A DNA stretch of 64,000 nt from an uncultured Armatimonadia bacterium (GTDB taxonomy: Bacteria; Armatimonadota; Zipacnadia; UBA1398; CAZMGT01), in assembly GCA_964565895.1 (NCBI GenBank), contig CAZMGT010000015.1:93-64092 (forward strand), given 5' to 3'. This document shows, one piece after another, positions 1 through 64,000 of this stretch. The notes beneath the pieces were generated by a model. It did not search any database. It saw only the letters and a list, made by a program, of their open reading frames with translations, and had not been told where the DNA came from. The stretch's first letter is position 1, and each line of letters starts with the position of its first letter. The translations under genes were made by a program, and so were the position numbers.

Positions 1-277
1 CATTAAATCGAGCGCCGGGGCGATGTCCGAGGTGTTTATCGGGAGCAGCGCAACGATCGGCCGCGACCCCTCGTGCGACGTTGTGCTCAGCGACGATCCC
101 GCGGTGTCCCGCCACCACGCGGTGATCTTCGCCCGGGGCCACGACTTGATCATTCGCGACGTGGGCTCGTCCAATGGGACATTCGTAAACGGCGAGCGCA
201 TTTCCGAAAAGCGGCTGCACGACGGCGACGCCGTGCAGGTGGGCGAGTCGTGGCTGTTGGTGGAACGGCTACGCTAG
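1..277 (+). CDS. FHA domain protein, 5'-truncated by the window edge (frame open upstream of ATG 23)
   Basis: Canonical FHA motifs IGR...VSRHHA...GSSNGTFVNG...LHDGD; the frame is open from base 2; TAG at 275-277. Confidence 0.9.
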   Translation, partial: IKSSAGAMSEVFIGSSATIGRDPSCDVVLSDDPAVSRHHAVIFARGHDLIIRDVGSSNGTFVNGERISEKRLHDGDAVQVGESWLLVERLR

Positions 278-293
278 CGATGGGTGGCCCTCC

Positions 294-1610
294 GTGCGCG
301 TGCTAAGCTCCACGGTAATTGCCACGCTCGGCGCGTCGCTGGGCGGCATGCTCGGCGAGCTTGTGGCGCGGCACCTCGGCGGGCCACAAAGCGACCCCCT
401 GGCCGTTGCCGCGCACTCCGCGCTGTGGTACGTCGCCCTTGGCGCGGCGCTCGGGACAAGCTTGGGCGCGGCCAATGCCCTGTGGCGCGGGTCGTGGCGC
501 CTCGCTCCCGCTCCGCTGCTCTTGGGCGCCGCGGGCGGCGTCCTCGGGGGCCTCGCCGGCTTGCTTGTCTTTTATCTCGTCGTGTTCTCCGCCGACACCT
601 ACTCCTACGATGCGATCTTCACCGCCGCGCACCGCGGCCGGCTTGCCCCCCTGCTCCTCGCGCGGGCGTGCAGCATGGCCGTGTTGGGGGCGCTCGCCGC
701 GGGCGGGGCGACGCCCGTTGCCCAGTGGCCCACGCGGGGGCAAAGCGCGGCGCTCGGCGGCGGCTTGGGCGGCCTAGCCGCGGGCGTGGCGTTTGAGATG
801 CTGTTCGTCGTCCTCGGCGTGCCCCAGCACGACTCCCCGCTGTTCTCCCAGGTCCGGGCAATGGGCGTGGCGTTTGTGGGCGCGCTTGTTGGCTTGGGCA
901 GCGTAGCCCTCGCCGAGGCGACCAAGCTCGGCGAGCTCGTCGTCCTCGCTGGGATATGCGAGGGCCGGCGCCTGCCCCTGCATCGCGGGCAGAACATCGT
1001 GGGCCGCGCCCCCTCGTGCCAGGTCGCTCTGCCGGAGGAGCTCACGCTCCAACCCTGGCACGCGGCGATCGTTTGGGAGGTCGACCACTTCGTCCTCCAC
1101 GACGCGAGCGGGGGACGCACCCGCGTTAACGGGGAGGTTGTCGCGCGCAGCCCGCTGAAACATGGCGACCGCATTCGCCTGGGCAACGCCATTTTCGCCC
1201 TGGAGCTTGCCTGGCGCGTGCAGCCGGCGGGGATCGCGCAAAGGTCCGCGGCAAGCGTGGAGGAGACCCCCGCGCAGCCCGGCGCTGCTTTCCCCACGCC
1301 CCCCGCGGCCGGCGAGCCGCGCTATCGCCTGCGTGGAGTGCGCGGGGTGCTCGCCGGGCGGGAGTACGTGCTCCAGTCGAGCACGCGCACATTGGGCCGC
1401 CTGCGCAGCGATATTCTCCTTGAGGACCCCGCCGTCTCCCGGCGCCATGCCACGGTGGAGGTCACCGCGCAGGGCGTGACGCTGCGCGACGCAGGCAGCG
1501 CAAACGGCATTATCGTCGGCGGGCGGCGAGTGCAAACGGCGCACCTGCGCCCAGGCGACGAGGTTACCTTGGGCAGCACGGTGTTCGTGCTCGAAAGAGC
1601 GGCGGAGTGA
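294..1610 (+). CDS. Polytopic membrane protein with two C-terminal FHA domains
   Basis: About 210 aa of Gly/Ala/Leu-rich hydrophobic helices, then FHA-1 (VGRAPSC...WHAAI...VNG) and FHA-2 (LGR...VSRRHA...GSANG) joined by a Pro/Ala linker. Confidence 0.85.
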   Translation: MRVLSSTVIATLGASLGGMLGELVARHLGGPQSDPLAVAAHSALWYVALGAALGTSLGAANALWRGSWRLAPAPLLLGAAGGVLGGLAGLLVFYLVVFSADTYSYDAIFTAAHRGRLAPLLLARACSMAVLGALAAGGATPVAQWPTRGQSAALGGGLGGLAAGVAFEMLFVVLGVPQHDSPLFSQVRAMGVAFVGALVGLGSVALAEATKLGELVVLAGICEGRRLPLHRGQNIVGRAPSCQVALPEELTLQPWHAAIVWEVDHFVLHDASGGRTRVNGEVVARSPLKHGDRIRLGNAIFALELAWRVQPAGIAQRSAASVEETPAQPGAAFPTPPAAGEPRYRLRGVRGVLAGREYVLQSSTRTLGRLRSDILLEDPAVSRRHATVEVTAQGVTLRDAGSANGIIVGGRRVQTAHLRPGDEVTLGSTVFVLERAAE

Positions 1611-1648
1611 GCCGAAGAACGTCGGGCCATGCGAACGGAGGGATGCCC

Positions 1649-1993
1649 ATGCCCGAGTGCATCTTTTGCGAAATCGCCCAAAAACGCGCCCAAGCGGACA
1701 TCGTCTACGAGGACGATGACTGCGTGGCCTTCCGCGACATCAACCCTCAGGCGCCCACGCACGTGCTCGTTGTCCCCAAGCGGCACATCGAGTCCCTGTC
1801 CACGCTAACTGCGGAGGACAAGGAGCTTGCGGGAAGCCTTATGCTCGCGGCGGCGAAGGTCGCCGAGCAGTTGGGCATCGTGCAGCCCGGCTATCGCGTG
1901 GTCATTAACACCAACCCCGCCGCAGGGCAAACGGTGTTTCACATCCACCTGCACGTGCTTGGGGGAAGAACGTTTGGCTGGCCGCCGGGCTAG
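1649..1993 (+). CDS. hinT: Histidine triad (HIT) nucleotide-binding protein, HinT/PKCI-like
   Basis: CIFC N-terminus, FRDINPQAPTHVLVVPK, HIHLH triad, GGR.FGWPPG end; GGAGG at 1637-1641 favours ATG 1649 over the ORF-track start 1607. Confidence 0.93.
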   Translation: MPECIFCEIAQKRAQADIVYEDDDCVAFRDINPQAPTHVLVVPKRHIESLSTLTAEDKELAGSLMLAAAKVAEQLGIVQPGYRVVINTNPAAGQTVFHIHLHVLGGRTFGWPPG

Positions 1994-1996
1994 GGG

Positions 1997-3949
1997 CTAG
2001 CTGACGTCCTCGAACAACACGCGCAGCACCTCGCCCACGCTCCACGCCTGCGAGATGCACCCGCGCGGCTCGTGGGGCTCGTCGCCGTCGAAGATCTCGG
2101 CGATGGAGCCCACGCCAAAGTCCGCAGTATGCTCGAGCAGCGGGGCGAGCAGGTCCATGGGGGGCGCGGGGCAGCAGTTGTGGCGCACGCAGGCGCTGAT
2201 AAACGGCCCGATGAGCCAGCTCCACACAGTGCCCTGATGGTAGGCGGTGTCGCGCGCCCAAACGTCGCCGCCATAGCTTCCCGCATAGCCCTCCTCGCCT
2301 GGGGCGAGGGAGCGCAAGCCATAGGGCGTAAGCAGCCTCTCTTGGACGACGCGAAGCATCGCCCGCGCCTCCTCCTCGCTGAGCAGGCTATAGGGCAGGC
2401 TGGCGGCGAAGATTTGGTTTGGGCGAAGCGAGAAGTCCGGCCCCTCCCGCCCTAGGACATCGGCGAGGGCCCCGCTGTTTCGCTCGACAAACTGTTCGCG
2501 AAAGCTCGCGCGGACCTGCTCAGCGAGCGCGTCCCACTGCCCTCCGTCGGCTAGGCCCAGCTTGCGCTCGATTTCCGCCAGGATACGCAACGCGTTATAC
2601 CACAACGCGTTGACCTCCACGGGCTTGCCCCCGCGCGGGGTAACCACGTGGTCGTCCACCTTGGCGTCCATCCAGGTAAGCTGCGTTGTATTGTCCCCCG
2701 CGCAGAGCAGAGCGTCGCTATCTGCGCCAATGCCGTGGCGCGTCCCGCGCTTGTAGGCGCTAACGATGTTCACCAGCGTTGGGTAAACGTCGCGGGCGAG
2801 CGCCAGCCCGCGCTCGGCGTCGGCATATTGGAGGAACTTGTAAAGCGCCACGAAAAACCACAGGGCAACGTCAACGGCGTTATACTCCGGCTTCCCCTCT
2901 TCCTCGGAGAAGCGGTTGGGGAGCATCCCCTCGCTTTCGTGCGCGGCATAGGTGCGCAGGATGCTCTCCGCCTCGTCGATTCTCCCCGTGACCAGGGCGA
3001 TGCCCGGCAGCGAGATAAACACGTCCCGCCCCCAGTCGCCAAACCAGTGATAGCCGGCGATTAGCGAACAGCCGCCCGCGGCGCGGGAGACGAGAAACGT
3101 GTCCGCCGTTTCTAGGAGCAGTTGCACCTGCTCGCTCCCCGGCTCGATGCGCCACAGCCGACGCAGCGACTGCAGCCGCGCCTGCTCCCGCGCCCAACGC
3201 TCGACCACGGGAAGCTCGGCGACCGGCCGGTCGGAGAGAACGATCTCCGCGGGGCGCTCAGGGTCGAGGTCGAGGACGATCACCCCGGGGCAGAACAGGT
3301 CCTCCTCGAAATCCAGCCCGCGGTAGGCCTCGCGCGGGTAGTGGAAGTTGTGATACCAATGCCCCTCCGGGCTAAACGTTCCCCCGGCGAGGTAGATATA
3401 CGTCATGGGCGAATCGGGCAGCCACTGAAACACCAGGCAGTTGTCGCAAACCTCCATGCGCGCGGGAACGTCCGGGGTTACGCGGAGCAGATGGTGGAAG
3501 TTGCGGCACGTGAGCAGCGGCCTAATGGCCAGGGGGACGGTTATCTCGCCCTTCCACTGATAGGTGACCACGGTGGTGTTCTCGCCATGGACCATAAACA
3601 CCGACTTCTCCAGCCGCCCGTTGTCCGTGTCGTAGGTAAACACCACCCTGCTCGGGCGGACATCCACGGCGACGAGCCGGCGATAGCCATCCGGGTAGAC
3701 CGTTCCCGGATAGAAGTTGCTCGACAGGGGAACCTCCCAGCCTTGGCACTCGATGGCATCCTCGAGCTTGGCTACAAGAACCGTGCGCCGGCCGGGGGGA
3801 TCGAGCGCGGCCACGAGCAGGCCATGGTAGCGGCGCGTGTTAATCCCGCACAGGGTGGAGGAGGCGTAGCCCCCGATGCCATTGGCCACGAGCCACTCGC
3901 GGCGGGTGAAAAACTCCAAGTCGGGCTCTGCGCCCCGCTGAAAAACCAT
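1997..3949 (-). CDS. Glycogen debranching enzyme-like amylo-alpha-1,6-glucosidase (GDE_N + GDE_C, archaeal-type)
   Basis: REWLVANGIGGYAS, TRRYHGLL, IAGYHWFGDWGRD, QLTWMDAK...TPRGGKPVEVNALWYNAL, YHQGTVW, PRGCISQAWSVGE. Confidence 0.93.
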   Translation of the reverse strand: MVFQRGAEPDLEFFTRREWLVANGIGGYASSTLCGINTRRYHGLLVAALDPPGRRTVLVAKLEDAIECQGWEVPLSSNFYPGTVYPDGYRRLVAVDVRPSRVVFTYDTDNGRLEKSVFMVHGENTTVVTYQWKGEITVPLAIRPLLTCRNFHHLLRVTPDVPARMEVCDNCLVFQWLPDSPMTYIYLAGGTFSPEGHWYHNFHYPREAYRGLDFEEDLFCPGVIVLDLDPERPAEIVLSDRPVAELPVVERWAREQARLQSLRRLWRIEPGSEQVQLLLETADTFLVSRAAGGCSLIAGYHWFGDWGRDVFISLPGIALVTGRIDEAESILRTYAAHESEGMLPNRFSEEEGKPEYNAVDVALWFFVALYKFLQYADAERGLALARDVYPTLVNIVSAYKRGTRHGIGADSDALLCAGDNTTQLTWMDAKVDDHVVTPRGGKPVEVNALWYNALRILAEIERKLGLADGGQWDALAEQVRASFREQFVERNSGALADVLGREGPDFSLRPNQIFAASLPYSLLSEEEARAMLRVVQERLLTPYGLRSLAPGEEGYAGSYGGDVWARDTAYHQGTVWSWLIGPFISACVRHNCCPAPPMDLLAPLLEHTADFGVGSIAEIFDGDEPHEPRGCISQAWSVGEVLRVLFEDVS

Positions 3950-4056
3950 ACCGGCCCGTCCCCCAATTTACGCAACGAGCGATTTCTCCGACGATTAGGA
4001 AACTCCTGTAAGGCAGGGGTTGCAAGGCATGGGAAATTTTTGCCCAGCGTGCCCCG

Positions 4057-4704
4057 TCAGCCCCCGCGCGCCTCGCGCACCACAGCGACGAACTTCTCCG
4101 CGTTTGCCGTCAGGCGGTCGAAATCGCGGTTTTTGATCGCCTCCTTCTCGACAAGGTTGCTGCCCACGCCGAGGCACGCCGCCCCGGCGCGAATGAATTG
4201 CGCGGCGTTGTCTAAGTTCACCCCGCCCGTGGGGACGAGGGGGATATGGGGCAGGGGCCCGGCCATGTCCTTGATAAACTCCGGCCCAAGCTTTGTCGCG
4301 GGAAATACCTTAACCAGGTCCGCCCCCGCGGTATACGCGGTGAGAATCTCCGTGGGCGTAAACGCTCCGGGAACGACGGGCACGCCGTAGCGGTTGCACA
4401 GGGCGATCGTCTCTACGTTAAGCGTGGGGCTAACGATAAACTCCGCACCAGCAAGGATCGCCGCCCGCGCCGTCTCCGGGTCGAGCACCGTTCCCGCGCC
4501 CACGACAATCTCATCGTCCAGCGCCTTGCGCGTCTCGGAGATCACGCGCAGAGCGTCGGGAACGGTAAACGTAACCTCGATCACATCCACGCCGCCGCGG
4601 GCGATCGCTCGGCCGACCTCGACGAGCACGGTCGGGTCGTCGGAGCGCACGACGGCCATAATGCCGCAGCGGCACAGGCGCTGGGGAGTGATTTTGCTCG
4701 CCAT
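4057..4704 (-). CDS. eda: KDPG/KHG aldolase
   Basis: IEVTF, VGAGTVLD, GAEFIVSP, PGAFTPTEI, LVKVFPA (Schiff-base Lys), PTGGVNLDN. Confidence 0.93.
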   Translation of the reverse strand: MASKITPQRLCRCGIMAVVRSDDPTVLVEVGRAIARGGVDVIEVTFTVPDALRVISETRKALDDEIVVGAGTVLDPETARAAILAGAEFIVSPTLNVETIALCNRYGVPVVPGAFTPTEILTAYTAGADLVKVFPATKLGPEFIKDMAGPLPHIPLVPTGGVNLDNAAQFIRAGAACLGVGSNLVEKEAIKNRDFDRLTANAEKFVAVVREARGG

Positions 4705-4863
4705 GGCGCACCTCCCGCGGTGTGCTCGCTAGGTTTTGCTGCCGCCCAACTTCTCAAAGCGCAGGGGGCAGGCCTTCTTGGGCGAAAAGGGCTGCGCTGC
4801 GGGCCAAGCATGTGGTGGGGGCAAGAAGTTTTTGCCGCGAAGCAGGTGTGGGGCAAAAAGTCG

Positions 4864-4869
4864 TATAAT
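4864..4869 (+). promoter_or_regulatory. Candidate sigma70 -10 element (TATAAT) for the 4971-7384 gene group
   Basis: Exact TATAAT about 100 nt upstream of ATG 4971 in a GC-rich background; no convincing -35 at 17 bp. Confidence 0.45.
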
Positions 4870-4970
4870 AAGGCTGGGCGAACGGAAATTTACGCATTAC
4901 TGCCGGCAAGGCGCGGGGCGGGGGGCTACTCGTTGGCCTCTGCCCGGGAGACGGAGTCGAGAAATTGGCA

Positions 4971-5333
4971 ATGAAGCTGAGCATTACCTGCGACTGTGGG
5001 CATAAGGTCCTGGCCAACGAAATCCTGGACACCGGGTTCTTCTTCTCCCACGGCGAGCTCGTTGGCCTCTATGTCCGATACAAGTGCCACAAATGCGGAG
5101 CGCTGCGCGAGCAGTCGTTCCATCATCCCTCGGGCACGGCGATTACCGAGCGCGCGGCGGTGCGCGCCGTCCCCCGGCGGCGGCGTGTTCCCGCGGGGCC
5201 CATCTCCACCGCCGAGGTGCGCGCGTTCGAGGGCATGCTCTACGGGCTGGACGACGAGCTGCTGCTTAGCTACCTCCGTGCGACAACGCACTTTCCCCGG
5301 CGACGGCGACGCAGGCGCCGGCCTGCTGATTAG
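4971..5333 (+). CDS. Small hypothetical protein with a putative Zn ribbon (CDCGH...CHKCG) and Arg-rich tail
   Basis: Two CxC/CxxC pairs; TAG lies 2 nt before the next GTG, consistent with an operon. Confidence 0.65.
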   Translation: MKLSITCDCGHKVLANEILDTGFFFSHGELVGLYVRYKCHKCGALREQSFHHPSGTAITERAAVRAVPRRRRVPAGPISTAEVRAFEGMLYGLDDELLLSYLRATTHFPRRRRRRRRPAD

Positions 5334-5335
5334 CC

Positions 5336-5950
5336 GTGACCGGCGATTCGTTCTCCCACTACTTCACCGCCCGGCGGCCCAATGAGCGGCGCGCTGAGCG
5401 CACGCTGTTCGTTCGCCTATGTGGGCTCGAGCTCCGTTTGCGCACCGCGGCCGGCGTGTTCTCGCGCCACCGCGTGGACCGCGGCACGGAGCTTATCCTC
5501 GAAGCCGTCCAGGTTCGCCCCGACGAGCGCACGTTAGACCTCGGCTGCGGCTATGGCGTTATGGGCATCGTCGCCGCGCGCCTCGCTCCCCAAGGCTGGG
5601 CGGTGCTTTCGGACATTAACCCCCTCGCCGTGGCCCTTGCTCGCGAGAACATCGCGCTAAACAGCGCGGACAACGCGTGGGCGCTCGTCGCCGACGGTCT
5701 TGAGCCGTTTGCCGACGAGGCGTTTTCGCTCATTTTGTGCAACCCGCCCGTGCGCGCGGGTTGGCGAGTCGTATTTCCGATGATCGACGGCGCCCCGCGC
5801 GTGCTTCGCCCGGGCGGCCGGGCGTTTTTCGTCGCCCGCACGCGCCAGGGCGCGCCCACCTTGCAAAAGCGCCTTGCCGCCGCGTTTGGCAACGCGGAGA
5901 TCGTTAACCGCGGCAGCGGCTATAAGGTCATCCGCGCGGTGAAGGAGTAG
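5336..5950 (+). CDS. Class I SAM-dependent methyltransferase, small-domain (RsmC/YbxB-like)
   Basis: GVFSRHRVDRGTELIL, LDLGCGYG, SDINPLAV, NPPVRAG, RGSGYKV. Confidence 0.9.
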   Translation: MTGDSFSHYFTARRPNERRAERTLFVRLCGLELRLRTAAGVFSRHRVDRGTELILEAVQVRPDERTLDLGCGYGVMGIVAARLAPQGWAVLSDINPLAVALARENIALNSADNAWALVADGLEPFADEAFSLILCNPPVRAGWRVVFPMIDGAPRVLRPGGRAFFVARTRQGAPTLQKRLAAAFGNAEIVNRGSGYKVIRAVKE

Positions 5951-6052
5951 CACGGCACACGTGGCGCGCCGCGCGGGGCAGGTTCCCGCGCCCGCGCAGG
6001 GAAACAGGCGCTGGTGGGCGGGTTAACTCATTTTTTCCCCAGGGAGCGAGCG

Positions 6053-7384
6053 ATGCCTCCGGCAAGACAGTGGCAGTGCGTAGTGTGCGGCTACATCCAC
6101 GAGGGGCCGGCGCCTCCAGCAACCTGCCCGAGCTGCGGCGCGCCATATACGGCGTTTTTGCTCCGCGGGGCGGACGTTAGCGAGAAGTTTCGCGATGTGC
6201 GCCTCGTTGAGCCGCGGCCAGGGGGTTTTCGCTACGTAATCGTGGGCAACAGCTCCGCCGGGCGCGCCGCAGCGCAGGCCATCCGCGCCGTTCACCCCGC
6301 GGGCGCGGTTACCATCGTTTCCGAGGAAAGCGTCCCCTTTTACTACCGCCCCATGCTCCCGGACTTCATCGCAGGAATGCCCGCGCAGCGCCTGTTTGCC
6401 GCGAAAGACGGCGCGAGCGAGGGCGTTGAGCTGCTCGCCGGGGTGCGCGCAGAGCGCGTGGACCCCGAAAAGCGCGCCATTGTCTGCGCGGACGGGCGCA
6501 CCATGGCCTACGATGCCCTGCTCCTCGCCACGGGGGCGAGCGCGGTGACCGTGCCCTGGGCGGGGGCTGAGGGCGAAGGGGTGTTTTACCTCAGGTCCTA
6601 CGCCGACGCCCAACGCATCGCCCAGCGCGCCGCGGGGGCGAAACGCGCCGTGGTTGTCGGGGGAGGCCTTCTCGGGCTGGAGCTCGTCCGCGCATTTTCC
6701 GGCTTGGGCTTAAACATCGTTCTCCTCGTGCGCGAGCCGCACGTGCTTCAGCCCACGGTGGACGAGCCCACCGCCGAGGTCGTCGAAGCCGCCCTCGCCG
6801 CGCAGGGCGTGGAGCTCGCCTTGGAGGAAGAGGTGGTCAGCTTCGCCGTGCGCGACGGCCAGGTGCGCGCGGTGCACACCTCGCGCGGGCGAAGCGTGCC
6901 TTGCGACATCGTTGGCGTGGCTGTCGGCGCGCGCCCGCGCACGGAGCTTGCGGAAAGCGCAGGCGCGCGCGCAGGGGCGGGCGTGATCGTTAACGAAAGG
7001 TTTGAAACGTCTGTTCCCGCGATATTCGCCGCGGGCGACGTGGCCCAGGCATACGATCGAGTTTGGGGCGAGCCGCGGGTGAACACCTCGTGGCGCAACG
7101 CCCAGGAGCAGGGCGAGCTTGCCGGCCTGGCCATGGCCGGAGCCGAGGTGAGCTTTCCGGGCGCCGTGGGCGTTACCTTTCAGCTCGTCGCGGGCCTGCC
7201 GTTTTGCACAATGGGCCTGGCCAACCCGCGTGACCCGGAAAACTACGAGGTCGAGCTTGAGGCGAGCGTAAAAAAGCGCGTCGTGCGCAAGCTCGTGCGC
7301 AGGAAGGGAAAGCTCGTCGGCGCCTGCCTCCTCGGCGACATGTCGCCCGCGCCGGAGCTGGAGCGCGCCCTACGCGGGGACTAG
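6053..7384 (+). CDS. Rubredoxin-like domain fused to an FAD/NAD(P)H oxidoreductase (NROR/NirB-N-like)
   Basis: WQCVVCGYIHEG...CPSCGAP; YVIVGNSSAG; LLLATGA; GGGLLGLE; ETSVPAIFAAGDVA. Confidence 0.9.
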   Translation: MPPARQWQCVVCGYIHEGPAPPATCPSCGAPYTAFLLRGADVSEKFRDVRLVEPRPGGFRYVIVGNSSAGRAAAQAIRAVHPAGAVTIVSEESVPFYYRPMLPDFIAGMPAQRLFAAKDGASEGVELLAGVRAERVDPEKRAIVCADGRTMAYDALLLATGASAVTVPWAGAEGEGVFYLRSYADAQRIAQRAAGAKRAVVVGGGLLGLELVRAFSGLGLNIVLLVREPHVLQPTVDEPTAEVVEAALAAQGVELALEEEVVSFAVRDGQVRAVHTSRGRSVPCDIVGVAVGARPRTELAESAGARAGAGVIVNERFETSVPAIFAAGDVAQAYDRVWGEPRVNTSWRNAQEQGELAGLAMAGAEVSFPGAVGVTFQLVAGLPFCTMGLANPRDPENYEVELEASVKKRVVRKLVRRKGKLVGACLLGDMSPAPELERALRGD

Positions 7385-7432
7385 CGGCGGCTCGCACCCC
7401 GGAGCGGGGCCGGGCTGGGCCGCTCCCCCAGG

Positions 7433-10105
7433 CTACGGCAGAACCTGCACCTGCTCGCGCGGCAGATCGAGCATTAATCCCCGCCCGTGCACCGTGGTAA
7501 TCAGCGAGCGGGCGAACTTCTTGCCCGCGACCTGCCCGATGCGCTCGACGAGATGAAACCGGTGGTAGCGGATTTGGTTTGGCTCGACAAACTCCTCTTC
7601 GCCCCATATCTTCCGATACAGCTCGTCGTAGCTAACGCACTCCTCGGGCCGGTCGGCAAGCGCCGCGAGAAGGTCGAATTGTTTCGGGGTGAGCTTAACC
7701 ACCTGCCCGCGGACGACAACCTCAAGGGGCCTGCTGCGCACAATGCGCAGGCAGGCCTGCCGCGCGGGCTTTGCGGGCTCGGCGGGAACCGGAGCGGCCG
7801 GCGAGAAGACATCCGGCACTCCCCGAGCGGCGCACCTTTTGCCCGCAGCTTCGCGCAGCGCGCTCGCCAACCGCTCGGGAAGCATTAGTCGGAGCAGCTC
7901 CGGGCTTGCCCCAAGCACGTCCTCGGCGCTGTTTACCCCTCCCTCAAGCAGGCGCAGCAAATACCCCCGCGTCAGCCCAGCCACCCCCAGCCGAGCAAGC
8001 TCCAACCCCTGCGCCGGGCAGGAGTGCGCCAGGCACGCCTGCAACGTCGCCATGCGCTCGGACAGGCCGCGCCAGCTAGGGTGATGCACATCGACAAACG
8101 CCCTCAGCGCGGCGACGATCCACGCCAGATCCGCGCACAGCTCGACGAGCGCGCCAGCAAGCATGCGGTGGCGCTGCTCCACGGTACGCGTCGGCTCGCG
8201 GCCGATCCAATCCCAGGCGGCAAGGGCCGCTTTTGCAGCGCGCGCGCTGGGCGGCGAGCCGGGGGGATAGCCGACAAGCTCGGCGACATCCGCCGCGCAG
8301 CCCTGCTCCGCGAGAAGGCGGGCCAGCCGGCGCTCGTGCACGAGGGCCTCGACCTCGCTGCGCCACAGAGGGACAACCACGCGCCGGCCGTCGTGGCACA
8401 ACGCGGCGCGGACGAGAATTTCCAGCTCGCACAGCGACTCGCTCTCCAGCCCCTCTGCCCAGCGGGCGAGCTCAAGGCACGTGGCGGCGCCCAGGCCGTG
8501 GGCCGCCCCTAGCGCGAGCGCCGGGCTTGGGCAGAGCCCCCCGCTGTTGCGCAAAACCAACCCCTCGGCCTCCAGCTCTGCCAGCGCGGCGCGCGCGTCG
8601 TCGCCGGCAAGGCCGCCTTCCCGTCGGGCAAGGGTGTGCTCGGCCACCGCGGCGAGCTCCTCCGCGCCGCAGCCGGGGTGCGCCGCGACATAGCGCGCGG
8701 CGATGTCGGCCAGGCTTTTGTCACAAAGCGCGCTGTGCAGCGCGGGCAGCTCGCTCTCCACATACACGGCGAGGAGCGAGTCGCGGGCAAACTCGTTCTC
8801 GGCGAAAAGCATCGCCCGGCCAAACGGCATTTTCTCCACGCCGCCCAGCCGCCCCGCGCGCCCGGCCATGTTCTCAAACTCCGCGCGGCTAATCTCGCCC
8901 GCCCCCCACTGCTCCCCGCGAGCGACGGTAAGCCACTTGCGGTGGTCAATGAGCACATTGCGAAAGGGCAGGTTCATGCCCATGGCCAGCGTAGCCGTGG
9001 CGCACACCGCGCGGATCTCTCCCAAGCGCGCGTGTCGCTCGACGACCTCGCGCTCCTCGCGGGTAAGGTCCGCGTGGTGCACGGCGACGCCGCTTTGCAA
9101 CAGGCGCTCGAGGTGGGCCTTGGCGGTGGTTTCCTCGAGCTGAGCGAGGTCGCGCAGGGCGCTTGCGGCGGGCGCTAGCCCGGCGAGCTGGCCAAGCTGC
9201 GCCGCGGCGGCGAAGCACATGCGCTTTGAGGGCAAAAACAAAAGGCAGCTCTCGCCCCGCGCAAGCAGCACCCGCGCCGTAAGCACCATATCGCGCAACA
9301 CAGCGTCTTCGCGCAGCCCGTCCAATGGGCTGCCGCTCGCGGCAAGCGCATCGCGGGCCTCCTCGCCCCAAAGGTCCTCCATGCCCCAGGTCTGCGAGTT
9401 GTGCTCGAGGTAGTGAAACTCGCCGCGCAGGACAACGCCCTTGCGCAGCTCAACGGGGCGCTGCTCTTCTTCGAGGACGTCGGCGTCGAGCCACTGCGCG
9501 GCTTCGTGCCCGTCCGCGGTCGCCGCCGACAAGGCGATGATCCTCGGCCCGCAGGGCAGGCTGAGCACCTCGGCGAGGAGCATTTCCAGCGCCGGGCCGC
9601 GCTCAGGGTCGCCTACAAGGTGCAGCTCGTCAACGACGATCAGCTCCGCGTTGGCGAGCAGGTGCGGCTGCTGCGCGGAAAGCGCCTGGAGCTTTTCCGC
9701 AACGCCCAGGCAAATGTCAAACTCGCCCCGGCGAATTAACCTATCGTACTCCCGCCGCTCGCGCGTGGTAACGACAACGCGCAGGCCCACGGGCCCCAGG
9801 GCTTCGCTCAGCTTCTCGAACTTCTCCACGGCGAGCGCCCGCGTGGGGAGAAGGTAGAAGCTGCGCTGGCGCCGGCGCGCAGCGTCGATCGCCGCGAGGT
9901 CGCCGATAAGCGTCTTTCCCGCGGAGGAGGGGGCGAGGACGAGGAGATTGCGCCGGCGGCCGGGCGGGCCGGGCGAACTTGCCAGAAGCCCAAACTCAGC
10001 GATCGCCCGCTCTTGCACGGGGAGCAGCGTCGCCCCCCAGTGTGCGCGCAGCGCGGCGATAAGCTGCTCGGAAAACCCATAACCCTCAAGCGCGGACATT
10101 TTCAT
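7433..10105 (-). CDS. Ski2/Hel308-like SF2 helicase with C-terminal HhH-like region and OmpR/PhoB-type winged-helix domain
   Basis: Q motif LLPVQ, APSSAGKT, PTRALA, DELH, VAVHHADL, TATLAMGMNLP, NMAGRAGR; C-terminus LTPKQFDLL...SYDELYRKIWG...ITTVHGRGLML. GGAGG 8 nt before ATG 10105. Confidence 0.9.
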   Translation of the reverse strand: MKMSALEGYGFSEQLIAALRAHWGATLLPVQERAIAEFGLLASSPGPPGRRRNLLVLAPSSAGKTLIGDLAAIDAARRRQRSFYLLPTRALAVEKFEKLSEALGPVGLRVVVTTRERREYDRLIRRGEFDICLGVAEKLQALSAQQPHLLANAELIVVDELHLVGDPERGPALEMLLAEVLSLPCGPRIIALSAATADGHEAAQWLDADVLEEEQRPVELRKGVVLRGEFHYLEHNSQTWGMEDLWGEEARDALAASGSPLDGLREDAVLRDMVLTARVLLARGESCLLFLPSKRMCFAAAAQLGQLAGLAPAASALRDLAQLEETTAKAHLERLLQSGVAVHHADLTREEREVVERHARLGEIRAVCATATLAMGMNLPFRNVLIDHRKWLTVARGEQWGAGEISRAEFENMAGRAGRLGGVEKMPFGRAMLFAENEFARDSLLAVYVESELPALHSALCDKSLADIAARYVAAHPGCGAEELAAVAEHTLARREGGLAGDDARAALAELEAEGLVLRNSGGLCPSPALALGAAHGLGAATCLELARWAEGLESESLCELEILVRAALCHDGRRVVVPLWRSEVEALVHERRLARLLAEQGCAADVAELVGYPPGSPPSARAAKAALAAWDWIGREPTRTVEQRHRMLAGALVELCADLAWIVAALRAFVDVHHPSWRGLSERMATLQACLAHSCPAQGLELARLGVAGLTRGYLLRLLEGGVNSAEDVLGASPELLRLMLPERLASALREAAGKRCAARGVPDVFSPAAPVPAEPAKPARQACLRIVRSRPLEVVVRGQVVKLTPKQFDLLAALADRPEECVSYDELYRKIWGEEEFVEPNQIRYHRFHLVERIGQVAGKKFARSLITTVHGRGLMLDLPREQVQVLP

Positions 10106-10137
10106 CGGCGGTTCCTCCACTGGCTGAGGTACCGCTC

Positions 10138-10166
10138 ATAATAGCAAACATTTGTTTGCATTGCAA
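10138..10166 (-). promoter_or_regulatory. Sigma70 promoter of the helicase (TTGCAA-17-TATTAT) with a LexA-box-like palindrome GCAAACATTTGTTTGC (10144-10159) in the spacer
   Basis: Minus strand reads TTGCAA tGCAAACAAATGTTTGC TATTAT; 17-bp spacing; AAAC-N4-GTTT resembles the GAAC-N4-GTTC SOS box. Confidence 0.7.
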
Positions 10167-10490
10167 GGCAAAAAATCCCGCCGGGGGCAAAAAACCCCCT
10201 GCCGGCCCCCGACCGACCATTCCGGAGTGTGACACGCGGTTGCGAGACGACAAACCTGCAGCGCGAGCTTTTCCACCGCGCCACGCTTGACCCGCCGCCT
10301 CCGTCCGCGAGAGCGGAGAGAACTAGCTGGCCGGCGGAAAGCGTCTCAGCGCAGGCCGGGGGGCTGGGGCCACGTTTGCTCTCGCCCAGCGGGCAAAAAA
10401 TCTCGCCGCGGGCAAAAATGCTTGCCCCGGGGCGGGCCATCGCGCGGGCTCCGAGCCTTGGTCGAGGCAAAAAAATTTTCCGCCGCGGGC
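10167..10490. repeat. Three copies of a ~25-27-nt motif GGCAAAAAAT-CYC-GCCGSGGGC(AAAAA)
   Basis: 10167-10193 and 10392-10418 match at 25/27 positions; a looser copy lies at 10466-10490. Confidence 0.7.
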
Positions 10491-10517
10491 CACATGCGCT
10501 TCTCCCCGCGGCGGAAA
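10469..10517 (-). terminator. Rho-independent terminator of the sugar ABC/oxidoreductase operon
   Basis: Perfect 13-bp stem TTTCCGCCGCGGG (10477-10489) / CCCGCGGCGGAAA (10505-10517), followed on the minus strand by A-T7, about 25 nt after the stop at 10543. Confidence 0.8.
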
Positions 10518-10542
10518 CTCCTCTCAACGTCACCCGCCCGCG

Positions 10543-11547
10543 CTAGCCCACGGGATAGATCAGGTCTTGAATCTCTGGCTTGTCCAGGTTCTCCTTGGTA
10601 ACCACGGTAACGCCCGTGTCAATCCGCTTTTGCACGGACTTGCCGTTGATCGTGTCGATCGCCGCCTTAACGCCCTCGTAGCCCATCTTAAACGGGTTTT
10701 GCACGATAAGCGCCTGGATGGTCCCCCGCTCCAGGGCGTCGACCTCGGTCTTGGAGGCGTCGAAGGCCACCAGCTTAACCTTTCCCGCAAGCCCGCGCTG
10801 CTCGATCGCGGCCGCGGCGCCCACGCCGCCCGGCTCGTTTGCGGCGAAAATGCCCGCGAGGTCCGGGTGCGCGGTAAGCATGTCCTCGGTAACTTTGCGC
10901 GCCGTCTCCGTGTCGCTCTGGCAGTAGAGCACGCTGCACAGCTCGATGTTCGGATACTTGGCGATCTCCTCGCGGAAGCCCTTCTCCCGCTGGTCGGAGC
11001 TCTCCGCGCCCTTGAGGAACGGGATCAGCCCCACCTTCCCCCTCTCGCCGATGAGCTCGGCCAGCTTGCGCGCGGCGATCCTCCCACCTTCCACGTTGTC
11101 CGTGGCCACGAAGCTCACCGGAATCTCGTCGTTGTTAATCCCGGAGTCGATGGTCACCACAACGACGCCCTCGTCCTTCGCTTTCTGGGCGACGGTAATT
11201 AGCGCGTCCGCGTCGCACGCGGCAAAGACAAGCGCGTCAATGCCGCGCTCGATGAAGTCCTCGATAATCCGCTTTTGCTGCTCGATTTCGCGCTCGTCGG
11301 CGGGCCCGTTCCAGAGGATTTTCGCGCCGAACTCCTCGGCTGCTTTCTCCGCCCCCGCTTTAACGCTCAGCCAGAACACATGCGCCGTGCCCTTGGGGAC
11401 GACGGCGATCTCTAGCTGCTTGCCCGCCTGCTCGCCCGCGGCGCCGGGCGCGGGGCTGGCCTGCTCCCCCGCCTCCTTCCGCGCGCAGCCCAGGGCAAGC
11501 AGGGCCACAACTGCCGCTACACAGGCAATCGCCGCAGCTCTTCGCAC
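10543..11547 (-). CDS. Sugar ABC transporter substrate-binding lipoprotein (RbsB/Peripla_BP_4 family)
   Basis: Lipobox LALGC; VPKGTAHVFW, VATDNVEGG, KLVAFDAS, LIVQNPFKMGYEGV, IDTGVTVVTKEN. Confidence 0.93.
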   Translation of the reverse strand: MRRAAAIACVAAVVALLALGCARKEAGEQASPAPGAAGEQAGKQLEIAVVPKGTAHVFWLSVKAGAEKAAEEFGAKILWNGPADEREIEQQKRIIEDFIERGIDALVFAACDADALITVAQKAKDEGVVVVTIDSGINNDEIPVSFVATDNVEGGRIAARKLAELIGERGKVGLIPFLKGAESSDQREKGFREEIAKYPNIELCSVLYCQSDTETARKVTEDMLTAHPDLAGIFAANEPGGVGAAAAIEQRGLAGKVKLVAFDASKTEVDALERGTIQALIVQNPFKMGYEGVKAAIDTINGKSVQKRIDTGVTVVTKENLDKPEIQDLIYPVG

Positions 11548-11565
11548 AGCAAATCCCTCCTGCCA

Positions 11566-12558
11566 CTATCCAGCGCGTCGGCGACGGCGCCAGTAGTCGA
11601 TGTACACGGCAACGACAATAATAGACCCGATGGTAATATCCTGCCAATGCTCGGGCACGCCTTTTTGGTTTAGCCCGTTAACGAGCACGGCCATGATAAA
11701 CGCGCCGACGATCGTCCCGGCAATGCCCCCCTCGCCGCCCATCAGGCTCGCCCCGCCGATAACCGCGGCGGCGATCGCCCGCAGCTCATACCACAGCCCG
11801 GTCGTCGGCGAACCTACGGTTAGCCGCGCCGTATGGAGCACGCCGGCGAGGCCGGTAAGCAGCCCGCACAGGGCGAACACCGCCGTCTGATAGCGCTCCA
11901 CGGGGATGCCAGAAAGGCGCGTGGCCTCCATATTGCCCCCCATGGCGTAGGTATAGCGCCCCAGGCGCGTCCGCTTAAGGACAAAGTGCCCGGCGATCGC
12001 CACGAGGACCATAATCACCAAAAGCAGGGAGATCTCCACCTTCTCCCCGTGCCAGGAGCCCACGGGAAAGCGCCAGGAGAGAAAGTGTAAGCTCTGGGGC
12101 AGGCCGCTTACCGTGTGCGCGCCGGTAATGTGCTTGGCCACCCCGCGGCACACCATGAGCGTGCCCAAGGTAACCACGAACGAGGGCATGCGCGCCGACG
12201 AGGTAAGAAAACCGTTGAGCAGCCCAACCAAGCTCCCCACGGCTATCCCGCCGACGATCCCCGCCCACAACGACCCCGTGCGCACCATAAGCAGCGCCGT
12301 GGTCACGTTGCTCAGGGCGAGGAGCGAGCCTACGGAGAGATCGATCCCCGCGGAGATAATCACGAACGTTTCCCCCACGGCGACGATGCCCAGGACGGCC
12401 GTTTGCTCGCCGAGCTGGAGCAGGTTGCGTATCTCAAAAAAGTGCTCGGTGGTGACCGCGAAAAAGATGGTCAGCGCGACGAGCGTGGCAAACGGCCCGA
12501 GCCTGTCGGAGAGCTCCAGGGCGCGCTGCTTCCAGGTAATCTCTTGCGCTTGCTTCAT
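11566..12558 (-). CDS. Sugar ABC transporter permease (RbsC/BPD_transp_2 family)
   Basis: GIDLSVGS, MPSFVVTLG, TRLGRYTYAMGGNMEATRLSGI, ELRAIAAAVIGGASLMGGEG; likely start MKQAQ at 12558. Confidence 0.93.
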   Translation of the reverse strand: MKQAQEITWKQRALELSDRLGPFATLVALTIFFAVTTEHFFEIRNLLQLGEQTAVLGIVAVGETFVIISAGIDLSVGSLLALSNVTTALLMVRTGSLWAGIVGGIAVGSLVGLLNGFLTSSARMPSFVVTLGTLMVCRGVAKHITGAHTVSGLPQSLHFLSWRFPVGSWHGEKVEISLLLVIMVLVAIAGHFVLKRTRLGRYTYAMGGNMEATRLSGIPVERYQTAVFALCGLLTGLAGVLHTARLTVGSPTTGLWYELRAIAAAVIGGASLMGGEGGIAGTIVGAFIMAVLVNGLNQKGVPEHWQDITIGSIIVVAVYIDYWRRRRRAG

Positions 12559-12669
12559 CTTCTCCAGCGTTGTGCAACAGAGCTTGGGCGAGTCCGAGGG
12601 ATAATACCCAAAGGGCCGCTCGGCCGTCAAAGGCTTGCCGCGGCCGCTTTAGGCGGCGCACAGCGGCGC

Positions 12670-13752
12670 CTAGGACTTCCCCAGCCACAGGTCAATGGGT
12701 TTTTTCGCGTCGGTCTCAAACGGCAGCTCCACGCGCTGGCCCGTGGCCGCGGAGTGATATGCGGCGAAGATGATCTCAAGCACCGCGCGGCCGTCCTCGC
12801 CCGTCTCCAGCGGCTGCTTGTCGTTTTTCACGCAGTCTACGAAGTGCTCCATCTCTTGGGGAAAGCCGTAGTTCCAGGCCTCCTCAAACACGGTAAAGCT
12901 CCAGCCCACCGTGGTTGCCGCCTTCTCTACGGCGTAGTCGTAGCCCACGCGGCTGTAGGTGTGGATGGCGATTCCGCGGAGCAGGTCGGCGTAGGCCACG
13001 CCCTCCGAGCCATAGGCCTCGGCGCGGTCGTCCATCCCGCCGTGCTTGGCCCAGCTCTCCTCAGCGACGCACTGCACCTCGCCCTCGAAGTTGACGATGA
13101 TCACCGCGTTGTCGTCGCCCTTCGTGCGCTCTTTCCAGACAAACGTGCCCATGTCGGCATAGACGCTCAGCGCGCGCGGCTTGCCCAGCATCCAGCGAAA
13201 AAACTCAAACGCATGGCAGCCCATGTCCATGGTTACCCCGCCGCCGGACAGCTCCACGTCCCAAAACCAGGGCGAGTGCGGGCCGTCGTGCTTTTCGGAC
13301 TGCTTCAGCATGTAGATTTTCCCCAACGCGCCTTGGTCCACAAGCTGCTTCAGGCGGACGTATTTTGGCGTAAAGCACAGCTCCTCGGCATACATCAGCT
13401 TAACGCCGGCCTTCTTGCACTCCTCGATCATCATGTCCGCCTCGGCGAGGTTCATGCACAAGGGCTTTTCGCAGACGACGTGCTTGCCCGCGCGCGCCGC
13501 GGCAACGCACGCCTCGGCATGCAAATAGTTGGGCAGGCACAGGTTTACCATCTGGATCTCGTCCAGCTCGAGCATCTTGCGATAGTCCGTAAACCAGTGC
13601 GGAATGCCGTGCTTTTCGGCAAACGCCTTCGCATGCTCCTCAGTGGGCGAGGCGACGGCGACGATCTCCGCGTCGGCGACGCGCTTGAGCGCTTCGGCGT
13701 GTATCTCCGCGACAAACTGCGAGCCAACAATTCCCACGCCAACCTTGCTCAT
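12670..13752 (-). CDS. Gfo/Idh/MocA family oxidoreductase
   Basis: GIVGSQF, AGKHVVCEKPLC, GGGVTMDMGCH; likely start MSKVG at 13752. Confidence 0.92.
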   Translation of the reverse strand: MSKVGVGIVGSQFVAEIHAEALKRVADAEIVAVASPTEEHAKAFAEKHGIPHWFTDYRKMLELDEIQMVNLCLPNYLHAEACVAAARAGKHVVCEKPLCMNLAEADMMIEECKKAGVKLMYAEELCFTPKYVRLKQLVDQGALGKIYMLKQSEKHDGPHSPWFWDVELSGGGVTMDMGCHAFEFFRWMLGKPRALSVYADMGTFVWKERTKGDDNAVIIVNFEGEVQCVAEESWAKHGGMDDRAEAYGSEGVAYADLLRGIAIHTYSRVGYDYAVEKAATTVGWSFTVFEEAWNYGFPQEMEHFVDCVKNDKQPLETGEDGRAVLEIIFAAYHSAATGQRVELPFETDAKKPIDLWLGKS

Positions 13753-13927
13753 AAGCCGCTCCCTCCCGGCAAACCTCAGCGGCGCAAGTTTCGCTTCGCG
13801 CGCAAGCAAAACCTGCCGCGGCGCATCCCATCGCCTTCGCGGGGCGCCCGCCTGGGGCGCGGCTGGGCCCGAGGCGAACGCTCCGCAAAAGCATCGCGCA
13901 GCCCCCGCCGCTGTGGGCGGTTTTCGT

Positions 13928-13956
13928 TTGCTAAAACGCCGGCGCGGGGGTAAAGT
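13928..13956 (+). promoter_or_regulatory. Candidate sigma70 promoter TTGCTA-17-TAAAGT (near-leaderless transcript)
   Basis: 17-bp spacing; the -10 ends 11 nt before ATG 13968, and no GGAGG is present. Confidence 0.5.
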
Positions 13957-13967
13957 GATCGCGGGAC

Positions 13968-15065
13968 ATGGGCAGGAGCTATATCCTCAGTGCCGCGCTT
14001 ACCCTCGCCTGCGCTGCGCTGGCCATTGCCCTGGGTTGCGTGCCCATGGGCGGACCTCCTGGGCCGGCGCCCGGCGCACCGACCGCTTCGCCCGCGCCGC
14101 GGGCGCCAACGCCCCCCGCGCAGCCAACTCCGACGCCTGCGCCAGGCTCCCCAAGCGCGCCCACTGCGCAGCCCTCGCCGACCCCAACTCCGACGCCCCC
14201 CACGCCGACACCCTTGCCCCCCACGCCCACGCCCACCCCGCGCGAGAAGCCGCTATATGGCCTGTGCTTTGGGCCGTACATTTCCGGCGACCCCACGCGC
14301 GGCGACACGGTGAGCGCGGAGCAGCTCGCCACGCTCCTGGAGACCATCGCCCCCCACTGCCGCGCCGTGCGCACCTATGGCGTCTCCGCGGGGCTAGAGC
14401 GCGTGCCTGCGCTGGCCAAGCAGCGCGGGCTGCTCGTTGCCGCGGGCTGCTGGCTCGGGCGAGACAGCCAGGCAAACGCCGCGCAGGTGGCCAAGCTCAT
14501 CGAGCTTGTCGGCCAGGGCGTGGTGGACATTGCCGTGGTGGGCAACGAGGTCCTGCACAGGGGCGACTTAACCGCGGAGCAGTTGCTCGGCTATATCGCC
14601 CAGGTAAAGCAAGCCGCGGGGCAGGCGGGCGTGCCCGTGACCACAAACGAGTGCTCCTATATCTGGCTGCAAAACGCGCAGCTTGTCGCCGCGTGCGACT
14701 TGGTTATGGCGAGCATCTATCCGTTTTACGAGCGCCAACCGATCGACGCGGCGCTGGCCAGCCTGCGCGCAAGCTTTGAGGCTTTGGCCGCCGCGGCGCA
14801 AGGCAAGGAGGTTATCGTAGGCGAGACAGGTTGGCCCTCGGCAGGCGAGGACATGGGCCCGGCGCACCCCAGCGCGCAAAACGCCCAGCGTTATCTGTAC
14901 GAGTTCGCCGCTTGGGCGGGGGAGAACGGCGTGCGCTACTTTTACTTCGAAGCGTTTGACGAGCCGTGGAAGCGCCAGTTCGAGGGCGAGCTCGGCGCGC
15001 ACTGGGGCCTGTGGACGACGGAGCTTGAGCTAAAGTTTCCCCTGCCCGGCGAAGGGGGCGGATAG
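13968..15065 (+). CDS. Lipoprotein with Pro/Thr-rich linker and GH17-like beta-1,3-glucanase/transglucosylase domain
   Basis: Lipobox IALGC; ~65-aa PTPTP linker; VRTYGV, VVGNEVL (acid/base), VGETGWPSAG (nucleophile), YFEAFDEPWK, HWGLW. Confidence 0.88.
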   Translation: MGRSYILSAALTLACAALAIALGCVPMGGPPGPAPGAPTASPAPRAPTPPAQPTPTPAPGSPSAPTAQPSPTPTPTPPTPTPLPPTPTPTPREKPLYGLCFGPYISGDPTRGDTVSAEQLATLLETIAPHCRAVRTYGVSAGLERVPALAKQRGLLVAAGCWLGRDSQANAAQVAKLIELVGQGVVDIAVVGNEVLHRGDLTAEQLLGYIAQVKQAAGQAGVPVTTNECSYIWLQNAQLVAACDLVMASIYPFYERQPIDAALASLRASFEALAAAAQGKEVIVGETGWPSAGEDMGPAHPSAQNAQRYLYEFAAWAGENGVRYFYFEAFDEPWKRQFEGELGAHWGLWTTELELKFPLPGEGGG

Positions 15066-15067
15066 CG

Positions 15068-17506
15068 GTGTCCGCTGCGCTTTTCGCTGCCCTGGCCCTC
15101 GCGAGCTCGCTGCCCGCGACAAGGGTTGTCGACGAGCAAGGCCAAATAATCATCCGCCAGCCGCTGCTCTATTACATCAACTACACCGACGAGTATTTCA
15201 CGAACGAGCGCTTTGCCGAGCAATTTCGCGACGCCCCGCCAGACCTCGTGCACGTGGGCAAGGCCGTGCCCATCACCCACCACTGGGGCCCCGTTCCCGT
15301 AATGCGCGGGGAGAACCAATATACCGGCGGGCCCGGGCATACGCTCAACCGCGCGGCGATTAGGCTGCTCTCGCCCGAGGAGCTGGAAGAGAAGATACAG
15401 ACGATACGCGCCGGCGTGAGGCGCCTGCACGAGGCGGGCGTGCCCTGCGTCGTCCCCTATATTGCCTACCAAACGATCGCCGGCGACCACGAAAAGCGCG
15501 AGGGGTTTTGGAATTTTTACGATCACTGGTCGGCGTATGAGCGCTGGCTTGGCCCGCGGCCGCCCGAGGATCCGTTCCAATGGCTCATGCGCGACGCACA
15601 GGGCAACTTCGTCCCCGGGCTGTGTGGCGGCTACTCCCCGGACTACTACGCCCCCCTGCACCGCTACCGCGTGTGCAGCAACAACCCGCACTGGATGAAC
15701 TTTCTCAACGCCCTCGTGCGCCTCATTGCCCAGTGCGGCTACGACGGGGTGTTTGTGGACAACGTCATCCCCGGGGGCGACACGTGCCGCTACTGCCAGG
15801 AGAGATTTCGCGCGTGGCTTAAGAAAACGCTTTGCCCGGAGGTGCTGGCCAAGCTGTGCGACGGGCGCGCCGTAGACGAGCTGCGCGTTGACGACCCGCA
15901 GGTGCCCGAAGAGCTCGTGCGCCGGTTTCGCATTGAGGTTGTCCGCGACGACGTGCTCGCGTTGCGCGCCGCGGGGCGCGAGGTTAACCCAAAGTTTGTC
16001 ATCTTCCCCAACTCGGGCAGCGCGGCAAGCTGTCTCCCCCTATCCGACGGCTGCGACTTTTATATGTGGGAGAGCGTCTACACCCCGGGGCGGGCGTCGA
16101 GCGGGCCGCTGCCCAGCTCGCGCTATGTGTCCGTTCAGGTCGGGGAGAAAGCGGCGGGCGGAGAGCAAATCGTCTGGCCGGTGAGCTTCCACCGGCCGGA
16201 GATCTCCGCCGAGCTCGAGGGCCAACTCGCCTTTTTTGGACGAGCGCAGGTGGGCCGCGAGGTCGCGTTTACGCTCAGCATTTCGCGCGTGGGCTCGAGC
16301 AACCGCGACGACGACGCCGTGCGCGAGCTTGCCCTGGAGCTGCGTCACGCGCAAACAGGCGAACGCCAGATGGTGGCCTTTGCCCCGCAGGTGGCCGTGG
16401 GCGGGGGCGCATATCGCGGGGCGAGGCGGCCGCCGGTTGTCCTGCGGGCAACCTGGGCCCCGCCCGCCCAGGGCGAGTGGCGCATCGCCCTGCGCTTTCG
16501 CTACAACGACCTAGACCACCAAGACGTCGCCGGCGACGTGCCCCTCGCCCTGCCTCTCATCCGCTGGGGGGTCTATCGCACGCACATAAACCTCCTCCTG
16601 TTTACACTTAGCGCCGGCGCGCAGATGGTGTTTTTGGACTACGACGCCCGCCGACCGGGCATGGAAGACGCGCTTGAGCTGTGGCTTGCCGAGTGCGCGG
16701 CGTTTGGCAACGGCGCCGCCCCCGCCGCGCTGGGCGCGCCGCTGAAGAAGTACCATCGCTTTTTCAAGCAAAACCGAGCGCTTTGGGACAACGTTAGGCC
16801 CTACGCTCAGCTTGGCGTCGTCTATAGCTTCTGGGGCCCGAACGACATCGCTGCGCACAGGCCCAGCCATGTGCCGGCCGCGGCCGACGTCCTCGCTGCG
16901 GAGCACCGCTTGGTTACCGCAATTTCCGACCGCGACCTTTCCGCGGGCTGGCTGCGTGGGCTGTGCGCCGTTTACCTTGTCGCCCCGCGCTACGAACTCA
17001 GCTCAAGCGCGCTTGTTGCCCTGCGCCGGTTCGCCCGCGACGGGGGAACGATCGTCCTCGGCCGAGCGACGACGATAAACGGGCTGCCCGCGGCGCGGGC
17101 GCTGGGCGCGGCGCGGGCTCCTGCGGCGCTGGGCAAGGGCCGCCTCGCCCTCTGGGAGGCGGGCCAGCCTGTCCTCTGCGGGCAAGCGCTGGCCGGCGAC
17201 AGCGGCCTGCTTGCCGGCCTGCGTTTTGCGGCATATCGCACCGCCGGCGGGCGGCAGCGGCTGTTGCTTCACGCGGTGAACTACAACGTATTGCTTGCCG
17301 AAAAGCCCGCGCGGGCCACCCCCGTGGGGCCGGTCGAGGTTTCCCTTCCCCTGCCCGCGGGCTGGGCTGGGGCGCGCGGGGTGCTGTTTTCGCCGGAAAG
17401 AGAGCGCCCGGCGCAGCTAGACGTTCGCGTAGAACATGGCGTGGCGCGGTTTACCCTGCCCAAAGTGCGCATCTACGCCGTCGCCGAGCTCACGCGCACG
17501 AGCTAG
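15068..17506 (+). CDS. Large secreted putative glycoside hydrolase-like protein (TIM barrel, inserted beta-sandwich, GH42-trimerisation-like C-terminus)
   Basis: Signal-like N-terminus; RVCSNNPHW...GYDGVFVDN...TCRYCQERFRAWL resembles GH42-like/uncharacterised GH barrels; ALRRFARDGGTIVL flavodoxin-like segment; LLLHAVNYN C-terminal beta domain. Confidence 0.6.
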   Translation: MSAALFAALALASSLPATRVVDEQGQIIIRQPLLYYINYTDEYFTNERFAEQFRDAPPDLVHVGKAVPITHHWGPVPVMRGENQYTGGPGHTLNRAAIRLLSPEELEEKIQTIRAGVRRLHEAGVPCVVPYIAYQTIAGDHEKREGFWNFYDHWSAYERWLGPRPPEDPFQWLMRDAQGNFVPGLCGGYSPDYYAPLHRYRVCSNNPHWMNFLNALVRLIAQCGYDGVFVDNVIPGGDTCRYCQERFRAWLKKTLCPEVLAKLCDGRAVDELRVDDPQVPEELVRRFRIEVVRDDVLALRAAGREVNPKFVIFPNSGSAASCLPLSDGCDFYMWESVYTPGRASSGPLPSSRYVSVQVGEKAAGGEQIVWPVSFHRPEISAELEGQLAFFGRAQVGREVAFTLSISRVGSSNRDDDAVRELALELRHAQTGERQMVAFAPQVAVGGGAYRGARRPPVVLRATWAPPAQGEWRIALRFRYNDLDHQDVAGDVPLALPLIRWGVYRTHINLLLFTLSAGAQMVFLDYDARRPGMEDALELWLAECAAFGNGAAPAALGAPLKKYHRFFKQNRALWDNVRPYAQLGVVYSFWGPNDIAAHRPSHVPAAADVLAAEHRLVTAISDRDLSAGWLRGLCAVYLVAPRYELSSSALVALRRFARDGGTIVLGRATTINGLPAARALGAARAPAALGKGRLALWEAGQPVLCGQALAGDSGLLAGLRFAAYRTAGGRQRLLLHAVNYNVLLAEKPARATPVGPVEVSLPLPAGWAGARGVLFSPERERPAQLDVRVEHGVARFTLPKVRIYAVAELTRTS

Positions 17507-17616
17507 CCCCCTCTCCTCACCGCCTGTGCAAGGCGAATCTCCCGGGCCAGGCAGGAGCATGGCGCGGCGCGCAGAATGGCCCCGAGGGCAACCGCAGGCG
17601 AAGGGAGTATTGAACC

Positions 17617-19557
17617 ATGGCTGCCAAGCAACGCAAGGTAATGATTATCGGCCTCGACGCGCCCATCCCCGGCCGCGTTTACGACTACGCCAAGCAAGGC
17701 AAGCTGCCCGCGATCGCCAGCGTGATCGACGAGGGCGTCTTTGCGCGGCATTGCATGGTGCCCTATCCCACAATTACCCCGCCCAACTGGACGACGATCG
17801 TCACCGGCGCGCGCCTGGGGACGCACGGGATAACCTGTTTTAACGTGCACAACCCGGGCGACCCGCTCGACGTCACCCACCAGGGGTTCGATACCGCCGA
17901 CTGCCAGGCGGAATATATCTGGAACGCCGCCGAGGCCGTGGGCAAGAAGGCGATTATCGTTAACTATCCGAGCACCTGGCCGCCGACGATCAAGGAGGGG
18001 TGGCAGGTCGGCGGCTCGGGGCTGAGCATGAACGAGTGGCGCTATGGCCAGCCCGCGGGCGTCGCGTTTACCTCGACCCTCTCCTTGGAGCAGCTATTCT
18101 CTACCGAGGAGTACCCTCAGGCAAACGTTATTGAGCTTAAGCCCGCAGAAGGCTGGGCCAACATGCCCCAGGCCAAGGCGGCGCTGGAAGCCGAGCTTAA
18201 CCTTACCTACCGCAGCCCGCGCTACCCGGTGACTCCGGTCACCTGGCACATGCTTGTCCTGGACGGGGGCGAGGGGTTCGATCGGGTGATCGTCGCCGAG
18301 GCGAAGGACGCCGCCCAGCCCATGGCCGAGTTGCGCCCTGGGGAGTGGACGCCGAACATTGTGCGCGAATTTCAAACGGAAAAAGGGCCGCAAAAGGCCG
18401 TTTTCCGCCTGAAGCTCGTCGAGCTCTCGCCCGATGCCCAAAAGCTGCGGCTTTACGTTAGCCCCATCGGCGCCTTGAGCGGGTGGTCCTATCCTGAGTC
18501 GCTGGCCGAGGAGATAAAGTCCGAAAACGGCCTCCCCGCGAGCCACCCCGGCTTTCGCGCCGCGGTGCTCGGGTGGATCGATCACGACACGTTCATCGAG
18601 ATGCTCGACCTGGCGCACACCTGGCTCGCCGACGCCGCGACCTATCTCTTGGCGAACAAGGACTGGACGCTGTTTGTCATGCATATCCACACCCCGGACC
18701 ACTTCTACCACGCATTCGCCACGCCCATGGACCCCGCGACAAGCCCCGACGAAGAGACGGCGCGGACGTTTCAGGAGCTCGAGCTGCGCGCGTACCAGAG
18801 CATTGACCGGGCCATTAGCCGTATCTTAGAGCATGCGGACGAGCAGACCATCGTGATCATCGTCTCCGACCACGGGGCGAAGGCCACGACGCATAAGTTT
18901 AACGTAGGGCAAGTGTTAGAGCAGGCGGGGCTGCTCGTGCGCCAGGAGGGCGAGGCCGGCCAGCCCGGGCCCATCGACTGGAGCAAGACAAAAGCCGTCC
19001 CCCAACGCTCGGCATATATCTACGTAAACCTCAAGGGGCGCGACCCGCAGGGGATCGTCGAGCCCGGGGAAGAGTACGAGGCGGTGTGCGAGCAGATCAT
19101 CGACGCCCTTTACACCTACGTCGACCCGGAGACGGGCAAGCGGCCCATCGTCCTCGCCCTGCGCCGCGAGGATGCGCGCATCCTTGGGCTATACGGCGAC
19201 CGCGTGGGCGACGTTATCTACGCCGTCTCCAAGGACTTCGGCGGCCAGCACGGGCACTTCTTGCCCACGACGAAGTTCAGCTTGGGCGACGTGGGCGGGC
19301 TGTTCATCATGCGCGGCCCAAACGTTAAGCGTGGGGAGATCCTCGAGCGCACAGTGCTGCTTGAGGACATCGTGCCCACGGTGTGCTATCTTGCGGAGCT
19401 GCCCGTGCCCAAGCACGCCGAGGGCGGGATCCTCTACCAGGCGCTGCAGGATCCCAACGAGAAGCTCGCCGAGCTCCAGCGCCTGCGCGACAACTACGAG
19501 CGGCTGCAGCGCGTGGTTGAGGCGGAAACGGCGCTGACGCATACGTATACCAAGTAG
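17617..19557 (+). CDS. Alkaline phosphatase superfamily nucleotide pyrophosphatase/phosphodiesterase
   Basis: IIGLDAP, PTITPPNWTTIVTG (NPP-type Thr), HTPDHFYH, IVSDHG, YVNLKGRDPQGIVEPGEEYE. Confidence 0.9.
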   Translation: MAAKQRKVMIIGLDAPIPGRVYDYAKQGKLPAIASVIDEGVFARHCMVPYPTITPPNWTTIVTGARLGTHGITCFNVHNPGDPLDVTHQGFDTADCQAEYIWNAAEAVGKKAIIVNYPSTWPPTIKEGWQVGGSGLSMNEWRYGQPAGVAFTSTLSLEQLFSTEEYPQANVIELKPAEGWANMPQAKAALEAELNLTYRSPRYPVTPVTWHMLVLDGGEGFDRVIVAEAKDAAQPMAELRPGEWTPNIVREFQTEKGPQKAVFRLKLVELSPDAQKLRLYVSPIGALSGWSYPESLAEEIKSENGLPASHPGFRAAVLGWIDHDTFIEMLDLAHTWLADAATYLLANKDWTLFVMHIHTPDHFYHAFATPMDPATSPDEETARTFQELELRAYQSIDRAISRILEHADEQTIVIIVSDHGAKATTHKFNVGQVLEQAGLLVRQEGEAGQPGPIDWSKTKAVPQRSAYIYVNLKGRDPQGIVEPGEEYEAVCEQIIDALYTYVDPETGKRPIVLALRREDARILGLYGDRVGDVIYAVSKDFGGQHGHFLPTTKFSLGDVGGLFIMRGPNVKRGEILERTVLLEDIVPTVCYLAELPVPKHAEGGILYQALQDPNEKLAELQRLRDNYERLQRVVEAETALTHTYTK

Positions 19558-19684
19558 CCCCGCCGCCCGCGCAGGGGGGCGCGGGCGGGAGGCAAGCGCG
19601 GCACACGTTGCGCCATGCGGCGCGTAGCGGGCGGCGCCCGGGCAAAGGCGGCGCGCTGCCTGTGCGCCGCGGGGGCGAGGAGCT

Positions 19685-20143
19685 GTGCAACGCCAGAGCA
19701 GGGGAGCGATCTCCGTCCATCGGCGACCGCCGCAACGCAGGCGGCGCGCGCCTGTCGGGGCTATCGTCTTTGTCTTGCTGCTGCTTATCGGTGGTTTTGT
19801 GCTTTGGCGCGGTGGCGCTGTGCAGAGGATCGCCCGCGCCCTGCCCTCGGCACAGCCCGCGCAGCGCTCAGCGCAACAAGCCCCGCCACGCGCCGCGCCG
19901 GCGCAGCGCCCTGGGCCAGCGCGCGGGCCCGCGCAAAAGCCGGCGCGCCCCGCGGCTGCGCGCACACCACAGCAGCCGCGCGAGGCAAACTCGATCTACG
20001 TTTGGGTTGGGGTAGACCAGCCGACGATCTACCACCGCACGGCAAAATGCCCGAAAATCAAGGGCACGCCGCTGGACATTACCCTAGCCCAGGCGCGCCA
20101 GCAGAAAATGCACCCCTGCCCTTATTGCAAACCGCCGCGCTAG
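19685..20143 (+). CDS. Membrane-anchored hypothetical protein with C-terminal Ada-type metal-binding-like domain
   Basis: Basic N-terminus, one TM helix (AIVFVLLLLIGGFVLW), Pro/Ala/Gln linker, YHRTAKCP...QARQQKMHPCPYCKP; start uncertain. Confidence 0.65.
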   Translation: MQRQSRGAISVHRRPPQRRRRAPVGAIVFVLLLLIGGFVLWRGGAVQRIARALPSAQPAQRSAQQAPPRAAPAQRPGPARGPAQKPARPAAARTPQQPREANSIYVWVGVDQPTIYHRTAKCPKIKGTPLDITLAQARQQKMHPCPYCKPPR

Positions 20144-20146
20144 CCG

Positions 20147-21580
20147 CTACTCGGGGACGAGATCCGTCCGGGCGATCTTCTGCCAGTAAAACCAGAACTT
20201 CTCTAGGTATGGGTCGCAGAAGCGGTAGCCGGTCATGTCGCCCTTGTCGCCCGTCTCAAACCAGCGGACGACCTGCGGCTGCGCCTCGTGCTCCCTGAGG
20301 AAGCGCACCACCGCGGCGTGCAGGCGCTGGGCCACGCGCGGGTGCTGGGCGACAACGTTCTTGCGCTGCTCCCGGTCGCGCCGCAGGTCGTAAAGCTCCC
20401 AGCGCTCGCGCTGCGGGAAGACGTGCATCGCCCAGCGGCCATCGTGCACGGTAATGCACGCCGTCTCGCGCTGGGCGTTGGGCGCGCCGCCGGAAAAGGC
20501 AAACTCGCGCAGCTCCTCCGTCTCGCCACGCAGCACGGGGACAAGCGACCTCCCCTGAACGCACTCCGGCACAGGCACGCCGGCGAGCTCAAGCAGCGTG
20601 GGCATAAGGTCCGGCGGTTGGGCAAGCGCGGAAAACCGCCGCCCCGCGGCCGTGCCATCGGGCAGGCGAATGATCAGCGGAATGCGCGCCACGGGCTCAT
20701 ATAGCGGGGTGGACTTGGTCATGATCTGCCCGTGCTCGCCGAGGTACGTCCCGTGGTCGGAGGTGGCGATAATCGCTGTGTTCTCGCGCAGCCCAAGGCG
20801 GTCCACGGCGTCGAGCAGCTCGCCCAGCCAGCGGTCGACAAGCGACACCTCGCCCGCGTATAGCGCGCAAATGTGCCTGCGCTCGGCCGGCGTGAGCACC
20901 TCAAGCGAGCGCGGGAACATGATAATTACCTCGCCCCGATAGCCCGGGTCGTAAAGGTCCACGTAATGCTGGGGCGGGTCCCAGGGTTCGTGGGGGTCGA
21001 AGCAGTCGATCCACAGCAAAAACCGCTCGCGGTCGCGGTTGTCCTCAAGCCAGCGAATGGCCGCTTTGATCGTCTGCGCGGGGAAGTAATCCTCCTCATT
21101 GCGCCGCTCGCGCACGTTGCGCAAGTATTGCGCGAGGGTAAGGTTCGTCGGCCGCGGCTTAATTTTGGCTACGTTTTTCGTGGGCAGGTCAAGCGGCTTG
21201 GTGTCCAGGCGAAAGCGGTCTACCTCGTTGCCGCGGATCATCACCCACGCGTGAAACGGGCGGTCGAACCCGTGGCCCGCGTTTATCAGGTGCGGCGTGT
21301 CGTTGATTAGCTGGGTAACATAGCCCGCCTCGGCGAGGGCCTCGGGCAGGGTCACCGCGTCCCAGGCCAGGGGCAGCCAGGGGTGCAGCGGCTCGCCATA
21401 GCGGCCGGTAAGCAGGTCCGTGCGGTTGGGGATCGTGGGGAACGACGCGGCGTAAGCTCGCTCGAACACCGCCCCCTCCGCGGCGAGGCGGTCGAAGTTC
21501 GGCGTGTGTATCCACTCGTTGCCGTAGCAGCCGAGATGGTCCGCGCGCAGCGTGTCGTTCATCACCACGATGAAGTTCAT
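20147..21580 (-). CDS. Sulfatase-like hydrolase with Thr at the nucleophile position
   Basis: NDTLRADHLGCYG, TPNFDRLAAEG, SFPTIPNRTDLLTG, FDPHEPWDPP, TSDHGTYLGEHG. Confidence 0.9.
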   Translation of the reverse strand: MNFIVVMNDTLRADHLGCYGNEWIHTPNFDRLAAEGAVFERAYAASFPTIPNRTDLLTGRYGEPLHPWLPLAWDAVTLPEALAEAGYVTQLINDTPHLINAGHGFDRPFHAWVMIRGNEVDRFRLDTKPLDLPTKNVAKIKPRPTNLTLAQYLRNVRERRNEEDYFPAQTIKAAIRWLEDNRDRERFLLWIDCFDPHEPWDPPQHYVDLYDPGYRGEVIIMFPRSLEVLTPAERRHICALYAGEVSLVDRWLGELLDAVDRLGLRENTAIIATSDHGTYLGEHGQIMTKSTPLYEPVARIPLIIRLPDGTAAGRRFSALAQPPDLMPTLLELAGVPVPECVQGRSLVPVLRGETEELREFAFSGGAPNAQRETACITVHDGRWAMHVFPQRERWELYDLRRDREQRKNVVAQHPRVAQRLHAAVVRFLREHEAQPQVVRWFETGDKGDMTGYRFCDPYLEKFWFYWQKIARTDLVPE

Positions 21581-21622
21581 ACCGCTTCCCTCGCTTGTCG
21601 TTCGCTTGCCCTGCTCTGGGGG

Positions 21623-22933
21623 CTAAGTAATGGGCGACTTTTTCATTTCCATCTTCTCGTGGTCGTACTCCATGCGGCAGCCGTTGCGATAGGACATGTT
21701 CGCGAGAATCGTGGCCACGGCGTGGGCATAGCCCCAGTCGATGTTCGAGCGCGGCTGCTCCCGCGTGCGCAGGCACTGCAGCCAGTGCTGCATGTGGTCT
21801 ACGCTCGGTGGCTTGGGATAGTCTATCCCCTCTTTGGGAATAAGCTTGCTCTTGTCTACGCGGAACGAGGGGTTGGGGTCCTCGGGGTTTTCGCAGATAA
21901 CCTCGCCCCCGCCGCCGTCGGGCACGGCCTTGCCCCCGGGGGTAACCGTGCCGCGCGTGCCGTAGATGGTAATCCCCCGCCCGTTGGCGGAGTTTCCCAG
22001 GCGCATGTGGTAGCGGCAGAGGATTCCCTCCGGATACTCCCACAGGGCGTCGATGGTGTCCGGGTTGGTCCGCCCGTCCTGCCACAGGTAGACCCCGCCC
22101 CAGCACATGGCATACTTGGGGATGGAGTCCAAGCACACGTTAACTTCGTTCATGGCGTGGCTCGCCCACTGGCACAGGCACCCGCTGGAGAACGGCCAGA
22201 ACAAGCGGAACTCAAGGTAATAGCGCGGGTTAAACGGGATGTACGGGAGATAGCACAGCCAGCGCCGCCAGTCTACGTCTTTTTCGGTAATTGCCGTCTC
22301 CGACCCCCTAATGCGCCAGCGCTGCTGGAAGAGGGGCTGGGCGACCTCGACGTAAGTCACCTTGCCCAGGCCGCCGGACTTAATAAACTGCTGCGTGCCC
22401 CACAGCCCGCCGGAGCTTCCCGCCTGCGTGCCCACCTGAACCACGCGCTTTGTGCGCTTAACGGCCTGCCAGCACAGCTTTACCTGCTCGAAATCACACC
22501 CCAACGGCTTCTCCACATAAACGTCCTTGCCCATCTCCACGGCCATCCGGCAGTGCGGGGCGTGTTGGAAGTCCGCCGTGGCAATGATGACCGCGTCTAC
22601 CTCCTTCAGCTGGCAGAGCTCCTCTAGGTTGCGGCAGATAATGGGCTTTTTGCCCGTCCAATCCTGAACGATCTTCGCCGCGCGCTCGCGCCGGTCCTTA
22701 AGCAGGTCGGCCACGGCGACGAACTCGCAGTTTTCCGTTTTGGCAAACTTGTTCGCCCAGGCCATTAGCGAGCGCCCGCGACTCCCCGGCCCAGCGATAC
22801 CCAGGGCAATGCGCTCGTTGGCCCCCAGCGGCCGGTCCTGGGGCATGGCGTTAACCACGCCCAGCGCCATGCTTGCCGCGGCAAGCGAGGCCTTTTGCAA
22901 AAAAGCCCGCCGCGTGCTCCTCGCCCGTCCCAT
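21623..22933 (-). CDS. Tat-exported Gfo/Idh/MocA oxidoreductase
   Basis: STRRAFLQ twin-arginine signal; ANERIALGIAGPGSRG; GKDVYVEKPLG; VVQVGTQ. Confidence 0.9.
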   Translation of the reverse strand: MGRARSTRRAFLQKASLAAASMALGVVNAMPQDRPLGANERIALGIAGPGSRGRSLMAWANKFAKTENCEFVAVADLLKDRRERAAKIVQDWTGKKPIICRNLEELCQLKEVDAVIIATADFQHAPHCRMAVEMGKDVYVEKPLGCDFEQVKLCWQAVKRTKRVVQVGTQAGSSGGLWGTQQFIKSGGLGKVTYVEVAQPLFQQRWRIRGSETAITEKDVDWRRWLCYLPYIPFNPRYYLEFRLFWPFSSGCLCQWASHAMNEVNVCLDSIPKYAMCWGGVYLWQDGRTNPDTIDALWEYPEGILCRYHMRLGNSANGRGITIYGTRGTVTPGGKAVPDGGGGEVICENPEDPNPSFRVDKSKLIPKEGIDYPKPPSVDHMQHWLQCLRTREQPRSNIDWGYAHAVATILANMSYRNGCRMEYDHEKMEMKKSPIT

Positions 22934-23027
22934 TGCAGCTCACCCTTTGCTCTGGTTTGCACGAGCGCGTGATCATTCGCCGCGCTGCGCAGCGCCTATC
23001 TTCCCCGCGCGCACGCCACAACCCCCG

Positions 23028-24218
23028 CTAGCGCAAACGGTTTAAGAACAGGTGCACGCCGTCCACGCCAGCGGCGACCACGTCAAGGTCGCCATCGTGG
23101 TCGATGTCGCCGAAGGCGATCTCGTGGCACTCCTTGCCCGCCCAGGTATACCACGCCGGCTGCTCGGCGAGTTTGCCGCGGTCGTTGAGATAAAGGCAGA
23201 ACCCGCCGCGAAACTTCCCCCCGCCAACCACCCAATTCGCCCCGGCGACGTCTAAGTCGCCATCGCCGTCGATGTCGCCGAAGGCAAATGCGTGCAGGCC
23301 CCTCATCTCCGGCGTGCGCCACGCCGGCTCGCGGGCCAGCTTGCCCCGCTCGTTCTTGAGGTAAAAGCTCTCAAACCCCTTGCTTCGTACGCTCCATGTT
23401 CCCCGCGCGGCAAACAGCTCCGGATAACGGTCGCCGTCGATATCCTGCCAATACAGCCGCTGCGTCCACCCCGGGTAGTCGGGCGCAAGGGTCACCGCGG
23501 CGGCAAACTTTCCCCCACCCAGGTTCTCAAACAGCGCAATGCGGTTGCGCAACATGCTCGCGATATCCAGGTCGCCGTCCAAGTCGTAGTCGCCGAACAC
23601 CGATGTCTCCGAATCAGCCTCCGGCGCAAGCATAATCGAAGGCTCGCGCTCGATCTCTCCGTTGCGGTTGACATAGATCACCGGCCCGCGAAACGGCTTG
23701 CGCACCGAGGCGAGAATGTCCAGGTCGCCGTCGCCGTCGAAGTCGCCGAACTGAATTTGGTTTGTGTCCGCGATAATCCCCGTGTGCCAGTCCGGCTCCT
23801 TGGGAAACTTGCCCGCGCGGCTGAAATAGAGCGTGCAATACGTCTCGTGCATGCCCGAGACGTCGAGCCAGCCGTCGCCGTTCATGTCTACAACTTCCAC
23901 GTGGTCTTTGTCCGAAGTCGGCGCCGACTCCCAGTATGGCTTAGGGTCGAACCGTCCGTGGGCGTTGAGGTAGATCTGCAGGCGAAAGGGCGCCGCCGCG
24001 CCGGTTACCAGGTCCAGCCAGCCGTCGCGGTTAATGTCGGCCAGGCGCACCAGCCCCTCGTGCGGAATGGGCCCCACGTGCTTGGCCGAATCACAGTCCA
24101 GCGTTTGGTCGGGGACCGTGGGCAAAAGCTTATAGGCGATCGTCTCCTGCCCCGCCGCAGTCAAAGCGAAGGCCAAACCCAGGCCTAAAGACAGCGCAAG
24201 CGCCAGGCGCACGCTCAT
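23028..24218 (-). CDS. Secreted FG-GAP/VCBS-repeat beta-propeller protein
   Basis: About seven D(I/F/M)(N/D)GDG(W/D)LD repeats; signal peptide MSVRLALALSLGLGLAFALTAAG; GGAGG RBS before 24218. Confidence 0.88.
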   Translation of the reverse strand: MSVRLALALSLGLGLAFALTAAGQETIAYKLLPTVPDQTLDCDSAKHVGPIPHEGLVRLADINRDGWLDLVTGAAAPFRLQIYLNAHGRFDPKPYWESAPTSDKDHVEVVDMNGDGWLDVSGMHETYCTLYFSRAGKFPKEPDWHTGIIADTNQIQFGDFDGDGDLDILASVRKPFRGPVIYVNRNGEIEREPSIMLAPEADSETSVFGDYDLDGDLDIASMLRNRIALFENLGGGKFAAAVTLAPDYPGWTQRLYWQDIDGDRYPELFAARGTWSVRSKGFESFYLKNERGKLAREPAWRTPEMRGLHAFAFGDIDGDGDLDVAGANWVVGGGKFRGGFCLYLNDRGKLAEQPAWYTWAGKECHEIAFGDIDHDGDLDVVAAGVDGVHLFLNRLR

Positions 24219-24234
24219 TGCCTCTCCTCCTTTG

Positions 24235-25170
24235 CTAGGCGCCGCTGCGGGCAACAACCTCGCGCAGCTTCTCCAGGCCCACGCGCGCCACGCGCCGCGG
24301 GTCCTGCTTCCACAGCTCGCGGTTAAACAGCTCGAGCGACAGCTGCCCCCGATAGCCAATGTCCCGCAGGTCGCGCAGCACCTGCTCCAGCGGCAAAACT
24401 CCGTCGCCCGGGAGCACGCGATGGGCATCGCTCTGCCGCTCGCGCGGAGGCTCGGCCGGCGCGTCATTTATGTGAAAAATGGCCAAAAACGACCCATTAA
24501 GATGCCTAAGCCCGGAAAACCCCGAGCCCCCGCGAAACATGTGAAACGTGTCCGGCACGATACACGCCAAGGGATGGCCAGACTCGATCGCGATGGCCAC
24601 CGCCTGGCCCAGGCGGAATACGTTTTGGAAAAAGCCCAAAAACTCCATCGCCGGAATGACCTCAAACCGCTGCCCCAGATCTACCAGCTCGCGGTAGCGC
24701 CGCGCGGCGTCGAGAATGTCCACCCCCGGCCTGTTCGGCGTGGGCGAGGCGACGATATGCGGGCAGCGCAAGCGCGCCGCTTGGTCCAGCCGGCGGCGAG
24801 CCTCCTCAAGCGCCTGCTTGTGCTCCTCGCCCTCCGTCTGCATCCAGCGGTGCAGGGCGATAATGCTCGCCACCTCTAGCCCGTTGTCCTCGATGCGCTT
24901 GCGCAGGTCCTCGAGCGAGCCGCCCTCCTGCTCGTAGCGCGTTAACTCGTCGCTCCACAGCTCAAGCGAGTCGAAGCCCGCCTTTGCCGCAGCCTCGATT
25001 TTCTCCACAAGCGAGGCGGGGCGAATGGTGCTTGTGTTAAGGCAAAACTTCCATCTCGCCGCCCGCGGCCGGGGCTCCTGCGCCCCTGCGCCGCCCGCGG
25101 CAGCAAGCGTCAAGCCTAGTCCCGCTTGTGCAAGCATAGCCACCGCCTCCCTGCGCGTAACGTGCGGCAT
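24235..25170 (-). CDS. Sugar phosphate isomerase/epimerase (AP_endonuc_2 TIM barrel) with Tat-like signal
   Basis: TRREAVAML; FCLNTSTI, AMEFLGF, VPDTFHMFRG, FHINDAP, RVLPGDGVLPL, SLELFN. Confidence 0.9.
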   Translation of the reverse strand: MPHVTRREAVAMLAQAGLGLTLAAAGGAGAQEPRPRAARWKFCLNTSTIRPASLVEKIEAAAKAGFDSLELWSDELTRYEQEGGSLEDLRKRIEDNGLEVASIIALHRWMQTEGEEHKQALEEARRRLDQAARLRCPHIVASPTPNRPGVDILDAARRYRELVDLGQRFEVIPAMEFLGFFQNVFRLGQAVAIAIESGHPLACIVPDTFHMFRGGSGFSGLRHLNGSFLAIFHINDAPAEPPRERQSDAHRVLPGDGVLPLEQVLRDLRDIGYRGQLSLELFNRELWKQDPRRVARVGLEKLREVVARSGA

Positions 25171-25210
25171 GGCTCATCCCTCGCGCGGTTTTGTGTAGCA
25201 AACGGCTCGT

Positions 25211-26050
25211 TTATCCAGCCTTTGCCAGAAGCTCCTTGAGATAGTTCAGGCTGCGCTCCGCCTGCTCCACCGTCCCGCACTCCACGGAAAACACGCCGGA
25301 AAACCCTGCGTTGCGCAAAATGCGGATCACGCGCTCCCAATCCACCACGCCATCGCCGCAGGCGCAGCCCACGGCAGTGCCCGTAACCTCGCCGCGCTCC
25401 GTTTCCACTTGCTCGTAGGCGATGTCCTTGGCGTGGACGTGAACCACCTTGTCCGCGACGGCCTCGAGCATCTCATAGGGGTCGGCCTGGCCCCCGAGGA
25501 CGATGTTCCCCGTGTCCCAGTTAACCTTCATCCGCGGGCTGTCTACCAGGTTAAGGATGCGCTCGAACGTCTCCTGGCGCACGGTGAAGATTTGGTGTGG
25601 CTCAAGGCCGTAGTCAATGCCGTGGCGCTCGCACCAGGGGAGAATGCGGCGCAGGGAATAGCGCATGATCTCAAACGCTTCCTCGTCGCTCATCCACTCC
25701 GGCTTGGGGCCCTCGTCGCTGGTAATGCACGGAGCGCCGATGTCCGCGGCGAAGCGTATCGCCTGCGTTTGGTAGGGAATGGCGATCTCGGGCTTCATCA
25801 GCGGAGCGTGAGCGGAAAGCGCGGAGCATTTTAGCCCCAGCTCGTCCAGCCACTGCTTGAGCTCCAGCGGGTCCTCCTCCATGGATACCATGTGATAGTA
25901 GCCCGCTTCGGCGAGCAGGTCGCGCCCGGTGGCCACGCAGGGCTCGACGTATTCATAGCCCAGCTCGGCGGCCTTTTCGATTCCCCAGCGAAACGGCTTG
26001 TCGTGGCTGCGCACAAACTCCAGATTAACCCCCAGGCGAATGTCGCTCAT
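25211..26050 (-). CDS. Sugar phosphate isomerase/epimerase (AP_endonuc_2 TIM barrel), cytoplasmic
   Basis: GLEPHQ, VNWDTGN, HVHAKD, GCACGDGVVDW, SVEC; likely start MSDIR at 26050. Confidence 0.9.
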   Translation of the reverse strand: MSDIRLGVNLEFVRSHDKPFRWGIEKAAELGYEYVEPCVATGRDLLAEAGYYHMVSMEEDPLELKQWLDELGLKCSALSAHAPLMKPEIAIPYQTQAIRFAADIGAPCITSDEGPKPEWMSDEEAFEIMRYSLRRILPWCERHGIDYGLEPHQIFTVRQETFERILNLVDSPRMKVNWDTGNIVLGGQADPYEMLEAVADKVVHVHAKDIAYEQVETERGEVTGTAVGCACGDGVVDWERVIRILRNAGFSGVFSVECGTVEQAERSLNYLKELLAKAG

Positions 26051-26097
26051 GTTGCCCCACCTCTCGCGATGTCGTAGGGGAAGAGGTTCTCTTGCCG

Positions 26098-26126
26098 TTG
26101 CCAAACTCCTGCCTTCGGGTTATAAC
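26098..26126 (+). promoter_or_regulatory. Candidate sigma70 promoter TTGCCA-17-TATAAC
   Basis: 17-bp spacing; about 30 nt upstream of ATG 26155. Confidence 0.6.
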
Positions 26127-26154
26127 CGGCGCGGCTTTCCCGGGGAGCTGCGCA

Positions 26155-27795
26155 ATGAGCGAGCGCAAGGCCAAACTCATGCTCGCCGCCATCGTCCTCT
26201 GGCTGAGCGTTGTCGCCTGGAGCAACCGGTTCGTTCAGGACGACGCGTTCATCTCGTTTCGCTACGCGCAAAACCTCGTGCACGGGCACGGACTTGTCTT
26301 TAACCCAGGCGAGCGGGTGGAGGGATACACGAATTTTCTCTGGACCGTCCTCGTCGCAGGCGGCTTGGCTTTGGGAATCGATCCCGTGGCGTTTACATTT
26401 GTGGTAGGCATCATATGTTTCGCGCTATCCTTAATACTGACATACAAACTCTCGCGCCTGCTCCTCCGCTCCACGGAGACTGCGCTGCTTACCACAATAC
26501 TCCTGGGAACAAACTACACATTTAGCTGCTACGCCACAGGTGGGCTGGAAACGCAGCTTCAGGCGGCGCTACTTACGTGTTGCGCCTGGCTTGCCCTGCG
26601 CTGGGAAAAAGACGGGCGGTATTCTGGAAAATCCCTTGCTGCGCTTTCCCTTGTTTCCGCGCTGGCCGTCCTAACGAGGCCGGATTCGTTGTTGCCTGTC
26701 GCTGTGTTTTGTGGTTATGCGCTGGCCCAAGCCGCTTCTGCGCGAAAGGAGAGACAAGAGTGGCTGAAAAACGTGGTTTTCTTAGCCGGCCCCCTTTTTC
26801 TTGTCATCGGGCCTTGGCTTTTGTGGAAAGTGGCTTTTTACGGCGAGCTTCTGCCAAACACATTCTACGCAAAGGTCCACGGCGTGGGCTTAATTGAGGG
26901 ACTGCGCTACTTATGCTTGTTCGCTTTATCGTACTTCCTTGTTCCTTTCCTCGTATTATTTGCGTTGAGTTTGAAAAACATTTTCCGTAGCGAAGGGAGA
27001 AGGCTGTGCGTAGTGGCATTTGTTGTTATCGCGTGGTGTGTTTATGTGGCTTGCGTTGGGGGAGATTTTATGGAGTTTAGGTTTCTTGTCCCGGTAATGC
27101 CGCTGATGTTTGTCGTAGTCGGTTGGCTCTGCTTTGTGTTTCCCATGAGGCGCGAGGTGCAACTGGCCCTGGCAATTGTCGTCCTCTTGGGAAGTGTGCA
27201 CCACGCGCTAACGTTCGGTAAAGCGCTTGACACACACGGGGTTGAGACAATAGCGGACCTCGAGGGCCACCTTTTCCGCGAGGATGAGAACTGGGTTGGC
27301 GTGGGCAAGGCTTTGGGGAAGTATTTCGGCGGTTCGGCCGTGGTGCTTGCCTGCAAGCCGTGCGGGGCGATTCCCTTTTACTCGGGCCTGCCCACGATAG
27401 ACATGCTCGGGCTGAGCGATCGCTGGATTGCCCGCCACGGCTGGGTGCCGCAAGAGCAACGCGCGGGGCACCGCCGCGAGGCCACGCTGGGCTACCTTGT
27501 CGCGCGCAAGGCGAACTTGGTTGTCGGCCATCCCGAGGTACTATCAACAGCCGCTCCGCACAAGCCGTTTTACACCGTCACCGACATCAATGCGACATGG
27601 GTGCACGTAGACGACCCTAACCTTTTGCCGCACGAGGCGAAAATCGTTGCGATTCCCATTGGCAGAGGGCACGAGCTGCTTGCGCTTTATCTTGTGCGGC
27701 ACGAAAAGATCGAGGAAACTATTCGTCGCCGACGCTGGAGGACTTACCCAATATATTTTTGCAAACCGGCCGCGCGGCCACACGTTAAAGCCTAG
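26155..27795 (+). CDS. Polytopic GT-C-fold glycosyltransferase-like membrane protein (AftB/PMT-like)
   Basis: QDDAFISFRYAQNL..GHGLVFNPGERVEGYTNFLW, GGLETQL, LTRPDS, LLPNTFYAK, GGDFMEFRFLVP, GAIPFYSGLPTIDMLGLSD. Confidence 0.8.
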   Translation: MSERKAKLMLAAIVLWLSVVAWSNRFVQDDAFISFRYAQNLVHGHGLVFNPGERVEGYTNFLWTVLVAGGLALGIDPVAFTFVVGIICFALSLILTYKLSRLLLRSTETALLTTILLGTNYTFSCYATGGLETQLQAALLTCCAWLALRWEKDGRYSGKSLAALSLVSALAVLTRPDSLLPVAVFCGYALAQAASARKERQEWLKNVVFLAGPLFLVIGPWLLWKVAFYGELLPNTFYAKVHGVGLIEGLRYLCLFALSYFLVPFLVLFALSLKNIFRSEGRRLCVVAFVVIAWCVYVACVGGDFMEFRFLVPVMPLMFVVVGWLCFVFPMRREVQLALAIVVLLGSVHHALTFGKALDTHGVETIADLEGHLFREDENWVGVGKALGKYFGGSAVVLACKPCGAIPFYSGLPTIDMLGLSDRWIARHGWVPQEQRAGHRREATLGYLVARKANLVVGHPEVLSTAAPHKPFYTVTDINATWVHVDDPNLLPHEAKIVAIPIGRGHELLALYLVRHEKIEETIRRRRWRTYPIYFCKPAARPHVKA

Positions 27796-28856
27796 CCCCC
27801 GCGGCCGTCCCACCAATATGTGCGAAACTCCTCGATGGCGCTTAGCGCGGCGTCGGCGTTTTCCGGAGGAACGGAGGGCGAAAGCTCAAGCTGCAGCTCA
27901 AGCCCGCCCCGCGGCGAGCCCAGCCGGCGGACGGCTTCTTCGATTAGCTGGCGTATCTCCTTCCTTGTGCCAAACGGAATGGTGTATTGCCGGTCGAGGT
28001 CAAGGCGAATGCATATCCGTCCCTTAAGCTCGCGCTCGATGTTTTCCAACCCGTTAACCATATCCTGCAAATTAAGTATGCAAACACCACAATTGATTAG
28101 TTGGTCTGCGATTTCCATAATATGCCCGTCGCTGTGCAAGTATACCAGTATTCCCGCATCGCGCAGGGGCTTCATTAGCCGTGTGTACGACGGAGCAATC
28201 CACTTGGCAAACTGCTTGGGGCTGAGCATTGAGGCGCGTTGCGTCCCGAGATCGTCGCCGAAGGAAACCATATCTACCCCAACACTCAGATATTGCTGGA
28301 CATAATACTGGTTAAACCGTTCCACCATGTTAACAAGTCGCTGCAACCGCGGCTCGTCGGCGGCTACATCGAGCATAAAATTCTCAAACCCGCGCAGGTA
28401 ATAAAGACGCATAAACATAAACCCATGAGCGACGTGGCCCACGGCAAGCTGGCCTCGCTCCTTTGCCTGGCGAATGGCGCGCAACCGTTGCTCCCAATTT
28501 ATCGGGCCGAAGTGGTCAAAGCGCGCGGGGTCCGGCGGGCGGTAGCTTTCCAGCGCTTCCCAAGAGGCAAGCGGCGCTTCTGTGGGAATGCCCACGATGC
28601 CCTCCGCGGCATTGTGCCACACGCAGCCCCAGGGGTCGGTAAACGTCCCCGCGCGATGGCGCTCGTCGATCGCGTCGAAGTCGCGCGCGCCGCGGCGGAA
28701 GTTGGGAAACAGCACCGGGTGCCGGGCGAGCACGTCTTCTAACTCCTCGCGCAGCTTCTTCCACGTCGCGGGCAAAATGGCCACGTTGCACGGAATATAT
28801 TCCGGGCCGGAAAACGTTGCGTTGCGGATGTAGTTTTCCCGATAGCTGAGAGCCAC
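27792..28856 (-). CDS. Uroporphyrinogen decarboxylase (URO-D)/methyltransferase-2-like family protein
   Basis: TDPWGCVW, YLRGFENFMLD, FGDDLGTQRASMLSP, YLHSDGHI; GGAGG 7 nt before GTG 28856. Confidence 0.85.
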   Translation of the reverse strand: MALSYRENYIRNATFSGPEYIPCNVAILPATWKKLREELEDVLARHPVLFPNFRRGARDFDAIDERHRAGTFTDPWGCVWHNAAEGIVGIPTEAPLASWEALESYRPPDPARFDHFGPINWEQRLRAIRQAKERGQLAVGHVAHGFMFMRLYYLRGFENFMLDVAADEPRLQRLVNMVERFNQYYVQQYLSVGVDMVSFGDDLGTQRASMLSPKQFAKWIAPSYTRLMKPLRDAGILVYLHSDGHIMEIADQLINCGVCILNLQDMVNGLENIERELKGRICIRLDLDRQYTIPFGTRKEIRQLIEEAVRRLGSPRGGLELQLELSPSVPPENADAALSAIEEFRTYWWDGRGG

Positions 28857-28892
28857 GGAGCAACCTCCGCAAGCGCACACACTGCCCGCCGC

Positions 28893-30323
28893 TCACTCGC
28901 CCTCCCAGGGAGGGACGACCCCCGGCTGATACAGCCCCCAGGCGGCCAGCCGGCGCACGGCCTTTGGGTCAATATTCGGCCGGCCGGGGCGGAACATGTC
29001 CTGGAAATACCGCTGCTCAATGGACATTAAGAACTTCTCCAGCTTCCCCTGCAGCTCTGCGGCAACCTCGCGCTTGCGCTCGATGATATTCCACTGCTCG
29101 TCGGGGTCCTCCTCGACATCGTAAAGCGCGTCGCGGCCGATGGAGCTCCAGATGTACTTATACTTTTTCGTCCGCGCCGCCTTGAGCGACTCGTTTAGCC
29201 AGCGAATGTCGTAGTCCGGATACATACTCCACACGCGGCGGAACACGTGCTTTGGCGTTTGGGCCTCAGCGAGGGCAAACTCGCGCACCGGCCCACGTAG
29301 AGCGTCGAGCAAACTCTTTCCCTGAATGCTCTTGCGCGCCTCAGGCTCGTCGAGCTCAAGCAGGTCGAGGATCGTCGGGAAAATGTCTACGATTTGCACA
29401 AGTTCCTCGTTGCGCTGGCCGCCCTCGAAAACCCCGGGCAAACGGACAACGAGCGGCGTTTTGATCACCGTGTCCCACAGGCCGTTTTGCGAGTGATAGG
29501 CGTGGCCCACGTGCTCGCCCTGCGTGTCGCCGTGGTCGCCAGTGATGATGAGCAGGGTGTTGTCGAGCAGCCCCAGCTCCTCGAGCACCCCGCGGAGCAG
29601 GCCAATGCGATGATCCAAGCACGCCGTGCACCCATCGTAAAGCGAGCGCTGGATCTCCCAATCGCGAAACGTGAGGTTGCGCACGCCGATCGTCGTGTCC
29701 ACCTGATGCCCCTTGCGCTCCAGCGCCTCCTCATAGGTCACGCCTTCGGCGAGGAACTGGCTGCGGAACGGCTCCGGCGGGCGATAGGGGTCGTGCGGCA
29801 GGCCGTTGTTGATGAACAGAAAGAACGGCTTTTCGCCGCGCGCGTTCTCCTCGAGCCACTTTTTGACGATACCTACAAGAGCGAGGGAGTGCGAGTCCTC
29901 CTTGCTTTCCTCCTCGCTCGGGACAAACGGCTCCACCGCCTCCTTCCAGCTATAGTGATGCTGCTCTTGAAAACCTCGGCCGGGGTTCCACTGATCGTCG
30001 GCAATCGCCCAGGAGTTGTTGCAAAACGCGGCCGTGCGATATCCCGCGCGCGTGAGCACCTCGGGGAGGCTGGGCAACCCCGGCTCAAGCCCTTCGTGCT
30101 GCGCGCCCGCGCCGTGGCCCGACTCGTACCGGCCGGTAAACAGCGAGGCGTGCACGGGCAGCGTCCACGGCGCGGTGACAAAGTGGTTTAAAAAGACTGC
30201 CCCTTCCTCGGCCAGGCGGTCGATGTTCGGCGTGGTATTGCGGTGGTAGCCGTAGCAGCCGACGTTGCGCGCGCCCTGGGTGTCCATTACGAAAACAAGT
30301 ACGTTCGGCCGTTTGCTTTGCAC
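28893..30323 (-). CDS. Sulfatase-like hydrolase/transferase with Thr-type motif
   Basis: RPNVLVFVMDT, TTPNIDRLAEEG, TAPWTLPVHASLFTG, PHDPYRPP, ITGDHGD. Confidence 0.88.
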   Translation of the reverse strand: MQSKRPNVLVFVMDTQGARNVGCYGYHRNTTPNIDRLAEEGAVFLNHFVTAPWTLPVHASLFTGRYESGHGAGAQHEGLEPGLPSLPEVLTRAGYRTAAFCNNSWAIADDQWNPGRGFQEQHHYSWKEAVEPFVPSEEESKEDSHSLALVGIVKKWLEENARGEKPFFLFINNGLPHDPYRPPEPFRSQFLAEGVTYEEALERKGHQVDTTIGVRNLTFRDWEIQRSLYDGCTACLDHRIGLLRGVLEELGLLDNTLLIITGDHGDTQGEHVGHAYHSQNGLWDTVIKTPLVVRLPGVFEGGQRNEELVQIVDIFPTILDLLELDEPEARKSIQGKSLLDALRGPVREFALAEAQTPKHVFRRVWSMYPDYDIRWLNESLKAARTKKYKYIWSSIGRDALYDVEEDPDEQWNIIERKREVAAELQGKLEKFLMSIEQRYFQDMFRPGRPNIDPKAVRRLAAWGLYQPGVVPPWEGE

Positions 30324-30467
30324 TTAAAAACACTCCTTTTATCCAGGAAAGAGCAAAAGGTATTTTTCCGCGGCCCTAGTATACCAACTTCGGCGACAAG
30401 CGGCCGCCCGTGGCGCTTGCCCCACCGTAAAACAGCGGGGCAACGGCCGTTCGCCGGGAAGGTGTCC

Positions 30468-31385
30468 ATGGCAATGAGCCCGACGAGCGAGAGGGTGAAG
30501 AAGGTCGCGCTTTACGTCGCGCTAACCTACGCCGCGACGTGGGCGCTCGTGCGCGGCTACGTAGCCGTCGGAGGCAGGTGGAACACCGGGCCAGCGGTTC
30601 TCGTGGGCGTGGTTATGATGTTTATCCCGTTGGCCGGCGCGCTGTGCGTAAAGCGCGTCTTTGGCGAGCCCGCTTGGCCGGCGCTGGGAATCTCGCTGCG
30701 CGGGGGCTGGTGGTACCTGGGTGCTTGGCTCGCGCCGGTGTGCTTGGCGCTCGCCGCGCTGGCGATCAGCCTTGGCCTGCCCGGGGTGAGCTATTCGCCT
30801 GAGATGGAGGGGCTATATCAACGGCTGGCGCTTATCTTTTCCGAGGAGAGAGTCGAGCAAATGCGCCAGGCCGCGGCGGCCATGCCCGTGCACATTTTCT
30901 GGCTGATGCTCGTCCAAGCGCTGGTCGCCGGGCCGACGATAAACGCCCTCGCCGCCCTGGGCGAGGAGACGGGCTGGCGCGGGTTTTTATACGCCGAGCT
31001 CCGGCCGCTTGGCTTTTGGCCCTGCTCGGTGATCATCGGCGCGCTGTGGGGCCTGTGGCACGCCCCGGTTGTCCTCCTCGGGCATAACTATCCCGAGCAT
31101 CCCCTCGCCGGCGTGCCCCTCATGACCCTGTGGACGATCCTCATGACCCCGCTGTTGATCTATCTTCGCGAGCGGGCGCAGTCGGTGCTCCCGTGCGCCG
31201 TATTTCACGGAACGGTAAACAGCAGCACGGGGCTGGCTCTGGCCTTGGTTAAGGGAGGCAACGATCTGCTCATCGGGGTGACCGGCGCCGCGGGGATGCT
31301 CGCGCTTGCCGCGGCGAATGTTGCCCTGGTGGCGCGCGTTCGGGGCGGGGGCAAAGCGCCGGCGGGAGAGGAAGCTGGGCGATGA
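30468..31385 (+). CDS. CPBP family intramembrane glutamic endopeptidase (CAAX/Abi)
   Basis: LGEETGWRGFL, LWGLWHAP, VFHGTVN; multiple TM helices. Confidence 0.92.
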   Translation: MAMSPTSERVKKVALYVALTYAATWALVRGYVAVGGRWNTGPAVLVGVVMMFIPLAGALCVKRVFGEPAWPALGISLRGGWWYLGAWLAPVCLALAALAISLGLPGVSYSPEMEGLYQRLALIFSEERVEQMRQAAAAMPVHIFWLMLVQALVAGPTINALAALGEETGWRGFLYAELRPLGFWPCSVIIGALWGLWHAPVVLLGHNYPEHPLAGVPLMTLWTILMTPLLIYLRERAQSVLPCAVFHGTVNSSTGLALALVKGGNDLLIGVTGAAGMLALAAANVALVARVRGGGKAPAGEEAGR

Positions 31386-31930
31386 GCCTGCGCCGGCTGT
31401 TTTGGGTGTTCTTGCGCATCGGGGCGACGGGCTTTGGCGGGATGATCCCGCTGCTCGCCCTTGTTGAGGAGCAGGTTGTTGAGCGGCGGAAAATCGTCCC
31501 GCCGGAGGAGTTCGCCGACGGCGTGGCCATCGGCCAAATCCTTCCCGGGCCGATCGTCGTCGACGCGGTAACGCATGTCGGCTTTCGCGTGCGTGGGTGG
31601 CTGGGGGCTGTGGTGAGCGCGGTGGGGCTTATTTTGCCGGCGTTTTTGCTCATGCTTGTGCTCACGCCGCTGTACTTTAAGTACGGCCACATTCCGCACC
31701 TCGCCGGGGCATTTAAGGGCATCGGGGGCGCGGTGGTTGGGGTCGTGGCCGCGGCGATCTGGCGCTTGGGTTCGCGCATGTTGCGCACGTGGGCCAGCGT
31801 GGCCGTTTCCGCGTTGGCGTTTTTGGCCCTCGCGGCGTTTAGGGCCGATGCCGTGCTTACCTTGGTACTCTGCGGGGCGTTGGGGTTTTTGTTTCGCCGC
31901 GCGCTTGTTGCGGAGGAAAAGCCAAAGTGA
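31382..31930 (+). CDS. chrA: Short-chain chromate transporter subunit 1 (CHR family)
   Basis: FLRIGATGFGG, EFADGVAIGQILPGP, LPAFLLML; ATGA overlap with the upstream gene. Confidence 0.9.
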   Translation: MSLRRLFWVFLRIGATGFGGMIPLLALVEEQVVERRKIVPPEEFADGVAIGQILPGPIVVDAVTHVGFRVRGWLGAVVSAVGLILPAFLLMLVLTPLYFKYGHIPHLAGAFKGIGGAVVGVVAAAIWRLGSRMLRTWASVAVSALAFLALAAFRADAVLTLVLCGALGFLFRRALVAEEKPK

Positions 31931-32445
31931 GCCTTTTGCTCCTCGCCCTGGTCTGCCTTAAAGTGGGCACGTTTGTGTTCGGCGGCGGAATGACCATGAT
32001 CCCCATGATGGAGCAGGACGTGGTATTCCGCTATCACTGGCTTACCGAGCGCGAGTTCGTCGACGCCATTGCCTTGGGGCAGATGACCCCGGGGCCGCTG
32101 CTTGTTTCGGCAACGTTCGTCGGCTACAAGGTCTACGGCGTGCTCGGCGCGGTCGTCGCTACGGTGTGCATTTTTCTCCCCTCGTTTTTGATGACCATTT
32201 TTGTCGCCAGCGTGCTGTTGCGCGTGCGCGAGCGAGACTGGGTAAAAAGCGTGCTTGCTGGGGTTAACGCGGGAGTCGTTGGCCTACTTGCCGCAGCGGT
32301 GGTGAGCATCGGGCGCAGCGCGCTGGGCGACGCATGGACGGCGCTTTTTGCTCTGGGAGCGTTTGTCGCGCTGGTTAAGTTCCGCGTAGACGCCGTTTAT
32401 GTCATCCTCGCCGGCGGAGTACTTGGCCTGCTGATTTTCCGCTAG
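31927..32445 (+). CDS. chrA: Short-chain chromate transporter subunit 2 (CHR family)
   Basis: KVGTFVFGGG, WLTEREFVDAIALGQMTPGP, FLPSFL; GTGA overlap. Confidence 0.92.
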   Translation: MSLLLLALVCLKVGTFVFGGGMTMIPMMEQDVVFRYHWLTEREFVDAIALGQMTPGPLLVSATFVGYKVYGVLGAVVATVCIFLPSFLMTIFVASVLLRVRERDWVKSVLAGVNAGVVGLLAAAVVSIGRSALGDAWTALFALGAFVALVKFRVDAVYVILAGGVLGLLIFR

Positions 32446-32538
32446 TTGGCCCGAGGCAGAACTACGCCTCGGCGGCGCAGACTCGGCTTTCCACCAAGCA
32501 ACGCAGGCGCGGCCGCATCCGTGCGCGGCCATCCCCCG

Positions 32539-33087
32539 CTACCACTGCGACTTTTGCGTTACGCGTTGGGCGGCATCGGGCTCGGCGTAGACGGCGAGGA
32601 TCTCGCCGAAGTAAATGCGGTGATAGTCGCCCTCGGGGTAGAACTCAGGCTTAATCGCGTCGTCGAGCCGCTCGGGGATAACCTCGTTGTGGTGCAACAC
32701 CTTGCACTCGTAGACGATAACCGCCTGCTCGATCGCCGGCGCCTTGGTGTGCTTGGCCGGGGTTACGGAAAGGCCTTTTTCGGCAAACTTGTCTACGTCG
32801 CGCCCGGAGACGCTGCCGAAGTAGGTCACCACGTCGCTCAGCTCCGCGGGCATGACGTTAACGGTAAAGTCGCCCGTGGCTTCGATGCACTCGTAGGTAT
32901 AGCGCGAGTGGCGAACGAGGACTTCAAACACCGGCCGCCCCCATACGCACCCCAATACGCCCCAGCCGATGGCCATGGCGTTGGGCTTGCCCTGGGGGTC
33001 GAGGGAGCAGAGGAGCAGGCCCTCGTTGGTGAGCACGTCGAGCGTGGGCTTGACGAGGCTAAACAGCGGCACGTCTTGCTTGGCCAA
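32539..33087 (-). CDS. Flavin reductase-like (flavoredoxin family) protein
   Basis: NAMAIGWG, RHSRYTYECIE, FTVNVMP, GSVSGRDVDKF, YECKV, HRIYFGEIL. Confidence 0.9.
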   Translation of the reverse strand: MAKQDVPLFSLVKPTLDVLTNEGLLLCSLDPQGKPNAMAIGWGVLGCVWGRPVFEVLVRHSRYTYECIEATGDFTVNVMPAELSDVVTYFGSVSGRDVDKFAEKGLSVTPAKHTKAPAIEQAVIVYECKVLHHNEVIPERLDDAIKPEFYPEGDYHRIYFGEILAVYAEPDAAQRVTQKSQW

Positions 33088-33240
33088 AGCGCTTCTCCTC
33101 CCCGCGGTTAAGCTTGCCCCGAGGCGTCGAACTTCTCGCCATGCGGCTGCTGCTCCTCCCGCGCGGTGCGCTTGGAGAAAAGGATGGCTGGCCCGCGCAA
33201 GCGAATGCCACTTTAGCTTTCGCCAAGGGAGGGATGCTCA

Positions 33241-33924
33241 ATGGCTCGACGCTGCGTTCTGCTTGTGGCAATTGCTGCCGCTTTTAGCATTCTCGTGTTG
33301 TGTAGCGCCCGGGCGTATGCGCAGAAGGAAACGGGCGAGGTTATTAAGCTGTTTAACGGCAAGGACCTCAGCGGGTTGTATCCATTTGTGCGCGGGGGCA
33401 AGCCGGGCGAGGATCCCGAAGGCGTGTTTACCGTAAAAGATGGGATGATCTACATCAAAGGCCGGCCCGCGGGCTACCTGATGACCGAGAAGGAGTACGA
33501 GAACTATCGCGTGGTCATCGAGTATAAATGGGTCGTGGACGAAAAAGGCCGCGGCGGGGGCAACAGCGGCCTGCTCGTGCACTGCCAGCCCCCGGACAAG
33601 GTTTGGCCCAAGTCGCTGGAGTGCCAGATGATGTACAAAAACGAAGGCGACTTTTGGGTTATCGGCGGCGTGACCATTAACGTAGAGGGGGTCGAGCCGC
33701 AAGGCAGGCGCTATCGCAGGCACGCCAGCGGAACCAAACCCCTGGGCGAGTGGAACCGCATGGAGGTTACCTGCTGGGGCGATACGGTCACCGTGGTGGT
33801 CAACGGCGTTGAGGTTAACAAGGCGACCAACTGCAGCGTAACGCGCGGGAAAATTTGCGTGCAGTCCGAGGGCGCGCCGCTTGTCGTGCGCAAGTGGGAG
33901 CTTTATCCGCTTAAAGCGGAGTAG
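33241..33924 (+). CDS. Secreted DUF1080 (3-keto-disaccharide hydrolase/hydratase family) protein
   Basis: KLFNGKDLSG, GYLMTEKEYENY, NSGLLVH, WPKSLECQ, GEWNRMEV, VNG, GKICVQSEG. Confidence 0.92.
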   Translation: MARRCVLLVAIAAAFSILVLCSARAYAQKETGEVIKLFNGKDLSGLYPFVRGGKPGEDPEGVFTVKDGMIYIKGRPAGYLMTEKEYENYRVVIEYKWVVDEKGRGGGNSGLLVHCQPPDKVWPKSLECQMMYKNEGDFWVIGGVTINVEGVEPQGRRYRRHASGTKPLGEWNRMEVTCWGDTVTVVVNGVEVNKATNCSVTRGKICVQSEGAPLVVRKWELYPLKAE

Positions 33925-33953
33925 CCTCGCCCAACCGGTCGCTGGAGGAGCGC

Positions 33954-34412
33954 ATGCAATATACCGAGGGCAAGGTGGGCCGGGCGTTTCTCCTCCGCTT
34001 GGAGCACGGCGAGCCCCTGCCTGAGGCCGTGGAGCGGTTTGCGGCAAGCAGGGGGGTAATGGCCGCCGCGGTGCTCATCGTGGGCGGGGTTGATGCCGGA
34101 AGCAAGCTCGTTGTGGGGCCGGAAAAACGCGAGGACATGCCCCCGCGCCCTATGCTTGCCATCCTCTCCGGCGTGCATGAGTTCGCCGGCGTGGGGATCA
34201 TCGCCCCAGACGAGCACGGCCGCCCCCGCCTGCACATGCACGGCGCCGCGGGCCGCGGCGCGAGCACAAGCACGGGCTGCGTTCGCCTCGGAATACGCAC
34301 CTGGCAGGTGCTCGAGGTGTTGATCGTCGAGCTTTCCGGCCTCAACGCGGCACGCCTGCCCGACGAGCAAACCGGGTTTAGCCTTTTGCGCTGCGAGAGC
34401 GAGGAGAGCTAG
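33954..34412 (+). CDS. PPC/DUF296 domain protein
   Basis: GRAFLLRLEHGE, HEFAGVG, LHMHGAAGR, LEVLIVEL. Confidence 0.85.
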   Translation: MQYTEGKVGRAFLLRLEHGEPLPEAVERFAASRGVMAAAVLIVGGVDAGSKLVVGPEKREDMPPRPMLAILSGVHEFAGVGIIAPDEHGRPRLHMHGAAGRGASTSTGCVRLGIRTWQVLEVLIVELSGLNAARLPDEQTGFSLLRCESEES

Positions 34413-34415
34413 CCG

Positions 34416-35738
34416 CTAACGGCCGGCGACAAGCATTTTGCCCACGAGAATCGTCGGGCGAACCAAGCCCGGGTCCGCGCGGTAGTCGCTGGAGATAGCC
34501 TCGATCGCTTTAGTCACCTCGAGGAAACTTCCCCCGAGCATCGTATTGCGCACGGGATAGGCCAGCTCGCCGCGTTCGATCTTGTAGCCAAAGTCCACCG
34601 CCGAGGAGAAGTCCCCCGTGGCCAGGTTGGGGCGGATTCCTCCGGCGAGCAAATACAGCCCCTCGTCCACGGAGCGCACGATCTCCTCCGCCGTGTGCTT
34701 CCCCAGCCGCGGGTTGGCGTTAGTGCTCGCGATGCCCGCGGCGAGGCCTGCGGCGTGCCCCGTGTTCTCCTCGCCCGCTTTGTTCGCCGTATATGACCGG
34801 TGGAGATAGGTCTGTAGCACGCCCCGCTCGACGACGGTCACCGTGCGGTGCGGCACGCCCTCGGCGTCAAACGGGGCCGAGGCCAGGCCGCCGGCAACCA
34901 GCGGCTCGTCAACGATGGTCAGCTCCTCCGAGGCCACGCGCTTGCCCTTCATCTCCGCGAGAAACGACCGCCCGCGCTGGACGCTCTCCGCATTTGCCGC
35001 GCCGAGCAAGCCCGAGATCAGGCTGCCCGAAGCGAGCGGGCCAAAAACCACCGGCAGCTCGCCCGTAGGCATGTCGCGCGCGCCGAGAAACCGCTGCGCA
35101 TGCTCCGCCGCCGTGCGGCCCAAGCCCTCGGGCTTAAAGTCCTCGAGCACACGCGCCGCGCGCCAGTCGTAAAACACCCCCGCCTCGTCACCACGGCGAA
35201 CGGTGACCATGACGTTAACGCCGATGCGCGTCGTCTGCGCCACCGCGGCCACGCCGCAGGTGTTGGCCAGGGCCGTCTGCCCGAAGCCCACAGCGCAGCC
35301 TCCGCTGACGACGGCCTCCGGGGCGACCTCGCGCGCCTCCTCGCTCGCCTGGCGCAGGTAGCCCATAAGCTGCTCGGCGCCAAGTCCGCGGATGTTCTCG
35401 TCATAAAGCCGCTCCACCGCGGGAAAACTCTCTGGGGCGGGAAGGGAGACGAAGTCCGGATCGGGCTCGGCCGTTTTCGCCAAAGCGACCGCTTCCTCGG
35501 CCACCTGGCGCACGCTTTGTGCGCCAAGGTCCGTCGCCGAGGCGCTGCCCAGCGCCCCACCGATATAGCACACGACATCGAGCCACACGCGCTCGCGCCG
35601 CAGGGCGCGTTTTACGTGTCCCCGCTCAAGCTCAATGCTGCGTGATTCGCTCTGCGTGGCGCAGGCCGCGGCAAACTCCGCTCCCGCTGCGCGAGCCACC
35701 TGGCAGGCATTCTGTGCGATCTCCAGCAACTCCGCCAT
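34416..35738 (-). CDS. pmbA: TldE/PmbA family metalloprotease subunit
   Basis: SFLAEMKGKRVAS, PFDAEGVP, YLHRSYTA, TGDFSS, YPVRNTMLGG. Confidence 0.9.
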   Translation of the reverse strand: MAELLEIAQNACQVARAAGAEFAAACATQSESRSIELERGHVKRALRRERVWLDVVCYIGGALGSASATDLGAQSVRQVAEEAVALAKTAEPDPDFVSLPAPESFPAVERLYDENIRGLGAEQLMGYLRQASEEAREVAPEAVVSGGCAVGFGQTALANTCGVAAVAQTTRIGVNVMVTVRRGDEAGVFYDWRAARVLEDFKPEGLGRTAAEHAQRFLGARDMPTGELPVVFGPLASGSLISGLLGAANAESVQRGRSFLAEMKGKRVASEELTIVDEPLVAGGLASAPFDAEGVPHRTVTVVERGVLQTYLHRSYTANKAGEENTGHAAGLAAGIASTNANPRLGKHTAEEIVRSVDEGLYLLAGGIRPNLATGDFSSAVDFGYKIERGELAYPVRNTMLGGSFLEVTKAIEAISSDYRADPGLVRPTILVGKMLVAGR

Positions 35739-35756
35739 CGCCACTCTCCCTTCCGC

Positions 35757-37157
35757 CTACTGCTGGCCACCGACGACAAGCTGCTTAACGCGGACATATG
35801 GCCCGCCTCCGTTAACGTACATCCCCTGGCCATCCTTGCCGCACATTCCCCCGAATGTAAGCATCTCAAACTCCTGCGAGACGGCGTCGATATCGTTTAA
35901 CGTGTCTAAAATTAACCCCGACACGGACACGTCGCGGATCATCTCCGCCAGCTCCCCGTTGCGGATCATCCTCCCGTGGCCGGCGTGGCAGGTGTACTGC
36001 CCGCGCGAGCAGATGACATAGCCCCACTGCCCCTTCTCGAGGAGGATCCCGCGGTCGATCTCCGCGATAATCTCCTGCACGGGCCGCGTGCCCGGCTCGA
36101 CGATCGTGTTGCTCATGCGCACGATGGGCGGGTGGGCGTGGCTCATGGCCCGTGCGCTGCCTGTGGGCTGCGCGCCGAGCTTGGCCGCCGTCTCCAAGCT
36201 GTGCATGAGGCCGACGAGCACGCCATCTTTGATGATCTGCCGGCGCCGCCCGGGCACGCCCTCAGAGTCATAGAAAAACGAGCCCCACGAGCCGGCAATC
36301 GTCGAGTCGTCCACGACGTTGAGCAGGGGCGAGGCGATGCGTTGGCCCAGCCTGCCCTCGAGGATCGACTCCCCGGCAACGTAGCCGTCGGCCTCGGCGT
36401 TGTGCCCCAGCGCCTCGTGGATGAACACCCCCACAACGCTCGGGTGGAGGACCACGGGAAAAGTTCCCGCGGGCGCGCGCTGGGCACGGAGCAGGTCCAG
36501 CGCCCGGCGCGCGGCGACGCCGGCGATCTCCTCCGGCGAGAACTGGCTGACGAACTCAAAGCCGGCGAGCGCATTTTTCGTCTCCGCCGCCTGCTGGCGC
36601 ACGTCGCCCTCGCGCACGGTAACGACCACGCCAAGCTGCGTTCGCGTATACTCGCTCTCCACGAGCGTGCCCAGCGTGTTGGCGACGATCTCGCGCGTGC
36701 GGCTTTCTAAGTATTGCGCCCGAGTGTTGGCGAGAAAGTCGCCCGCGAGCTCAATAGCGCGCTTCTCTTGCGCTTCGACAAGGGCCATTTTCTCGCTTGC
36801 CCGCACAGACGCCGGGTCGCGCTCGCACGGCCCCTGAACGGCGTCTTGGACGGGTTCGAGCTGGGCCACGGCGGCGGGCTCGCCGATGTTTTTGCTTGCC
36901 TCGCGGGCCAGGGCGAGCGCCTGCTCCAGGCACTCCTCGGCCGCCTCGTTAGTGAGCTCGTCGGTGCAGGCAAAGCCCCACGCGCCGTCGTACAACACCC
37001 GCACGCCAATGCCCGACTGCTGCTCGAAGAACACCTTGTCGGCGCGGCCGTCTTGGCGCGCGAAGAGCGAGGTGCGTTGCTCGAAAAACCGCGCATCGCA
37101 GAAGGCAACGCCTTTTTTAGAGGCGACATCGCGCACGTGCTCGACGATTTCGCGCAT
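35757..37157 (-). CDS. tldD: TldD family metalloprotease subunit
   Basis: GIGVRVL..GAWGFA, HEALGHNAEAD (HExxxH), YDSEGVPG, PIVRMSNT, MCGKDGQ. Confidence 0.93.
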   Translation of the reverse strand: MREIVEHVRDVASKKGVAFCDARFFEQRTSLFARQDGRADKVFFEQQSGIGVRVLYDGAWGFACTDELTNEAAEECLEQALALAREASKNIGEPAAVAQLEPVQDAVQGPCERDPASVRASEKMALVEAQEKRAIELAGDFLANTRAQYLESRTREIVANTLGTLVESEYTRTQLGVVVTVREGDVRQQAAETKNALAGFEFVSQFSPEEIAGVAARRALDLLRAQRAPAGTFPVVLHPSVVGVFIHEALGHNAEADGYVAGESILEGRLGQRIASPLLNVVDDSTIAGSWGSFFYDSEGVPGRRRQIIKDGVLVGLMHSLETAAKLGAQPTGSARAMSHAHPPIVRMSNTIVEPGTRPVQEIIAEIDRGILLEKGQWGYVICSRGQYTCHAGHGRMIRNGELAEMIRDVSVSGLILDTLNDIDAVSQEFEMLTFGGMCGKDGQGMYVNGGGPYVRVKQLVVGGQQ

Positions 37158-37294
37158 TTGCTTACCTCCGTAGGAAGCGAGGTGGACGGCAGAGAGAGAA
37201 CGCTCACCCTGCCTTTGTTTCTAGCGCGCCGCGCGTGCGACCTGCGCAGGTGTTACAGCAGTGCTGGAGAAAACGTGTAGGCGAGCGATGGGCT

Positions 37295-37456
37295 GGGTTG
37301 GGCGGCAACGAAGCTCGCGCGGGGGGTGAGCTCTGTTGAGGACCGTTTGTTCCCATTGCGGGAGGTTACTCGCGCCTGGGGAGAATTTGCAAACGGCGCC
37401 CACGGGAGGTTGCTCTGTATTAATCCCCCGCCACAAAGCAGCCGGCTCGCCCACCC
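37295..37456 (-). ncRNA. Candidate ~160-nt structured ncRNA (long imperfect hairpin with central bubble, 6S-like size)
   Basis: Hand-folded minus strand: GGGUGGGCG/CGCCC(A)ACCC outer stem, GCGGGGG/CCCCCGC, 23+13-nt central bubble, GGGCGCCGUUUG/CAAACGGUCCU inner stem; G-U pairs favour the minus strand. Confidence 0.35.
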
Positions 37457-37847
37457 GTACGGCGCCGCGAGGTGAGCGGAAAACGCTAGCTCAACGAAGC
37501 AGGGCGCGCGCTGGGGCTATAAGTTCAGCGCGATAGCGACTCCGGCCGCAGGCGCTGGGAGTCGATTAAGAGGCGGGCGCAAAAGCGGATGAAAAGCCTG
37601 GTCAACGGGTGCGCTTTGGCGGCGGACAGGCTGGCCAGGGGGCAATGCAAAGGCGGAGGCCTAGGTCCCGACGCGCACCCACGCCCTCCCCGACGGCCGG
37701 CCGCTCTCCTTAGACCGCAACGGCAGATGTTCCACCGGGTTCGCTGTGCACTGCTTGTCTGCCAGCATGGGGACCGACCCCGTTGGGGAACAGGCGGTCC
37801 GCCTCCCCTGGCGCTCAGCGATCGCGTATTCCTTTTTCGGACATTAC

Positions 37848-37876
37848 TTGATTTTCCGCTCGAAATCAGACATACT
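37848..37876 (+). promoter_or_regulatory. abiEi promoter TTGATT-17-CATACT with overlapping inverted repeat TGATTT-N8-AAATCA
   Basis: 17-bp spacing; the IR at 37849-37854/37863-37868 overlaps the -35, consistent with AbiEi autoregulation. Confidence 0.6.
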
Positions 37877-37921
37877 GTTGCCACTTGTTCATAAATGGGG
37901 ACGCTTTGTCTGGAGCCAGTG

Positions 37922-38515
37922 ATGGAAGAACGCGCTGAAGAAATCTTCCGCAAGCATGGCGGCGTGCTCAGAATGAGCGAAGCGATAAAGCACGGCATCA
38001 CGCGTTACATGCTCTATTCGCTCAGGGACAAGGGCATCATCGAGCGGGTGAGCAGAGGCATCTATCGGCTGGCCGAGCTACCGCCGATCAGCAACCCTGA
38101 CTTGGTCACGGTGAGCCTTCGCTTCCCGAACGCCGTCATCTGTCTCGTCTCCGCACTGGCGTGGCATGACATCACGACCCAGGTCCCGCATGTCGTTTCC
38201 GTGGCGGTGCCCAGAAACGCGCGCATGCCATCGCTCGACTATCCTCCCGTCGAGGTCCATAAATTCTCGACTAAGGCGTACAAGGCCGGCATTGAAGAGC
38301 ATCTGGTCGACGGAGTGCCCGTCAAGGTCTACAACCCCGAGAAGACCCTGGCCGACTGCTTCAAGTTTCGCAACAAGATCGGAATGGACGTGGTGCTGGA
38401 AGCACTGAGGCTGTATAGGATACGAAAGAAATTTGACCTTGCGAAACTGCTTGAGTACGCGAGGGTCTGCCGAGTGGAGAAGGTGATGCGGCCGTACCTG
38501 GAGGCAATCGGATGA
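37922..38515 (+). CDS. abiEi: Type IV toxin-antitoxin antitoxin AbiEi (wHTH transcriptional regulator)
   Basis: IFRKHGGVLRMSEA, RVSRGIYRL, AVICLVSALAWHDITTQVP, YNPEKTLADCFKFRNKIG; GGAG RBS before ATG 37922. Confidence 0.93.
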   Translation: MEERAEEIFRKHGGVLRMSEAIKHGITRYMLYSLRDKGIIERVSRGIYRLAELPPISNPDLVTVSLRFPNAVICLVSALAWHDITTQVPHVVSVAVPRNARMPSLDYPPVEVHKFSTKAYKAGIEEHLVDGVPVKVYNPEKTLADCFKFRNKIGMDVVLEALRLYRIRKKFDLAKLLEYARVCRVEKVMRPYLEAIG

Positions 38516-39414
38516 AGCCCTCCCAAAACATCGCCGCATCCGTCCGGCAGCGCCTCCTCAACCGCGCCAGGAGCGAGGGACGAACGTTCAGCGAGTTGCT
38601 TCAATACTATGCCATGGAGCGATTCCTGTACCGGCTGTCCCAATCCGCTCACGCCCGCCGATTCATTCTCAAGGGCGCTTTGATGCTGCGAGTGTGGCAT
38701 GTCCCGGAAGTCCGCCCAACGATGGACATCGACATGCTTGGAAAAACGCGCAACGACGAAGCCCATGTCGTGGCCCAGATTCGCGACGTTTTGACCGTGC
38801 ATGTGGAAGAAGACGGGCTTTTCTTCAACCCTGACTCAGTTCGAGCTGAGCGCATCACCGAAGACGCGGACTACGAGGGGATCAGGGTTCGGTTCCTGTG
38901 CGCATTGGGGGCTGCCAGAATCCACATGCAGATCGACATCGGTTTCGGCGATGTGGTCTATCCACAGCCTGAAGAGACGGAGCTTCCCACCATCCTGGAT
39001 TACGCGGCACCACGATTGCTCTGCTACAGCCGAGAGAGCACCATCGCAGAAAAGCTCGAAGCCATGGTCAAGCTGGGTCTGCTAAACAGCCGGATGAAGG
39101 ACTTCTACGACATCTGGCTGTTGTCCAACCACTTCGACTTCCGCGGAACCGATCTCGCCGAGGCCATTCGTCTCACCTTTCAACGACGAGGGACAGCGCT
39201 ACCCGCGGAAGTCGAAGCTTTCACGGAGCCTTTCATCTCGGCGAAACAGACCCAGTGGGCAGCGTTCCGGAAGAGAGTTGGGCAGGAGGGGGTTCCCGCC
39301 TCGTTTCAGGAAATCGTGGCCCAAGTGCGTGCATTCCTGTCCCCCGTCGTCGCGGCGCTTTCCTGCAGGAAACCAAAGCCCACAAAGTGGGTTGCCCCCG
39401 GTCCATGGACGTGA
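38512..39414 (+). CDS. abiEii: Type IV toxin-antitoxin toxin AbiEii (nucleotidyltransferase)
   Basis: ASVRQRLLN, YAMERFLYRLS, FILKGALML, RPTMDIDML, IDIGFGD, NSRMKDFYDI; ATGA coupling to abiEi. Confidence 0.93.
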   Translation: MKPSQNIAASVRQRLLNRARSEGRTFSELLQYYAMERFLYRLSQSAHARRFILKGALMLRVWHVPEVRPTMDIDMLGKTRNDEAHVVAQIRDVLTVHVEEDGLFFNPDSVRAERITEDADYEGIRVRFLCALGAARIHMQIDIGFGDVVYPQPEETELPTILDYAAPRLLCYSRESTIAEKLEAMVKLGLLNSRMKDFYDIWLLSNHFDFRGTDLAEAIRLTFQRRGTALPAEVEAFTEPFISAKQTQWAAFRKRVGQEGVPASFQEIVAQVRAFLSPVVAALSCRKPKPTKWVAPGPWT

Positions 39415-39584
39415 GGCAGTGGTTTTCTCCGAGACAGTGCTGTGCCAGCGATTCTTTCTCCCAAATATTCCCCCGCTGGATGGATGTGCGCCCATCCCCC
39501 CACCTCCCGCCGCATTTTGGCCCTAAACGTGTTTTATGCCCTACAGGAGGAAAACCAGCGGTAGGCCCACACAGCCCCAGCGTC

Positions 39585-41168
39585 CTACCGCTTCTTCCGC
39601 GCCCGCGCCACAAGCGCTGCGCGAAGCTCAAGACCTTGCCCGCCGACGCATAGCCGAAAATCGTTGCCGTTGCAGCGATCGGCAAACCGCGCGTCGGCAA
39701 GGAAAAACCACGCCGTCTGCCACGCCCCGGTGTTGTTACGCTTTGCCGCTCCCCCGCGCTTAAACGCCCCGCTGCGCACAGACCCTTCCCTATCCGCCGA
39801 GTCATACTCTAAGAAAAACTCGCCCGTGCCGCGATCCAAGTACTCGATAGCGATGACCACGGGCACACCCGCTTCGTCGAACAAAAAGCTGTTGTCCACC
39901 TGAAAGTAGATGTATCCTCCAAGCCCATTGGCTCGCCGCGTGCTGCGCAGGCACTTCGCCCCCTGCGCAAACGCGCGGACAACCGGCCCGTCTTCGGCGT
40001 CAAGCGGCACGGAAAGGCCGCAAAACTCCGGCCGCGCGCCGATGCGAAAGCTGACCACCGACGCCTCAGCGTATTCCCCCGGGCAGGGCAGGCGCGCGCG
40101 CTTGTGCCACAGGTCGGCGTACTTGCGCGTAAGCTCGATGTACTGCGTGCCGTACTCGCGGCTGCGGCAAATGTCCGTCCCTTCGTGAAACTCGTTCCAC
40201 GTCTCGATAAGCAAAATCGCCGGCCGCGTCTTCGGGTTGCGCTGGAGCATGTTCTCCCACGCCCGCTGATAGTACCGTCCGCCCTCGCGCTCGCGCACTA
40301 GCGGCGCACGCCCGCGCACCGCGGAATGGTCGTACCCCGGGCCGATGGCACACACCTTGTCGAAGACCACCGGGCGCAGCGCCGCGCCCCAGGAGTAGAC
40401 GGCATCGGCCCGGCCCAGGAAGTCGGGCGATTTGATTAAGTAGGGCTCCGTGCCGAAGTCTTGGCGAAAGCGCGCGCGGACTTCGTCGAGCAGCCGCCGG
40501 TCCTGTTTTTTCGCGAAGTTCGCCGTATAGATGACAACGATCGGCTTGCCCTCGATCATCGCCCACTTGCGCGGGGGGATCATCGAGAAAAAGTCGCGGA
40601 TCGTGCCATAAAACCAGTCTTTGCCCTTGTCCGTGCTCAGGTCAATGTGCGCGCCGAGGGGGTTAAAGCGCAGGGTGGAGGTGTCATAGAACAGGCCGAT
40701 TTGCGGCGGGGTTTTCCCCTCGGCGACGAGCTCGTCGTGCGCTTGGACCAGGGCGCGCAGGCCCTCGAAGCACCACGTGCGATAAAACCCGGGCACGCCC
40801 CAGAACACGGGCAAAAGAAAGTCTACCCCCGCGGCGATCATGTCCTCAAGCTCTGTGCGGTGCCACGAGAGTAGTTTATAGCTGAACCCCTCGAGCGTCG
40901 GGGGGTGGTCCGTAAGCTGGTCGCCGCCGTCGGGGTAGTAAACATGGGTGCCTGTGGGGGCGTCATACCAGTAAAAGAAGTAGGTGCCCACGATGGGCTG
41001 CCCTGCGGCGAAGCTGCGCCCGGGAGCGAGGCGCTCTTGCCCAAGAGGGAAATATGGCCCGGGCGCGCGGGCCGGCAGTTGCCAGCGGTGGAGCGGGTCC
41101 GCGCGGCAGAGGGCAGCCGCGCACAAAACCAGGGCGGGCAAAGCCGCCCAGCCAAGCGCGCGGGGCAC
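39585..41168 (-). CDS. Secreted DUF5010-like/GH99-like glycoside hydrolase with C-terminal beta-sandwich
   Basis: TYFFYWY, WHRTELEDMIAAGVDFLLPVFWG, GLFYDTS, IGPGYD, ETWNEFHEGTDI; AAGGAG before GTG 41168. Confidence 0.7.
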   Translation of the reverse strand: MPRALGWAALPALVLCAAALCRADPLHRWQLPARAPGPYFPLGQERLAPGRSFAAGQPIVGTYFFYWYDAPTGTHVYYPDGGDQLTDHPPTLEGFSYKLLSWHRTELEDMIAAGVDFLLPVFWGVPGFYRTWCFEGLRALVQAHDELVAEGKTPPQIGLFYDTSTLRFNPLGAHIDLSTDKGKDWFYGTIRDFFSMIPPRKWAMIEGKPIVVIYTANFAKKQDRRLLDEVRARFRQDFGTEPYLIKSPDFLGRADAVYSWGAALRPVVFDKVCAIGPGYDHSAVRGRAPLVREREGGRYYQRAWENMLQRNPKTRPAILLIETWNEFHEGTDICRSREYGTQYIELTRKYADLWHKRARLPCPGEYAEASVVSFRIGARPEFCGLSVPLDAEDGPVVRAFAQGAKCLRSTRRANGLGGYIYFQVDNSFLFDEAGVPVVIAIEYLDRGTGEFFLEYDSADREGSVRSGAFKRGGAAKRNNTGAWQTAWFFLADARFADRCNGNDFRLCVGGQGLELRAALVARARKKR

Positions 41169-41295
41169 GGGCGCTTCACTCCTTTCCGCCTCAGCGGGCG
41201 TCTTCGCCGCGCGTTCCACGCACGCCTGCCTGGGCCGCGCAGCGCTCGCCGCGCTTGGCGCCCCCGCCTGCTGCGGGAAAAGGGGAGAGACGGCA

Positions 41296-42381
41296 ATGCG
41301 CGTGTTGAGGCAATTTTGCGCCGCGCTTTTGTTTTGCCAACTGCTCTGCTGGGGCGCGCGGGCGGAGCCTCCTACCCCTCCCGGACAGCCTCGTTCCGGG
41401 CCAGGGGGCGCGGAGTATAAGCACGCCGCCGTGCGCAAGGCCGCGTTTGGTGTGGGCGGCACGCGCTTTTGGCTGTTCGAGCCTGCCGAGCCTACGCCGC
41501 GCTCGGCGCCGGTTGTCGCGCTGTTTCACGGCTGGTCAGGCGTCAACCCGATGTACTACGGTGCGTGGATCGAGCATCTCGCCCGCCGGGGAAACATCGT
41601 TATCTGGCCGCGCTACCAGGCGACGGCGCTGGACATTCGCAACATAACGCAAAACTCCGTTAATGCGCTGCGCGCGGCGCTCGCCCGGCTGCAGGATGGC
41701 GCGCACGTCGCCCCAGAGCTAGACAAGTTCGCCCTTGTCGGGCACTCCCTGGGCGGAACAATGGCCGCCAACGTGGCCGCGCGCGCCCAGCGCGCGGGAC
41801 TGCCCAAGCCGCGCGCGCTAATGCTCGTCCAGCCGGGCGACACAAAAGGCTCGGTCACTGCGCAGCGGCTGGGCCTCGATGTTCCCAGCGTGCTCGAGGA
41901 CTACTCCACGATCCCCAGCGACGTTTTAATGCTCATCGTCGTTGGCGAAGAAGACCGGCTTGCCGGAAACCAGGGCGCACTGTTTTTTCATGAGACGCCC
42001 CAAGTGCCTTTGCAAAACAAGGACTACATAATCCTACGCAGCGACCGCCATGGCTCGCCCCCGCTTGTCGCGCACCACTTTTGCCCCTGCGCGCTAGACG
42101 AACGCTACGACAACGGCGAGCGCCCCCTGTGGCGCGCGCGGGGCCGCCGCGCGCTGTTTAGCGAGGCGCTCATGCGCAAGCTGCTCGGCGTGGACGCCCT
42201 GGACTACTTCGGCACGTGGAAGTTGCTCGATGGGCTCACCGACGCCGCGTTTTACGGCAAAAACCGCGACTACGCCCTGGGCAACACGCAAAAGCAGCGC
42301 TTTATGGGCGTGTGGAGCGACGGCGTCCCCGTGCGCGAGCTGGTAGTAACCGACAACCCGCCGGCCGTTGCCCGGCCCTAG
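41296..42381 (+). CDS. Secreted alpha/beta hydrolase (chlorophyllase/cutinase-like)
   Basis: Signal peptide; LFHGW, nucleophile elbow GHSLGG, VGEED, AHH. Confidence 0.85.
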   Translation: MRVLRQFCAALLFCQLLCWGARAEPPTPPGQPRSGPGGAEYKHAAVRKAAFGVGGTRFWLFEPAEPTPRSAPVVALFHGWSGVNPMYYGAWIEHLARRGNIVIWPRYQATALDIRNITQNSVNALRAALARLQDGAHVAPELDKFALVGHSLGGTMAANVAARAQRAGLPKPRALMLVQPGDTKGSVTAQRLGLDVPSVLEDYSTIPSDVLMLIVVGEEDRLAGNQGALFFHETPQVPLQNKDYIILRSDRHGSPPLVAHHFCPCALDERYDNGERPLWRARGRRALFSEALMRKLLGVDALDYFGTWKLLDGLTDAAFYGKNRDYALGNTQKQRFMGVWSDGVPVRELVVTDNPPAVARP

Positions 42382-42475
42382 CCGCCGCGCGCAGGCAGGC
42401 GCCTCGTGGGCGAGGGGCGAAAAACCTCTTGCCCGACGAAGAACGGGCCAGCGCGCGGAGAAGGAGTTGAGGAAG

Positions 42476-43225
42476 ATGAGCAAACTGCTGCCGCTTTTGT
42501 CCCTGGCCGTGTTTTGCCTCGGCCTGTGCCCTGCGCCGGCGAGCGCCGCGGGCGAGCAAGGCAAGCTTAGGGTGGTCGTAATCACTGGCGGCCACGGGTT
42601 TAACCGCAACGAGTTTTTCAAGATCTTCCAAGGCCACGACGACATCGAATATCGCGAAGTCGTCCAACCCAAGGCAAACGATCTTTACACACCCGAAGCG
42701 CGCAAGACATACGACGTTATCGTGATGTACGACATGTGGCAGAAAATTACCGCGGAGCAGAAGAAAAACCTCATCGCGCGGCTTAACGAGGGGCTGCCCC
42801 TTGTTGTCCTCCACCACGCCATCGCCTCATATCAGGACTGGCCGGAGTATGAGAAGATCATTGGCGCGCGCTATTACCTCCAGCCGACGATGGTCCGTGG
42901 AAAGCTGCACCCGCGCTCGACATATCAGCACGACGTGCGCTTTACGGTAAAAATCGCCGACCCAAACCATCCCATTACCCGGGGAATGGCCGACTTTGAG
43001 ATCGTTGACGAGACGTATAACCTGTTCGATGTCGCCGACGACGTGCACCCGCTGCTTACCGTAGAACACGAAAAAAGCGGCAAAATCATCGGCTGGACGC
43101 ACCACTACGGCAACTCGCGCATCGTCTACATCCAGCTCGGCCACGGGCCAAGCGCCTTCGGCAACGAGAACTATCGCCGGCTTGTGGCACAGGCGATCCG
43201 CTGGGTTGCGGGAAGGCTGGATTAG
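42476..43225 (+). CDS. Secreted ThuA-like (class I GATase-like) domain protein
   Basis: VITGGHGF, YDVIVMYD, VVLHHA, HPITRGM.DF.IVDETY, YGNSRIVYIQLGH. Confidence 0.88.
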   Translation: MSKLLPLLSLAVFCLGLCPAPASAAGEQGKLRVVVITGGHGFNRNEFFKIFQGHDDIEYREVVQPKANDLYTPEARKTYDVIVMYDMWQKITAEQKKNLIARLNEGLPLVVLHHAIASYQDWPEYEKIIGARYYLQPTMVRGKLHPRSTYQHDVRFTVKIADPNHPITRGMADFEIVDETYNLFDVADDVHPLLTVEHEKSGKIIGWTHHYGNSRIVYIQLGHGPSAFGNENYRRLVAQAIRWVAGRLD

Positions 43226-43319
43226 GCAGGAGCTCTCCGCGCCGTGGCGCGGCGCGCGTCTTTGCCGACGATCCGCACCGGCCGGAGAGGCGCACTAAAG
43301 AGAAGGGAGAGGATGGCGC

Positions 43320-43754
43320 GTGAGAACAGGTCGGCTGGTGGCTGTGCTCTGCCTTGCCGTGGTCCTCTGCTGCGCGGCAAGCGCACTTGCCGGGGGGAAG
43401 GGCAAGGGGCCGAAGGACGACCCCCACGCCCGCAACTTCGACCGTATGCTCTCCAACGCCATGGCGCAAATGAGCGCCCTGCTCAGCACGTGGACCTACT
43501 GGGACGAGCTCGACCTGCCCAGCGGCGCAGACCGCGACGAGGTGTGGGCCGTGCTCGAGGAGCTCGATGCTGCGCTCGTCTATGCCATCGACGCCCAGGA
43601 CTGGGAGGTCCTCGTCTGGGTTAACGACACCGCGGACGAGTGGAACAACACCCTCGGCTACACCCGCGGCTACTGGTTCCACGGCCCGGGGGCGGACCTG
43701 CGTGTAGACTACGTCCCCGGCGACTTGGGCGGGGGCGACCTGGGCGGCTGGTAG
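43320..43754 (+). CDS. Small secreted acidic Trp-rich hypothetical protein
   Basis: GGAG-like RBS, GTG start, signal peptide, host-like codon usage, own terminator. Confidence 0.7.
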   Translation: MRTGRLVAVLCLAVVLCCAASALAGGKGKGPKDDPHARNFDRMLSNAMAQMSALLSTWTYWDELDLPSGADRDEVWAVLEELDAALVYAIDAQDWEVLVWVNDTADEWNNTLGYTRGYWFHGPGADLRVDYVPGDLGGGDLGGW

Positions 43755-43773
43755 CTAGGGCTTACTGAACCTA

Positions 43774-43808
43774 TGGCCCGCGCCCCAGCGGCGCGGGCCA
43801 GTTTTTCT
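43774..43808 (+). terminator. Rho-independent terminator
   Basis: Perfect 11-bp stem TGGCCCGCGCC/GGCGCGGGCCA with 5-nt loop, followed by GTTTTTCT. Confidence 0.85.
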
Positions 43809-43819
43809 GCTAGCCACTC

Positions 43820-46126
43820 TCAGCGGCCGGCAAACACCGCGTCGTTAATCTCGCCCAGCTTATATAAAGTAATGCACTCCGGCCAGGCGATTCGCAACGG
43901 CGACCTGCCCGAGACGGCCTCGTAAAGCAGCGGCTCGCCGTTGGGCGGCCGCTCGACCGACTGGGTGATGAAGTTCGCCAGCAAGATCCCCGCACACCGC
44001 CCCAATATCTGCACATAGCCGCCCAACCCAGCGCGCGTCGGCTCGCGCATCGCCCCGGAGCTAAATATGGCCACGTTGCGGCAGTCGCGAATGATGAACG
44101 AGGGGCTGGTCCCCTCGCGCTTAACGCTGAAGATCCTTATGTTTTCCGCGTCTGTAAGCTCGCAGTTCGTCGCGCAGGCATAGGGCGAGTGCTTTGTCGC
44201 CTCGACGTTAAGCCCATAGATGGCCAGCGGCTGGCGCGTCCCGTGGATGGCGAGGCAGCGAAACTCCCTGTTGCCCGAGCGCGCGTTTGGGGCAAGGAAA
44301 TAGTGCTTGCCCCCGCCGCTTTGCGAAAAGAGGACGACGCTGCGCGGGTTCGTCGCGGGCGCGCGGTCCCACTGCTGCGAAAACTGCAGGGCAAGGGTTA
44401 GCGAGCGCCGCCCCGCGCGCCAGTGCAAATGGTCGAACCGGTCCCACGTGTTCGCCCCGTTGGCCTCGCGCCCGCCGCCCGCGGTGCGCACGGAGATCTC
44501 CAAAAAGGCAAGCGCGGTCGTCGCCTCCGGGTCGTCGTCGGTCTGAATCATCGGTGGGTGGCCCGCGCTCGGGCGCCAGCTATCGTGCCAGGCGATGGTC
44601 GAAATGCGCCGGGCGACGCCGAACAGCTTCGTGTTCTTGCGCAGGGTTAGCGTCTTGCTAATGCGGAACGTCCCCCGGGGGACGAACACCCTGCCGTAGC
44701 CCGCCGCCGCTGCCGCGTCGATCGCCCGCTGGATTGCCGGCCAGTCGTCCGAATCATCGTCCGGCGTTGCCCGATAGGGGGGCTCGGTAATGACGATCGT
44801 TTGCCCCTCCTCGCCGGTATACGCGGGGAGCTCGCGCCACAGATGCCGCGTGAGAAGGTCCGCGGGCGGCGCCGCGACGCGCTGCAGCGAGATCACCGCC
44901 TGGGGCTTCTTTTCCACGCGGCCGTTGACGATCGTGAAAAAGCGAAAGTAGCGGTCGCCCAGCTCATAGGGCGGGTCGTCGGAAAGCGCCACTTGCTCCG
45001 TATAGGCATATTCCGCGACGCGCGTCCACTTGCCCAGCGCGCGAATGGGGGCGAGGTTCGCGCTGCGCACAAGCTCGGCCGTCTCCGCGATGTAAACATT
45101 GCGCAGATAGATGCTCTTACCCTTGGCGTTGTCGATCGCCGGCGCGCCCTCGCCGACCTCGATTATCCCGTCCACGAGGCTCATCGTGCCCACCGCGCCG
45201 CACCAGCCCACGCGCCTCGTTGTAATTACCGGCGCGCGGCGTTTTATAATGCGAAAGCCGACCATGGCCAGGGGCACGAAGTCCGAAAACTCCACCGCGC
45301 TTTGCTCTTGGCCGACGAGCGTCGCGCCAACGACCACCGTCCCCGCCATGCTCCCCAGAAGGAGCAGGCCGAACCGCCCGCCGCGCACCTCAATGTTCCC
45401 CGCTCCGCCGTTGCGCCCGGGGAGGCCGAGGAAACCGGCATAGGCCCCCTCGGCGTCTATCGCCACGTTTTCCACCGAGCTGTTCTGGGCTGCGGCAAAG
45501 GCCACGGCAATTGCCCCAGGGTGGCCGGAGCAGTCGAAGTTAATGTTGCGCAGCTCCTCGCCGAAGAGATTCGCCGTGCCGTCGGCATAGCCCCGGGGCA
45601 GCCCTAGCGGATGGGCGGGCTCGCTCGGCGGCGGAGAGTCTGGCCCGCGCGCCATGAAGTTGCGAAAGGCAACCATGGGCCGCGGCTGCTCCGGGTCGTC
45701 GAACAGCGGGGCGCGGCGGGCAAGCTTAATCGTCGGCCTCATCCCCGCCCGCGCGCAGCCGATGAGCACGTGGTTGTTCCACGGCGGGTTTTGCCGCTTG
45801 CCCTTCTTCGCGTTCCACGGCTGCCACTTATAGCACTTCAGCGTGTCGCTGATCACATACCTCCCGGGAGGGAACAACACCGCCAGGCGGTTGGCATAGG
45901 CGTCGTCGATCGCCTGTTGCAGCCCACACGTGCAATCGCCCGTGCCGTCGCTGCGCACGCCAGGGTAGTGGGTAACGACAAGGTAGCCCAGGGCAAAACG
46001 GGGGTCCTCGCGCGCGGCTCGGGGAATCTCCGCCGTCGCCGTGCGCTCGACAAGGCACACGAGCGCCAGGCAGCACAGCGCGCCCCGCAAAAACCATCCC
46101 GCGCCGCGGACATGCGCGCCATCCAT
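43820..46126 (-). CDS. Secreted pectate_lyase_3 superfamily / GH55-like tandem beta-helix protein
   Basis: Two N-cap motifs: GVRSDGTGDCTCGLQQAIDDA...LFPPGRYVISDTL and ATPDDDSDDWPAIQRAIDAA...VFVPRGTFRISKTL. Confidence 0.8.
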   Translation of the reverse strand: MDGAHVRGAGWFLRGALCCLALVCLVERTATAEIPRAAREDPRFALGYLVVTHYPGVRSDGTGDCTCGLQQAIDDAYANRLAVLFPPGRYVISDTLKCYKWQPWNAKKGKRQNPPWNNHVLIGCARAGMRPTIKLARRAPLFDDPEQPRPMVAFRNFMARGPDSPPPSEPAHPLGLPRGYADGTANLFGEELRNINFDCSGHPGAIAVAFAAAQNSSVENVAIDAEGAYAGFLGLPGRNGGAGNIEVRGGRFGLLLLGSMAGTVVVGATLVGQEQSAVEFSDFVPLAMVGFRIIKRRAPVITTRRVGWCGAVGTMSLVDGIIEVGEGAPAIDNAKGKSIYLRNVYIAETAELVRSANLAPIRALGKWTRVAEYAYTEQVALSDDPPYELGDRYFRFFTIVNGRVEKKPQAVISLQRVAAPPADLLTRHLWRELPAYTGEEGQTIVITEPPYRATPDDDSDDWPAIQRAIDAAAAAGYGRVFVPRGTFRISKTLTLRKNTKLFGVARRISTIAWHDSWRPSAGHPPMIQTDDDPEATTALAFLEISVRTAGGGREANGANTWDRFDHLHWRAGRRSLTLALQFSQQWDRAPATNPRSVVLFSQSGGGKHYFLAPNARSGNREFRCLAIHGTRQPLAIYGLNVEATKHSPYACATNCELTDAENIRIFSVKREGTSPSFIIRDCRNVAIFSSGAMREPTRAGLGGYVQILGRCAGILLANFITQSVERPPNGEPLLYEAVSGRSPLRIAWPECITLYKLGEINDAVFAGR

Positions 46127-46368
46127 TTCCCGCTCCTCCCTTCGCTCGCGGGCCGCGCAGGCGGGCGCGCCCAGCGATGAGACACCGCGGACACCTTCGC
46201 GTTTCCCACGCGCGCGGGCGGTGGGCCGACTGCCCCCGCGCTGGTGCTCCCGTCCCCTCGCGTTTCCCAGACGCCGGGCGATGGCCCGAGGCGAAGGGCA
46301 GGCGCGGGGCGCTTTAGAACAACCCTTGCCAGCAGGCCCCACCGTGCGGGCGATGGAGGGTGAGGCAG

Positions 46369-47934
46369 ATGGCTCACGTTAAGCTCGTTGCTCTCGCTGC
46401 CGTGTTACTGCTTGCCCAGACCCGGGCGCCAGGCCAGGTGATGAAAGTGACCCCAAGGCAGTATCACCCGATGGACCTCGTGCTGCGCAGCTCCGTGCAG
46501 CACGAAAACCCGTTTTTCGTAAACCTCAGCGCAGAGTTCTCCGGTCCGCAGGGCGAACGCCTCACCGTCTTAGGCTTTTACGACGGCGCGGATACCTGGC
46601 GCGTGCGCTTTGCCCCGCCCGTGCCGGGCGAGTGGACCTATCGCACGCGCTCGGACGACCCTCAGCTAAACGGCAAGACCGGCCGCTTTACCTGCTTGCC
46701 CAACGACGACCCGAACGTCCACGGCAGGCTGCGCGTGGACCCCGAGCACCCACACCACTTCGTTTGGGAGGACGGCACGCGCTATTTCCTCCTCGGCTTC
46801 GAGGCGGACTGGATTTGGGCCGTGGACTTAGGGCGCGAGGACATTTCCAACCTTCGGCGGTTTATCGAGGCCATCGCGCGCCACCGCTTTAACCACATTA
46901 TCATGAACGTCTACGCGCACGACTGCCCCTGGACAAAGGGCAAAACGAGCCCCTGGGACTATGGCCCGCCGGCGATGTTCGCCTGGGCGGGAAGCAACGA
47001 CAACCCAAACCACTCCCGGCTTAACGTCGCCTTCTTCCGGCACTACGATCGGCTGATGAACTGCCTGTTCGAAAAAGGCATTGTGGCGCACATTATGCTC
47101 CGCGTATACAACAAAATGGTGCGCTGGCCGAAAAACAAAAGCCCTGAGGATTGGCTCTACTATCGCTATGTCATCGCCCGCTACGCCGCCTATCCCAACG
47201 TCATCTGGGACTTCTCCAAAGAGGCGCACAGCGAGAAAGATGCCCAGTATAAACTCGAGGTTCTCCGCCGCATCAGACAGTGGGACCCCTATGACAACCT
47301 AATTACCGTGCACGACGACAACGCGATGTACGACAGCGGGCGCTATAACGAGCTGCTCGACTTTCGCTCCGACCAGCAGCACAGGAAATGGGCGGAGATA
47401 ATTCGCAAGCAGCGCGCGCAGCGCAATTGGCCCGTGGTCAACGTCGAGTATGGCTATGAGCGCGGGGTGGAGGACCTGCCCACGTATCGCGTAAAGCAGG
47501 ACTGGCGCGAGGTTTTGCGCAGAACGTGGGAGATTTACCTCGCCGGCGGCTACTGCAACTATTATTACTCAAACACGAGCTGGGACCTAATCAAGTGGGA
47601 GCCCGAGCCGCCGGGCTGGCGGCGCTATGCCATTCTCTACGACTTCTTCCAGCGCACGCGCTACTGGGAGATGGAGCCCGCGGACGAGCTGGTGAGTGCA
47701 GGCCGCTGCCTGGCCAAGCCTGGGGAGCAGTATGTGGTGTTCTTAGAGCAAGGCCGCGAGACGACCTTGCGCATCGCGGGCGCGGCGCGGCCGCTCTCGC
47801 TCGTTTGGCTCGATCCCTACACCGGCCGCGAGGTTGCCGGGGCAGCGCTGGGCAACGGCAGGCACACGCTGCGCATCCCAGCCGAGCTTTCGCCGCCGGC
47901 CGTGGCCGCTCTGGGCGTAGCGCGGGAGCAGTAG
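46369..47934 (+). CDS. DUF5060 + DUF4038 (apiosidase-like) glycoside hydrolase with C-terminal collagen-binding-like domain
   Basis: NPF....SAEFSGP, GFYDGADTWRVRFAPPVPGEWTY, HFVWEDGTRYF, YVIARYAAYPNVIWD, PVVNVEYGYE, WLDPYTG. Confidence 0.85.
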   Translation: MAHVKLVALAAVLLLAQTRAPGQVMKVTPRQYHPMDLVLRSSVQHENPFFVNLSAEFSGPQGERLTVLGFYDGADTWRVRFAPPVPGEWTYRTRSDDPQLNGKTGRFTCLPNDDPNVHGRLRVDPEHPHHFVWEDGTRYFLLGFEADWIWAVDLGREDISNLRRFIEAIARHRFNHIIMNVYAHDCPWTKGKTSPWDYGPPAMFAWAGSNDNPNHSRLNVAFFRHYDRLMNCLFEKGIVAHIMLRVYNKMVRWPKNKSPEDWLYYRYVIARYAAYPNVIWDFSKEAHSEKDAQYKLEVLRRIRQWDPYDNLITVHDDNAMYDSGRYNELLDFRSDQQHRKWAEIIRKQRAQRNWPVVNVEYGYERGVEDLPTYRVKQDWREVLRRTWEIYLAGGYCNYYYSNTSWDLIKWEPEPPGWRRYAILYDFFQRTRYWEMEPADELVSAGRCLAKPGEQYVVFLEQGRETTLRIAGAARPLSLVWLDPYTGREVAGAALGNGRHTLRIPAELSPPAVAALGVAREQ

Positions 47935-47961
47935 CCGGGCAACGGAGAGAACGCTTGGCCC

Positions 47962-50004
47962 ATGGAAACCGAGGTCGGACGGGGGCAGTCCGGCACAGGT
48001 GAGCTGGGCGAGGAGGCAGCCCGCGGGGCGGCCCGCGCCGAGGCTCCCATGCAGGCCCCGCGCGGGCCGATTACCCTACGCGCCCTGCTCCTCGGCCTGT
48101 GCATGTCCATTATCCTGGGCATCATCACGCCGGCCAACGACATGGCCCTGGGCAATACGTTCATGGCCGGCAACCACTTCCCCCTGGGCGCGTTCTTGGT
48201 CCTCCTGCTCGTGTCCATCCCGGTAAACCGCTTGCTGCGGCTAACGAGGGTAATTAGGCCGTTAAGCGCGGGCGAGGTTATCGTCGTGTGGTGCATGTGC
48301 CTCGCCTCGTCGGGCATCCCGTGCTCGGGGCTGATGCGCCTGCTCGTCCCCGCGCCCGCGGGGCTGGAGTATTACGCCGACGAGCAGAACAAACTCGACG
48401 AGATCGTCCGCCCGCACCTTCCCCCGTGGCTCATCGTCCAGGGCGAGGAGGAGGTGCGCTGGTTCTTCGAGGCCCTGCCCGAGGGCGAGCGCATTCCGTG
48501 GTATGCCTGGCTGCCTTCGATCTGCGGCTATGGAATTTTCGTGCTGATGTTCTATGCGTTAATGGCCTGCCTGGCCTCGCTGTTGCGCAAGCAGTGGGCG
48601 GACCACGAGCGCTTTCCCTTTCCCCTGCTCGAGGTGCCTGTGGAGCTGGCCCGCTCTACAGAGACCCCGCTCGGGATGCCGGAGTGGGTAAGGCACGGGG
48701 GGTTTTGGGCGGTAACCATTTTGCTGCTCGTGCTGCACACGATCCAGGGGCTGCACATGTTCTATCCCAGCCTGCCCAGCGTACCGTTTGCCGTGCCGCT
48801 TCACCGCTACCTAACGGAGCGCCCCTGGCGCTACATGGGCTGGATGGTCGCGCGGACGTATCCCATGATGGTCGGGCTGTCCTATATGACGCGCACGGAG
48901 ATTACCTTTTCCGTGTGGTTTTTCTATCTTGTTCTGCACACGCAGTATATGGTGCGCGGGATGCTCGGCCTGCCCCCGGGAACGCCCATGTTCCGCGGCG
49001 GGCCGACGTTCGCGATTACCCAGCAAAACGGGGCGCATTGGGGGCTGTTGCTTTGGTCGCTGTGGGTCGCGCGGGGCTATATTAGGCGGGTGCTCCGCCA
49101 AGCTTTCGGCCGCGAGCGGACGATCGACGACTCGCAGGAGGCTCTCCCCGTGCGCGTGGCCCTGTTTGGGGCGCTGGCGAGCTTTGTCGGCTGCGTGCTG
49201 TGGTTTGTCGCGGCCGGGGTAAGCGTGCTCATTGCCATTTGGGTTGTGCTTGCGTTTACCGGGGTAATGGTTGTCCTAAGCTGGCTCGTATGCAACGGCG
49301 GGCTAATGATGGTGCAGTGCCGCTGGACGCCGCTCGACCCTGTGGTCGGCGTGCTCGGGACGCGCGTGCTCAGCGTGCGAGACAAGGCCGTGGTGCCGCT
49401 GTTTGAGCAGATTTTCTGCTTCGATCTGCGCGAGGCGATCCTCCCCAGCATACTCAACGGCCTGCGCGCCGCCGATGTCGGCGTCAGCCGCCGCCACACG
49501 CTGGGCGCGATGATGCTCGCCGCCGTCGCTGTCGCCGCCGTAGCCTACTACTTCGCCATTCGCGTGGGCTACGTTTGGGCCGCGGGAACCCTGCCCGAGG
49601 TCCCCACCTACCACTCGCGCAGCGTCTATCCCTACGAGCTGGCTGCCCGCTGGATTACCGAGGGCCAAGAGCCCGCGCTGGACAACCTGCGCAATATCCT
49701 CACCGGCTTCGCCATCGTGTTTGGGCTGCTTTGGCTGCGCAGCCGCCTCCTCTGGTTTCCCCTGCACCCCGCCGGCCTGTGCATGATCTACTCCTATTCC
49801 GGCGAGATGATCTGGTTCTCCATGTTCTTAGGCTGGCTGTTGAAAACGTGCCTGCTGCGCTATGGGGGCTACCGCGCAATGCGCGCCGCGCGGCCCTATT
49901 TTGCGGGAATGATCGTCGGCGACGCGATCGCCGGGCTAATTTGGATTATCGTCGGCTGGTGCATGAAGGACCAGGACATTTTCTACGCCCTGCTCCCGCG
50001 CTAG
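47962..50004 (+). CDS. DUF6785/DUF6784-type polytopic membrane protein (putative transporter)
   Basis: ITLRALLLG, NHFPLGA, QWADHERFPFPL, WFPLHPAG, MFLGWLLK..LLRYGG...RAARPYFAGMIVGD. Confidence 0.75.
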   Translation: METEVGRGQSGTGELGEEAARGAARAEAPMQAPRGPITLRALLLGLCMSIILGIITPANDMALGNTFMAGNHFPLGAFLVLLLVSIPVNRLLRLTRVIRPLSAGEVIVVWCMCLASSGIPCSGLMRLLVPAPAGLEYYADEQNKLDEIVRPHLPPWLIVQGEEEVRWFFEALPEGERIPWYAWLPSICGYGIFVLMFYALMACLASLLRKQWADHERFPFPLLEVPVELARSTETPLGMPEWVRHGGFWAVTILLLVLHTIQGLHMFYPSLPSVPFAVPLHRYLTERPWRYMGWMVARTYPMMVGLSYMTRTEITFSVWFFYLVLHTQYMVRGMLGLPPGTPMFRGGPTFAITQQNGAHWGLLLWSLWVARGYIRRVLRQAFGRERTIDDSQEALPVRVALFGALASFVGCVLWFVAAGVSVLIAIWVVLAFTGVMVVLSWLVCNGGLMMVQCRWTPLDPVVGVLGTRVLSVRDKAVVPLFEQIFCFDLREAILPSILNGLRAADVGVSRRHTLGAMMLAAVAVAAVAYYFAIRVGYVWAAGTLPEVPTYHSRSVYPYELAARWITEGQEPALDNLRNILTGFAIVFGLLWLRSRLLWFPLHPAGLCMIYSYSGEMIWFSMFLGWLLKTCLLRYGGYRAMRAARPYFAGMIVGDAIAGLIWIIVGWCMKDQDIFYALLPR

Positions 50005-50080
50005 GGGCGGGGAGGAGGCGCAGCGGCCCCCGCCGAATGCTTGCCCCGTGCCAAACGTGGGCAGCAAGGGAGGGTCGCGA

Positions 50081-50761
50081 ATGCCGACGGCGACGTTTCT
50101 CGGTCATGCGTGCGTGCTCATTAAAGGAAGCAAGGGAAGCGTGATTATCGATCCGTTTCTTTCCGGCAACCCCAACGCCGGCGCTTCGCCGCAAGAGATT
50201 TCCGTGGACGCCGTGCTCGTTACCCACGGCCACGGCGACCACCTGGGCGACGCCCTGGACATTGCCAAGCGTTGCGGATGCCCGGTCGTCGCCCCGTTCG
50301 AGCTCGCCAGCTACGCCGAGCGCCACGGAGCCCAGGCGCACGGCATGCATATCGGCGGGGCGTATCAGTTTCCGTTTGGCCGGGTAAAGCTCACCCCGGC
50401 GTGGCACGGCTCCGCGGTCGTCGGCCAAACCGTGGAGTATACGGGCAACCCGTGCGGCTTCCTGGTAACCATGGACGGAAAGACCGTTTACCACCCGGGC
50501 GACACGGGGCTGTCCGCGGAGATGGAGCTTATCGGCCGGCGCGAGAGCATTGACTTGGCGTTTTTGCCCATCGGCGACAACTTCACCATGGGCATTGACG
50601 ACGCGGCCTATGCCGTGGAGCTGCTCAAGCCGGCGAAGGTCGTGCCCATGCACTACGGCACGTTTCCCGTGATCGAGGCCGACCCGGAGGAGTTTAAGCG
50701 GCGCGTGGGCGACGCCGCGGAAGTGGTCATTCTCAAACCCGGGGAAAGCGTGGAAGTATAA
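50081..50761 (+). CDS. Metallo-beta-lactamase-fold hydrolase (UPF0173 family)
   Basis: FLGHAC, IIDPFLSGNP, THGHGDHLGD, TPAWHGS, YHPGDTG, LPIGDNFTMG, PMHYGTFP. Confidence 0.93.
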   Translation: MPTATFLGHACVLIKGSKGSVIIDPFLSGNPNAGASPQEISVDAVLVTHGHGDHLGDALDIAKRCGCPVVAPFELASYAERHGAQAHGMHIGGAYQFPFGRVKLTPAWHGSAVVGQTVEYTGNPCGFLVTMDGKTVYHPGDTGLSAEMELIGRRESIDLAFLPIGDNFTMGIDDAAYAVELLKPAKVVPMHYGTFPVIEADPEEFKRRVGDAAEVVILKPGESVEV

Positions 50762-50803
50762 CGCCAACCGCGGCGGCGTCTCGGCGGAGGGCGGCTCGCT
50801 CCT

Positions 50804-52519
50804 CTAGCGCGCGATGCGCGGCGAGGGCAGGTTGTTAAACACCTGCTCGAGCGAGATCTCGCCGCTGCGCGCTTTCTCCAGGCCGACCTCCATGAGCGGG
50901 CGGAAGCCCGCGCGCAACGCTGCTCGGCGCAGCTCCTCCTCCGGCGCGCCCTGGCCCACAAGCTGGCGCAGCTCGCCGCCCAGCGAGAGCGACTCGGCCA
51001 CCGCGGTGAGCCCAGCCAAACCCCGCCCGCGGCACGTGGGGCATCCCCGCCCGCGGAAAAACGGCCCCTGCACGGGGTGCCCGAGCATGTCCTCGAGCTG
51101 GCCGAGGAGCGTGGGGTCGGGCTCCACCTCCTCGCGACACTGCGGGCAGTTGCGCGCGACCAGCCGCTGGGCCACGACAATGTTCACCGCCGCGGCAAGC
51201 AGGTAGTGCTGCGCACCGAGATCGGCCAGCCGCGCTAGGCTCAAAATGGCGTCCTGCGCGTGGACCGTGGTGAGCACGAGATGCCCGGTAAGCCCCGCGC
51301 GAATGGCGATCTCGCACGTCTCCTGGTCGCGCACCTCGCCGACCATAATTACGTCGGGGTTTTGGCGCAAAATGGCGCGCAGCCCCTCGGCGAACGTCAG
51401 CCCCACCGACTCGTGGACCTCGATCTGCGTTACTCCGTCTAGGATAAGCTCCACGGGGTCCTCGATGGTCATGGTGTTTTTCGTTACGTCCTGCAGCGCC
51501 TTGAGGCAGGCATAAAGCGTGGTCGTCTTTCCCGAGCCCGTGGGGCCGGCGACGATGATTACCCCCTGCTGCTGGTTCAGCGCCCAGTTCAGCCGCCGCA
51601 TGGTGTCCTCGTCGAACCCGACCTGCTGCAGGGCCAGCGTCGAACGGCCGGAGTCGAGGACGCGAATCGCCGCCTTTTCGCCGAAGATCGAGGGCAAAGT
51701 GGCCAGACGCAGATCAATCGCCCGGCCGGCAAACCGCGCCTTAATGTGCCCGTCTTGGGGCACGGAGCGGTTGGTAATGTCCATTCCCGCGAGGACCTTT
51801 AGGTAGGAGATTACCGGCTTTTTCGCGCTCCCCGGCATGCGCAGCACGTTGCGCAACTGCCCGCGCACGCGAAAGCGCACTTGGACGTGGTCCGGGCCGG
51901 GCTCGAAGTGAATGTCGCTCGCCCCCGTCTCTATTGCGTCGGCGATAATATCGTTGACGGTATCCACCACTTGGACTTCCTGTGCTCTGTCCGGGGTCTC
52001 TTCTTCCTCGGAGATAAACTCGATGCGCGCCTTGGCCCGCGCCGGCGCGGGAGCGGCGGAGGCTTCCGTGGTGGGTTCGGAGATAGCATATTTCTGCGCG
52101 AGGACGGAGAGGATCTCGCTCGGCGTGGCGACCACGGGCTGAAGCTGCATGCCCACGTGCTGCCGCGCCTCGTCCAGCGCCTGCAGGTTCGTGGGGTCGG
52201 CCATGGCCAGGTAGGCCGTGCGCTGGTCGGTCGCCCCCGGGGGGCGAAACGGAGCGACGAGGTAGCGCTGGCAGAAGCCGGGGGGCATGCGCGCGAGCAG
52301 CTCGCCGTCCCAGCACAGGCCGCAGTCGCGGGCCAAAGCCAGCCCCATGCGCTCGGCAAGCACCCGCGCCAGGTCGTTGGGGTCGATCAGCCCCAGGTCA
52401 ACGAGCACCGCGCCCAACCGTCGCCCGGGCGCCGAGCGCTGGACGTTTAGCGCATGGCGCAGCGACTCCTCCGTTATCAGCCCCATGCGCACGAGCATTT
52501 CTCCAATTCGTTCGGCCAT
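50804..52519 (-). CDS. PilB/GspE/MshE family secretion ATPase with N-terminal MshEN c-di-GMP-binding motif
   Basis: RIGEMLVRMGLI...LRHALNVQ...RLGAVLVDLGLI; Walker A GPTGSGKTT, EDPVE, LRQNPDVIMVGEVRD, TGHLVLTTVH, CPQC...CPTC. Confidence 0.93.
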   Translation of the reverse strand: MAERIGEMLVRMGLITEESLRHALNVQRSAPGRRLGAVLVDLGLIDPNDLARVLAERMGLALARDCGLCWDGELLARMPPGFCQRYLVAPFRPPGATDQRTAYLAMADPTNLQALDEARQHVGMQLQPVVATPSEILSVLAQKYAISEPTTEASAAPAPARAKARIEFISEEEETPDRAQEVQVVDTVNDIIADAIETGASDIHFEPGPDHVQVRFRVRGQLRNVLRMPGSAKKPVISYLKVLAGMDITNRSVPQDGHIKARFAGRAIDLRLATLPSIFGEKAAIRVLDSGRSTLALQQVGFDEDTMRRLNWALNQQQGVIIVAGPTGSGKTTTLYACLKALQDVTKNTMTIEDPVELILDGVTQIEVHESVGLTFAEGLRAILRQNPDVIMVGEVRDQETCEIAIRAGLTGHLVLTTVHAQDAILSLARLADLGAQHYLLAAAVNIVVAQRLVARNCPQCREEVEPDPTLLGQLEDMLGHPVQGPFFRGRGCPTCRGRGLAGLTAVAESLSLGGELRQLVGQGAPEEELRRAALRAGFRPLMEVGLEKARSGEISLEQVFNNLPSPRIAR

Positions 52520-52548
52520 CGGCAACCACCCTGTCCTCGCCCCCGCCT

Positions 52549-52578
52549 ATTGTACACTATTGTCGCCCGCGGTTGACA
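52549..52578. promoter_or_regulatory. Divergent promoter region: TACAAT (-10, minus strand, for the ATPase) and TTGACA (-35, plus strand)
   Basis: ATTGTA at 52549-52554 and TTGACA at 52573-52578; the partner elements are weak. Confidence 0.35.
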
Positions 52579-52712
52579 GAACGCGCCCCGCGGGGTACGC
52601 AAAATGCGCAGCCCGTGGGCGTCTAACAAAACTGGGCGCTGGCTGCGCAGTGCGCCGCGTTGGCCGGCGGCCTTTAGGGTTTGCACAAAGCGCTTTGCCC
52701 AGGAGGTCGGCT

Positions 52713-55502
52713 GTGCGCAAACGCTGGGAAAAAGCTTTGTGCCTGGCAGCGCTTTGCGCTGGGCTGCTTGCCCTGTGCGCGGGCGCTCGCGCGCAGGAGC
52801 AATATACGTTCGTCGCTCGCCGCGGGACGGGGCCCTATAGCTTCCGTTGCCGCATCGTGGGGCAGTGGGCGCAGGGAAGCGAGGCGCGCCTTGTTTTCGA
52901 CTTTCGCGACGCGGCCAACTTTCGCTACCTCTCCCTAAAGCCCGGCGAGGCAGCGTTTATCGAAGTCGCCGCCGGCGCCTCGCGCACCTTCGCCGGCCCC
53001 GCGGCGGTTGACCTAAACAACGACTTGGCGGTTACCGTGCAGCGCCGCGTGGGGCGCGTAAGGGCGATCGTCGGCGGGCAGGTCATCCTCTCCGCGCAGC
53101 TCGGCGCCCCGCTTGAGGGCCGCGTGGGCTATTTCTGCCGCGGCGCGCAGCTCGAGATAAAAGAACCGCGCGTGCAGCCCGTGGCCGAGGTATATTTCAC
53201 CGACGACTTCGGCCGCGCCGCAGACGACCCGGGGCAGTGGACGATCGTCGCCGGCAAGTGGACAAACACCATGGTCGACGCCCCGCGTGCCCTGCCCGAC
53301 TTTAGCGCCAACCCATTTTCCGTCTGCGCCCAGGGCGCGGACAAAGCCCTCTGTCTTGCGGGAAGCTGGTATTGGGACAGCTACCGCTTCCGCGCCTCCG
53401 TTAACCCGACGAGCGCGCAGGTCGTGGGCATCGCCGGCTACGCGCAAGACGAGCAAAACTACATTCTCTTCCGCTGGCGGCGGGGAAGCTCGAAAATGCG
53501 CCGCGCGAAGCAGCTCGTTCTTGTGCGCAACGGGTTCGAGGAGGTGCTCGCGGAGGCCGACGGCGGGTTCCAGCCCAACCAGTGGTATCGCCTCGAGCTG
53601 CGCTTTGCCGAGGGCTCCGTGCACGCGCTGATCGACCGCTACCCCGTGCTTTCTGCAAAAACTAATGCCTTCGGCCAGGGGCGCGTGGGCTTGTGGCTGA
53701 GGGGCGAGCGGGCGTTTTTCGACGACGTCGCCGTAGTCGGGGCTACGGTAAAGCACGAGCTTGCCGCAAAAATCGCCGAAGGGTTTCAGCATGACTCGGG
53801 CACGGTGGGCGAGGTCTACGGCCCGACGATCCCCTGGCGGCTAAGCCGCGACGGGGCGATCTGGTGGCACCGGGGGATTTTCTTCCACGACGTAGCGGCG
53901 AGCATTCCCCTCAACCCCAAGGCGGGCGACCCGAAGGCGGTTATCGTTCTGGGCAGCGAGGAGCGGCCTGAGGCCGGGCTGGTGGTCCGCTGCCGCTGGC
54001 AGGGGCCGCGCCTGCGCCTGGCGGTTGAGGAAGACGGTGCGCCCCAGGCGCAGTCGGAGGAGTTCGAACCGGCCTCCGGGCAGGATCTCACCGTCAGCTT
54101 CGACGGAAAAAGCCTGTTGCGCGTCGTCACGCAGGGGCGCGAGGTGCTGCGCTATCAGGCCAAGCGCCGCCCGGCGGGCCGCCTGCTCGGAATTATCTCC
54201 GACAACCCCGCCCAGGTGTGGGGGAGCGCTGTGGAGTCCGACCACCAGTTGGAATATCTGTTCTCCGAGGCCCCCACGGACTTCTATAGCACAAAGGGCC
54301 AGTGGCACATTACCACGCGCTGGCCCTGCGAGCCCCGCTGGACGTTTTTCGGCGGCGAAAACGACGAGAACCCCACGGTATGGACGAAGCACATCTATCG
54401 CGGCGACTTTGCCCTGGAGTTTTTCATGAACATCGGCATGGACCTCCCGCGCAGCCCGGGCTATTCCCACCCCAGCGATGTCAACGTAACGGTCTGCGGC
54501 GACGGCCGCTCCCTGGGCAGCGGCTACAGCTTTATCATCGCCGGTTGGAACAACACAAAAACGGCGCTTTTGCGCCGCAGCGAGGTTGTTGCCCAAACGC
54601 GCGAGTTTCTCTTCGAAAACCCCATTAGCGCAAACCCCAAGTTTCACCGGCACTGGTTTAGAGTGCGCGTGGAAAAGGCCGGCCCCACAGTCAGCCTCAC
54701 CGTGGACGACAAGCCCCTGCTGCGCTACACCGATCCCGACCCGTTGCCCGACGGGCGCATTGCCCTGTGGACCTACCACAACAAGCTGATGATCGCCCGG
54801 GGCTACATTTGGTTTGCCGAGGAGCAGCCGGCGGCGCTTCCCGACCCTCCGTCGTGGCCCAAGCGCCAAGAGTTGGCCCGTGGGCGCCGCCAGCCGAACG
54901 TTTTGTTTAACGATTTCGAAAACGACGCCGGCGAGTGGCACACTACGGTGGGCGTCTCCTATAGGCTCCCCACCCTGCTTGAGCTGGACAACTCCACGGC
55001 GGCCGGCGGAAAGCGCAGCCTGAAGATCACTAACATGACCGAGGGCGGGCCGTTTACCGTGTTGGCCATCGATGCCCCGATTAGGCTGCGCGACTACCCG
55101 GTAATCAGCTTCGACTACCGCGTGCCCCCGGAGGTAAAGGTTAACCTCTATTTGCTCCTCGGCGGGGTGTGGCACGCCGTGGAGTTTACCGCGCGCCAGC
55201 CGCAAGGGACGCCGGTTAAGGTCATCGGCGCGTTTGCCGACGTGCGCGCCGACGGCCGTTGGCACCACACCAGTTTCGACCTGCTCACGGCGCTGCGCCG
55301 ACTGTATCCCGGGCGCGAGTATTTCGAGGCGCAATACTTGGCGTTCGCCAGCCCCCAGGAGGACTACGTGCGCTGTGGGATCGGGGGCAACCCTCTGGGG
55401 GCGAGCTATTGGATCGACAACTTCCGCCTGGGGCAGGTGCACTTTGCCTGCCAGCCGCTGCCCGATGTTCCCTCGCTTTTTGCCGCGCGCAGGGTAAGCT
55501 AG
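52713..55502 (+). CDS. Large secreted multi-domain ConA/LamG/DUF1080-like protein with C-terminal CBM-like domain (paralog A)
   Basis: AGGAGG 6 nt before GTG 52713; signal peptide; repeated beta-sandwich motifs (NQWYRLELRF, HWFRVRVEK, GRVGLW, GRIALW); C-terminus NDFEND...GKRSLKITN...WHHTSFDL...WIDNFRLG. Confidence 0.8.
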   Translation: MRKRWEKALCLAALCAGLLALCAGARAQEQYTFVARRGTGPYSFRCRIVGQWAQGSEARLVFDFRDAANFRYLSLKPGEAAFIEVAAGASRTFAGPAAVDLNNDLAVTVQRRVGRVRAIVGGQVILSAQLGAPLEGRVGYFCRGAQLEIKEPRVQPVAEVYFTDDFGRAADDPGQWTIVAGKWTNTMVDAPRALPDFSANPFSVCAQGADKALCLAGSWYWDSYRFRASVNPTSAQVVGIAGYAQDEQNYILFRWRRGSSKMRRAKQLVLVRNGFEEVLAEADGGFQPNQWYRLELRFAEGSVHALIDRYPVLSAKTNAFGQGRVGLWLRGERAFFDDVAVVGATVKHELAAKIAEGFQHDSGTVGEVYGPTIPWRLSRDGAIWWHRGIFFHDVAASIPLNPKAGDPKAVIVLGSEERPEAGLVVRCRWQGPRLRLAVEEDGAPQAQSEEFEPASGQDLTVSFDGKSLLRVVTQGREVLRYQAKRRPAGRLLGIISDNPAQVWGSAVESDHQLEYLFSEAPTDFYSTKGQWHITTRWPCEPRWTFFGGENDENPTVWTKHIYRGDFALEFFMNIGMDLPRSPGYSHPSDVNVTVCGDGRSLGSGYSFIIAGWNNTKTALLRRSEVVAQTREFLFENPISANPKFHRHWFRVRVEKAGPTVSLTVDDKPLLRYTDPDPLPDGRIALWTYHNKLMIARGYIWFAEEQPAALPDPPSWPKRQELARGRRQPNVLFNDFENDAGEWHTTVGVSYRLPTLLELDNSTAAGGKRSLKITNMTEGGPFTVLAIDAPIRLRDYPVISFDYRVPPEVKVNLYLLLGGVWHAVEFTARQPQGTPVKVIGAFADVRADGRWHHTSFDLLTALRRLYPGREYFEAQYLAFASPQEDYVRCGIGGNPLGASYWIDNFRLGQVHFACQPLPDVPSLFAARRVS

Positions 55503-55694
55503 CGTCGCCGCTTTAGCGGCCAGGCCCTTGCCCGCGACTCCAGGGCAAAGCACAGAACATGGGCAAAATCCCTCGCGTCTATAGGGGCGAGGCGCGCGCT
55601 TTCAGCTCTTGCGCAGGCGTGCCCGCTCGTCGCGATAGGCGGCGCGGCGAGCGGGCCGCCCGGCGCATTTTCTGTGGAGGAGGGTGCGGCCGCA

Positions 55695-58457
55695 ATGCGG
55701 CGGTTTGCGGTGCTCGCTGGGTTGTGCTTTGCCGCGGTCTGCGCAGCGTGGGCCCAGGTCCCCAGCGCAAAGCTGGGCTATACCTTTGTCCCCCGCAGGG
55801 GAAGCCTGCCCTATACCATCGTCTGCCGGGCGGCAAGCCAGTGGAGGCCGGGCAACGAGCTGCGCCTTGCCCTGGACTATGCCTCGCCCGACGACCTTTA
55901 TCTCCTGTCCATCTCCCGAGAGAGCGCGGTGTTGCGGCGCATAGAGCGGGGCGAAGAGCGCGAGCTTGCCCGCGCGGCACTGCCCGGCCTGCGCGGAGAG
56001 GAAGAGATTTTCGTGCAGCGCCGGCCAGGGCGGATCGCGGTGATCGTCGGCGGGGAGGTCGTGCTGCGCGCCTCAGCGCCTGGCTCGCTGGAGGGCCGCG
56101 TGGGCTGGGCCGCGCACGGGGTGCAAGTGCACACGCTGCGCGTGCAGCCGGTGGCCGAGGTCTACTTTAGCGACGACTTCGCCCGCCCCCGCGGCGACCC
56201 CGGACAGTGGGCCGTGGCCCGCGGGTCATGGACGAACACCGTGGTTAACGCCCCCCGGGCAAACCCCAACTTTAGCGCAAACCCGTTTTCCGTCTGCGCC
56301 AGCGGCACCCAAGGCGCGCTGAGCATTGCCGGAAGCCCATATTGGGACAACTACCGCTTCCGCGCCTCGGTGCGCCCCACGGACGCGCAGTCGGTGGGCA
56401 TTTTGGGCTATGTGCAAGATGCGGCGAACTATATCACCCTGCGCTGGCGCGCGGGCGGCAGAGCGGCGCGCGGGGCGAAGCAGCTCGTGCTTGTCCGCCA
56501 CGGCAACGAGCGCGTTTTGGCCCAGGCCGACGGCGGGTTTGTCCCCGGGCAGTGGTATCGCTTGGAGCTACGCTTTGCCCCAGGCGCGGTTGAGGGGTGG
56601 ATCGATCGCGAGCGCGTGCTCGTTGCTAGCACCGATGCCTTCGGCCAGGGCAAAATCGGCTTGTGGGCGCAGGGCCGCGAGGTGTTCTTCGACGATGTCC
56701 TGGCAACGAGCGGCGCGGAGACCCTCGAGCCGCTAGACTGCGTCCCCCGTACCCTGCGCGAGGACCGGGGAACCGTCGGCGAAGTATACAGCTCAGCGAT
56801 TGCCTGGCGCACGAGCGACGACGGGGCAATTATTTGGCACAGGGGCGTATTTTTTCACGACGTGGCCATGCGCGTGCCGTTAGACCCCGATCATGGGGGG
56901 CCGCACGCGGTAATCGTCCGCGCGCCCCAGGGCTCGCCAAAGTCCGGCTACGTTGTGCGCTGCGCGTGGCAGGGCAAAGAACTTGAGCTGGCGCTAGAGC
57001 GCGACGGGGCGGTGCTCTGCCGCAGCAAGCGACGCCTTCGCCCGGAGCCGGGGCAGGAGCTTAGCGTGCGGTTTCGCGATGGGGCAATTGCCGTGGCGAG
57101 CTTGGGCGAGGAGCTTCTACGCTACGAGGTCGCCGGCGAGCCGCCGGGCCGCAGCGTCGGCGTGGTCACGTCTACGCCGGAGCTTGCCTGGGGAACCTTG
57201 GTCAGCTCCGACCATCAGTTGGAATATACGTTTGCCGAAGCGCCCACGGACTTTTTTGTCAGCAAAGGCCGCTGGGGGATAACCACGCGCTGGCAGTGCG
57301 AGCCAGAGTGGACGTTCTTCGGCGGCGACAGCGACGAAAACCCCACCGTGCTCACCAAACACGCCTATCGGGGGGACGTCGTCGCCGAGTTCTTTATGAG
57401 CCTGGCCATGCAAGCGGGCGTGCCCATCGGCTACCCTCACGCGAGCGACCTGAACATTAGCGCGTGCGTCGCCGGCCTTAACCCAGGCACCGGCTACAGC
57501 TTTATCGTCGCCGGTTGGAAGAACACGAAAACGGCGATTTTACGCCGCGAGCGCGTCGTCGCCCAAACGGACGATTTCCTGTTTGTCGAACCCACTACAC
57601 GCAACACCAATTTTCACCGGCACTGGTTCCGCGTGCGCGTGGAGAAGGTCGGGCGGCGCGTGTCGCTCGCCGTGGACGACCAGCCGCTGTTGCACTTTGA
57701 GGATCCCCAGCCGCTAGAAGGCGGGCGCATTGCCCTGTGGAGCTTCCGCAACTGGCTCTGCGTGGCGCGCGGGTATATTTGGTTTGCCGAGGAGGAGCCG
57801 GCCCCCTTGCCGGAGCTCCCCCGCGTACAGCGGCTGGAGCTTCCCCATGCGGAGCGCCGCGGGGAGACCCTCTTTTGTGACTTCGAGCGCGACGCCGGCG
57901 AATGGCACGCGGAGATCGAGGGCTATCCCTTGCCCACCATCCTCGCCCTTGACGAGACGACAGCGGCCAGCGGAAAGCGCAGCTTAAAGATAACCAACGC
58001 CACCGTGGGCGGGCCGTTTGCCGCGTATTGCATTGCAAAGCCCCTGCGCCTGCAGCGCTATCCCGTGGTCAGTTTCGACTATCGCCTGCCGCCCGAGGTT
58101 AAGGTCAACTTTTACTTGCTGGTTAACGGCGCGTGGCACGTTGTGCGCTTGTCGGCGGAGCAGCCGGAGGAGTCCGGGGTTAACGTTTTGGGCGAATTCC
58201 CCGGCGTCGTCGCCGACGGCACGTGGCGGCACACGAGTTTTAACCTGCTTTCCGCGCTGAAAAAGCTCTATCCCGAGCACGAGTACTTCGATGCCCAGCA
58301 AATTGCCTTCGCCAGCCCGCAGCTCGACTACGTGCGCTGCGGCATCGGGGGCAACCCCCTCGGCGCGAGCTTTTGGATCGATAACTTCCGCCTGGGGCCC
58401 GCCGCAAACACCAAGCCCAGGGCCCAGGCGTCGGGCAACGAACGGACGGAGCGATGA
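55695..58457 (+). CDS. Large secreted multi-domain ConA/LamG/DUF1080-like protein (paralog B)
   Basis: Collinear with paralog A: VQPVAEVYFSDDF, FSANPFSVCA, NFHRHWFRVRVEK, DYVRCGIGGNPLGASFWIDNFRLG. Confidence 0.82.
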   Translation: MRRFAVLAGLCFAAVCAAWAQVPSAKLGYTFVPRRGSLPYTIVCRAASQWRPGNELRLALDYASPDDLYLLSISRESAVLRRIERGEERELARAALPGLRGEEEIFVQRRPGRIAVIVGGEVVLRASAPGSLEGRVGWAAHGVQVHTLRVQPVAEVYFSDDFARPRGDPGQWAVARGSWTNTVVNAPRANPNFSANPFSVCASGTQGALSIAGSPYWDNYRFRASVRPTDAQSVGILGYVQDAANYITLRWRAGGRAARGAKQLVLVRHGNERVLAQADGGFVPGQWYRLELRFAPGAVEGWIDRERVLVASTDAFGQGKIGLWAQGREVFFDDVLATSGAETLEPLDCVPRTLREDRGTVGEVYSSAIAWRTSDDGAIIWHRGVFFHDVAMRVPLDPDHGGPHAVIVRAPQGSPKSGYVVRCAWQGKELELALERDGAVLCRSKRRLRPEPGQELSVRFRDGAIAVASLGEELLRYEVAGEPPGRSVGVVTSTPELAWGTLVSSDHQLEYTFAEAPTDFFVSKGRWGITTRWQCEPEWTFFGGDSDENPTVLTKHAYRGDVVAEFFMSLAMQAGVPIGYPHASDLNISACVAGLNPGTGYSFIVAGWKNTKTAILRRERVVAQTDDFLFVEPTTRNTNFHRHWFRVRVEKVGRRVSLAVDDQPLLHFEDPQPLEGGRIALWSFRNWLCVARGYIWFAEEEPAPLPELPRVQRLELPHAERRGETLFCDFERDAGEWHAEIEGYPLPTILALDETTAASGKRSLKITNATVGGPFAAYCIAKPLRLQRYPVVSFDYRLPPEVKVNFYLLVNGAWHVVRLSAEQPEESGVNVLGEFPGVVADGTWRHTSFNLLSALKKLYPEHEYFDAQQIAFASPQLDYVRCGIGGNPLGASFWIDNFRLGPAANTKPRAQASGNERTER

Positions 58458-59521
58458 CTAGAGGCGCGATAGTCATGCTCTTGCTCGCGGCTTTCCCCGC
58501 GGGTGTTTTCGCCCAGCCCCCGGCGGTTGGCGCGCCGAAGGTGGGCGTCGTCGTAGACATCGGCGCGGGCCGTATTTTGCTTTCCGACGGGACGATCGCC
58601 AACATCGCCCCGCAGGCGGTGGTCGTTACGGCGGAGGGGGAGAAAAAGGCGCTGCGCGACGTCCTCCCCGGGCAATTGGTCGAGGCCCACTGCGTGGATG
58701 AGCTAACGGTGGTTAAGCTCGTCCTCCTTCCCGCGCTGCCCAAAACGTTTCCCATGAGCAAATTCGACCCGCCGCAGGGCAAGATTGTGCGCTGCACCTG
58801 GCAGCACGAGGGCAAACAGTATAAGAACAGCTTTCGCACGGCCTACGCGGTGATGCCCGTGGCCACATGCTTGGGCATTCGCGCCACGGTGTGCTATGAG
58901 CCGAAAGACCCCGCCCGCAAGAGCGCGATCTTTAGGGTCGTTGGCTACGACGACCAGCCGGAGCGCGTGGTTTGGGAGCGCGAGGTGCGCGCGGGCGAAG
59001 CTGTGGAGCTGCGCTGCTCGTTCTACGGCCTAAAGTGGGTGGCGCTGACCTGCCTGCTCCCGGAGGGGGCGCAGGCCGACGATGCCGAGTGCGTGTGGGC
59101 CGACCCGGAGCTGGTCCTTAGGGTTTACCGCGCCCTCCCCGTGCCCGAGCTGTTCGCCAGCGAGCTGGCGCGGCGCGTGGGCCAAGCGATAAGGGAGGCG
59201 GGCGCGGAGCCCGTGGCCATCGCTCGGCCCCAGGTGCTTGGGCTTAGCCCCGAGGTCGGGCGCGAGCTGCTGGAAAAACTCTTGCCCGCGCTCAAAAGCG
59301 GCTGTGCCGTGGCCGCAACGCTGGAGCAAGAGGGGAGCGCCCCGCCCCGGGGCGCGCTCTATGAGGAGGCACGCAAAGCGGGGGCGGAGGCGTTGCTTGT
59401 CCTCCGCGTGCGCTATGACCCACCTGGTTTTGCCGTCGTCGCTTCGCTTTACGGCGTAGACAGCGCCGAACAGCTAGCGAGTTTTGAGCTAAACACGTTC
59501 ACGCCGCTCGTCTCGCGCTAG
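58454..59521 (+). CDS. Secreted hypothetical protein (DUF5666-like, NPCBM/CBM51-like and FlgO/TolB-N-like segments)
   Basis: ATGA coupling; signal peptide; AIFRVVG...VWEREVRAGEAVELRC...VWADPELV; C-terminus AEALLVLRVR...VVASLYGVDSAEQLASF. Confidence 0.6.
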   Translation: MTRGAIVMLLLAAFPAGVFAQPPAVGAPKVGVVVDIGAGRILLSDGTIANIAPQAVVVTAEGEKKALRDVLPGQLVEAHCVDELTVVKLVLLPALPKTFPMSKFDPPQGKIVRCTWQHEGKQYKNSFRTAYAVMPVATCLGIRATVCYEPKDPARKSAIFRVVGYDDQPERVVWEREVRAGEAVELRCSFYGLKWVALTCLLPEGAQADDAECVWADPELVLRVYRALPVPELFASELARRVGQAIREAGAEPVAIARPQVLGLSPEVGRELLEKLLPALKSGCAVAATLEQEGSAPPRGALYEEARKAGAEALLVLRVRYDPPGFAVVASLYGVDSAEQLASFELNTFTPLVSR

Positions 59522-59599
59522 GCGCCCGCTGGCGAAAACCGACCGCCGCCGGCACACCCCGCAGGGCAGGCGCGCCAAGCGGCCGAACAGCAGAAGGCA

Positions 59600-61366
59600 A
59601 TGGGCCTTGAGGAGCAGATACGCCGCCACTGGTATGTCTCGCGGCTGGATGGCGCGCGCATACCCTACCTCGTATTCGTACCGCGCAGCTACCGCGGCGC
59701 GCCCGTGCCCGCCGTCTACTCGCTCCATGGCTATGGCCGGGACGAATGGGGCGGCGTGCGCGAGCACCTGCTCGAGCTGTGCGAGCGATATGGCTGGCTG
59801 CTTGTGTCGACCGCAGGGCGCGGGTGGACGTTTTACGACGGCCCGGGCGAGCAGGACTTCCTCGAGGTTTGGGAGCGCGTGGCCCAGCGCTATGCCATAG
59901 ACTTTTCCCGCATATACCTCGTGGGACACTCCATGGGCGGGACGGGGACGCTGCGCTTGGCCACGCGTTTTCCAGACCGCTTCGCCGCCGCCGTTGCCCT
60001 TTGCCCGTGGAGCGACTGGCGCCTGTGGTATCGCCGGTGGTACGCCTCCGCGGAGCACCCACGGGCGGTCCCCTGGTGGCGCAGGGTGCTGCTCGAGCGC
60101 GCATCGCCGCTGTTCTATGCGGAGAACCTGCTTCACGTTCCCCTGTACCTTTTGCACGGCGTTCGCGATGACGTTGTGAGCGTAAAACACTCTCGTCGGC
60201 TTTATCGGCGCCTGCGCGAGCTGCGCTACGAGGTGGTCTATAAGGAGTACGTGCGCAGCGGCCACGGGCGGTTTGCGGGACGCCTTGCCGCGGCGTTTCG
60301 CTGGCTTGCCGGCCAAACGCGCCCTCGGCACTGGCTCGGCGGAGCGCAACCTCTGGCGCGCACCGAGAAAAGGGAAAAGACGCGGCCGAAGGCGCCCTCT
60401 CGCATTGTTCTCCGCGTGGGCGCTCTGCGCCACGCCCGCGCCTACTGGCTGAGCGTGGAGCAGCTCGACGACCCAACAACGCCCGCGCGCGTGCAAACGG
60501 AGATCGCCCCCGAGACGTGCCAGGGCCCCGCCCGAATCGCCCTGCGTTGCGCGGGAGCCCGGCGGTTGGTTGTTGATTTTGGCGCAGCCCCGCTCCGCCC
60601 CGGGGAGCAGGTTGAAGTAGCGCTTGGCGGAGCCCCTGTTTTCCAAGGCAGGGCCCGGGGAACGCTCGCCCTGGAGCGCGACGAGAGGGGCCGCTGGGCG
60701 GCAAACCCGCCCCCAAGCGCTGCTTTGTGCAAGGCGCCAGGGCTCGAGGGACCCTGGGGCGACGCCCTGTGCGACAGCTTCCTTGTGGTCTTCGGCGACG
60801 ACCCGCGCGAGCGCGAGCTCGCCGAACAATTCGCCTTGGCCTGGGGCCGCTGGACGGTTGGCCTGCGCGAGGACGGCGCGCCCCGCGCCCAAGCGCGAAT
60901 CAAACACGCCGCGGCGGTAACTCGCGCAGAGGTCGCGCAGCACAACCTCGTCCTTTTCGGCCGGCCGCGCGACAACGCGCTTTTGCGCACAGTGCTCGAC
61001 GAGCTGCCCGTGGCCATTAGCAACGACGGGATCACGCTCGCCGGCGAGAGGTTTCGCGGGCGACACTTTGGCCTGCGGCTGATATATCCCAACCCGCTTA
61101 ACCCGCGGCGCTACGTGGCGCTTTCGGTGGGGCGGCTGCCCCTGCGCACAAAGGATTTCGAGTGCCTCCCCTGGCTTGTGCCCGATTTCGCGGTGTTCGA
61201 CGAACGGATACAATGTAGCCGGACCACGCACATGGAGTGGGAGCTTTTCGACGCTGGAGAGTGGCCGGAAGGCGCCGAGCCGCCGCAGGTGCACCTCCCC
61301 GACTGCCTGGTGTGCGCGGGCTTTTTCGACTCGTTCTGGCGGCTGGGAAAGGTGAGCGAGAGGTGA
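59600..61366 (+). CDS. Alpha/beta hydrolase (esterase / S9-like) with C-terminal extension, no obvious signal peptide
   Basis: YLVFVPRSY, SLHGYG, GHSMGG, LHGVRDDVV, SGHG (Ser-Asp-His triad). Confidence 0.85.
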   Translation: MGLEEQIRRHWYVSRLDGARIPYLVFVPRSYRGAPVPAVYSLHGYGRDEWGGVREHLLELCERYGWLLVSTAGRGWTFYDGPGEQDFLEVWERVAQRYAIDFSRIYLVGHSMGGTGTLRLATRFPDRFAAAVALCPWSDWRLWYRRWYASAEHPRAVPWWRRVLLERASPLFYAENLLHVPLYLLHGVRDDVVSVKHSRRLYRRLRELRYEVVYKEYVRSGHGRFAGRLAAAFRWLAGQTRPRHWLGGAQPLARTEKREKTRPKAPSRIVLRVGALRHARAYWLSVEQLDDPTTPARVQTEIAPETCQGPARIALRCAGARRLVVDFGAAPLRPGEQVEVALGGAPVFQGRARGTLALERDERGRWAANPPPSAALCKAPGLEGPWGDALCDSFLVVFGDDPRERELAEQFALAWGRWTVGLREDGAPRAQARIKHAAAVTRAEVAQHNLVLFGRPRDNALLRTVLDELPVAISNDGITLAGERFRGRHFGLRLIYPNPLNPRRYVALSVGRLPLRTKDFECLPWLVPDFAVFDERIQCSRTTHMEWELFDAGEWPEGAEPPQVHLPDCLVCAGFFDSFWRLGKVSER

Positions 61367-62547
61367 GGAAGGGAGCGACAAGTGCCATCCTCGCGCTTTT
61401 GCTGCTAGCGGCCCCGATTGCCTCACAACGCGCGAGCAGCTTCGCTGGCCGCCTACGGCCCACCGCTGCGCCAGGGGGCGCGGTGCGCGTGGCCGCTGCG
61501 GCACGCCCCGTGCGCCCCTTGCCCTGGTGGGACCGCCGCTGGCACTACCGCCTCACGCTGCGCGTAGGCGCTGGGCCGCGCTGGCGTGTGGACTGCCCCA
61601 TTGAGGCGCGCGTTGACCTCCAGCGCTACCTCCGCCGCCCGCTAGACGAGGCCTCAGTGCGCGTGGTGTTTCGCCGGCGGCTTGTTCCCGCGCAATATGA
61701 CGTGCGAACGGGGACGCTGGTGTTTGTCGCCCGCGGCGAAATTCGCCCGGGGACGGCGCGGACGTACGAGGTCTACTTCGACGAACGCCGGCGAACGCCA
61801 AAGCCCAAGCACACCTTCCGCGGAGCGCAGGCGCGCCAAGCTCCGGGCGGTGCGGTATGGCTGGAGAACGAGCGATTGCGTTTGCTGCTCTCGCCCGAGG
61901 GCGGCCGCGCCGCGCGCTGGGAGGTTCTCGCGCTCGGCGAGAGGGACATCGCGCGGTGGGCCGAGCGCGAGCCGCGCGGGTTTTTCTACAACCCCCTGCT
62001 TTATAACAAGCGAGCAACGCTCGCCCCGCTGCTTGTGGGGCCTGTCGCCGTGCGCTACCGCTGTAGCTTCCCCCAAGGCCCGAGCTATACCATTACCCTT
62101 TATTCCGGAATGAGCTGGGCCGAGGTGGTGTGGGACACGCCGCTGGACAGCTTTTGGTGTTACGATTCCCTAGGCGGCGACAAGGGAGCCGCGTGGCAGA
62201 CGGCTTGCTCGGCAACGGCGCAGCGCGAGGCGCTCGAACAAGCGCTTTATTGCCGCGGCGCGCGCTGGGTGGCAAAGCACAGGGCCGATGGCCTGGCCCT
62301 GGGCCTCGTCGTTCCCGAGGTAGACTGCGCCATGGGCGTGGAGCTGCGCGGAGAACGCAGCGGGGTAGGCATTTCCCGCTCCACTCCGGCGGCGCACTTT
62401 GTCGTCGTCGGCGACGTTCTGGGCAGGTTCGACGCGGCGTTTTGGGAAACGCTGCGCCGCACGCTTGACCATACCCTGCCCCCTGTGGTTGACATTGGGC
62501 CGCTGGAGAGGCTCAACGCCGCGGGGAAAATTACCGCCACGGGCTGA
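61363..62547 (+). CDS. Secreted hypothetical protein with DUF2341-like N-terminal domain and beta-supersandwich-like C-terminal domain
   Basis: GTGA coupling; signal peptide; WWDRRWHYRLTLRV...YEVYFD; WLENERLRLLLSPEGGR...GPVAVRY. Confidence 0.6.
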   Translation: MRKGATSAILALLLLAAPIASQRASSFAGRLRPTAAPGGAVRVAAAARPVRPLPWWDRRWHYRLTLRVGAGPRWRVDCPIEARVDLQRYLRRPLDEASVRVVFRRRLVPAQYDVRTGTLVFVARGEIRPGTARTYEVYFDERRRTPKPKHTFRGAQARQAPGGAVWLENERLRLLLSPEGGRAARWEVLALGERDIARWAEREPRGFFYNPLLYNKRATLAPLLVGPVAVRYRCSFPQGPSYTITLYSGMSWAEVVWDTPLDSFWCYDSLGGDKGAAWQTACSATAQREALEQALYCRGARWVAKHRADGLALGLVVPEVDCAMGVELRGERSGVGISRSTPAAHFVVVGDVLGRFDAAFWETLRRTLDHTLPPVVDIGPLERLNAAGKITATG

Positions 62548-62565
62548 GCGCAAGGGAAAGGGAAA

Positions 62566-63768
62566 ATGACCGACGAGCTGCGCGAGCGAGCGCGGGAGCT
62601 TAAGCGAGAGCTGCGCGAGACCTGTGGCGTGGCGCGCGGGGAGGCGCGCGTTGTCCTCTCCCCCTACCGCGTCTGCCCCATCGGGGCCCACGTAGACCAC
62701 CAGCTTGGCCTAGTTTGCGGAATGGCCATTAACCGCAGCGTGCTCTTGGCCTATGCCCCGAGCGGCACGGGCGAGGTCCGCCTGCGCAGCAGGGACTTCC
62801 CCGGCGAGGTGCGCTTTTCGCTAGACGACATTCCGCCGGCGCGCGGGGAGGACTGGGGAAACTACGTCCGCGGGGCGGCGCTGGCCCTCAAGCGCGAACA
62901 TACGCTTAAGCAGGGGATCGTCGGCCTCGTCGCCGGGAGCATGCCCATCGGGGGGCTGAGCTCGTCCGCTGCGGTGGGCATCGCCTATCTCTTCGCGTTG
63001 GAGGAGGCGAACTCTCTCGCGCTTGACGCGAAGGCGAATATCCGCTTGATGCAGGTTATCGAAAACGAATACATTGGCCTAAACAACGGGATCCTCGACC
63101 AGTCGATGATCCTCCTCAGCGAGCGGGGGCGCCTGGTGAGCTTGGACTGCCTCACCGAGGAGGGCGAGACCGTGGCCCCGGGCGCGGCGATGCCCCAGTT
63201 CGCCATTGCCGTAGTCTACTCCGGGGTGAGCGAAGCGCTCGTGTCTACAGACTATAACCGCCGGGTGGCGGAGTGCGAGGAGGCGGCGCGGCTTTTGCTG
63301 CGCGCCGCAGGGCTGGAGGCGCCGCCGGGCGCCAAGCTACGCCACGTTCCGCGCGAGGTGTTCGAAGCTTACGCCCGCGAGCTGCCGCACAATCTGCGCC
63401 GGCGAGCGACACACTTTTTCGGCGAGCTTAAGCGTGTGGAGCAAGGAGTTGCCGCGTGGCGCGCGGGGGATCTTACGCGCTTTGGAGAGTTAGTTAGCGC
63501 CTCGGGCGAGAGCTCGATCGTCAACTACGAGTGCGGCTCGCCGGAGCTGACGGAGATCTATCGCCTGCTCCTCGCCTGCGAGGGGGTATATGGGGCGCGG
63601 TTTAGCGGGGCCGGCTTTCGCGGTTCGTGCATCGCGCTCTGCTCTCCGGAGGCGGAGGAGGAGATTCGCCGCGCGATGGAGGAGGAATACGCGCGCAAAT
63701 TCCCAAAATTGGCGGGGAGTTTTGAAGTTCACCTGTGTTCCCCAGACGACGGAGCGAGATTTGTATGA
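62566..63768 (+). CDS. GHMP kinase of galactokinase fold, most similar in motifs to plant galacturonokinase (GalAK)
   Basis: SPYRVCPIGAHVDHQ, GGLSSSAAV, ENEYIGLNNGILDQ, DYNRRVAECEEAA, SSIVNYECG, GVYGARFSGAGFRG. Confidence 0.85.
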   Translation: MTDELRERARELKRELRETCGVARGEARVVLSPYRVCPIGAHVDHQLGLVCGMAINRSVLLAYAPSGTGEVRLRSRDFPGEVRFSLDDIPPARGEDWGNYVRGAALALKREHTLKQGIVGLVAGSMPIGGLSSSAAVGIAYLFALEEANSLALDAKANIRLMQVIENEYIGLNNGILDQSMILLSERGRLVSLDCLTEEGETVAPGAAMPQFAIAVVYSGVSEALVSTDYNRRVAECEEAARLLLRAAGLEAPPGAKLRHVPREVFEAYARELPHNLRRRATHFFGELKRVEQGVAAWRAGDLTRFGELVSASGESSIVNYECGSPELTEIYRLLLACEGVYGARFSGAGFRGSCIALCSPEAEEEIRRAMEEEYARKFPKLAGSFEVHLCSPDDGARFV

Positions 63769-64000
63769 AGTCCATCATCCTTGCCGCAGGCTATGCTACG
63801 CGGATGTATCCGCTCACGCGCGACTTCCCCAAGCCACTCCTGCCTTTGGGGAAGACAACGATCCTCGACCTGTGCCTGGAGCAGGTGGCCGACGTGCCCC
63901 AGGTGGATGCCGTGTATATCGTTTCCAACAACCGGTTTATCGAGCACTTTCGGCGCTGGCTTGCCCAGCGCAAGGCGGACGACGGCCTGCCCATTGAGCT
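63765..64000 (+). CDS. Sugar-1-phosphate nucleotidyltransferase (NTP_transferase family), 3'-truncated by the window edge
   Basis: MKSIILAAGYATRMYPLTRDFPKPLLP...IVSNNRF; ATGA overlap with the kinase stop. Confidence 0.92.
   Translation, partial: MKSIILAAGYATRMYPLTRDFPKPLLPLGKTTILDLCLEQVADVPQVDAVYIVSNNRFIEHFRRWLAQRKADDGLPIE

Follow-up and report, generated by a model that had tools for sequence, protein, structure and literature searches.

The 64,000-nt stretch of DNA analyzed here (the window) encodes an 890-residue protein in which a Hel308-type helicase is joined, through a flexible linker, to an OmpR/PhoB-type winged-helix (wHTH) domain. On balance, and with a likelihood that we put slightly above even, we favor the view that this protein is a DNA-damage-inducible SF2 helicase or translocase of the Hel308 family that carries a tethered duplex-DNA-binding module. 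The fusion is no isolated oddity; it is a member of a large, ancient family in uncultured bacteria. Newly seen here are the LexA-type boxes of Hel308-wHTH homologs and the presence of lexA, or of a WYL regulator plus recA, beside their genes.

The helicase core

The reading frame is intact on the minus strand, from an ATG at 10105 to a stop codon at 7433–7435, giving 890 residues. A second in-frame start candidate, GTG, lies at 10120. We favor the ATG, because the sequence GGAGGA (10118–10113) precedes it. The gene and the domains of its helicase portion are as follows.

7433–10105, minus strand: complete coding sequence of the Hel308-wHTH fusion helicase, 890 residues plus stop (ORF list and translation; an identical protein is called on an ENA contig)
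10113–10118, minus strand: Shine-Dalgarno sequence GGAGGA, 7 nt before the ATG (direct reading of the sequence)
9401–10105, minus strand: RecA-like domain 1, approximately residues 1–235, with Q-motif LLPVQ, motif I APSSAGKT, motif II DELH and motif III SAA (Pfam DEAD at 50–196; invariant G63, K64, T65, D159 and E160)
8756–9400, minus strand: RecA-like domain 2, approximately residues 236–450, with HHADL, motif V TATLAMGMNLP, a predicted β-hairpin at 389–404 and motif VI NMAGRAGR (Pfam Helicase_C at 330–421; model; invariant columns)
8486–8755, minus strand: domain 3, an internal winged helix, residues ∼451–540 with approximate boundaries (H-H-H-β-β pattern in the model; colinear with Hel308 structures)
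8021–8485, minus strand: domain 4, the helical 'ratchet', approximately residues 541–695, with a long helix at 650–674 (weak PF21280 match at 622–676; model; conservation)
7820–8020, minus strand: domain 5, helix-hairpin-helix-like, approximately residues 696–762, with ELARLGVAGLTRGYLLRLL and invariant R713 (weak HHH_5 match at 706–754; NF040935 alignment to 753; Foldseek)

Every motif quoted in the first-pass annotation of this DNA (APSSAGKT, DELH, HHADL, TATLAMGMNLP, NMAGRAGR, ELARLGVAGLTRGYLLRLL, LTPKQFDLL and ITTVHGRG) is present in the translation, and SF2 motifs Q, I, II, III, V and VI are all intact. Residues G63, K64, T65, D159, E160, G415, R416, G418 and R419 are invariant among 39 homologs. 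Pfam matches on the protein include DEAD at 50–196 (1.3e-20), Helicase_C at 330–421 (8e-9), and weak hits to Helicase_dom4_arc and HHH_5. PF21280 is weak here (622–676) but significant in many homologs, and W662, which lies in the long helix of domain 4, is at least 90% conserved across the family. Two strands are predicted at 389–393 and 400–404, between TATLAMGMNLP and NMAGRAGR; these come from the model only, and pLDDT is low at the tip.

The best NCBIfam matches are Hel308 models, with NF040935 aligning residues 2–753 to profile positions 2–699 of 704. A PDB sequence search returned archaeal Hel308 (2zj2, 2p6r and 2va8) at E values of 1e-46 to 1e-36, with residues 53–752 of the protein aligned to 48–705 of 2va8. 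The full-length AlphaFold model (pLDDT 90.4, pTM 0.81), when used as a Foldseek query, retrieved Hel308/Hjm as the top matches, with TM scores of 0.83–0.88 over ∼770 columns. The Hel308-like core proposed initially is thus borne out: Hel308 ranks first in profile searches, in the PDB sequence search and by fold, and the core is not that of Lhr, RecQ or HamB. Residues 1–762 make up a full five-domain Hel308-type helicase (RecA1-RecA2-WH-ratchet-HhH). NCBIfam Hel308 scores (182–246 bits) nonetheless miss the equivalog cut-offs (887–1216), and the protein belongs to a distinct bacterial Hel308 subfamily and is not an equivalog of archaeal Hel308.

We also considered Lhr and the ligase-associated DEXH helicases. 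This assignment was rejected, as the relevant models score far below their cut-offs (TIGR04121, 70 bits versus 850; PRK09751, 29 versus 1496) and domains 4–5 match Hel308.

The linker and the C-terminal winged helix

The remainder of the protein consists of two segments.

7751–7819, minus strand: disordered Pro/Ala-rich linker, approximately residues 763–785 (pLDDT <50 for 764–781; family alignment)
7436–7750, minus strand: C-terminal OmpR/PhoB-type wHTH, residues 786–890 (PF00486; isolated-domain model; Foldseek; invariant residues)

Across the family, the linker shows 12% identity and a length of 14–53 residues (20–25 in the protein studied here). Downstream of it, Trans_reg_C (PF00486) matches residues 800–878 with an E value of 5.4e-13 and 49.2 bits, compared to a gathering score of 26.2, and covers 76 of 77 profile positions. 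The C-terminus matched the SaeR DNA-binding domain at 1.4e-7 in the PDB sequence search. When modeled in isolation (pLDDT 94.9), the domain shows a β-sheet (786–804), α1 (807–817), α2 (826–834), recognition helix α3 (844–860) and wing (869–879), and its top 50 Foldseek matches are all OmpR/PhoB-family DNA-binding domains, with TM scores up to 0.84 and an rmsd of ∼2 Å. The description of a Pro/Ala linker leading into an OmpR/PhoB-type wHTH therefore stands. The first-pass annotation had named two outcomes that would count against its reading, and what we find is the opposite of each: PF00486 is matched, and the core does not group with Lhr or RecQ. Because a profile search gave no match to a Response_reg (REC) domain in the protein, and because its N-terminus is a helicase, it is not a response regulator.

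Five wHTH residues (L816, A817, Q844, G876 and L879) are invariant across the family, and the family consensus keeps basic residues in both the recognition helix (Q-I-x-x-H-K/R-x-R-L) and the wing (K/R-R-G). At the position that we take to be equivalent to Arg201 of PhoB, the protein has His and most homologs have Arg. We infer that the wHTH anchors the helicase to duplex DNA. Alternatively, the domain may now serve in protein-protein or intramolecular contacts instead of binding DNA, as an autoinhibitory brake (like domain 5 in Hel308) or as an attachment point for RNA polymerase, SSB or RecA. A pTM of 0.81 is high for two bodies on a disordered linker, most of the invariant wHTH residues apart from Q844 are core positions, and OmpR/PhoB domains of response regulators contact σ70 and α-CTD, all of which would fit such a role. 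However, the retention of basic residues in the recognition helix and wing argues against it, and a linker of 14–53 residues is a better fit to a tether than to a fixed dock. We regard this alternative as unlikely.

The fusion is found in dozens of 50%-identity clusters, from Hydrogenedentota, Armatimonadota, Myxococcota, Nitrospirales and others, and database entries label the family members only as 'DEAD/DEAH box helicase'. Identity to homologs is 40% for the wHTH, 44% and 39% for the RecA domains, and 22–29% for domains 3–5. Pairwise identities of the wHTH and of the core are strongly correlated (r = 0.93 over 741 pairs). These patterns show that the wHTH co-evolves with the helicase core, and that a single ancient fusion has been maintained under purifying selection. 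A Pfam scan of forms of ∼900 residues that lack PF00486 gave no C-terminal domain match; by hhalign, such Pfam-missed forms keep a homologous C-terminal domain (96% and 58% probability). The first-pass annotation recognized no characterized counterpart of the fusion. Our literature search agrees, in that we found no publication on a bacterial Hel308-wHTH protein or on an SOS-regulated Hel308-like helicase.

LexA-type boxes and gene neighborhoods

Upstream of the gene, two further elements were identified.

10138–10166, minus strand: σ70-like promoter, with a –35 element TTGCAA (10166–10161), a 17-bp spacer and an extended –10 element TATTAT (10143–10138) (consensus scan)
10144–10159, no strand assigned: perfect 16-bp palindrome GCAAAC-AAAT-GTTTGC inside the promoter spacer, a candidate LexA (SOS) operator (sequence and position)

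The predicted promoter has 9 of 12 consensus matches, with TG before the –10 element, and the scan found two promoter-like sites in the region compared to 0.2 expected. The candidate operator is a variant of the GAAC-N4-GTTC type; it lies at –52 and fills the spacer between –35 and –10. GCAAAC-N4-GTTTGC has a single exact match in the window, and its AAAC-N4-GTTT core is likewise unique in the 64 kb. As the chance expectation for this 12-nt core is 0.65 per 64 kb, the operator call for this gene rests on position and analogy. The palindrome shares its position near –50 with the GAAC-N4-GTTC boxes of Armatimonadota homologs, and the AAAC-N4-GTTT core is also present upstream of lexA in locus L036. 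We consider the palindrome a candidate LexA operator, matched to boxes of other lineages, which may differ from the box of the host. The neighboring genes are one for a rubredoxin-type reductase and those of a sugar ABC operon, and the surroundings are of a housekeeping kind. No further repair genes, second copy of the palindrome or tRNA genes were found in the 64-kb window. A search with the glycogen-debranching enzyme reached 50% identity at most, to an Armatimonadota MAG.

We then looked at the upstream regions of homologs, with gene starts defined by tblastn. The Fibrobacter-type LexA box is TGCNC-N4-GTGCA. TGCAC-N4-GTGCA is present in three of four FCB-group loci (background 0.28%), although loci within one phylum, here and in the counts that follow, are not independent of each other. 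ACTG-N10-CAGT precedes the gene in all 24 of the Hydrogenedentota loci that could be assessed, against a background of 3.5% per 190-bp window. In Armatimonadota, exact GAAC-N4-GTTC is found between –50 and –58 in nine of 12 loci (0.26% background). Both classes are assigned by resemblance to known LexA boxes (PMC3091678, PMC8565304). LexA-type boxes are absent from all 15 short forms without a wHTH. On four independent metagenomic contigs that carry no helicase gene, the element TACTGAA-N6-TTCAGTA precedes lexA by 11–12 nt, and hence it is a real LexA operator. Family genes, based on these sequence matches, appear to sit behind lineage-appropriate LexA-type operators. To our knowledge, and in the literature searched, no SOS regulon has been described for Hydrogenedentota or Armatimonadota, and the boxes provide candidate SOS operators for both.

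Gene order adds to this picture. In five loci (L002, L006, L019, L036 and L064), lexA is directly upstream of the helicase gene and co-oriented with it, and in two others (L013 and L024) a WYL/WCX regulator and recA are directly upstream. The WYL neighbor is ambiguous, because WYL regulators also control phage-defense systems. The first-pass annotation had inferred a helicase directed to dsDNA sites or linked to transcription. Collectively, the LexA-type operators and the lexA, recA and WYL neighbors favor a part in damage-inducible repair over a coupling to transcription.

The same upstream palindromes could be read as the protein's own operators. On this account, the protein would be a one-component damage-sensing regulator, with the wHTH as sequence-specific output and the Hel308 module as a sensor of single-stranded or branched DNA. 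PF00486 domains are overwhelmingly transcription-factor effectors, the fold match is close and extends to the α2–α3 loop with its conserved WG, and the wHTH is conserved as strongly as the motor. In addition, direct-repeat TTTTTTGCC elements adjoin the –35 element of the gene. Against this, the invariance of all ATPase and helicase motifs speaks for a functional motor. The class of palindrome found upstream varies with the lineage of the host, all three being known LexA-box classes, and one of them precedes lexA on contigs without the helicase. Furthermore, OmpR-family sites are normally direct repeats, whereas the upstream sites here are palindromes. A self-operator of the direct-repeat type was rejected, as fusion genes show no upstream enrichment of phased direct repeats (2.1 versus 1.24 ± 2.7). 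We judge a regulator of this kind to be distinctly improbable.

About equally doubtful, in our estimation, is that sequence or the transcription machinery would direct the protein, making it the first helicase of this kind. Its motor could be loaded at specific duplex sites or at RNA polymerase, as a new route of transcription-coupled or site-directed fork repair, or the protein could be a damage-sensing transcription factor with ssDNA-translocase input. Either way, it would be an unrecognized core SOS member in several uncultured phyla.

A defense role has some points in its favor. PADLOC profiles match the RecA core (PDC-M23B, 125 bits; HamB, up to 98 bits), which might suggest an orphan anti-phage helicase related to Hachiman HamB or to the PADLOC candidate PDC-M23B. 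A TIR-domain gene is found close to locus L005, TraG/SNF2 genes are found close to L002, and the WYL regulators mentioned above can control defense systems. The PADLOC matches are confined to the core, however, and Hel308 profiles extend over the full length and give higher scores. The initial statement that HamA and other defense partners are lacking also holds, as the neighbors are housekeeping genes and nothing is recurrent in 82 loci; all-versus-all ORF clustering in 85 loci gave no conserved partner gene, only clade-level synteny. We found no full-length homologs on 72,556 plasmids and no homologs in 50,697 phages, and the SOS boxes and the linkage to lexA/recA are in keeping with repair. 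The Hel308-wHTH family is neither mobile nor defense-linked, and we give the defense reading very little weight.

We would allow an equally slight chance that the protein is an RNA helicase of the Ski2-like kind, with a part in RNA decay, R-loop removal or ribosome rescue and not in DNA repair. RNA-acting relatives (Brr2, ASCC3/Slh1, Mtr4 and mycobacterial HelY) are among the PDB matches and bacterial Lhr unwinds RNA:DNA hybrids (PMC5758891), but the DNA helicases Hel308/Hjm and the Pol-θ helicase domain come closest, the accessory domain has a dsDNA-binding fold, and the regulatory context is DNA damage.

Proposed function and relation to known systems

If the protein is a damage-inducible helicase with a duplex-binding tether, as we favor, its mode of action can be outlined. 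In the undamaged cell, LexA would occupy the palindrome in the promoter spacer and block RNA polymerase, and upon DNA damage, RecA-stimulated cleavage of LexA would derepress the gene. The helicase would then load at gaps, stalled forks or D-loops that offer 3' single-stranded DNA, and would translocate 3'→5' by means of its RecA1/RecA2 motor, ratchet domain and β-hairpin wedge, like archaeal Hel308. The wHTH, ∼25 flexible residues past HhH domain 5, may grip the adjacent duplex DNA and thereby raise affinity and specificity for ss/ds junctions. Such a grip could replace the recruitment by partner proteins (PCNA, RPA) seen for archaeal and eukaryotic Hel308/HELQ.

Work on Hel308/HELQ has treated it as a repair helicase of archaea and metazoans, and the bacterial repair literature centers on RecG, RecQ, UvrD, PriA and Lhr. 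If the LexA/WYL-type damage control and the fusion hold, a five-domain Hel308 in many bacterial phyla would widen the range of the family and offer a bacterial entry point to the still-debated function of Hel308. The fusion also represents a natural experiment in helicase targeting without partner proteins.

Archaeal Hel308/Hjm (2p6r, 2va8, 2zj2/2zj8 and 9b15) is the closest known relative in structure, with the same five-domain order, colinearity over ∼700 residues (TM 0.83–0.88), all SF2 motifs, and a β-hairpin between motifs V and VI. Identity is just 22–24%, however, and the protein described here is bacterial, has an extra Pro/Ala linker and OmpR-type wHTH, and is apparently under LexA control. 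Metazoan HELQ and the Pol-θ helicase-like domain, which act in replication-associated or crosslink repair (review PMC13623763), share the Hel308 fold (TM ∼0.76), but they carry N-terminal extensions (a PWI-like fold in HELQ) or a fused polymerase and no C-terminal wHTH. They are recruited via RPA and RAD51 paralogs, whereas this protein has a built-in domain of dsDNA-binding type. Mycobacterial Lhr is a damage-inducible 3'→5' SF2 helicase with Hel308-like domains 1–3, a C-domain unrelated to Hel308 domains 4–5, and no β-hairpin wedge (PMC5758891); the protein studied here has Hel308-type domains 4–5 and the predicted hairpin.

With Hachiman HamB, the protein has a Ski2/Hel308-related RecA core in common, but it lacks a HamA partner, the HamB-specific N-terminal region, and a defense-island or mobile context. 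OmpR/PhoB effector domains (PhoB, BaeR, ArlR, SaeR and GlnR, and the receiver-less CadC and ToxR) have the same fold and topology as the wHTH and share its LLxxLA, WG, basic recognition helix and wing with G876. In contrast to these proteins, the wHTH here is attached to a helicase, without a receiver, transmembrane or BTAD partner, and it has its own signature (invariant Q844 and 'VEPxQI') and no evident direct-repeat operator. RecQ is a 3'→5' SF2 repair helicase whose accessory winged helix holds duplex DNA at the junction. It is LexA-regulated in some Bacteroidetes (PMC8565304). RecQ is a functional analogue only, as it belongs to another helicase family and its winged helix is an integral RQC domain rather than a flexibly tethered wHTH of the OmpR type.

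Domain structure of the helicase

The 890-aa protein encoded on the reverse strand at 7433-10105 had been described in a first-pass annotation as a Hel308/Ski2-like helicase fused to an OmpR/PhoB-type winged helix-turn-helix (wHTH) domain. Every helicase and wHTH motif on which that reading was based is found in the translation, confirming the observation in full. Pfam assigns DEAD, Helicase_C and Trans_reg_C (PF00486) domains, the last at residues 800-878 with 49.2 bits (gathering score 26.2); matches to archaeal helicase domain 4 and HHH_5 fall below threshold. The top NCBIfam matches are four archaeal Hel308 models (182-246 bits, all far under their equivalog cut-offs), with positions 2-699 of 704 in NF040935 corresponding to residues 2-753. 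Scores for the Lhr, RecG and DpdF models are much lower. In a PDB sequence search, archaeal Hel308/Hjm rank first (E 1e-46 to 1e-36) and 2va8 is colinear with the protein (53-752 versus 48-705); ASCC3, Brr2, Pol-theta and Ski2 follow, and HamB reaches only 1e-18. The C-terminus matches the DNA-binding domain of SaeR.

A full-length AlphaFold2 model (39 homologs; pLDDT 90.4, pTM 0.81) contains a single disordered stretch, 764-781, and a predicted β-hairpin at 389-404. Foldseek against the PDB places Hel308/Hjm on top, with target-normalised TM scores of 0.83-0.88 over ~770 aligned columns, followed by the Pol-theta helicase domain (~0.76) and then Brr2. Modelled alone, the C-terminal 109 residues (pLDDT 94.9) match only OmpR/PhoB-family DNA-binding domains, namely BaeR, PhoB, ArlR, GlnR, CovR, SaeR, RpaA, CadC and ToxR, with TM up to 0.84 and rmsd ~2 Å. 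Hel308/Hjm is thus the top match by profile, by PDB sequence and by structure, and the wHTH assignment likewise stands: the C-terminus does match PF00486, and the core does not group with Lhr or RecQ.

Distribution and conservation of the fusion

Searching 5.8 billion proteins with a word index returned 308 matches below 1e-10, most of them 860-900 aa with PF00270, PF00271 and PF00486, and named at most 'DEAD/DEAH box helicase'. The closest relatives, apart from one ENA-contig protein that is identical, share only 35-39% identity with it. A profile search run exhaustively against 1.84 billion cluster representatives found 6,816 proteins below 1e-30; E-values for the top 150 are without exception under 1e-177, and in the majority of these the alignment extends to the very end of the profile, i.e. 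through the wHTH. A scan of GTDB, with each species represented by one genome, yielded 564 relatives, the best 80 of which are all from MAGs, and every family member comes from uncultured organisms. Fusion forms are most numerous in Hydrogenedentota and occur also in Armatimonadota/'Zipacnadia', Myxococcota, Nitrospirales, Sumerlaeota, Atribacteria, Syntrophales, Ignavibacteria and Zixibacteria. Planctomycetota have long forms with a divergent C-terminus, while Binatia and Methylomirabilota have short forms of ~735 aa. By hhalign against the wHTH block, ~900-aa forms unflagged by Pfam retain a homologous C-terminal domain (Myxococcota type, 96% probability, E 2.7e-9; Planctomycetota/Ignavibacteria type, 58%, E 1e-4, with the alignment spanning the whole domain).

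In a 39-sequence alignment, identity to the window protein is 40% for the wHTH versus 44% and 39% for the RecA domains; domains 3-5, whose boundaries are approximate, are lower at 22-29%, and the linker, 14-53 aa in length, is 12% identical. Across pairs of sequences, wHTH identity tracks core identity (r = 0.93). This RecA-like conservation and correlation show that the fusion is old, has been passed on vertically together with the motor, and is held under purifying selection.

Several variants were seen. Hydrogenedentota-type fusions (e.g. at homolog loci L010, L014, L023 and L027) carry an extra ~8-residue tail ending in -AA (...VHAA, ...GSAA, ...SNAA, ...PSAA) that is missing from the window protein and resembles ssrA/ClpX-type C-terminal degrons. 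Two paralogs lie in tandem on one strand at L033:4304-10721 (1047 and 912 aa), and two lie close by on opposite strands in L043.

Gene neighbourhoods and LexA-type boxes

Features in and around the helicase gene, and two from the rest of the window (17617-64000)
6014-7384, + strand: rubredoxin-type NAD(P)H oxidoreductase, convergent with the helicase gene
10105 (ATG) to 7433-7435 (stop), − strand: helicase ORF, 890 aa, uninterrupted
7 nt upstream of the helicase ATG, − strand: GGAGGA
10166-10138, − strand: sigma-70-like promoter TTGCAA-17-TATTAT, with TG before the −10
10159-10144: perfect palindrome GCAAAC-AAAT-GTTTGC, filling the −35/−10 spacer
10543-13809, − strand: sugar ABC-transporter operon, upstream across a 437-bp intergenic region
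20147-21580, − strand: sulfatase
26092-27795, + strand: glycosyltransferase

Further neighbours are a small methyltransferase, a KDPG aldolase, a glycogen-debranching enzyme and an FHA protein. Given the convergent oxidoreductase and the 437-bp gap, the gene looks monocistronic; its surroundings are housekeeping genes. The window contains no tRNAs, and many large ORFs (e.g. 47962-50004, 52287-55502, 55674-58457) have no NCBIfam match. Because the closest match to a housekeeping protein, from an Armatimonadota MAG, is only 50% identical, the organism is probably deep-branching.

Two near-identical 22-nt elements, GCCCsCGGCGrGATTTTTTGCC, lie in intergenic region 10106-10542, upstream of the helicase promoter, at 10392-10413 and 10167-10188 (− strand; 0.01 expected by chance), with a third copy bearing an indel at ~10470-10495; positions 22896-22917 go with the same observation. 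Another TTTTTGCCC lies 19 nt upstream of each of the two exact copies, the last of which abuts the helicase −35. Possible roles include weak terminators in tandem for the upstream ABC operon, a REP-like or UP element, or direct repeats bound by a protein.

Clustering of all ORFs from 85 loci revealed no partner gene common to helicase loci across phyla; the recurrent element is regulatory. In five loci (L002, L006, L019, L036, L064), lexA (LexA_DNA_bind plus Peptidase_S24) is the gene directly upstream, on the same strand, with operon-like gaps of 27-60 nt in three. In the Myxococcota loci, a WYL/WCX regulator is followed by recA and then the helicase (L013, L024), or a WYL regulator by the helicase (L031, L043). 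We then searched for palindromes upstream of the homologs, with helicase starts defined by tblastn.

LexA-type boxes upstream of helicase homologs (position; background frequency in windows of 190 bp); because loci of one phylum share ancestry, counts are not independent trials
Hydrogenedentota: ACTG-N10-CAGT with ≤1 mismatch, typically TACTGAAT-N4-ATTCAGTA, 24/24 assessable loci (−31 to −130; 3.5%)
Armatimonadota: exact GAAC-N4-GTTC, 9/12, plus one GAAC-N4-GTTT (−50 to −58; 0.26%)
Ignavibacteria/Zixibacteria/FCB: TGCAC-N4-GTGCA, 3/4 loci (−117 to −175; 0.28%)
Binatia-type short forms (no wHTH): 0/15 loci
Myxococcota (WYL/recA instead): 0/5 loci

Each of the three boxes matches a known class of LexA box, and we infer LexA specificity for these phyla. 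The third is of the Fibrobacter type. The first two correspond to the E. coli type, CTGT-N8-ACAG or CTG(TA)5CAG (PMC8565304; PMC3091678), and the B. subtilis type, CGAAC-N4-GTTCG (PMC3091678). At 31-37% protein identity, intergenic palindromes would not persist if unselected. To distinguish LexA's operators from the helicase's own, we scanned metagenomes for TACTGAA-N6-TTCAGTA, sampling 120 occurrences. Four independent contigs (L092, L095, L102, L112), none with the helicase, have it 11-12 nt ahead of a lexA ORF. The lexA products of these contigs and of L126, which also has the box, are 57-64% identical to LexA of helicase locus L002 (contig GC 55-59%). The motif defines a CTG-N10-CAG-type autoregulatory operator in some non-gammaproteobacterial lineage.

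The window palindrome differs from CGAAC-N4-GTTCG by a symmetric change, G to A on one arm and C to T on the other, and its AAAC-N4-GTTT core is identical to that of the lexA promoter in the Planctomycetota locus L036 (CTAAAC-GATT-GTTTGG); L064 carries TCAAC-AATC-GTTGA. Its 12-nt core occurs just once in the 64 kb, yet 0.65 copies are expected by chance. Its placement in the −35/−10 spacer, together with the −50 position shared with the Armatimonadota boxes, is suggestive of a LexA operator.

Other associations are more local. In 13/15 loci with wHTH-less ~735-aa helicases (Binatia, Methylomirabilota and relatives; L048-L051, L057, L059, L061, L063, L071, L075-L077, L080; at ~10.2-11.7 kb within each locus), a conserved 485-593-aa protein without a Pfam match lies downstream on the same strand, and may be a separate partner replacing the fused wHTH; most Binatia-type short-form loci also share conserved upstream genes. 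A conserved 252-262-aa protein, again without a Pfam match, recurs close to the helicase in Planctomycetota-type loci (L035:5564-6322, L036:4764-5522, L064:5989-6777, L019:6788-7546), with lexA also present in 3/4. At L002:64-6116, the lexA-helicase pair adjoins TraG/FtsK-like and split SNF2-like genes, which may mark the border of an integrative element, and at L005:3732-5063 a protein with a TIR domain is encoded two genes upstream; neither arrangement was found to recur in other loci.

Proposed function and comparison with known systems

The family combines an intact Hel308 motor with a flexibly tethered, conserved OmpR-fold domain, in a damage-response regulatory context and without a partner gene. 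LexA would repress the gene and DNA damage derepress it; the helicase would load on 3′ single-stranded DNA and move 3′ to 5′ as Hel308 does, while the wHTH would bind adjacent duplex, targeting or holding the motor at single-strand/double-strand junctions such as stalled forks or D-loops. Alternatively, the wHTH could be a protein-interaction or autoinhibitory module, to which we give a small chance; the basic residues of the recognition helix (consensus Q-I-x-x-H-K/R-x-R-L; QIRYHRFHL here) and the K/R-R-G of the wing (HGRG here) are kept across the family and appear compatible with DNA binding, while being silent on sequence specificity. A damage-sensing transcription factor is improbable: phased direct repeats, the usual architecture of OmpR sites, are not enriched upstream of family members, which argues against simple autoregulation by the wHTH. 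WYL regulators can also serve defence systems; we consider an orphan defence helicase highly unlikely. No HamA-like or other defence gene was seen in the neighbourhood of the window helicase, tblastn against 50,697 phage genomes gave no homolog, and 72,556 plasmids gave RecA-core matches only (≤55% coverage at ~31% identity). Brr2 and Ski2 rank behind Hel308/Hjm, and an RNA helicase is very doubtful.

We found no description in the literature, including a 2026 Hel308/HELQ review, of this fusion, as the initial annotation had supposed, nor of any bacterial Hel308 that carries an OmpR-type domain or is SOS-controlled. The one possible overlap with published work is an EMSA-validated LexA regulon in Balneolaeota (FCB group), which includes 'a helicase' of unspecified family (PMC7739468); it might belong to the Hel308-like family, as in the Ignavibacteria loci. 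The LexA-type operators upstream of homologs are the main new finding, for a Hel308-wHTH family that is real, widespread, uncharacterised and readily testable, with a catalytic core of familiar type. The window protein is not an Lhr, a HamB, a RecQ or a response regulator. It belongs to the same structural family as Hel308/Hjm and probably works alike, yet falls under the NCBIfam equivalog thresholds; helicases of its type appear to form a distinct bacterial clade. Lhr has only domains 1-3 in common with Hel308 and is without the β-hairpin wedge (PMC5758891), whereas the window protein matches Hel308 through domains 4-5 and the predicted hairpin.

Follow-up and report, generated by a model that had tools for sequence, protein, structure and literature searches.

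Two long genes lie next to one another on the forward strand of the window, the 64,000-nucleotide stretch of DNA analysed here, which comes from an uncultured Armatimonadota bacterium. Paralog A (52713-55502, 929 amino acids) starts at a GTG codon with an AGGAGG Shine-Dalgarno (SD) sequence 7 nt upstream. Paralog B (55695-58457, 920 amino acids) has its own SD sequence and starts at an ATG preceded by GGAGGAGG; an alternative GTG at 55674 would give 927 amino acids. Both encode secreted, five-domain, lectin-like proteins. A third gene on the same strand (P0042, 58454-59521, alternative start at 58475) encodes a small secreted partner of 355 amino acids, and its ATG overlaps the stop codon of B (ATGA), an arrangement from which B and the partner gene are predicted to be translationally coupled or co-transcribed. 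Sec signal peptides with AxA sites can be read by inspection in all three proteins (nt 52713-52781 in A and 55695-55757 in B). The two large reading frames are intact and co-directional and together fill positions 52713-58457, as expected from the first-pass annotation, which had described tandem secreted paralogs of ~925 amino acids.

The paralogy is evident from pairwise alignment, with 57% identity and 68% positives over 901 amino acids and 11 gaps (BLASTP, E = 0). The four sequence blocks originally picked out as shared, VQPVAEVYF.DDF, APRA.P.FSANPFSVCA, FHRHWFRVRVEK and DYVRCGIGGNPLGAS.WIDNFRLG, all occur in A and B, and the estimate of about six equivalent cysteines is borne out by exactly six in the mature proteins (C44, C201, C423, C535, C591 and C882 in B). 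The last three of these are invariant in nine of nine close-clade sequences, and across the wider family every one of the 157 D4 sequences has C535. Identity between A and B varies by domain, at 41% in D1, 65% in D2, 39% in the linker, 48% in D3 and 65% in both D4 and D5. The segments between the blocks and the third domain are thus divergent, as had been proposed, but it is D1 that is the most divergent domain.

An AlphaFold2 model of B (pLDDT 87.4, pTM 0.84) consists of five beta-sandwich domains: D1 (55776-56153), D2 (56154-56717), D3 (56811-57197), D4 (57198-57806) and D5 (57858-58403), with a helical linker (56718-56810) between D2 and D3. Domain coordinates for A were carried over from this model via the A/B alignment, which places D1 at 52800-53183, the CBM66/DUF1080-like D2 at 53184-53747, D3 at 53841-54227, the DUF6250-like D4 at 54228-54836 and the CBM-like D5 at 54891-55448, all on the forward strand. 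The five sandwiches agree with the four lectin-like modules and C-terminal CBM-like module anticipated from sequence, and ConA-like or DUF1080-like sandwiches capped by a CBM-like module stand as the building blocks. The best Foldseek matches to B are lectin and CBM modules, namely neurexin/laminin LG domains, galectins, BT3469 and CBM66. Neither A nor B contains a glycoside hydrolase (GH) or other catalytic domain detectable by Pfam, NCBIfam or Foldseek, just as none had been recognised by eye; NCBIfam gave zero matches to either protein, and the top 50 Foldseek matches of B include no GH16, PL7 or similar fold.

These likenesses differ in how far they reach. Neurexin/laminin LG (LNS) arrays, which are strings of ConA-like sandwiches, give the best Foldseek E-values (1e-14 to 1e-10, with neurexin LNS1-6 at 1e-14), but share only the repetition of the fold with B (TM 0.10-0.12, 7-9% identity), and they are eukaryotic protein-binding modules in a different domain arrangement. 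BT3469 of Bacteroides thetaiotaomicron (4jqt, a 'putative glycosyl hydrolase') is, like B, a secreted DUF1080-type tandem (Foldseek E 6.8e-11, TMt 0.32). However, it has two DUF1080 domains as against five domains in A and B, shows no match at the sequence level, and its own function is also putative.

Pfam DUF1080 (PF06439, 3-keto-disaccharide hydrolase; gathering threshold 26.8 bits) scores 24.7 bits in B and 20.6 bits in A, below threshold in both, and is matched at E<0.01 by 16 of 26 family members (best 5.9e-9). In a search of PDB sequences, the only relative of solved structure found with the D2 profile was the non-catalytic CBM66 (4azz, E 5.5e-6, the aligned part being the C-terminal 85 residues of the domain only). 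D2 superposes on CBM66 4azz/4b1m with TMt 0.81-0.85 at rmsd 1.9-3.5 Å (TMt 0.85 at rmsd 2.2). CBM66 of the Bacillus subtilis levanase SacC (4azz, 4b1l, 4b1m; PF06439 superfamily) thus has its beta-jelly-roll fold in common with D2, but it binds fructan chain ends and is attached to a GH32 enzyme, whereas A and B have no catalytic domain and are only about 13-14% identical to it. The enzymes BT2/AL2 (3-keto-alpha-glucoside 1,2-lyase / 3-keto-2-hydroxy-glucal hydratase; bioRxiv 10.1101/2024.03.25.586180) likewise share the Pfam superfamily and the jelly roll with A and B. Conserved channel and active-site residues of BT2 are E103, N134, E164, Q166, Y190, K245, Q273 and H275 (bioRxiv 10.1101/2024.03.25.586180). 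Neither this E/N/E/Q/Y/K series nor the Q273-x-H275 motif has a recognisable counterpart in the conserved columns of D2 or D4, although the alignment is not strong enough to prove this residue by residue. In the last strands, VGLW and IALW stand where BT2 has Q-x-H.

Adjacency to Gfo/Idh/MocA (GFO) oxidoreductase genes was also considered as support for a 3-keto-sugar pathway, and rejected. Such genes occur within 8 kb in five of about 20 loci; since the 64-kb window alone holds two unrelated copies, neither next to A or B, this frequency is that of the background, and the oxidoreductase genes are not specifically linked to the family. No operon combining a Gfo/Idh/MocA 3-dehydrogenase with a sugar-phosphate-isomerase-like lyase was found in the window. 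The earlier suggestion of multi-domain 3-keto-sugar hydratases is therefore not supported, given the CBM66 relative, the sub-threshold DUF1080 scores, the missing BT2 residues and the background frequency of GFO genes. Nor do the domains fit the CAZy definition of a CBM as a module on a carbohydrate-active enzyme, as no catalytic domain is present in A, B or the longer relatives examined.

D4 is the best conserved and most constrained domain of the family. DUF6250 (PF19763, gathering threshold 26.9 bits) scores 27.2 bits on D4 of A, just over the threshold, and 15.5 bits on that of B, under it; the alignment covers no more than the C-terminal half of the model. It is matched by 10 of 19 D4 domains at E<1 (best 1.2e-5). 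A profile search with D4 against PDB sequences returned nothing meaningful, leaving the domain without a solved sequence relative, and a literature search for DUF6250 returned nothing relevant. At least 91% of the 157 diverse sequences keep R532, K555, D561, Y601, D670 and R692. Such conservation of charged or aromatic residues exceeds that of a typical CBM, and these residues could form an active or metal site. A retains the family-conserved W553 and CGDG motif; in B, W553 is replaced by L and D593 is gone (CGDG to CVAG). D5 gave no match in a profile search against PDB sequences. CBM_4_9 (PF02018, gathering threshold 25.9 bits) scores a sub-threshold 13.2 bits on A (E 0.12), and D5 members show weak matches to Mann_GBD_bact, CBM_4_9 and SGBP_B_XBD. 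Family members carry between zero and three copies of D5, a variation that was counted as CBM-like behaviour in support of glycan binding.

A and B belong to a large, unstudied and previously undescribed family. An exhaustive HMM search recovered 1392 clusters (50% identity) at E<1e-30 and 9066 at E<1e-3, and showed a figure of 39 relatives from a word-index homologue search to be a sensitivity artefact. Named members come from Armatimonadota and Abditibacteriota, of which the family is typical, and also from Planctomycetota, and every named relative is annotated 'hypothetical protein', in keeping with the initial failure to name the family. Family members share a core of D1-D2-(extra CBM66-like domain)-D3-D4, with the D5 copies after it; the extra domain, found in a longer clade, matches CBM66 at E 3e-7. 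Longer members are fused only to PA14, LamG, DUF1080, Y_Y_Y and PQQ-propeller domains, and never to an enzyme domain.

Within this family, A and B are sisters in the tree (support 100/100) and no tandem pair occurs at any of about 20 related loci, which together indicate a lineage-specific duplication. The proposal of an old duplication thus holds as to origin, with both copies intact, and is narrowed to an event within this lineage. Branch lengths are 0.54 for B and 0.36 for A, and the dN of 0.39 and dS of 0.94 between them give an overall dN/dS of about 0.4. On these values both copies are under purifying selection, with B evolving faster. That B might instead be a decaying, functionless duplicate is very improbable. 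Its longer branch and the loss of two family-conserved D4 residues would fit decay, but its frame is open over the full length behind its own SD sequence, it keeps 90 of 102 family-conserved columns (93 in A), its GC3 of 0.81 is as in A, dN/dS is low overall, and its coupling to the partner gene is in place. The pair neither maps onto a characterised family nor includes a decaying pseudogene.

The partner, with its CBM51-like and LpoB/FlgO-like domains, is a conserved operon component that lay outside the first-pass annotation. Its model (AlphaFold2, pLDDT 89.1) comprises a small N-terminal beta-barrel, a CBM51/NPCBM-like jelly roll and a C-terminal LpoB/FlgO-like alpha/beta domain (Foldseek: CBM51 7jrl, E 6e-8; 2vmg, TMt 0.60; LpoB 4q6l, TMt 0.58). 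CBM51 structures superpose on the middle domain with TMt 0.59-0.63, and the C-domain of the PBP1B activator LpoB (4q6l/4q6z) on the C-terminal domain with TMt 0.58-0.59. P0042 itself has no Pfam match, and a paralogue at locus L001 matches FlgO (25.6 bits, gathering threshold 22.6). Unlike LpoB and FlgO, the partner has an additional N-terminal barrel and CBM-like domain and no lipobox, its N-terminus (MTRGAIVMLLLAAFPAGVFAQPP) lacking any cysteine; a canonical lipobox is also missing from most of its paralogues. Neither PBP genes nor flagellar genes were seen to be linked to it.

In the closest clade, genes for three paralogous secreted proteins of ~350 amino acids (S1, S2 and S3), all built from the same barrel, CBM51-like and LpoB/FlgO-like domains, accompany a lone large gene in three gene arrangements. 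The partner is an S3 orthologue, 30-33% identical to S3 of L001, L002 and L003. Linkage between large and small genes is kept through the three arrangements at L001, L002, L003, L008, L009, L010, L013, L020 and in the window; at about half of the related loci, the large gene has no small partner within 8 kb. Among the loci seen, the combination of two large genes with one small partner is unique to the window, and genes of S1 or S2 type were not found elsewhere in it. Here, the cassette appears in remodelled form, with a pair of large proteins and a single small one.

Apart from the small partners, no neighbouring genes are conserved across the related loci. Flanks of solitary family members hold YfhO-like, DUF6288, HEAT-repeat, enolase-like, CCA/polyA-polymerase-like and peroxiredoxin genes, with no recurrent enzyme partner. 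Genes for pectin-type utilisation are abundant in the window (pectate-lyase-like, GH140-like, ThuA and galacturonate-kinase-like). Divergent from A across a 187-bp gap lies a gene for an MshEN-domain GspE/PilB-type ATPase (50804-52525, reverse strand; Pfam T2SSE 1.9e-116, MshEN 1.3e-15), which may be functionally linked to A. A scan for promoters and terminators between 52300 and 59800 found no more sites than in shuffled sequences.

Taken together, we regard a non-catalytic, glycan-binding envelope complex of A and B with the partner as the leading explanation, with about an even chance of being correct. A and B would be Sec-secreted, multivalent glycan binders, each a compact body of five beta-sandwiches, acting jointly with the translationally coupled partner in what may be a physical complex. 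A further putative sugar-binding site would come from the CBM51-like domain of the partner. The LpoB/FlgO-like domain of the partner resembles those by which proteins dock or oligomerise where periplasm and outer membrane meet, and the complex would be associated with the envelope. The complex would bind a polysaccharide, either environmental, as the pectin-type genes might suggest, or a glycan of its own envelope. A holds the ancestral D4 signature, and B has diverged faster with an altered D4; this asymmetry suggests a division of labour through sub-functionalisation, possibly within a heteromer. No lipobox or sorting signal that could anchor the complex was seen in A, B or the partner. Against this explanation, carbohydrate-active enzymes likewise combine a conserved core with CBM-like repeats that vary in number at the C-terminus. 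The strong conservation of D4 residues, the related loci without a small partner and the lack of other conserved neighbours also count against it.

The pattern of a core plus repeats favours the view that the family is enzymatic at its conserved core, built on a ConA-like scaffold. D4 or D2 would then carry a novel site for lyase, hydratase or hydrolase activity on a sugar (a 3-keto-glycoside or a uronate polymer), with D5 and the partner serving as targeting modules. The near-invariant polar residues of D4 across 157 sequences and the pectin-type genes of the window are consistent with this. We nevertheless consider it unlikely, as DUF1080 is sub-threshold in both proteins, the one PDB sequence relative of D2 is a non-catalytic CBM66, D4 has no solved relative, the BT2 residues lack counterparts (VGLW/IALW replacing Q-x-H), GH16 and PL7 folds are missing from the leading Foldseek matches, and Gfo/Idh/MocA adjacency is at background. 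Somewhat less probable still is a structural role in the envelope, in a surface lattice or in adhesion, with the sandwiches making protein-protein contacts and the partners forming an anchoring ring or base. The compact, rigid body predicted for B would suit such a role, as would the likeness of the partner C-terminal domain to LpoB/FlgO, including a match to a Vibrio LPHT flagellar ring entry, and the three paralogous partners in relatives, which suggest a hetero-oligomeric base. A viral Foldseek search returned only multi-LamG phage adhesins, which as the best viral matches also fit this role, but these matches were generic (TM about 0.15). Repeats, coiled coils, SLH domains, PEP-CTERM and other anchoring signals are all absent, the relatives of the domains are mostly sugar binders, and copy number and context differ between genomes, a variability uncommon among core components of the envelope.

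The divergent ATPase gene raises the further idea that A and B are cargo or accessories of a type II secretion or type IV pilus system co-regulated with it (for example, a c-di-GMP-controlled secreted adhesin). At L007 and L023, a long-clade relative of 27% identity is likewise divergent from an MshEN-T2SSE ATPase, there heading a full PilT/T2SSF/prepilin-peptidase/pseudopilin cluster. However, these two loci are syntenic orthologues, so that only two independent lineages show the arrangement; the ATPase is missing from the other ~18 loci, and in the window it stands as an orphan, the surrounding genes including none for other parts of a pilus or T2SS. This makes such a role improbable. Returning to the glycan-binding complex, a bolder extension, which we put forward speculatively and think unlikely to hold in full, is that the S1-S2-S3 and large-protein cassette is an undescribed envelope machine of Armatimonadota. 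Its LpoB/FlgO-like paralogues would assemble at the outer membrane into a hetero-oligomeric base or ring and display the rigid five-domain lectin, with the highly conserved D4 site capturing or processing a specific polysaccharide, perhaps coupled to the c-di-GMP-sensing MshEN secretion ATPase.

Armatimonadota and Abditibacteriota are almost uncultured, and to our knowledge their envelope and polysaccharide-capture biology is essentially undescribed. The family and its gene cassette are likewise undescribed, but of a familiar kind. A clear domain grammar has now been defined for this unnamed family, along with a confident model of its structure and a partner cassette that is conserved, and these offer concrete targets for expression, glycan arrays and structural work. 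As a natural duplication with asymmetric divergence, the A/B tandem could reveal which domain carries specificity. If D4 is catalytic, it would represent a new activity for the ConA-like fold; if not, the family adds one more multi-CBM lectin, useful though not surprising. Finally, a search of sequencing runs returned DNA metagenomes only and no RNA, among them a hydrothermal vent sample containing 93% of the words.

The tandem secreted paralogues A and B occupy window positions 52713-58457 in the same orientation. Gene A (52713-55502, +; 929 aa) begins with a GTG codon preceded at 7 nt by AGGAGG, and gene B (55695-58457, +; 920 aa) with an ATG after GGAGGAGG; an alternative GTG at 55674 would lengthen B by 7 residues. 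Alignment gave 57% identity and 68% similarity over 901 residues with 11 gapped positions, and Nei-Gojobori estimates of dN 0.39 and a near-saturated dS of 0.94, so completing the pairwise check proposed in the first-pass annotation. All the sequence blocks quoted there were found in A as well as B, and six cysteines do lie in matching positions in the mature proteins; three of these (C535, C591 and C882, B numbering) are invariant across the close clade of nearest relatives. Both N-termini carry a basic-hydrophobic-AxA Sec signal peptide and no lipobox. The possibility that one copy is a decaying pseudogene was not borne out: both reading frames are unbroken, GC3 is 0.82 in A and 0.81 in B, and neither gene looks like a pseudogene. 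The C-terminal tail of A (window 55449-55499) ends in ...CQPLPDVPSLFAARRVS, a P-rich stretch followed by a short hydrophobic segment and RR; its loose likeness to a truncated PEP-CTERM signal is probably coincidental, since B and the relatives lack this tail. Antisense ORFs opposite gene A (53841-55553, -, 570 aa; 53013-53792, -, 259 aa), with 'homologous' counterparts opposite the family gene at most loci, were rejected as genes, being a mirror-frame artefact of high GC.

An AlphaFold2 model of B, built from 26 family sequences (mean pLDDT 87.4, pTM 0.84), is all-beta with five domains, D1 (residues 28-153), D2 (154-341), D3 (373-501), D4 (502-704) and D5 (722-903), and a helical linker at 342-372. 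The high pTM indicates that B is predicted to fold into one compact body, its domains packed together and not strung out like beads. The anatomy proposed earlier, four lectin-like sandwiches and a CBM-like cap, is thus correct in the model. Foldseek searches of the PDB matched it to arrays of ConA-like modules (neurexin LNS1-6, E 1e-14; laminin LG; galectins), among them the two-DUF1080 protein BT3469 (PDB 4jqt), and to CBM66, which aligns cleanly with a single domain (TMt 0.85, rmsd 2.2 Å). The top matches included no catalytic fold, whether GH, PL or other, in agreement with the earlier failure to recognise a catalytic GH domain. Pfam matches are all marginal: DUF6250 on D4 (27.2 bits in A, 15.5 in B; threshold 26.9), DUF1080 on D2 of B (24.7 bits; threshold 26.8) and CBM_4_9 on D5 (E 0.12); an NCBIfam scan gave no match. 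Against solved sequences, the D2 profile matched CBM66 alone (E 5.5e-6) and the D4 profile found no relative; the latter weakly matches DUF6250, DUF1080 and DUF1961, and D5 members weakly match galactose-binding-like CBMs.

A and B belong to an undescribed, large family of a familiar type, secreted multi-ConA-like/CBM proteins. A word-indexed search returned 39 relatives only, all unnamed or 'hypothetical', the few with organism names coming from Armatimonadota or Abditibacteriota. So small a family is a sensitivity artefact, as shown by an exhaustive profile search that recovered 9066 clusters (50% identity) at E<1e-3, 1392 of them also at E<1e-30, with more than 150 clusters matching essentially full length; the named ones are annotated as hypothetical proteins from Armatimonadota, Abditibacteriaceae and Planctomycetota. 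Scanning the GTDB species genomes yielded 15 loci, 14 in Armatimonadota/Abditibacteriota and one in an unclassified 'uncultured bacterium' MAG. Among sequencing runs, the window sequence occurs in DNA metagenomes only, best covered by a hydrothermal vent sample. Domain HMMs run on the 150 best clusters revealed a conserved core, D1-D2-(DX)-D3-D4, in which DX is an additional CBM66-like domain that the longer clade carries as an insertion after residue 340; beyond this core, D5 occurs 0, 1, 2 or 3 times. The window-type architecture, with one D5 and lacking DX, occurs in 14 of these 150 clusters. Longer members add PA14, PQQ-propeller, Y_Y_Y, further LamG or DUF1080 modules, and never an enzyme domain. 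D4 is the most constrained domain: at least 91% of 157 sequences share each of the residues F513, G525, W527, R532, C535, W539, W553, K555, D561, G600, Y601, W644, D670, P673, W682 and R692.

Maximum-likelihood phylogeny places A and B as sisters (support 100/100) within the short clade, so that the duplication is confined to this lineage; a tandem pair of large genes was found at no other locus. The partner cassette described below is newly recognised. B has the longer branch (0.54 versus 0.36 for A) and consistently lower similarity to outgroups. Identity between the two is 41% in D1, 65% in D2, 48% in D3, and 65% in both D4 and D5. Of 102 family columns conserved at 80% or more, A keeps 93 and B 90; within D4, W553 (96% conserved) is Leu in B and the CGDG motif has become CVAG, both being retained in A. 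Such divergence is consistent with B having been sub- or neo-functionalised rather than with its decay. The Armatimonadota MAG b3.sp2_bin.12 (JBHIEF01) has three scattered family copies (L011, L012 and L018) on separate contigs, and paralogue expansion elsewhere is therefore dispersed, not tandem; these copies have no small-partner genes within 8 kb.

In the closest clade, one large gene is linked to S1, S2 and S3, which encode secreted proteins, paralogous to one another and about 345-360 aa long. The order is co-directional S1-S2-S3-large gene at five loci (L002, L003, L009, L010, L020), divergent at two (L001, L008), and A-B-S3 in the window, where the S3 orthologue (58454-59521, 355 aa; 30-33% identity to other S3 orthologues) has an ATG overlapping the B stop codon (ATGA); neither S1 nor S2 was found within the 64 kb. 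Because the linkage persists through three arrangements, it argues for a functional unit of large gene and S proteins. Counting against this, roughly half the related loci show a large gene with no partners within 8 kb, and the other neighbours of these genes show no conservation. The AlphaFold2 model of the window S protein (pLDDT 89.1) has three domains: a small beta-barrel at the N-terminus, a jelly roll superposable on CBM51 (7jrl, E 6e-8; 2vmg, TMt 0.60), and, at the C-terminus, an alpha/beta domain that can be laid over the C-domain of LpoB (TMt 0.58-0.59). The whole model matches a Vibrio LPHT flagellar ring entry at TMt 0.22, and paralogues of it score above the Pfam FlgO threshold. 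The window S protein has a signal peptide and no lipobox.

At roughly even confidence, we favour A, B and the partner forming a secreted, non-catalytic, multivalent, envelope-associated glycan-binding complex, in which A, B and the CBM51/LpoB-like protein would together bind a polysaccharide and the LpoB/FlgO-like domain would supply docking or oligomerisation. An enzyme built on the conserved core (D4) is unlikely. In its favour, the polar residues of D4 are unusually conserved and the core bears a variable number of CBM-like repeats; against it, the relative of D2 is the non-catalytic CBM66, and Gfo/Idh/MocA genes beside family members occur at background density, the control for the 3-keto-sugar idea being the two unrelated Gfo/Idh/MocA-type oxidoreductase genes of the window (~13100-13900 and ~21600-22960, -). 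Of the first-pass interpretation, paralogy and sandwich anatomy stand along with the underlying observation; the suggested 3-keto-sugar hydratase activity is not supported, as the DUF1080 signature of the BT2/AL2 enzymes is not recognisable. A ThuA-like gene (trehalose utilisation, 3-keto-sugar-associated) lies by family members in the window (42368-43225, +; 10 kb off) and at two loci of one MAG (L012, 14171-15079; L018, 1004-1918), which may be no more than background.

A structural or adhesion role is somewhat less probable again, and a link to a type II secretion or type IV pilus system is improbable; both are compatible with the glycan-binding complex. The latter link draws on an MshEN-GspE/PilB ATPase gene divergent from A (50804-52525, -), a pairing that recurs with a 27%-identical long-clade relative at the syntenic loci L007 (5869-7740) and L023 (3879-5744). 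At both of these loci the ATPase stands at the head of a complete PilT/T2SSF/prepilin-peptidase/pseudopilin cluster; the window ATPase is an orphan. The rarity of the pairing makes chance an unlikely cause, but it occurs in two lineages only.

Many of the genes around A and B have plant-cell-wall-type functions (a GH140-like apiosidase, a pectate-lyase-like beta-helix protein, a galacturonate-kinase-like gene, ThuA, an S9/abhydrolase and a DUF6785/6784 membrane protein), which say little about the general role of the family because they are not conserved with it. Downstream lie a 588-aa Peptidase_S9/abhydrolase (59600-61366, +), its C-terminal ~340 aa matching no family, and a 394-aa secreted protein with no Pfam match (61363-62547, +), whose GTG overlaps the preceding stop (GTGA); in L001, an esterase 28% identical to the abhydrolase also follows the S3 gene. 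The polytopic DUF6785/DUF6784 protein is encoded no more than about 6 kb from a family gene at 3 of about 20 loci (window 47962-50004, +; L015, 472-2439; L016, 3844-5979), which may reflect a weak functional link since that family is uncommon. A DUF5010/GH99-like/WbsX-like protein is encoded 11 kb upstream (39585-41462, -), and in L024 a shorter gene of homologous type (12037-12984) occurs downstream of a long-clade member of the family.

What the first reader, a model, noticed from the sequence alone, without database searches (positions are those of the whole stretch)
62566..64000. Plant-type galacturonokinase coupled to a nucleotidyltransferase: a bacterial UDP-GalA salvage route
Seen: the substrate-binding motif at 62662-62700 reads PYRVCPIGAHVDH, not the bacterial GalK signature PGRVNLIGEHTDY, so the galactose-C6-OH-binding Glu is replaced by Ala. 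Further motifs are ENEYIGLNNGILDQ, SSIVNYECG and GVYGARFSGAGFRG. From memory, plant GalAK (EC 2.7.1.44) has PYRICPLGAHIDHQ, SSIENYECG and GVYGARFSGAGFRG, with the Glu-to-Ala change linked to uronate specificity. The stop overlaps the ATG of an NTP-transferase. Known: bacteria usually make UDP-GalA by epimerising UDP-GlcA and catabolise free GalA by the isomerase or oxidative routes, while GalA to GalA-1-P to UDP-GalA is the plant salvage pathway. Inference: a bacterial version of that pathway, and possibly the prokaryotic source clade of plant GalAK.
Basis: partly seen in the sequence, partly recalled or inferred. Interest (0 to 1): 0.8.

Follow-up and report, generated by a model that had tools for sequence, protein, structure and literature searches.

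The report
Bacterial galacturonate kinase–nucleotidyltransferase salvage pair
The end of the window encodes a bacterial relative of the plant enzyme that phosphorylates galacturonic acid, translationally coupled to a sugar-phosphate nucleotidyltransferase; the pair probably recycles free galacturonate into an activated sugar for glycan synthesis, and it belongs to a very widespread family that nobody appears to have tested in bacteria.

Summary
ORF 62566-63768 (+, 400 aa) carries all four quoted motifs at the stated coordinates. Its TGA overlaps the ATG of a PF00483 nucleotidyltransferase (ATGA at 63765-63768), which the window end cuts off.

The kinase is 45-47% identical to real plant GalAK sequences (310 bits) and 31% to E. 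coli GalK. It misses every NCBIfam galactokinase cut-off. It separates from GalK with 100% bootstrap. All GalK sugar ligands are kept except Glu->Ala41, and motif III reads GFRG as in plants.

The family is large: at least 577 species in a dozen or more bacterial phyla. JGI already labels some members 'galacturonokinase'. No paper on a bacterial enzyme turned up.

A nucleotidyltransferase lies directly downstream in 45 of 75 testable genomes, in two non-orthologous subtypes. UDP-glucose dehydrogenase and an SDR 4-epimerase (the de novo UDP-GalA route), sugar importers, or a polysaccharide locus are often adjacent.

The best reading is uronate, most likely GalA, going to the 1-phosphate and then to an NDP-sugar, probably UDP-GalA, for glycan synthesis. 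The partner is not exclusive to the kinase and may be a broad UDP-sugar pyrophosphorylase. Plant GalAK nests inside the bacterial radiation, but this lineage is not its specific sister. No activity has been tested.

The parts
62552..62565 (+). Purine-rich Shine-Dalgarno-like stretch (AAGGGAAAGGGAAA) just upstream of the kinase ATG, 18 nt after the stop of the preceding ORF
   Evidence: Read directly from the sequence
62566..63768 (+). GalAK-type GHMP sugar-1-kinase, 400 aa, intact and full length against its homologues
   Evidence: PF10509, PF00288, PF08544; 45% identity and 310 bits to Arabidopsis GalAK
62662..62700 (+). Sugar-binding motif I, PYRVCPIGAHVDH. It holds Arg35, Ala41 (Glu in GalK), His42 and Asp44
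   Evidence: (P33 R35 G40 A41 H42 D44 H45 invariant in 30 bacterial homologues)
62944..62973 (+). GHMP motif II, PIGGLSSSAA (phosphate/ATP-binding loop)
63061..63102 (+). ENEYIGLNNGILDQ, with Asp178 at the position of the GalK catalytic Asp (GIMDQ)
63253..63255 (+). Tyr230 codon. It is equivalent to Tyr250 of Arabidopsis GalAK and to the GalK sugar-binding Tyr, and is invariant in the family
63511..63537 (+). SSIVNYECG motif, shared with plant GalAK (SSIENYECG)
63583..63624 (+). Motif III, GVYGARFSGAGFRG. It has Ala349 and Arg352 where GalK has GGGFGG, and is identical to the plant motif
63765..63768 (+). ATGA overlap of the kinase stop and the nucleotidyltransferase start (translational coupling)
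   Evidence: One search placed the two genes end to end with no gap in 10 of the 80 related genome loci
63765..64000 (+). 5' part (78 codons) of a short PF00483 sugar-1-phosphate nucleotidylyltransferase with the signature ILAAGYATRMYPLT, cut by the window end
   Evidence: 107 bits to the short-subtype HMM against 23 bits to the long subtype

Best explanation
This is a two-gene salvage module for an activated uronic acid.

Step 1 (inferred from orthology). The GHMP kinase (62566-63768) phosphorylates free D-galacturonate at C1, with ATP, to give alpha-D-GalA-1-P. It uses the GalK catalytic machinery: Arg35, Asp178, His42, Asp44 and Tyr230. Ala41 replaces the Glu that in GalK sits next to the C6 hydroxyl, so a C6 carboxylate can fit. 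Arg352 in motif III (GFRG against GFGG) is a candidate counter-charge.

Step 2 (inferred from gene coupling). The translationally coupled PF00483 nucleotidyltransferase condenses the sugar-1-phosphate with an NTP, most likely UTP, to give UDP-GalA. In relatives the module sits beside UDP-glucose 6-dehydrogenase and an SDR 4-epimerase, beside sugar importers, or at the head of a polysaccharide locus. The product therefore most likely tops up the same UDP-uronate pool that feeds capsule, EPS or envelope glycan synthesis, using uronate released from pectin-like polymers.

Shown here: orthology to GalAK, motif conservation, gene coupling and gene context. Not shown: substrate, nucleotide and destination.
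For: - **Orthology.** The kinase is 45-47% identical to plant GalAKs (310 bits, E 5e-107) and 31% identical to E. coli GalK. The best solved GalK scores 147 bits.
- **Not a GalK by curated models.** All five NCBIfam galactokinase equivalogs are below cut-off (best 211 against 443; TIGR00131 184 against 226.65).
- **Phylogeny.** In an NJ tree of 125 sequences the Ala-type family separates from GalK in 100% of 200 bootstraps.
- **Motifs.** A41, Y230, A349 (>=90%) and R352 are invariant or nearly so in 30 bacterial homologues. They match the plant positions A41, Y250 and A368.
- **Kinase to transferase coupling.** A nucleotidyltransferase lies directly downstream on the same strand in 45 of 75 testable GTDB loci. 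These span Chloroflexota, Armatimonadota, Verrucomicrobiota, Latescibacterota, Calditrichota, Bacteroidota, Firmicutes, Spirochaetota and Proteobacteria.
- **Two partner subtypes.** Two non-orthologous transferase subtypes fill that slot, 21 loci each. This argues that the coupling itself is under selection.
- **UDP-uronate context.** UDP-glucose 6-dehydrogenase and an SDR epimerase recur next to the module: 8 and 17 genome loci, and 10 and 9 metagenome loci. The L054 epimerase scores 370 bits to PDB 5u4q. It also scores 133 bits to the entries 6zl6/6zld, which UDP-GlcA 4-epimerase papers cite.
- **Anabolic and uptake context.** Tidjanibacter L054 reads ugd-epimerase-kinase-NT-Wzx-like-?-GT1. 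L048 has an SSF symporter after the pair, and L002 has an ABC sugar importer.
Against: - No enzymatic data exist for any bacterial member.
- 45% identity does not fix substrate specificity in GHMP sugar kinases. From memory of Yang et al. 2009, a single Y250F change lets plant GalAK take GlcA.
- The window itself holds no ugd, no 4-epimerase and no obvious GalA transferase in 64 kb. Its five upstream genes are not conserved near the kinase elsewhere.
- 27 of 75 genomes have no adjacent nucleotidyltransferase.
- The reciprocal test failed for exclusivity. Only 26 (+3 nearby) of 74 metagenomic loci with this transferase subtype have the kinase upstream. 18 follow glnD and others sit in housekeeping synteny, or next to ugd without a kinase. 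The transferase may therefore be a general UDP-glucose or UDP-sugar pyrophosphorylase.
- The nucleotide specificity is unknown. The best solved relative scores only 58 bits and no NCBIfam equivalog is reached.
Confidence: 0.68

Rival explanations
1. The architecture is the same (an anomeric kinase plus a nucleotidyltransferase salvaging a sugar into an NDP-sugar), but the physiological substrate is not GalA. It could be GlcA or another hexuronate, an N-acetyl-hexosaminuronate, or a C6-modified or C6-less galacto-sugar such as L-arabinose.
For: Specificity in this fold shifts with single substitutions (memory of Yang et al. 2009: Y250F gives GlcA activity). Some contexts point to other uronates: a heparinase II/III or alginate-lyase-like gene and an SDR upstream in L002, and a UxuA-like mannonate dehydratase in Latescibacterota. 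The Ala-type family has subclades with motif III variants GFKG, GFNG and GFGG, which may mean several specificities. An adjacent 4-epimerase could convert UDP-GlcA made by salvage.
Against: The window protein shares the exact plant motif set, including GFRG and the Tyr that (from memory) enforces the galacto C4 configuration. The GalK ligands for the galacto-configured O3/O4 (Asp44, Tyr230) are invariant. Plant GlcA kinase is an unrelated GHMP lineage (PMC2823444).
Confidence: 0.17
2. It is an ordinary Leloir-pathway galactokinase, as some NCBI and JGI records name its homologues, and the downstream gene is unrelated.
For: Pfam finds the galactokinase signature domain PF10509 (40.8 bits), and all top NCBIfam hits are galactokinase models. 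Several sources name homologues 'galactokinase'.
Against: All GalK equivalog scores are well under their cut-offs. The signature Glu is Ala in every one of the 150 best representatives. Bootstrap separation from GalK is 100%. The score to GalAK is twice that to any GalK. No galT, galE or galM lies adjacent. Instead there is a coupled PF00483 transferase, conserved across phyla.
Confidence: 0.03
3. The kinase is a GalA kinase, but the downstream transferase is the cell's general UDP-glucose (or broad UDP-sugar) pyrophosphorylase. In that case the two are co-located mainly because both feed the ugd/epimerase route, and the transferase is not a dedicated GalA-1-P enzyme.
For: The AAGYATR transferase subtype is found without the kinase in 45 of 74 metagenome loci. 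These include housekeeping synteny (after glnD; between prfB/rluD-like and prmA) and positions directly after ugd (L091, L092). Its best solved and NCBIfam relatives are UDP-glucose pyrophosphorylases (8x7s; AglF), though below threshold.
Against: ATGA or short-gap coupling to the kinase recurs across phyla, and a second non-orthologous transferase subtype takes the same slot. That is hard to explain unless the kinase product is handed to the transferase. A broad-specificity enzyme would still complete the salvage, as plant USP does.
Confidence: 0.3

Closest known systems
Plant galacturonokinase GalAK (Arabidopsis At3g10700, EC 2.7.1.44) acting with UDP-sugar pyrophosphorylase USP
   Same: The kinase is a clear homologue: 45-47% identity over the full length, with motif III identical and motif I and the SSIxNYECG motif near-identical, including Ala41, Tyr250-equivalent and Ala368-equivalent. 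The two-step logic is the same: sugar to sugar-1-P to NDP-sugar.
   Different: The bacterial proteins lack the roughly 19-residue plant insertion after motif I and keep the GalK-like 'MPIGGLSSS' loop. The second enzyme is a PF00483 RmlA/GalU-fold transferase, not the PF01704 UDPGP-family USP. The two genes are operonic and translationally coupled. No biochemical data exist.
Galactokinase GalK (EC 2.7.1.6; E. coli, human GALK1, L. lactis)
   Same: The GHMP fold and domain set are the same. The catalytic Arg and Asp are conserved, as are most sugar ligands (Arg35, His42, Asp44, Asp178, Tyr230).
   Different: Identity is 31%. It falls below all curated GalK cut-offs. Motif I has Glu->Ala, and motif III reads GFRG where GalK has GFGG. 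There are no Leloir neighbours.
Bacteroides Fkp (bifunctional L-fucokinase / GDP-fucose pyrophosphorylase) - own knowledge
   Same: It works alike: a GHMP-type anomeric kinase coupled to a nucleotidyltransferase lets a glycan-degrading bacterium put a scavenged monosaccharide straight into its own surface glycans. Gut Bacteroidota (Tidjanibacter, Prevotella, Phocaeicola) carry the present module, in Tidjanibacter at the head of a polysaccharide locus.
   Different: The sugar and nucleotide differ. Here there are separate genes rather than one fused protein. It is not an orthologue.
AmgK-MurU (Pseudomonas MurNAc/GlcNAc anomeric kinase + MurNAc-1-P uridylyltransferase) - own knowledge
   Same: It is a kinase plus PF00483 uridylyltransferase salvage bypass running parallel to a de novo UDP-sugar route. 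MurU models give weak hits to the partner (35 bits).
   Different: AmgK is an APH-type kinase, not a GHMP kinase. The substrate is different, and MurU cut-offs are not reached.
Glucuronokinase GlcAK (plants; zebrafish kinase/pyrophosphorylase fusion)
   Same: It belongs to a uronate salvage pathway to a UDP-uronic acid. In zebrafish the kinase is fused to a putative pyrophosphorylase (PMC2823444, PMC3938481).
   Different: [quoted passage not shown] The window protein belongs to the GalAK/GalK branch.

Membership tests
Galacturonokinase, GalAK type (EC 2.7.1.44) | GHMP kinase domain set with an N-terminal GalK-like sugar-binding motif | tested here: met
   PF10509 (40.8 bits), PF00288 (45.4) and PF08544 (48.2), all above gathering cut-offs
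Galacturonokinase, GalAK type (EC 2.7.1.44) | Closer to characterised plant GalAK than to any GalK, and in the same clade | tested here: met
   310 bits and 45% identity to P0121, against 147 bits to the best GalK structure and 31% identity to E. coli GalK. The GalK outgroup splits off in 100% of 200 NJ bootstraps
Galacturonokinase, GalAK type (EC 2.7.1.44) | Ala at the motif I position that is Glu in GalK (At A41), the conserved Tyr (At Y250), and GAGFRG in motif III (At A368) | tested here: met
   Ala41, Tyr230, Ala349 and Arg352. That these residues govern specificity rests on my memory of Yang et al. 2009, which could not be read
Galacturonokinase, GalAK type (EC 2.7.1.44) | ATP-dependent phosphorylation of D-GalA at C1 | not testable with these tools
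   Needs an enzyme assay. No bacterial member is reported in the searchable literature
Galactokinase GalK (EC 2.7.1.6) | Reaches a curated equivalog score | tested here: not met
   NF003006 211 against 443; NF003705 194 against 385; TIGR00131 184 against 226.65; NF003472 174 against 499; NF001816 136 against 509
Galactokinase GalK (EC 2.7.1.6) | Signature GR(V)NLIGEHxDY with the Glu | tested here: not met
   The window reads YRVCPIGAHVDH. In every one of the 150 best representatives where this motif could be read, the position is GAH (one reads GCH); none has the Glu
Galactokinase GalK (EC 2.7.1.6) | Leloir-pathway gene context (galT, galE, galM) | tested here: not met
   Upstream neighbours are two hypothetical proteins, an S9-type hydrolase and two large proteins with only sub-threshold DUF6250 / 3-keto-disaccharide-hydrolase hits. 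The downstream gene is a PF00483 transferase
UDP-sugar pyrophosphorylase USP (plant 'Sloppy', UDPGP family PF01704) | UDPGP-family domain | tested here: not met
   The partner hits PF00483 and PF12804 only, both in the window fragment and in full-length relatives
RmlA/GalU-type sugar-1-phosphate nucleotidylyltransferases (PF00483) | NTP_transferase domain with an N-terminal G-rich loop, Arg and Lys | tested here: met
   PF00483 at E 4e-26 (176 aa) and 4e-29 (full-length L002 relative). A7 G9 R13 T18 K23 are invariant, including against E. coli RmlA
RmlA/GalU-type sugar-1-phosphate nucleotidylyltransferases (PF00483) | Assignable to a characterised equivalog (RmlA, GalU, GlmU, MurU, HddC, GlgC, ManC) | tested here: not met
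   All NCBIfam scores are far below cut-off (best AglF 70-76 against 400). The best solved structure scores 58 bits
RmlA/GalU-type sugar-1-phosphate nucleotidylyltransferases (PF00483) | Activity on GalA-1-P with UTP | not testable with these tools
   Inferred only from coupling to the kinase and from the ugd/epimerase context

The most novel reading that the evidence does not exclude
A widespread bacterial module lets polysaccharide-degrading bacteria, gut Bacteroidota included, put pectin-derived galacturonate directly into their own capsule, EPS or envelope glycans. It consists of a GalAK-type kinase and a previously uncharacterised 'AAGYATR' RmlA-fold uridylyltransferase that acts as a bacterial, non-homologous counterpart of plant USP. 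It occurs in at least 577 species and a dozen or more phyla. On this reading the green-plant GalAK was acquired from this bacterial family.
Probability: 0.3. Interest if true: 0.65.

Novelty: new variant of a known kind. Interest (0 to 1): 0.5.

Why it matters
If confirmed, bacteria would have a second route to UDP-GalA besides ugd plus the 4-epimerase. That would explain a large set of genes now named 'galactokinase', 'galactokinase family protein' or 'hypothetical'. It would link pectin degradation to surface-glycan synthesis in soil, sediment and gut bacteria, much as Fkp does for fucose.

It would also supply compact bacterial, possibly thermostable, enzymes for one-pot synthesis of UDP-GalA, which is costly to make. 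The partner transferase subfamily has no characterised member. The nesting of plant GalAK inside a bacterial radiation bears on how the pectin-recycling toolkit of plants arose.

The gain is incremental rather than conceptual. The chemistry is known from plants, and orthology-based pipelines already guess the function.

Tried and rejected
1. **Primary paper.** I tried to read Yang et al. 2009 (GalAK) by DOI, PMC id and PMID. It is not held, so the residue-function statements (A41E, Y250F, A368S) rest on memory.
2. **Literature.** Searches for a bacterial galacturonokinase used the terms galacturonokinase, GalAK, GalA kinase, GalA-1-P, K18677 and EC 2.7.1.44. They returned only plant papers or nothing. 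Searches for papers listing the human GALK1 sugar ligands found nothing. The role of the GalK Glu at the C6 hydroxyl is therefore also from memory.
3. **Upstream operon partners.** The five upstream window genes have no homologue in 82 kinase loci, so I rejected them as partners.
4. **De novo route in the window.** I looked for ugd or a 4-epimerase in the 64 kb window with HMMs built from the neighbour clusters and found none.
5. **Dedicated partner.** I tested whether the AAGYATR transferase is an exclusive partner of the kinase. It is not: 26 (+3) of 74 loci.
6. **Other readings of the neighbouring SDR.** UDP-xylose synthase and RmlB are rejected. The best characterised matches are hexuronate and HexNAc 4-epimerases, the RmlB model scores 163 against 365, and no UXS appears among the solved-structure hits at E<=1e-20.
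7. **Structure prediction.** I did not run it. The tool returns no coordinates, so the Ala41-Arg352 geometry could not be measured.
Full report
**1. Observation**

The window ends with an intact 400-codon ORF at 62566-63768 on the + strand.
- It starts at ATG, 18 nt after the stop of the preceding ORF, behind a purine-rich stretch (AAGGGAAAGGGAAA).
- The TGA of this ORF overlaps the ATG of the next one (ATGA, 63765-63768).
- The next ORF runs off the window after 78 codons and is a PF00483 NTP_transferase.
- A second public contig encoding a protein identical to the window's kinase (L001) extends that gene to 176 codons and confirms the family (E 4e-26).

**2. What the kinase is**

Pfam finds the three domains of a GalK-like GHMP kinase. 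All five NCBIfam galactokinase equivalogs are nevertheless missed by a wide margin, for example 211 bits against a cut-off of 443, and TIGR00131 at 184 against 226.65. The best solved structure, human GALK1, scores only 147 bits.

That returned real plant galacturonokinases. The Arabidopsis cluster representative P0121 is 97% identical to the recalled sequence, and dozens of further hits are named galacturonokinase by NCBI or UniRef.

Against P0121 the window protein gives 310 bits, E 5e-107, and 45% identity over the whole length. It is 46-47% identical to the Vitis and Magnolia proteins and 31% to E. coli GalK, fetched from NC_000913.

The alignment shows the following.
- The residues that bind the sugar in GalK are kept: Arg35, His42, Asp44, Asp178 and Tyr230.
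- The one exception is the motif I Glu, which is Ala41 here, in plants, and in all 30 bacterial homologues aligned.
- Motif III reads GAGFRG as in plants, where GalK has GGGFGG.

From my memory of Yang et al. 2009 (JBC 284:21526; not readable here), A41, Y250 and A368 are the positions that were mutated in Arabidopsis GalAK, and Y250F opened the enzyme to GlcA. The window protein has the wild-type plant residue at all three. That the GalK Glu contacts the C6 hydroxyl is also from memory. I could not find a held paper to cite.

**3. Phylogeny**

A full HMMER scan of 1.84 billion 50%-identity representatives with P0121 found 249 representatives at E<=1e-30. Wherever motif I could be read among the best 150, the position is GAH (one reads GCH); none has the Glu. 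Motif III varies between subclades: GFRG, GFKG, GFNG and GFGG.

I built a neighbour-joining tree from 125 sequences and 388 columns, rooted with E. coli GalK and human GALK1.
- The Ala-type family separates from GalK in 100% of 200 bootstraps.
- The window protein pairs with its 68%-identical relative P0002 in 99.5% of replicates, inside a large bacterial core clade.
- Land plants group with the zygnematophyte algae Spirogloea, Mesotaenium and Closterium, with 53% support.
- That plant-algal group is basal to all bacterial sequences in only 1% of replicates.

Plant GalAK therefore nests inside a bacterial radiation. Some bacterial proteins, for example from a KSB1 bacterium and from 'Candidatus Zipacnadales', are 45-50% identical to the Arabidopsis enzyme, about as close as the algal ones at 50-54%. 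The chlorophyte Micromonas has an Ala-type kinase that does not join the streptophytes.

This fits a bacterial origin of the plant gene. The method is weak, however (NJ, two outgroups). The direction of transfer is not proven, and the window's lineage is not the specific sister of plants.

**4. Distribution**

The family is large. The word-indexed search returned thousands of hits at 52-68% identity, from Armatimonadota, Anaerolineae and BRC1/Sumerlaeota among others. Several are named 'galacturonokinase' or 'galactokinase/galacturonokinase' by JGI. NCBI calls them galactokinase, galactokinase family protein, GHMP family kinase or hypothetical protein.

They come from these phyla and groups:
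- Chloroflexota, Armatimonadota, Planctomycetota and Verrucomicrobiota
- Latescibacterota, Calditrichota, KSB1 and Sumerlaeota
- Bacteroidota (Tidjanibacter, Prevotella, Phocaeicola)
- Spirochaetota, Firmicutes and Proteobacteria

Nearly all are MAGs. Proteiniclasticum sp. C24MP is an isolate.

**5. Gene context**

I scored the 80 best genome loci with HMMs.
- 45 of the 75 loci with enough downstream DNA have a PF00483 nucleotidyltransferase directly downstream on the same strand.
- The gap is usually 0-60 nt, and in 10 loci the two genes abut with no gap (the arrangement that is an ATGA overlap in the window).
- In one more locus an epimerase lies between kinase and transferase.
- Two different transferase subtypes occupy the slot, 21 loci each.
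  - The short subtype is about 245-275 aa, carries the signature ILAAGYATR(L/M)YPLT, and is the window's type (107 bits against 23 bits).
  - The long subtype is about 317 aa with a left-handed beta-helix tail.

The slot has therefore been filled twice by non-orthologous enzymes. That argues that the kinase-to-transferase hand-over is what selection maintains.

Other recurrent neighbours are an SDR epimerase/dehydratase (17 loci) and UDP-glucose 6-dehydrogenase (8 loci). The Tidjanibacter SDR (L054) scores 370 bits to PDB 5u4q and 133 bits to the 6zl6/6zla/6zld group. UDP-glucuronic acid 4-epimerase papers cite 6ZLD. The same SDR misses the RmlB, GalE and TviC cut-offs.

Typical arrangements are listed here.

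| Locus | Organism | Gene order |
|---|---|---|
| L054 | Tidjanibacter | ugd - epimerase - kinase - transferase - Wzx-like flippase - unknown - GT1 glycosyltransferase |
| L075 | Phocaeicola | kinase - epimerase - transferase - ugd |
| L069 | Proteiniclasticum | epimerase - epimerase - ugd - kinase - transferase |
| L048 | Proteobacteria MAG | kinase - transferase - sodium:solute symporter |
| L002 | metagenome contig | kinase - transferase - ABC sugar importer, with a heparinase II/III or alginate-lyase-like gene upstream |

The module thus repeatedly sits with the de novo UDP-GlcA to UDP-GalA route, with sugar uptake, and in one case at the head of a polysaccharide locus.

**6. The partner enzyme**

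The transferase is a divergent member of PF00483.
- No NCBIfam equivalog is approached. The best is AglF, a UDP-glucose pyrophosphorylase, at 70-76 bits against a cut-off of 400.
- The best solved structure, 8x7s, a UTP-glucose-1-phosphate uridylyltransferase, scores 58 bits. RmlA structures score about 50 bits.
- Aligned with E. coli RmlA, it has Asn at the position of RmlA Gln83. From memory that residue reads the pyrimidine base, so this is only a weak hint towards UTP or dTTP.
- It is not related to the PF01704 UDP-sugar pyrophosphorylase that completes the plant pathway.

The reciprocal test was informative. Among 74 metagenomic loci carrying this subtype with enough upstream DNA, the results were these.
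- 26 have the kinase directly upstream, and 3 more have it within about 600 nt.
- 18 follow glnD.
- Others lie in a release-factor / pseudouridine synthase / prmA neighbourhood.
- Some follow ugd without any kinase (L091, L092).
- ugd and an SDR epimerase recur in 10 and 9 of the 80 loci.

The transferase is therefore tied to UDP-uronate metabolism but is not a private partner of the kinase. It may be a broad UDP-sugar, or even UDP-glucose, pyrophosphorylase that also takes the kinase product, as plant USP does.

**7. The window itself**

The window is 65% G+C. The five genes upstream of the kinase are listed below.

| Coordinates | Size | Pfam result |
|---|---|---|
| 52287-55502 | 1071 aa | sub-threshold DUF6250 / 3-keto-disaccharide-hydrolase hits; tandem paralogue of the next gene |
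| 55674-58457 | 927 aa | sub-threshold 3-keto-disaccharide-hydrolase hit |
| 58454-59521 | 355 aa | none |
| 59600-61366 | 588 aa | S9-type alpha/beta hydrolase |
| 61363-62547 | 394 aa | none; signal-peptide-like N-terminus |

- None of these five has a homologue near the kinase in other genomes.
- No ugd or 4-epimerase lies in the 64 kb.
- The rest of the window looks like a glycan degrader: two sulfatases, a pectate-lyase-fold protein (43823-46378, -), GH17-like and GH99-like proteins, a glycogen debranching enzyme and a sugar-binding protein.
- The organism is probably an Armatimonadota-like bacterium, judged only from the nearest kinase relatives.

**8. Mechanism and rivals**

Best explanation (confidence 0.68). 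Free galacturonate is phosphorylated at C1 by the GalAK-type kinase. The coupled transferase then converts it to an NDP-sugar, most likely UDP-GalA, which supplements the ugd/epimerase route for glycan synthesis.
- Shown here: orthology to GalAK, residue conservation, gene coupling and context.
- Inferred: substrate, nucleotide and destination.

Rivals.
- Same module, different sugar (GlcA, another uronate, or L-Ara), 0.17.
- The transferase is a general UGPase or USP-like enzyme rather than a dedicated one, 0.30. This is compatible with the main model as long as the enzyme still accepts GalA-1-P.
- Ordinary galactokinase, 0.03.

**9. Novelty**

The chemistry is known from plants, and KO-based pipelines already label some bacterial members. 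I found no paper describing or testing a bacterial galacturonokinase or a GalA-1-P nucleotidylyltransferase of this type. NCBI's curated models do not recognise the family.

I rate it a new variant of a known kind. The kinase is orthologous to the plant enzyme. The second enzyme is non-homologous and uncharacterised, and the organisation is operonic. The family is common, the function is the one orthology would predict, and the window instance is truncated.

Noticed in passing
window 52287-55502 and 55674-58457 (+): Two very large tandem paralogous ORFs (1071 and 927 aa). They have only sub-threshold hits to DUF6250 and 3-keto-disaccharide hydrolase (concanavalin/LamG-like) domains. Their function is unknown, and no homologue lies near the kinase in other genomes.
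   Followed up: partly
window 20150-21622 (-), 28896-30323 (-), 43823-46378 (-), 13959-15062 (+), 39588-41525 (-): Two sulfatases, an 852-aa protein with a pectate-lyase / rhamnogalacturonase-A-like fold, a GH17-like protein and a GH99/DUF5010-like protein. The host looks like a degrader of complex, partly sulfated or pectic glycans, which could supply free uronates.
   Followed up: partly
window 7436-10135 (-): A 900-aa ORF combines DEAD/DEAH helicase domains with a C-terminal OmpR-type Trans_reg_C DNA-binding domain. This is an unusual fusion.
   Followed up: no
window 47962-50004 (+): A 680-aa protein made of DUF6785 plus DUF6784 (430 and 100 bits). It is a well-conserved family with no known function.
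   Followed up: no
L015, L018, L024, L025, L027, L030, L032, L034, L053 (Anaerolineae and other Chloroflexota loci), about 1.5-3.5 kb upstream of the kinase: A bifunctional ATP-sulfurylase/APS-kinase (PAPS synthesis) gene, in most of these loci followed by a small unknown gene and an SDR, precedes the kinase in nine Chloroflexota (mostly Anaerolineae) genomes that lack an adjacent nucleotidyltransferase. This may link to sulfated glycans, or it may be lineage synteny only.
   Followed up: partly
L102, L110, L114, L120, L123, L128, L130, L135, L140, L141, L143, L145, L157-L160, L163 and others (metagenome loci): The AAGYATR nucleotidyltransferase subtype sits directly after glnD (PII uridylyltransferase) in 18 loci, many from soil samples, with a bactofilin gene downstream and no kinase. 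In L091 and L092 it follows ugd directly.
   Followed up: partly
P0304 (Micromonas commoda) and representatives P0241-P0390: The Ala-type kinase family also occurs in a chlorophyte, which does not cluster with streptophyte GalAK in the NJ tree. Subclades differ in motif III (GFRG, GFKG, GFNG, GFGG), which may mark different sugar specificities.
   Followed up: partly
L062, L067, L072, L073, L080 (Latescibacterota loci): A UxuA-like mannonate dehydratase gene (below cut-off) lies divergently upstream of the kinase in four of the five loci (further upstream in L080). In four of the five loci (plus L043) a conserved 407-aa protein with no Pfam hit follows the nucleotidyltransferase directly.
   Followed up: no
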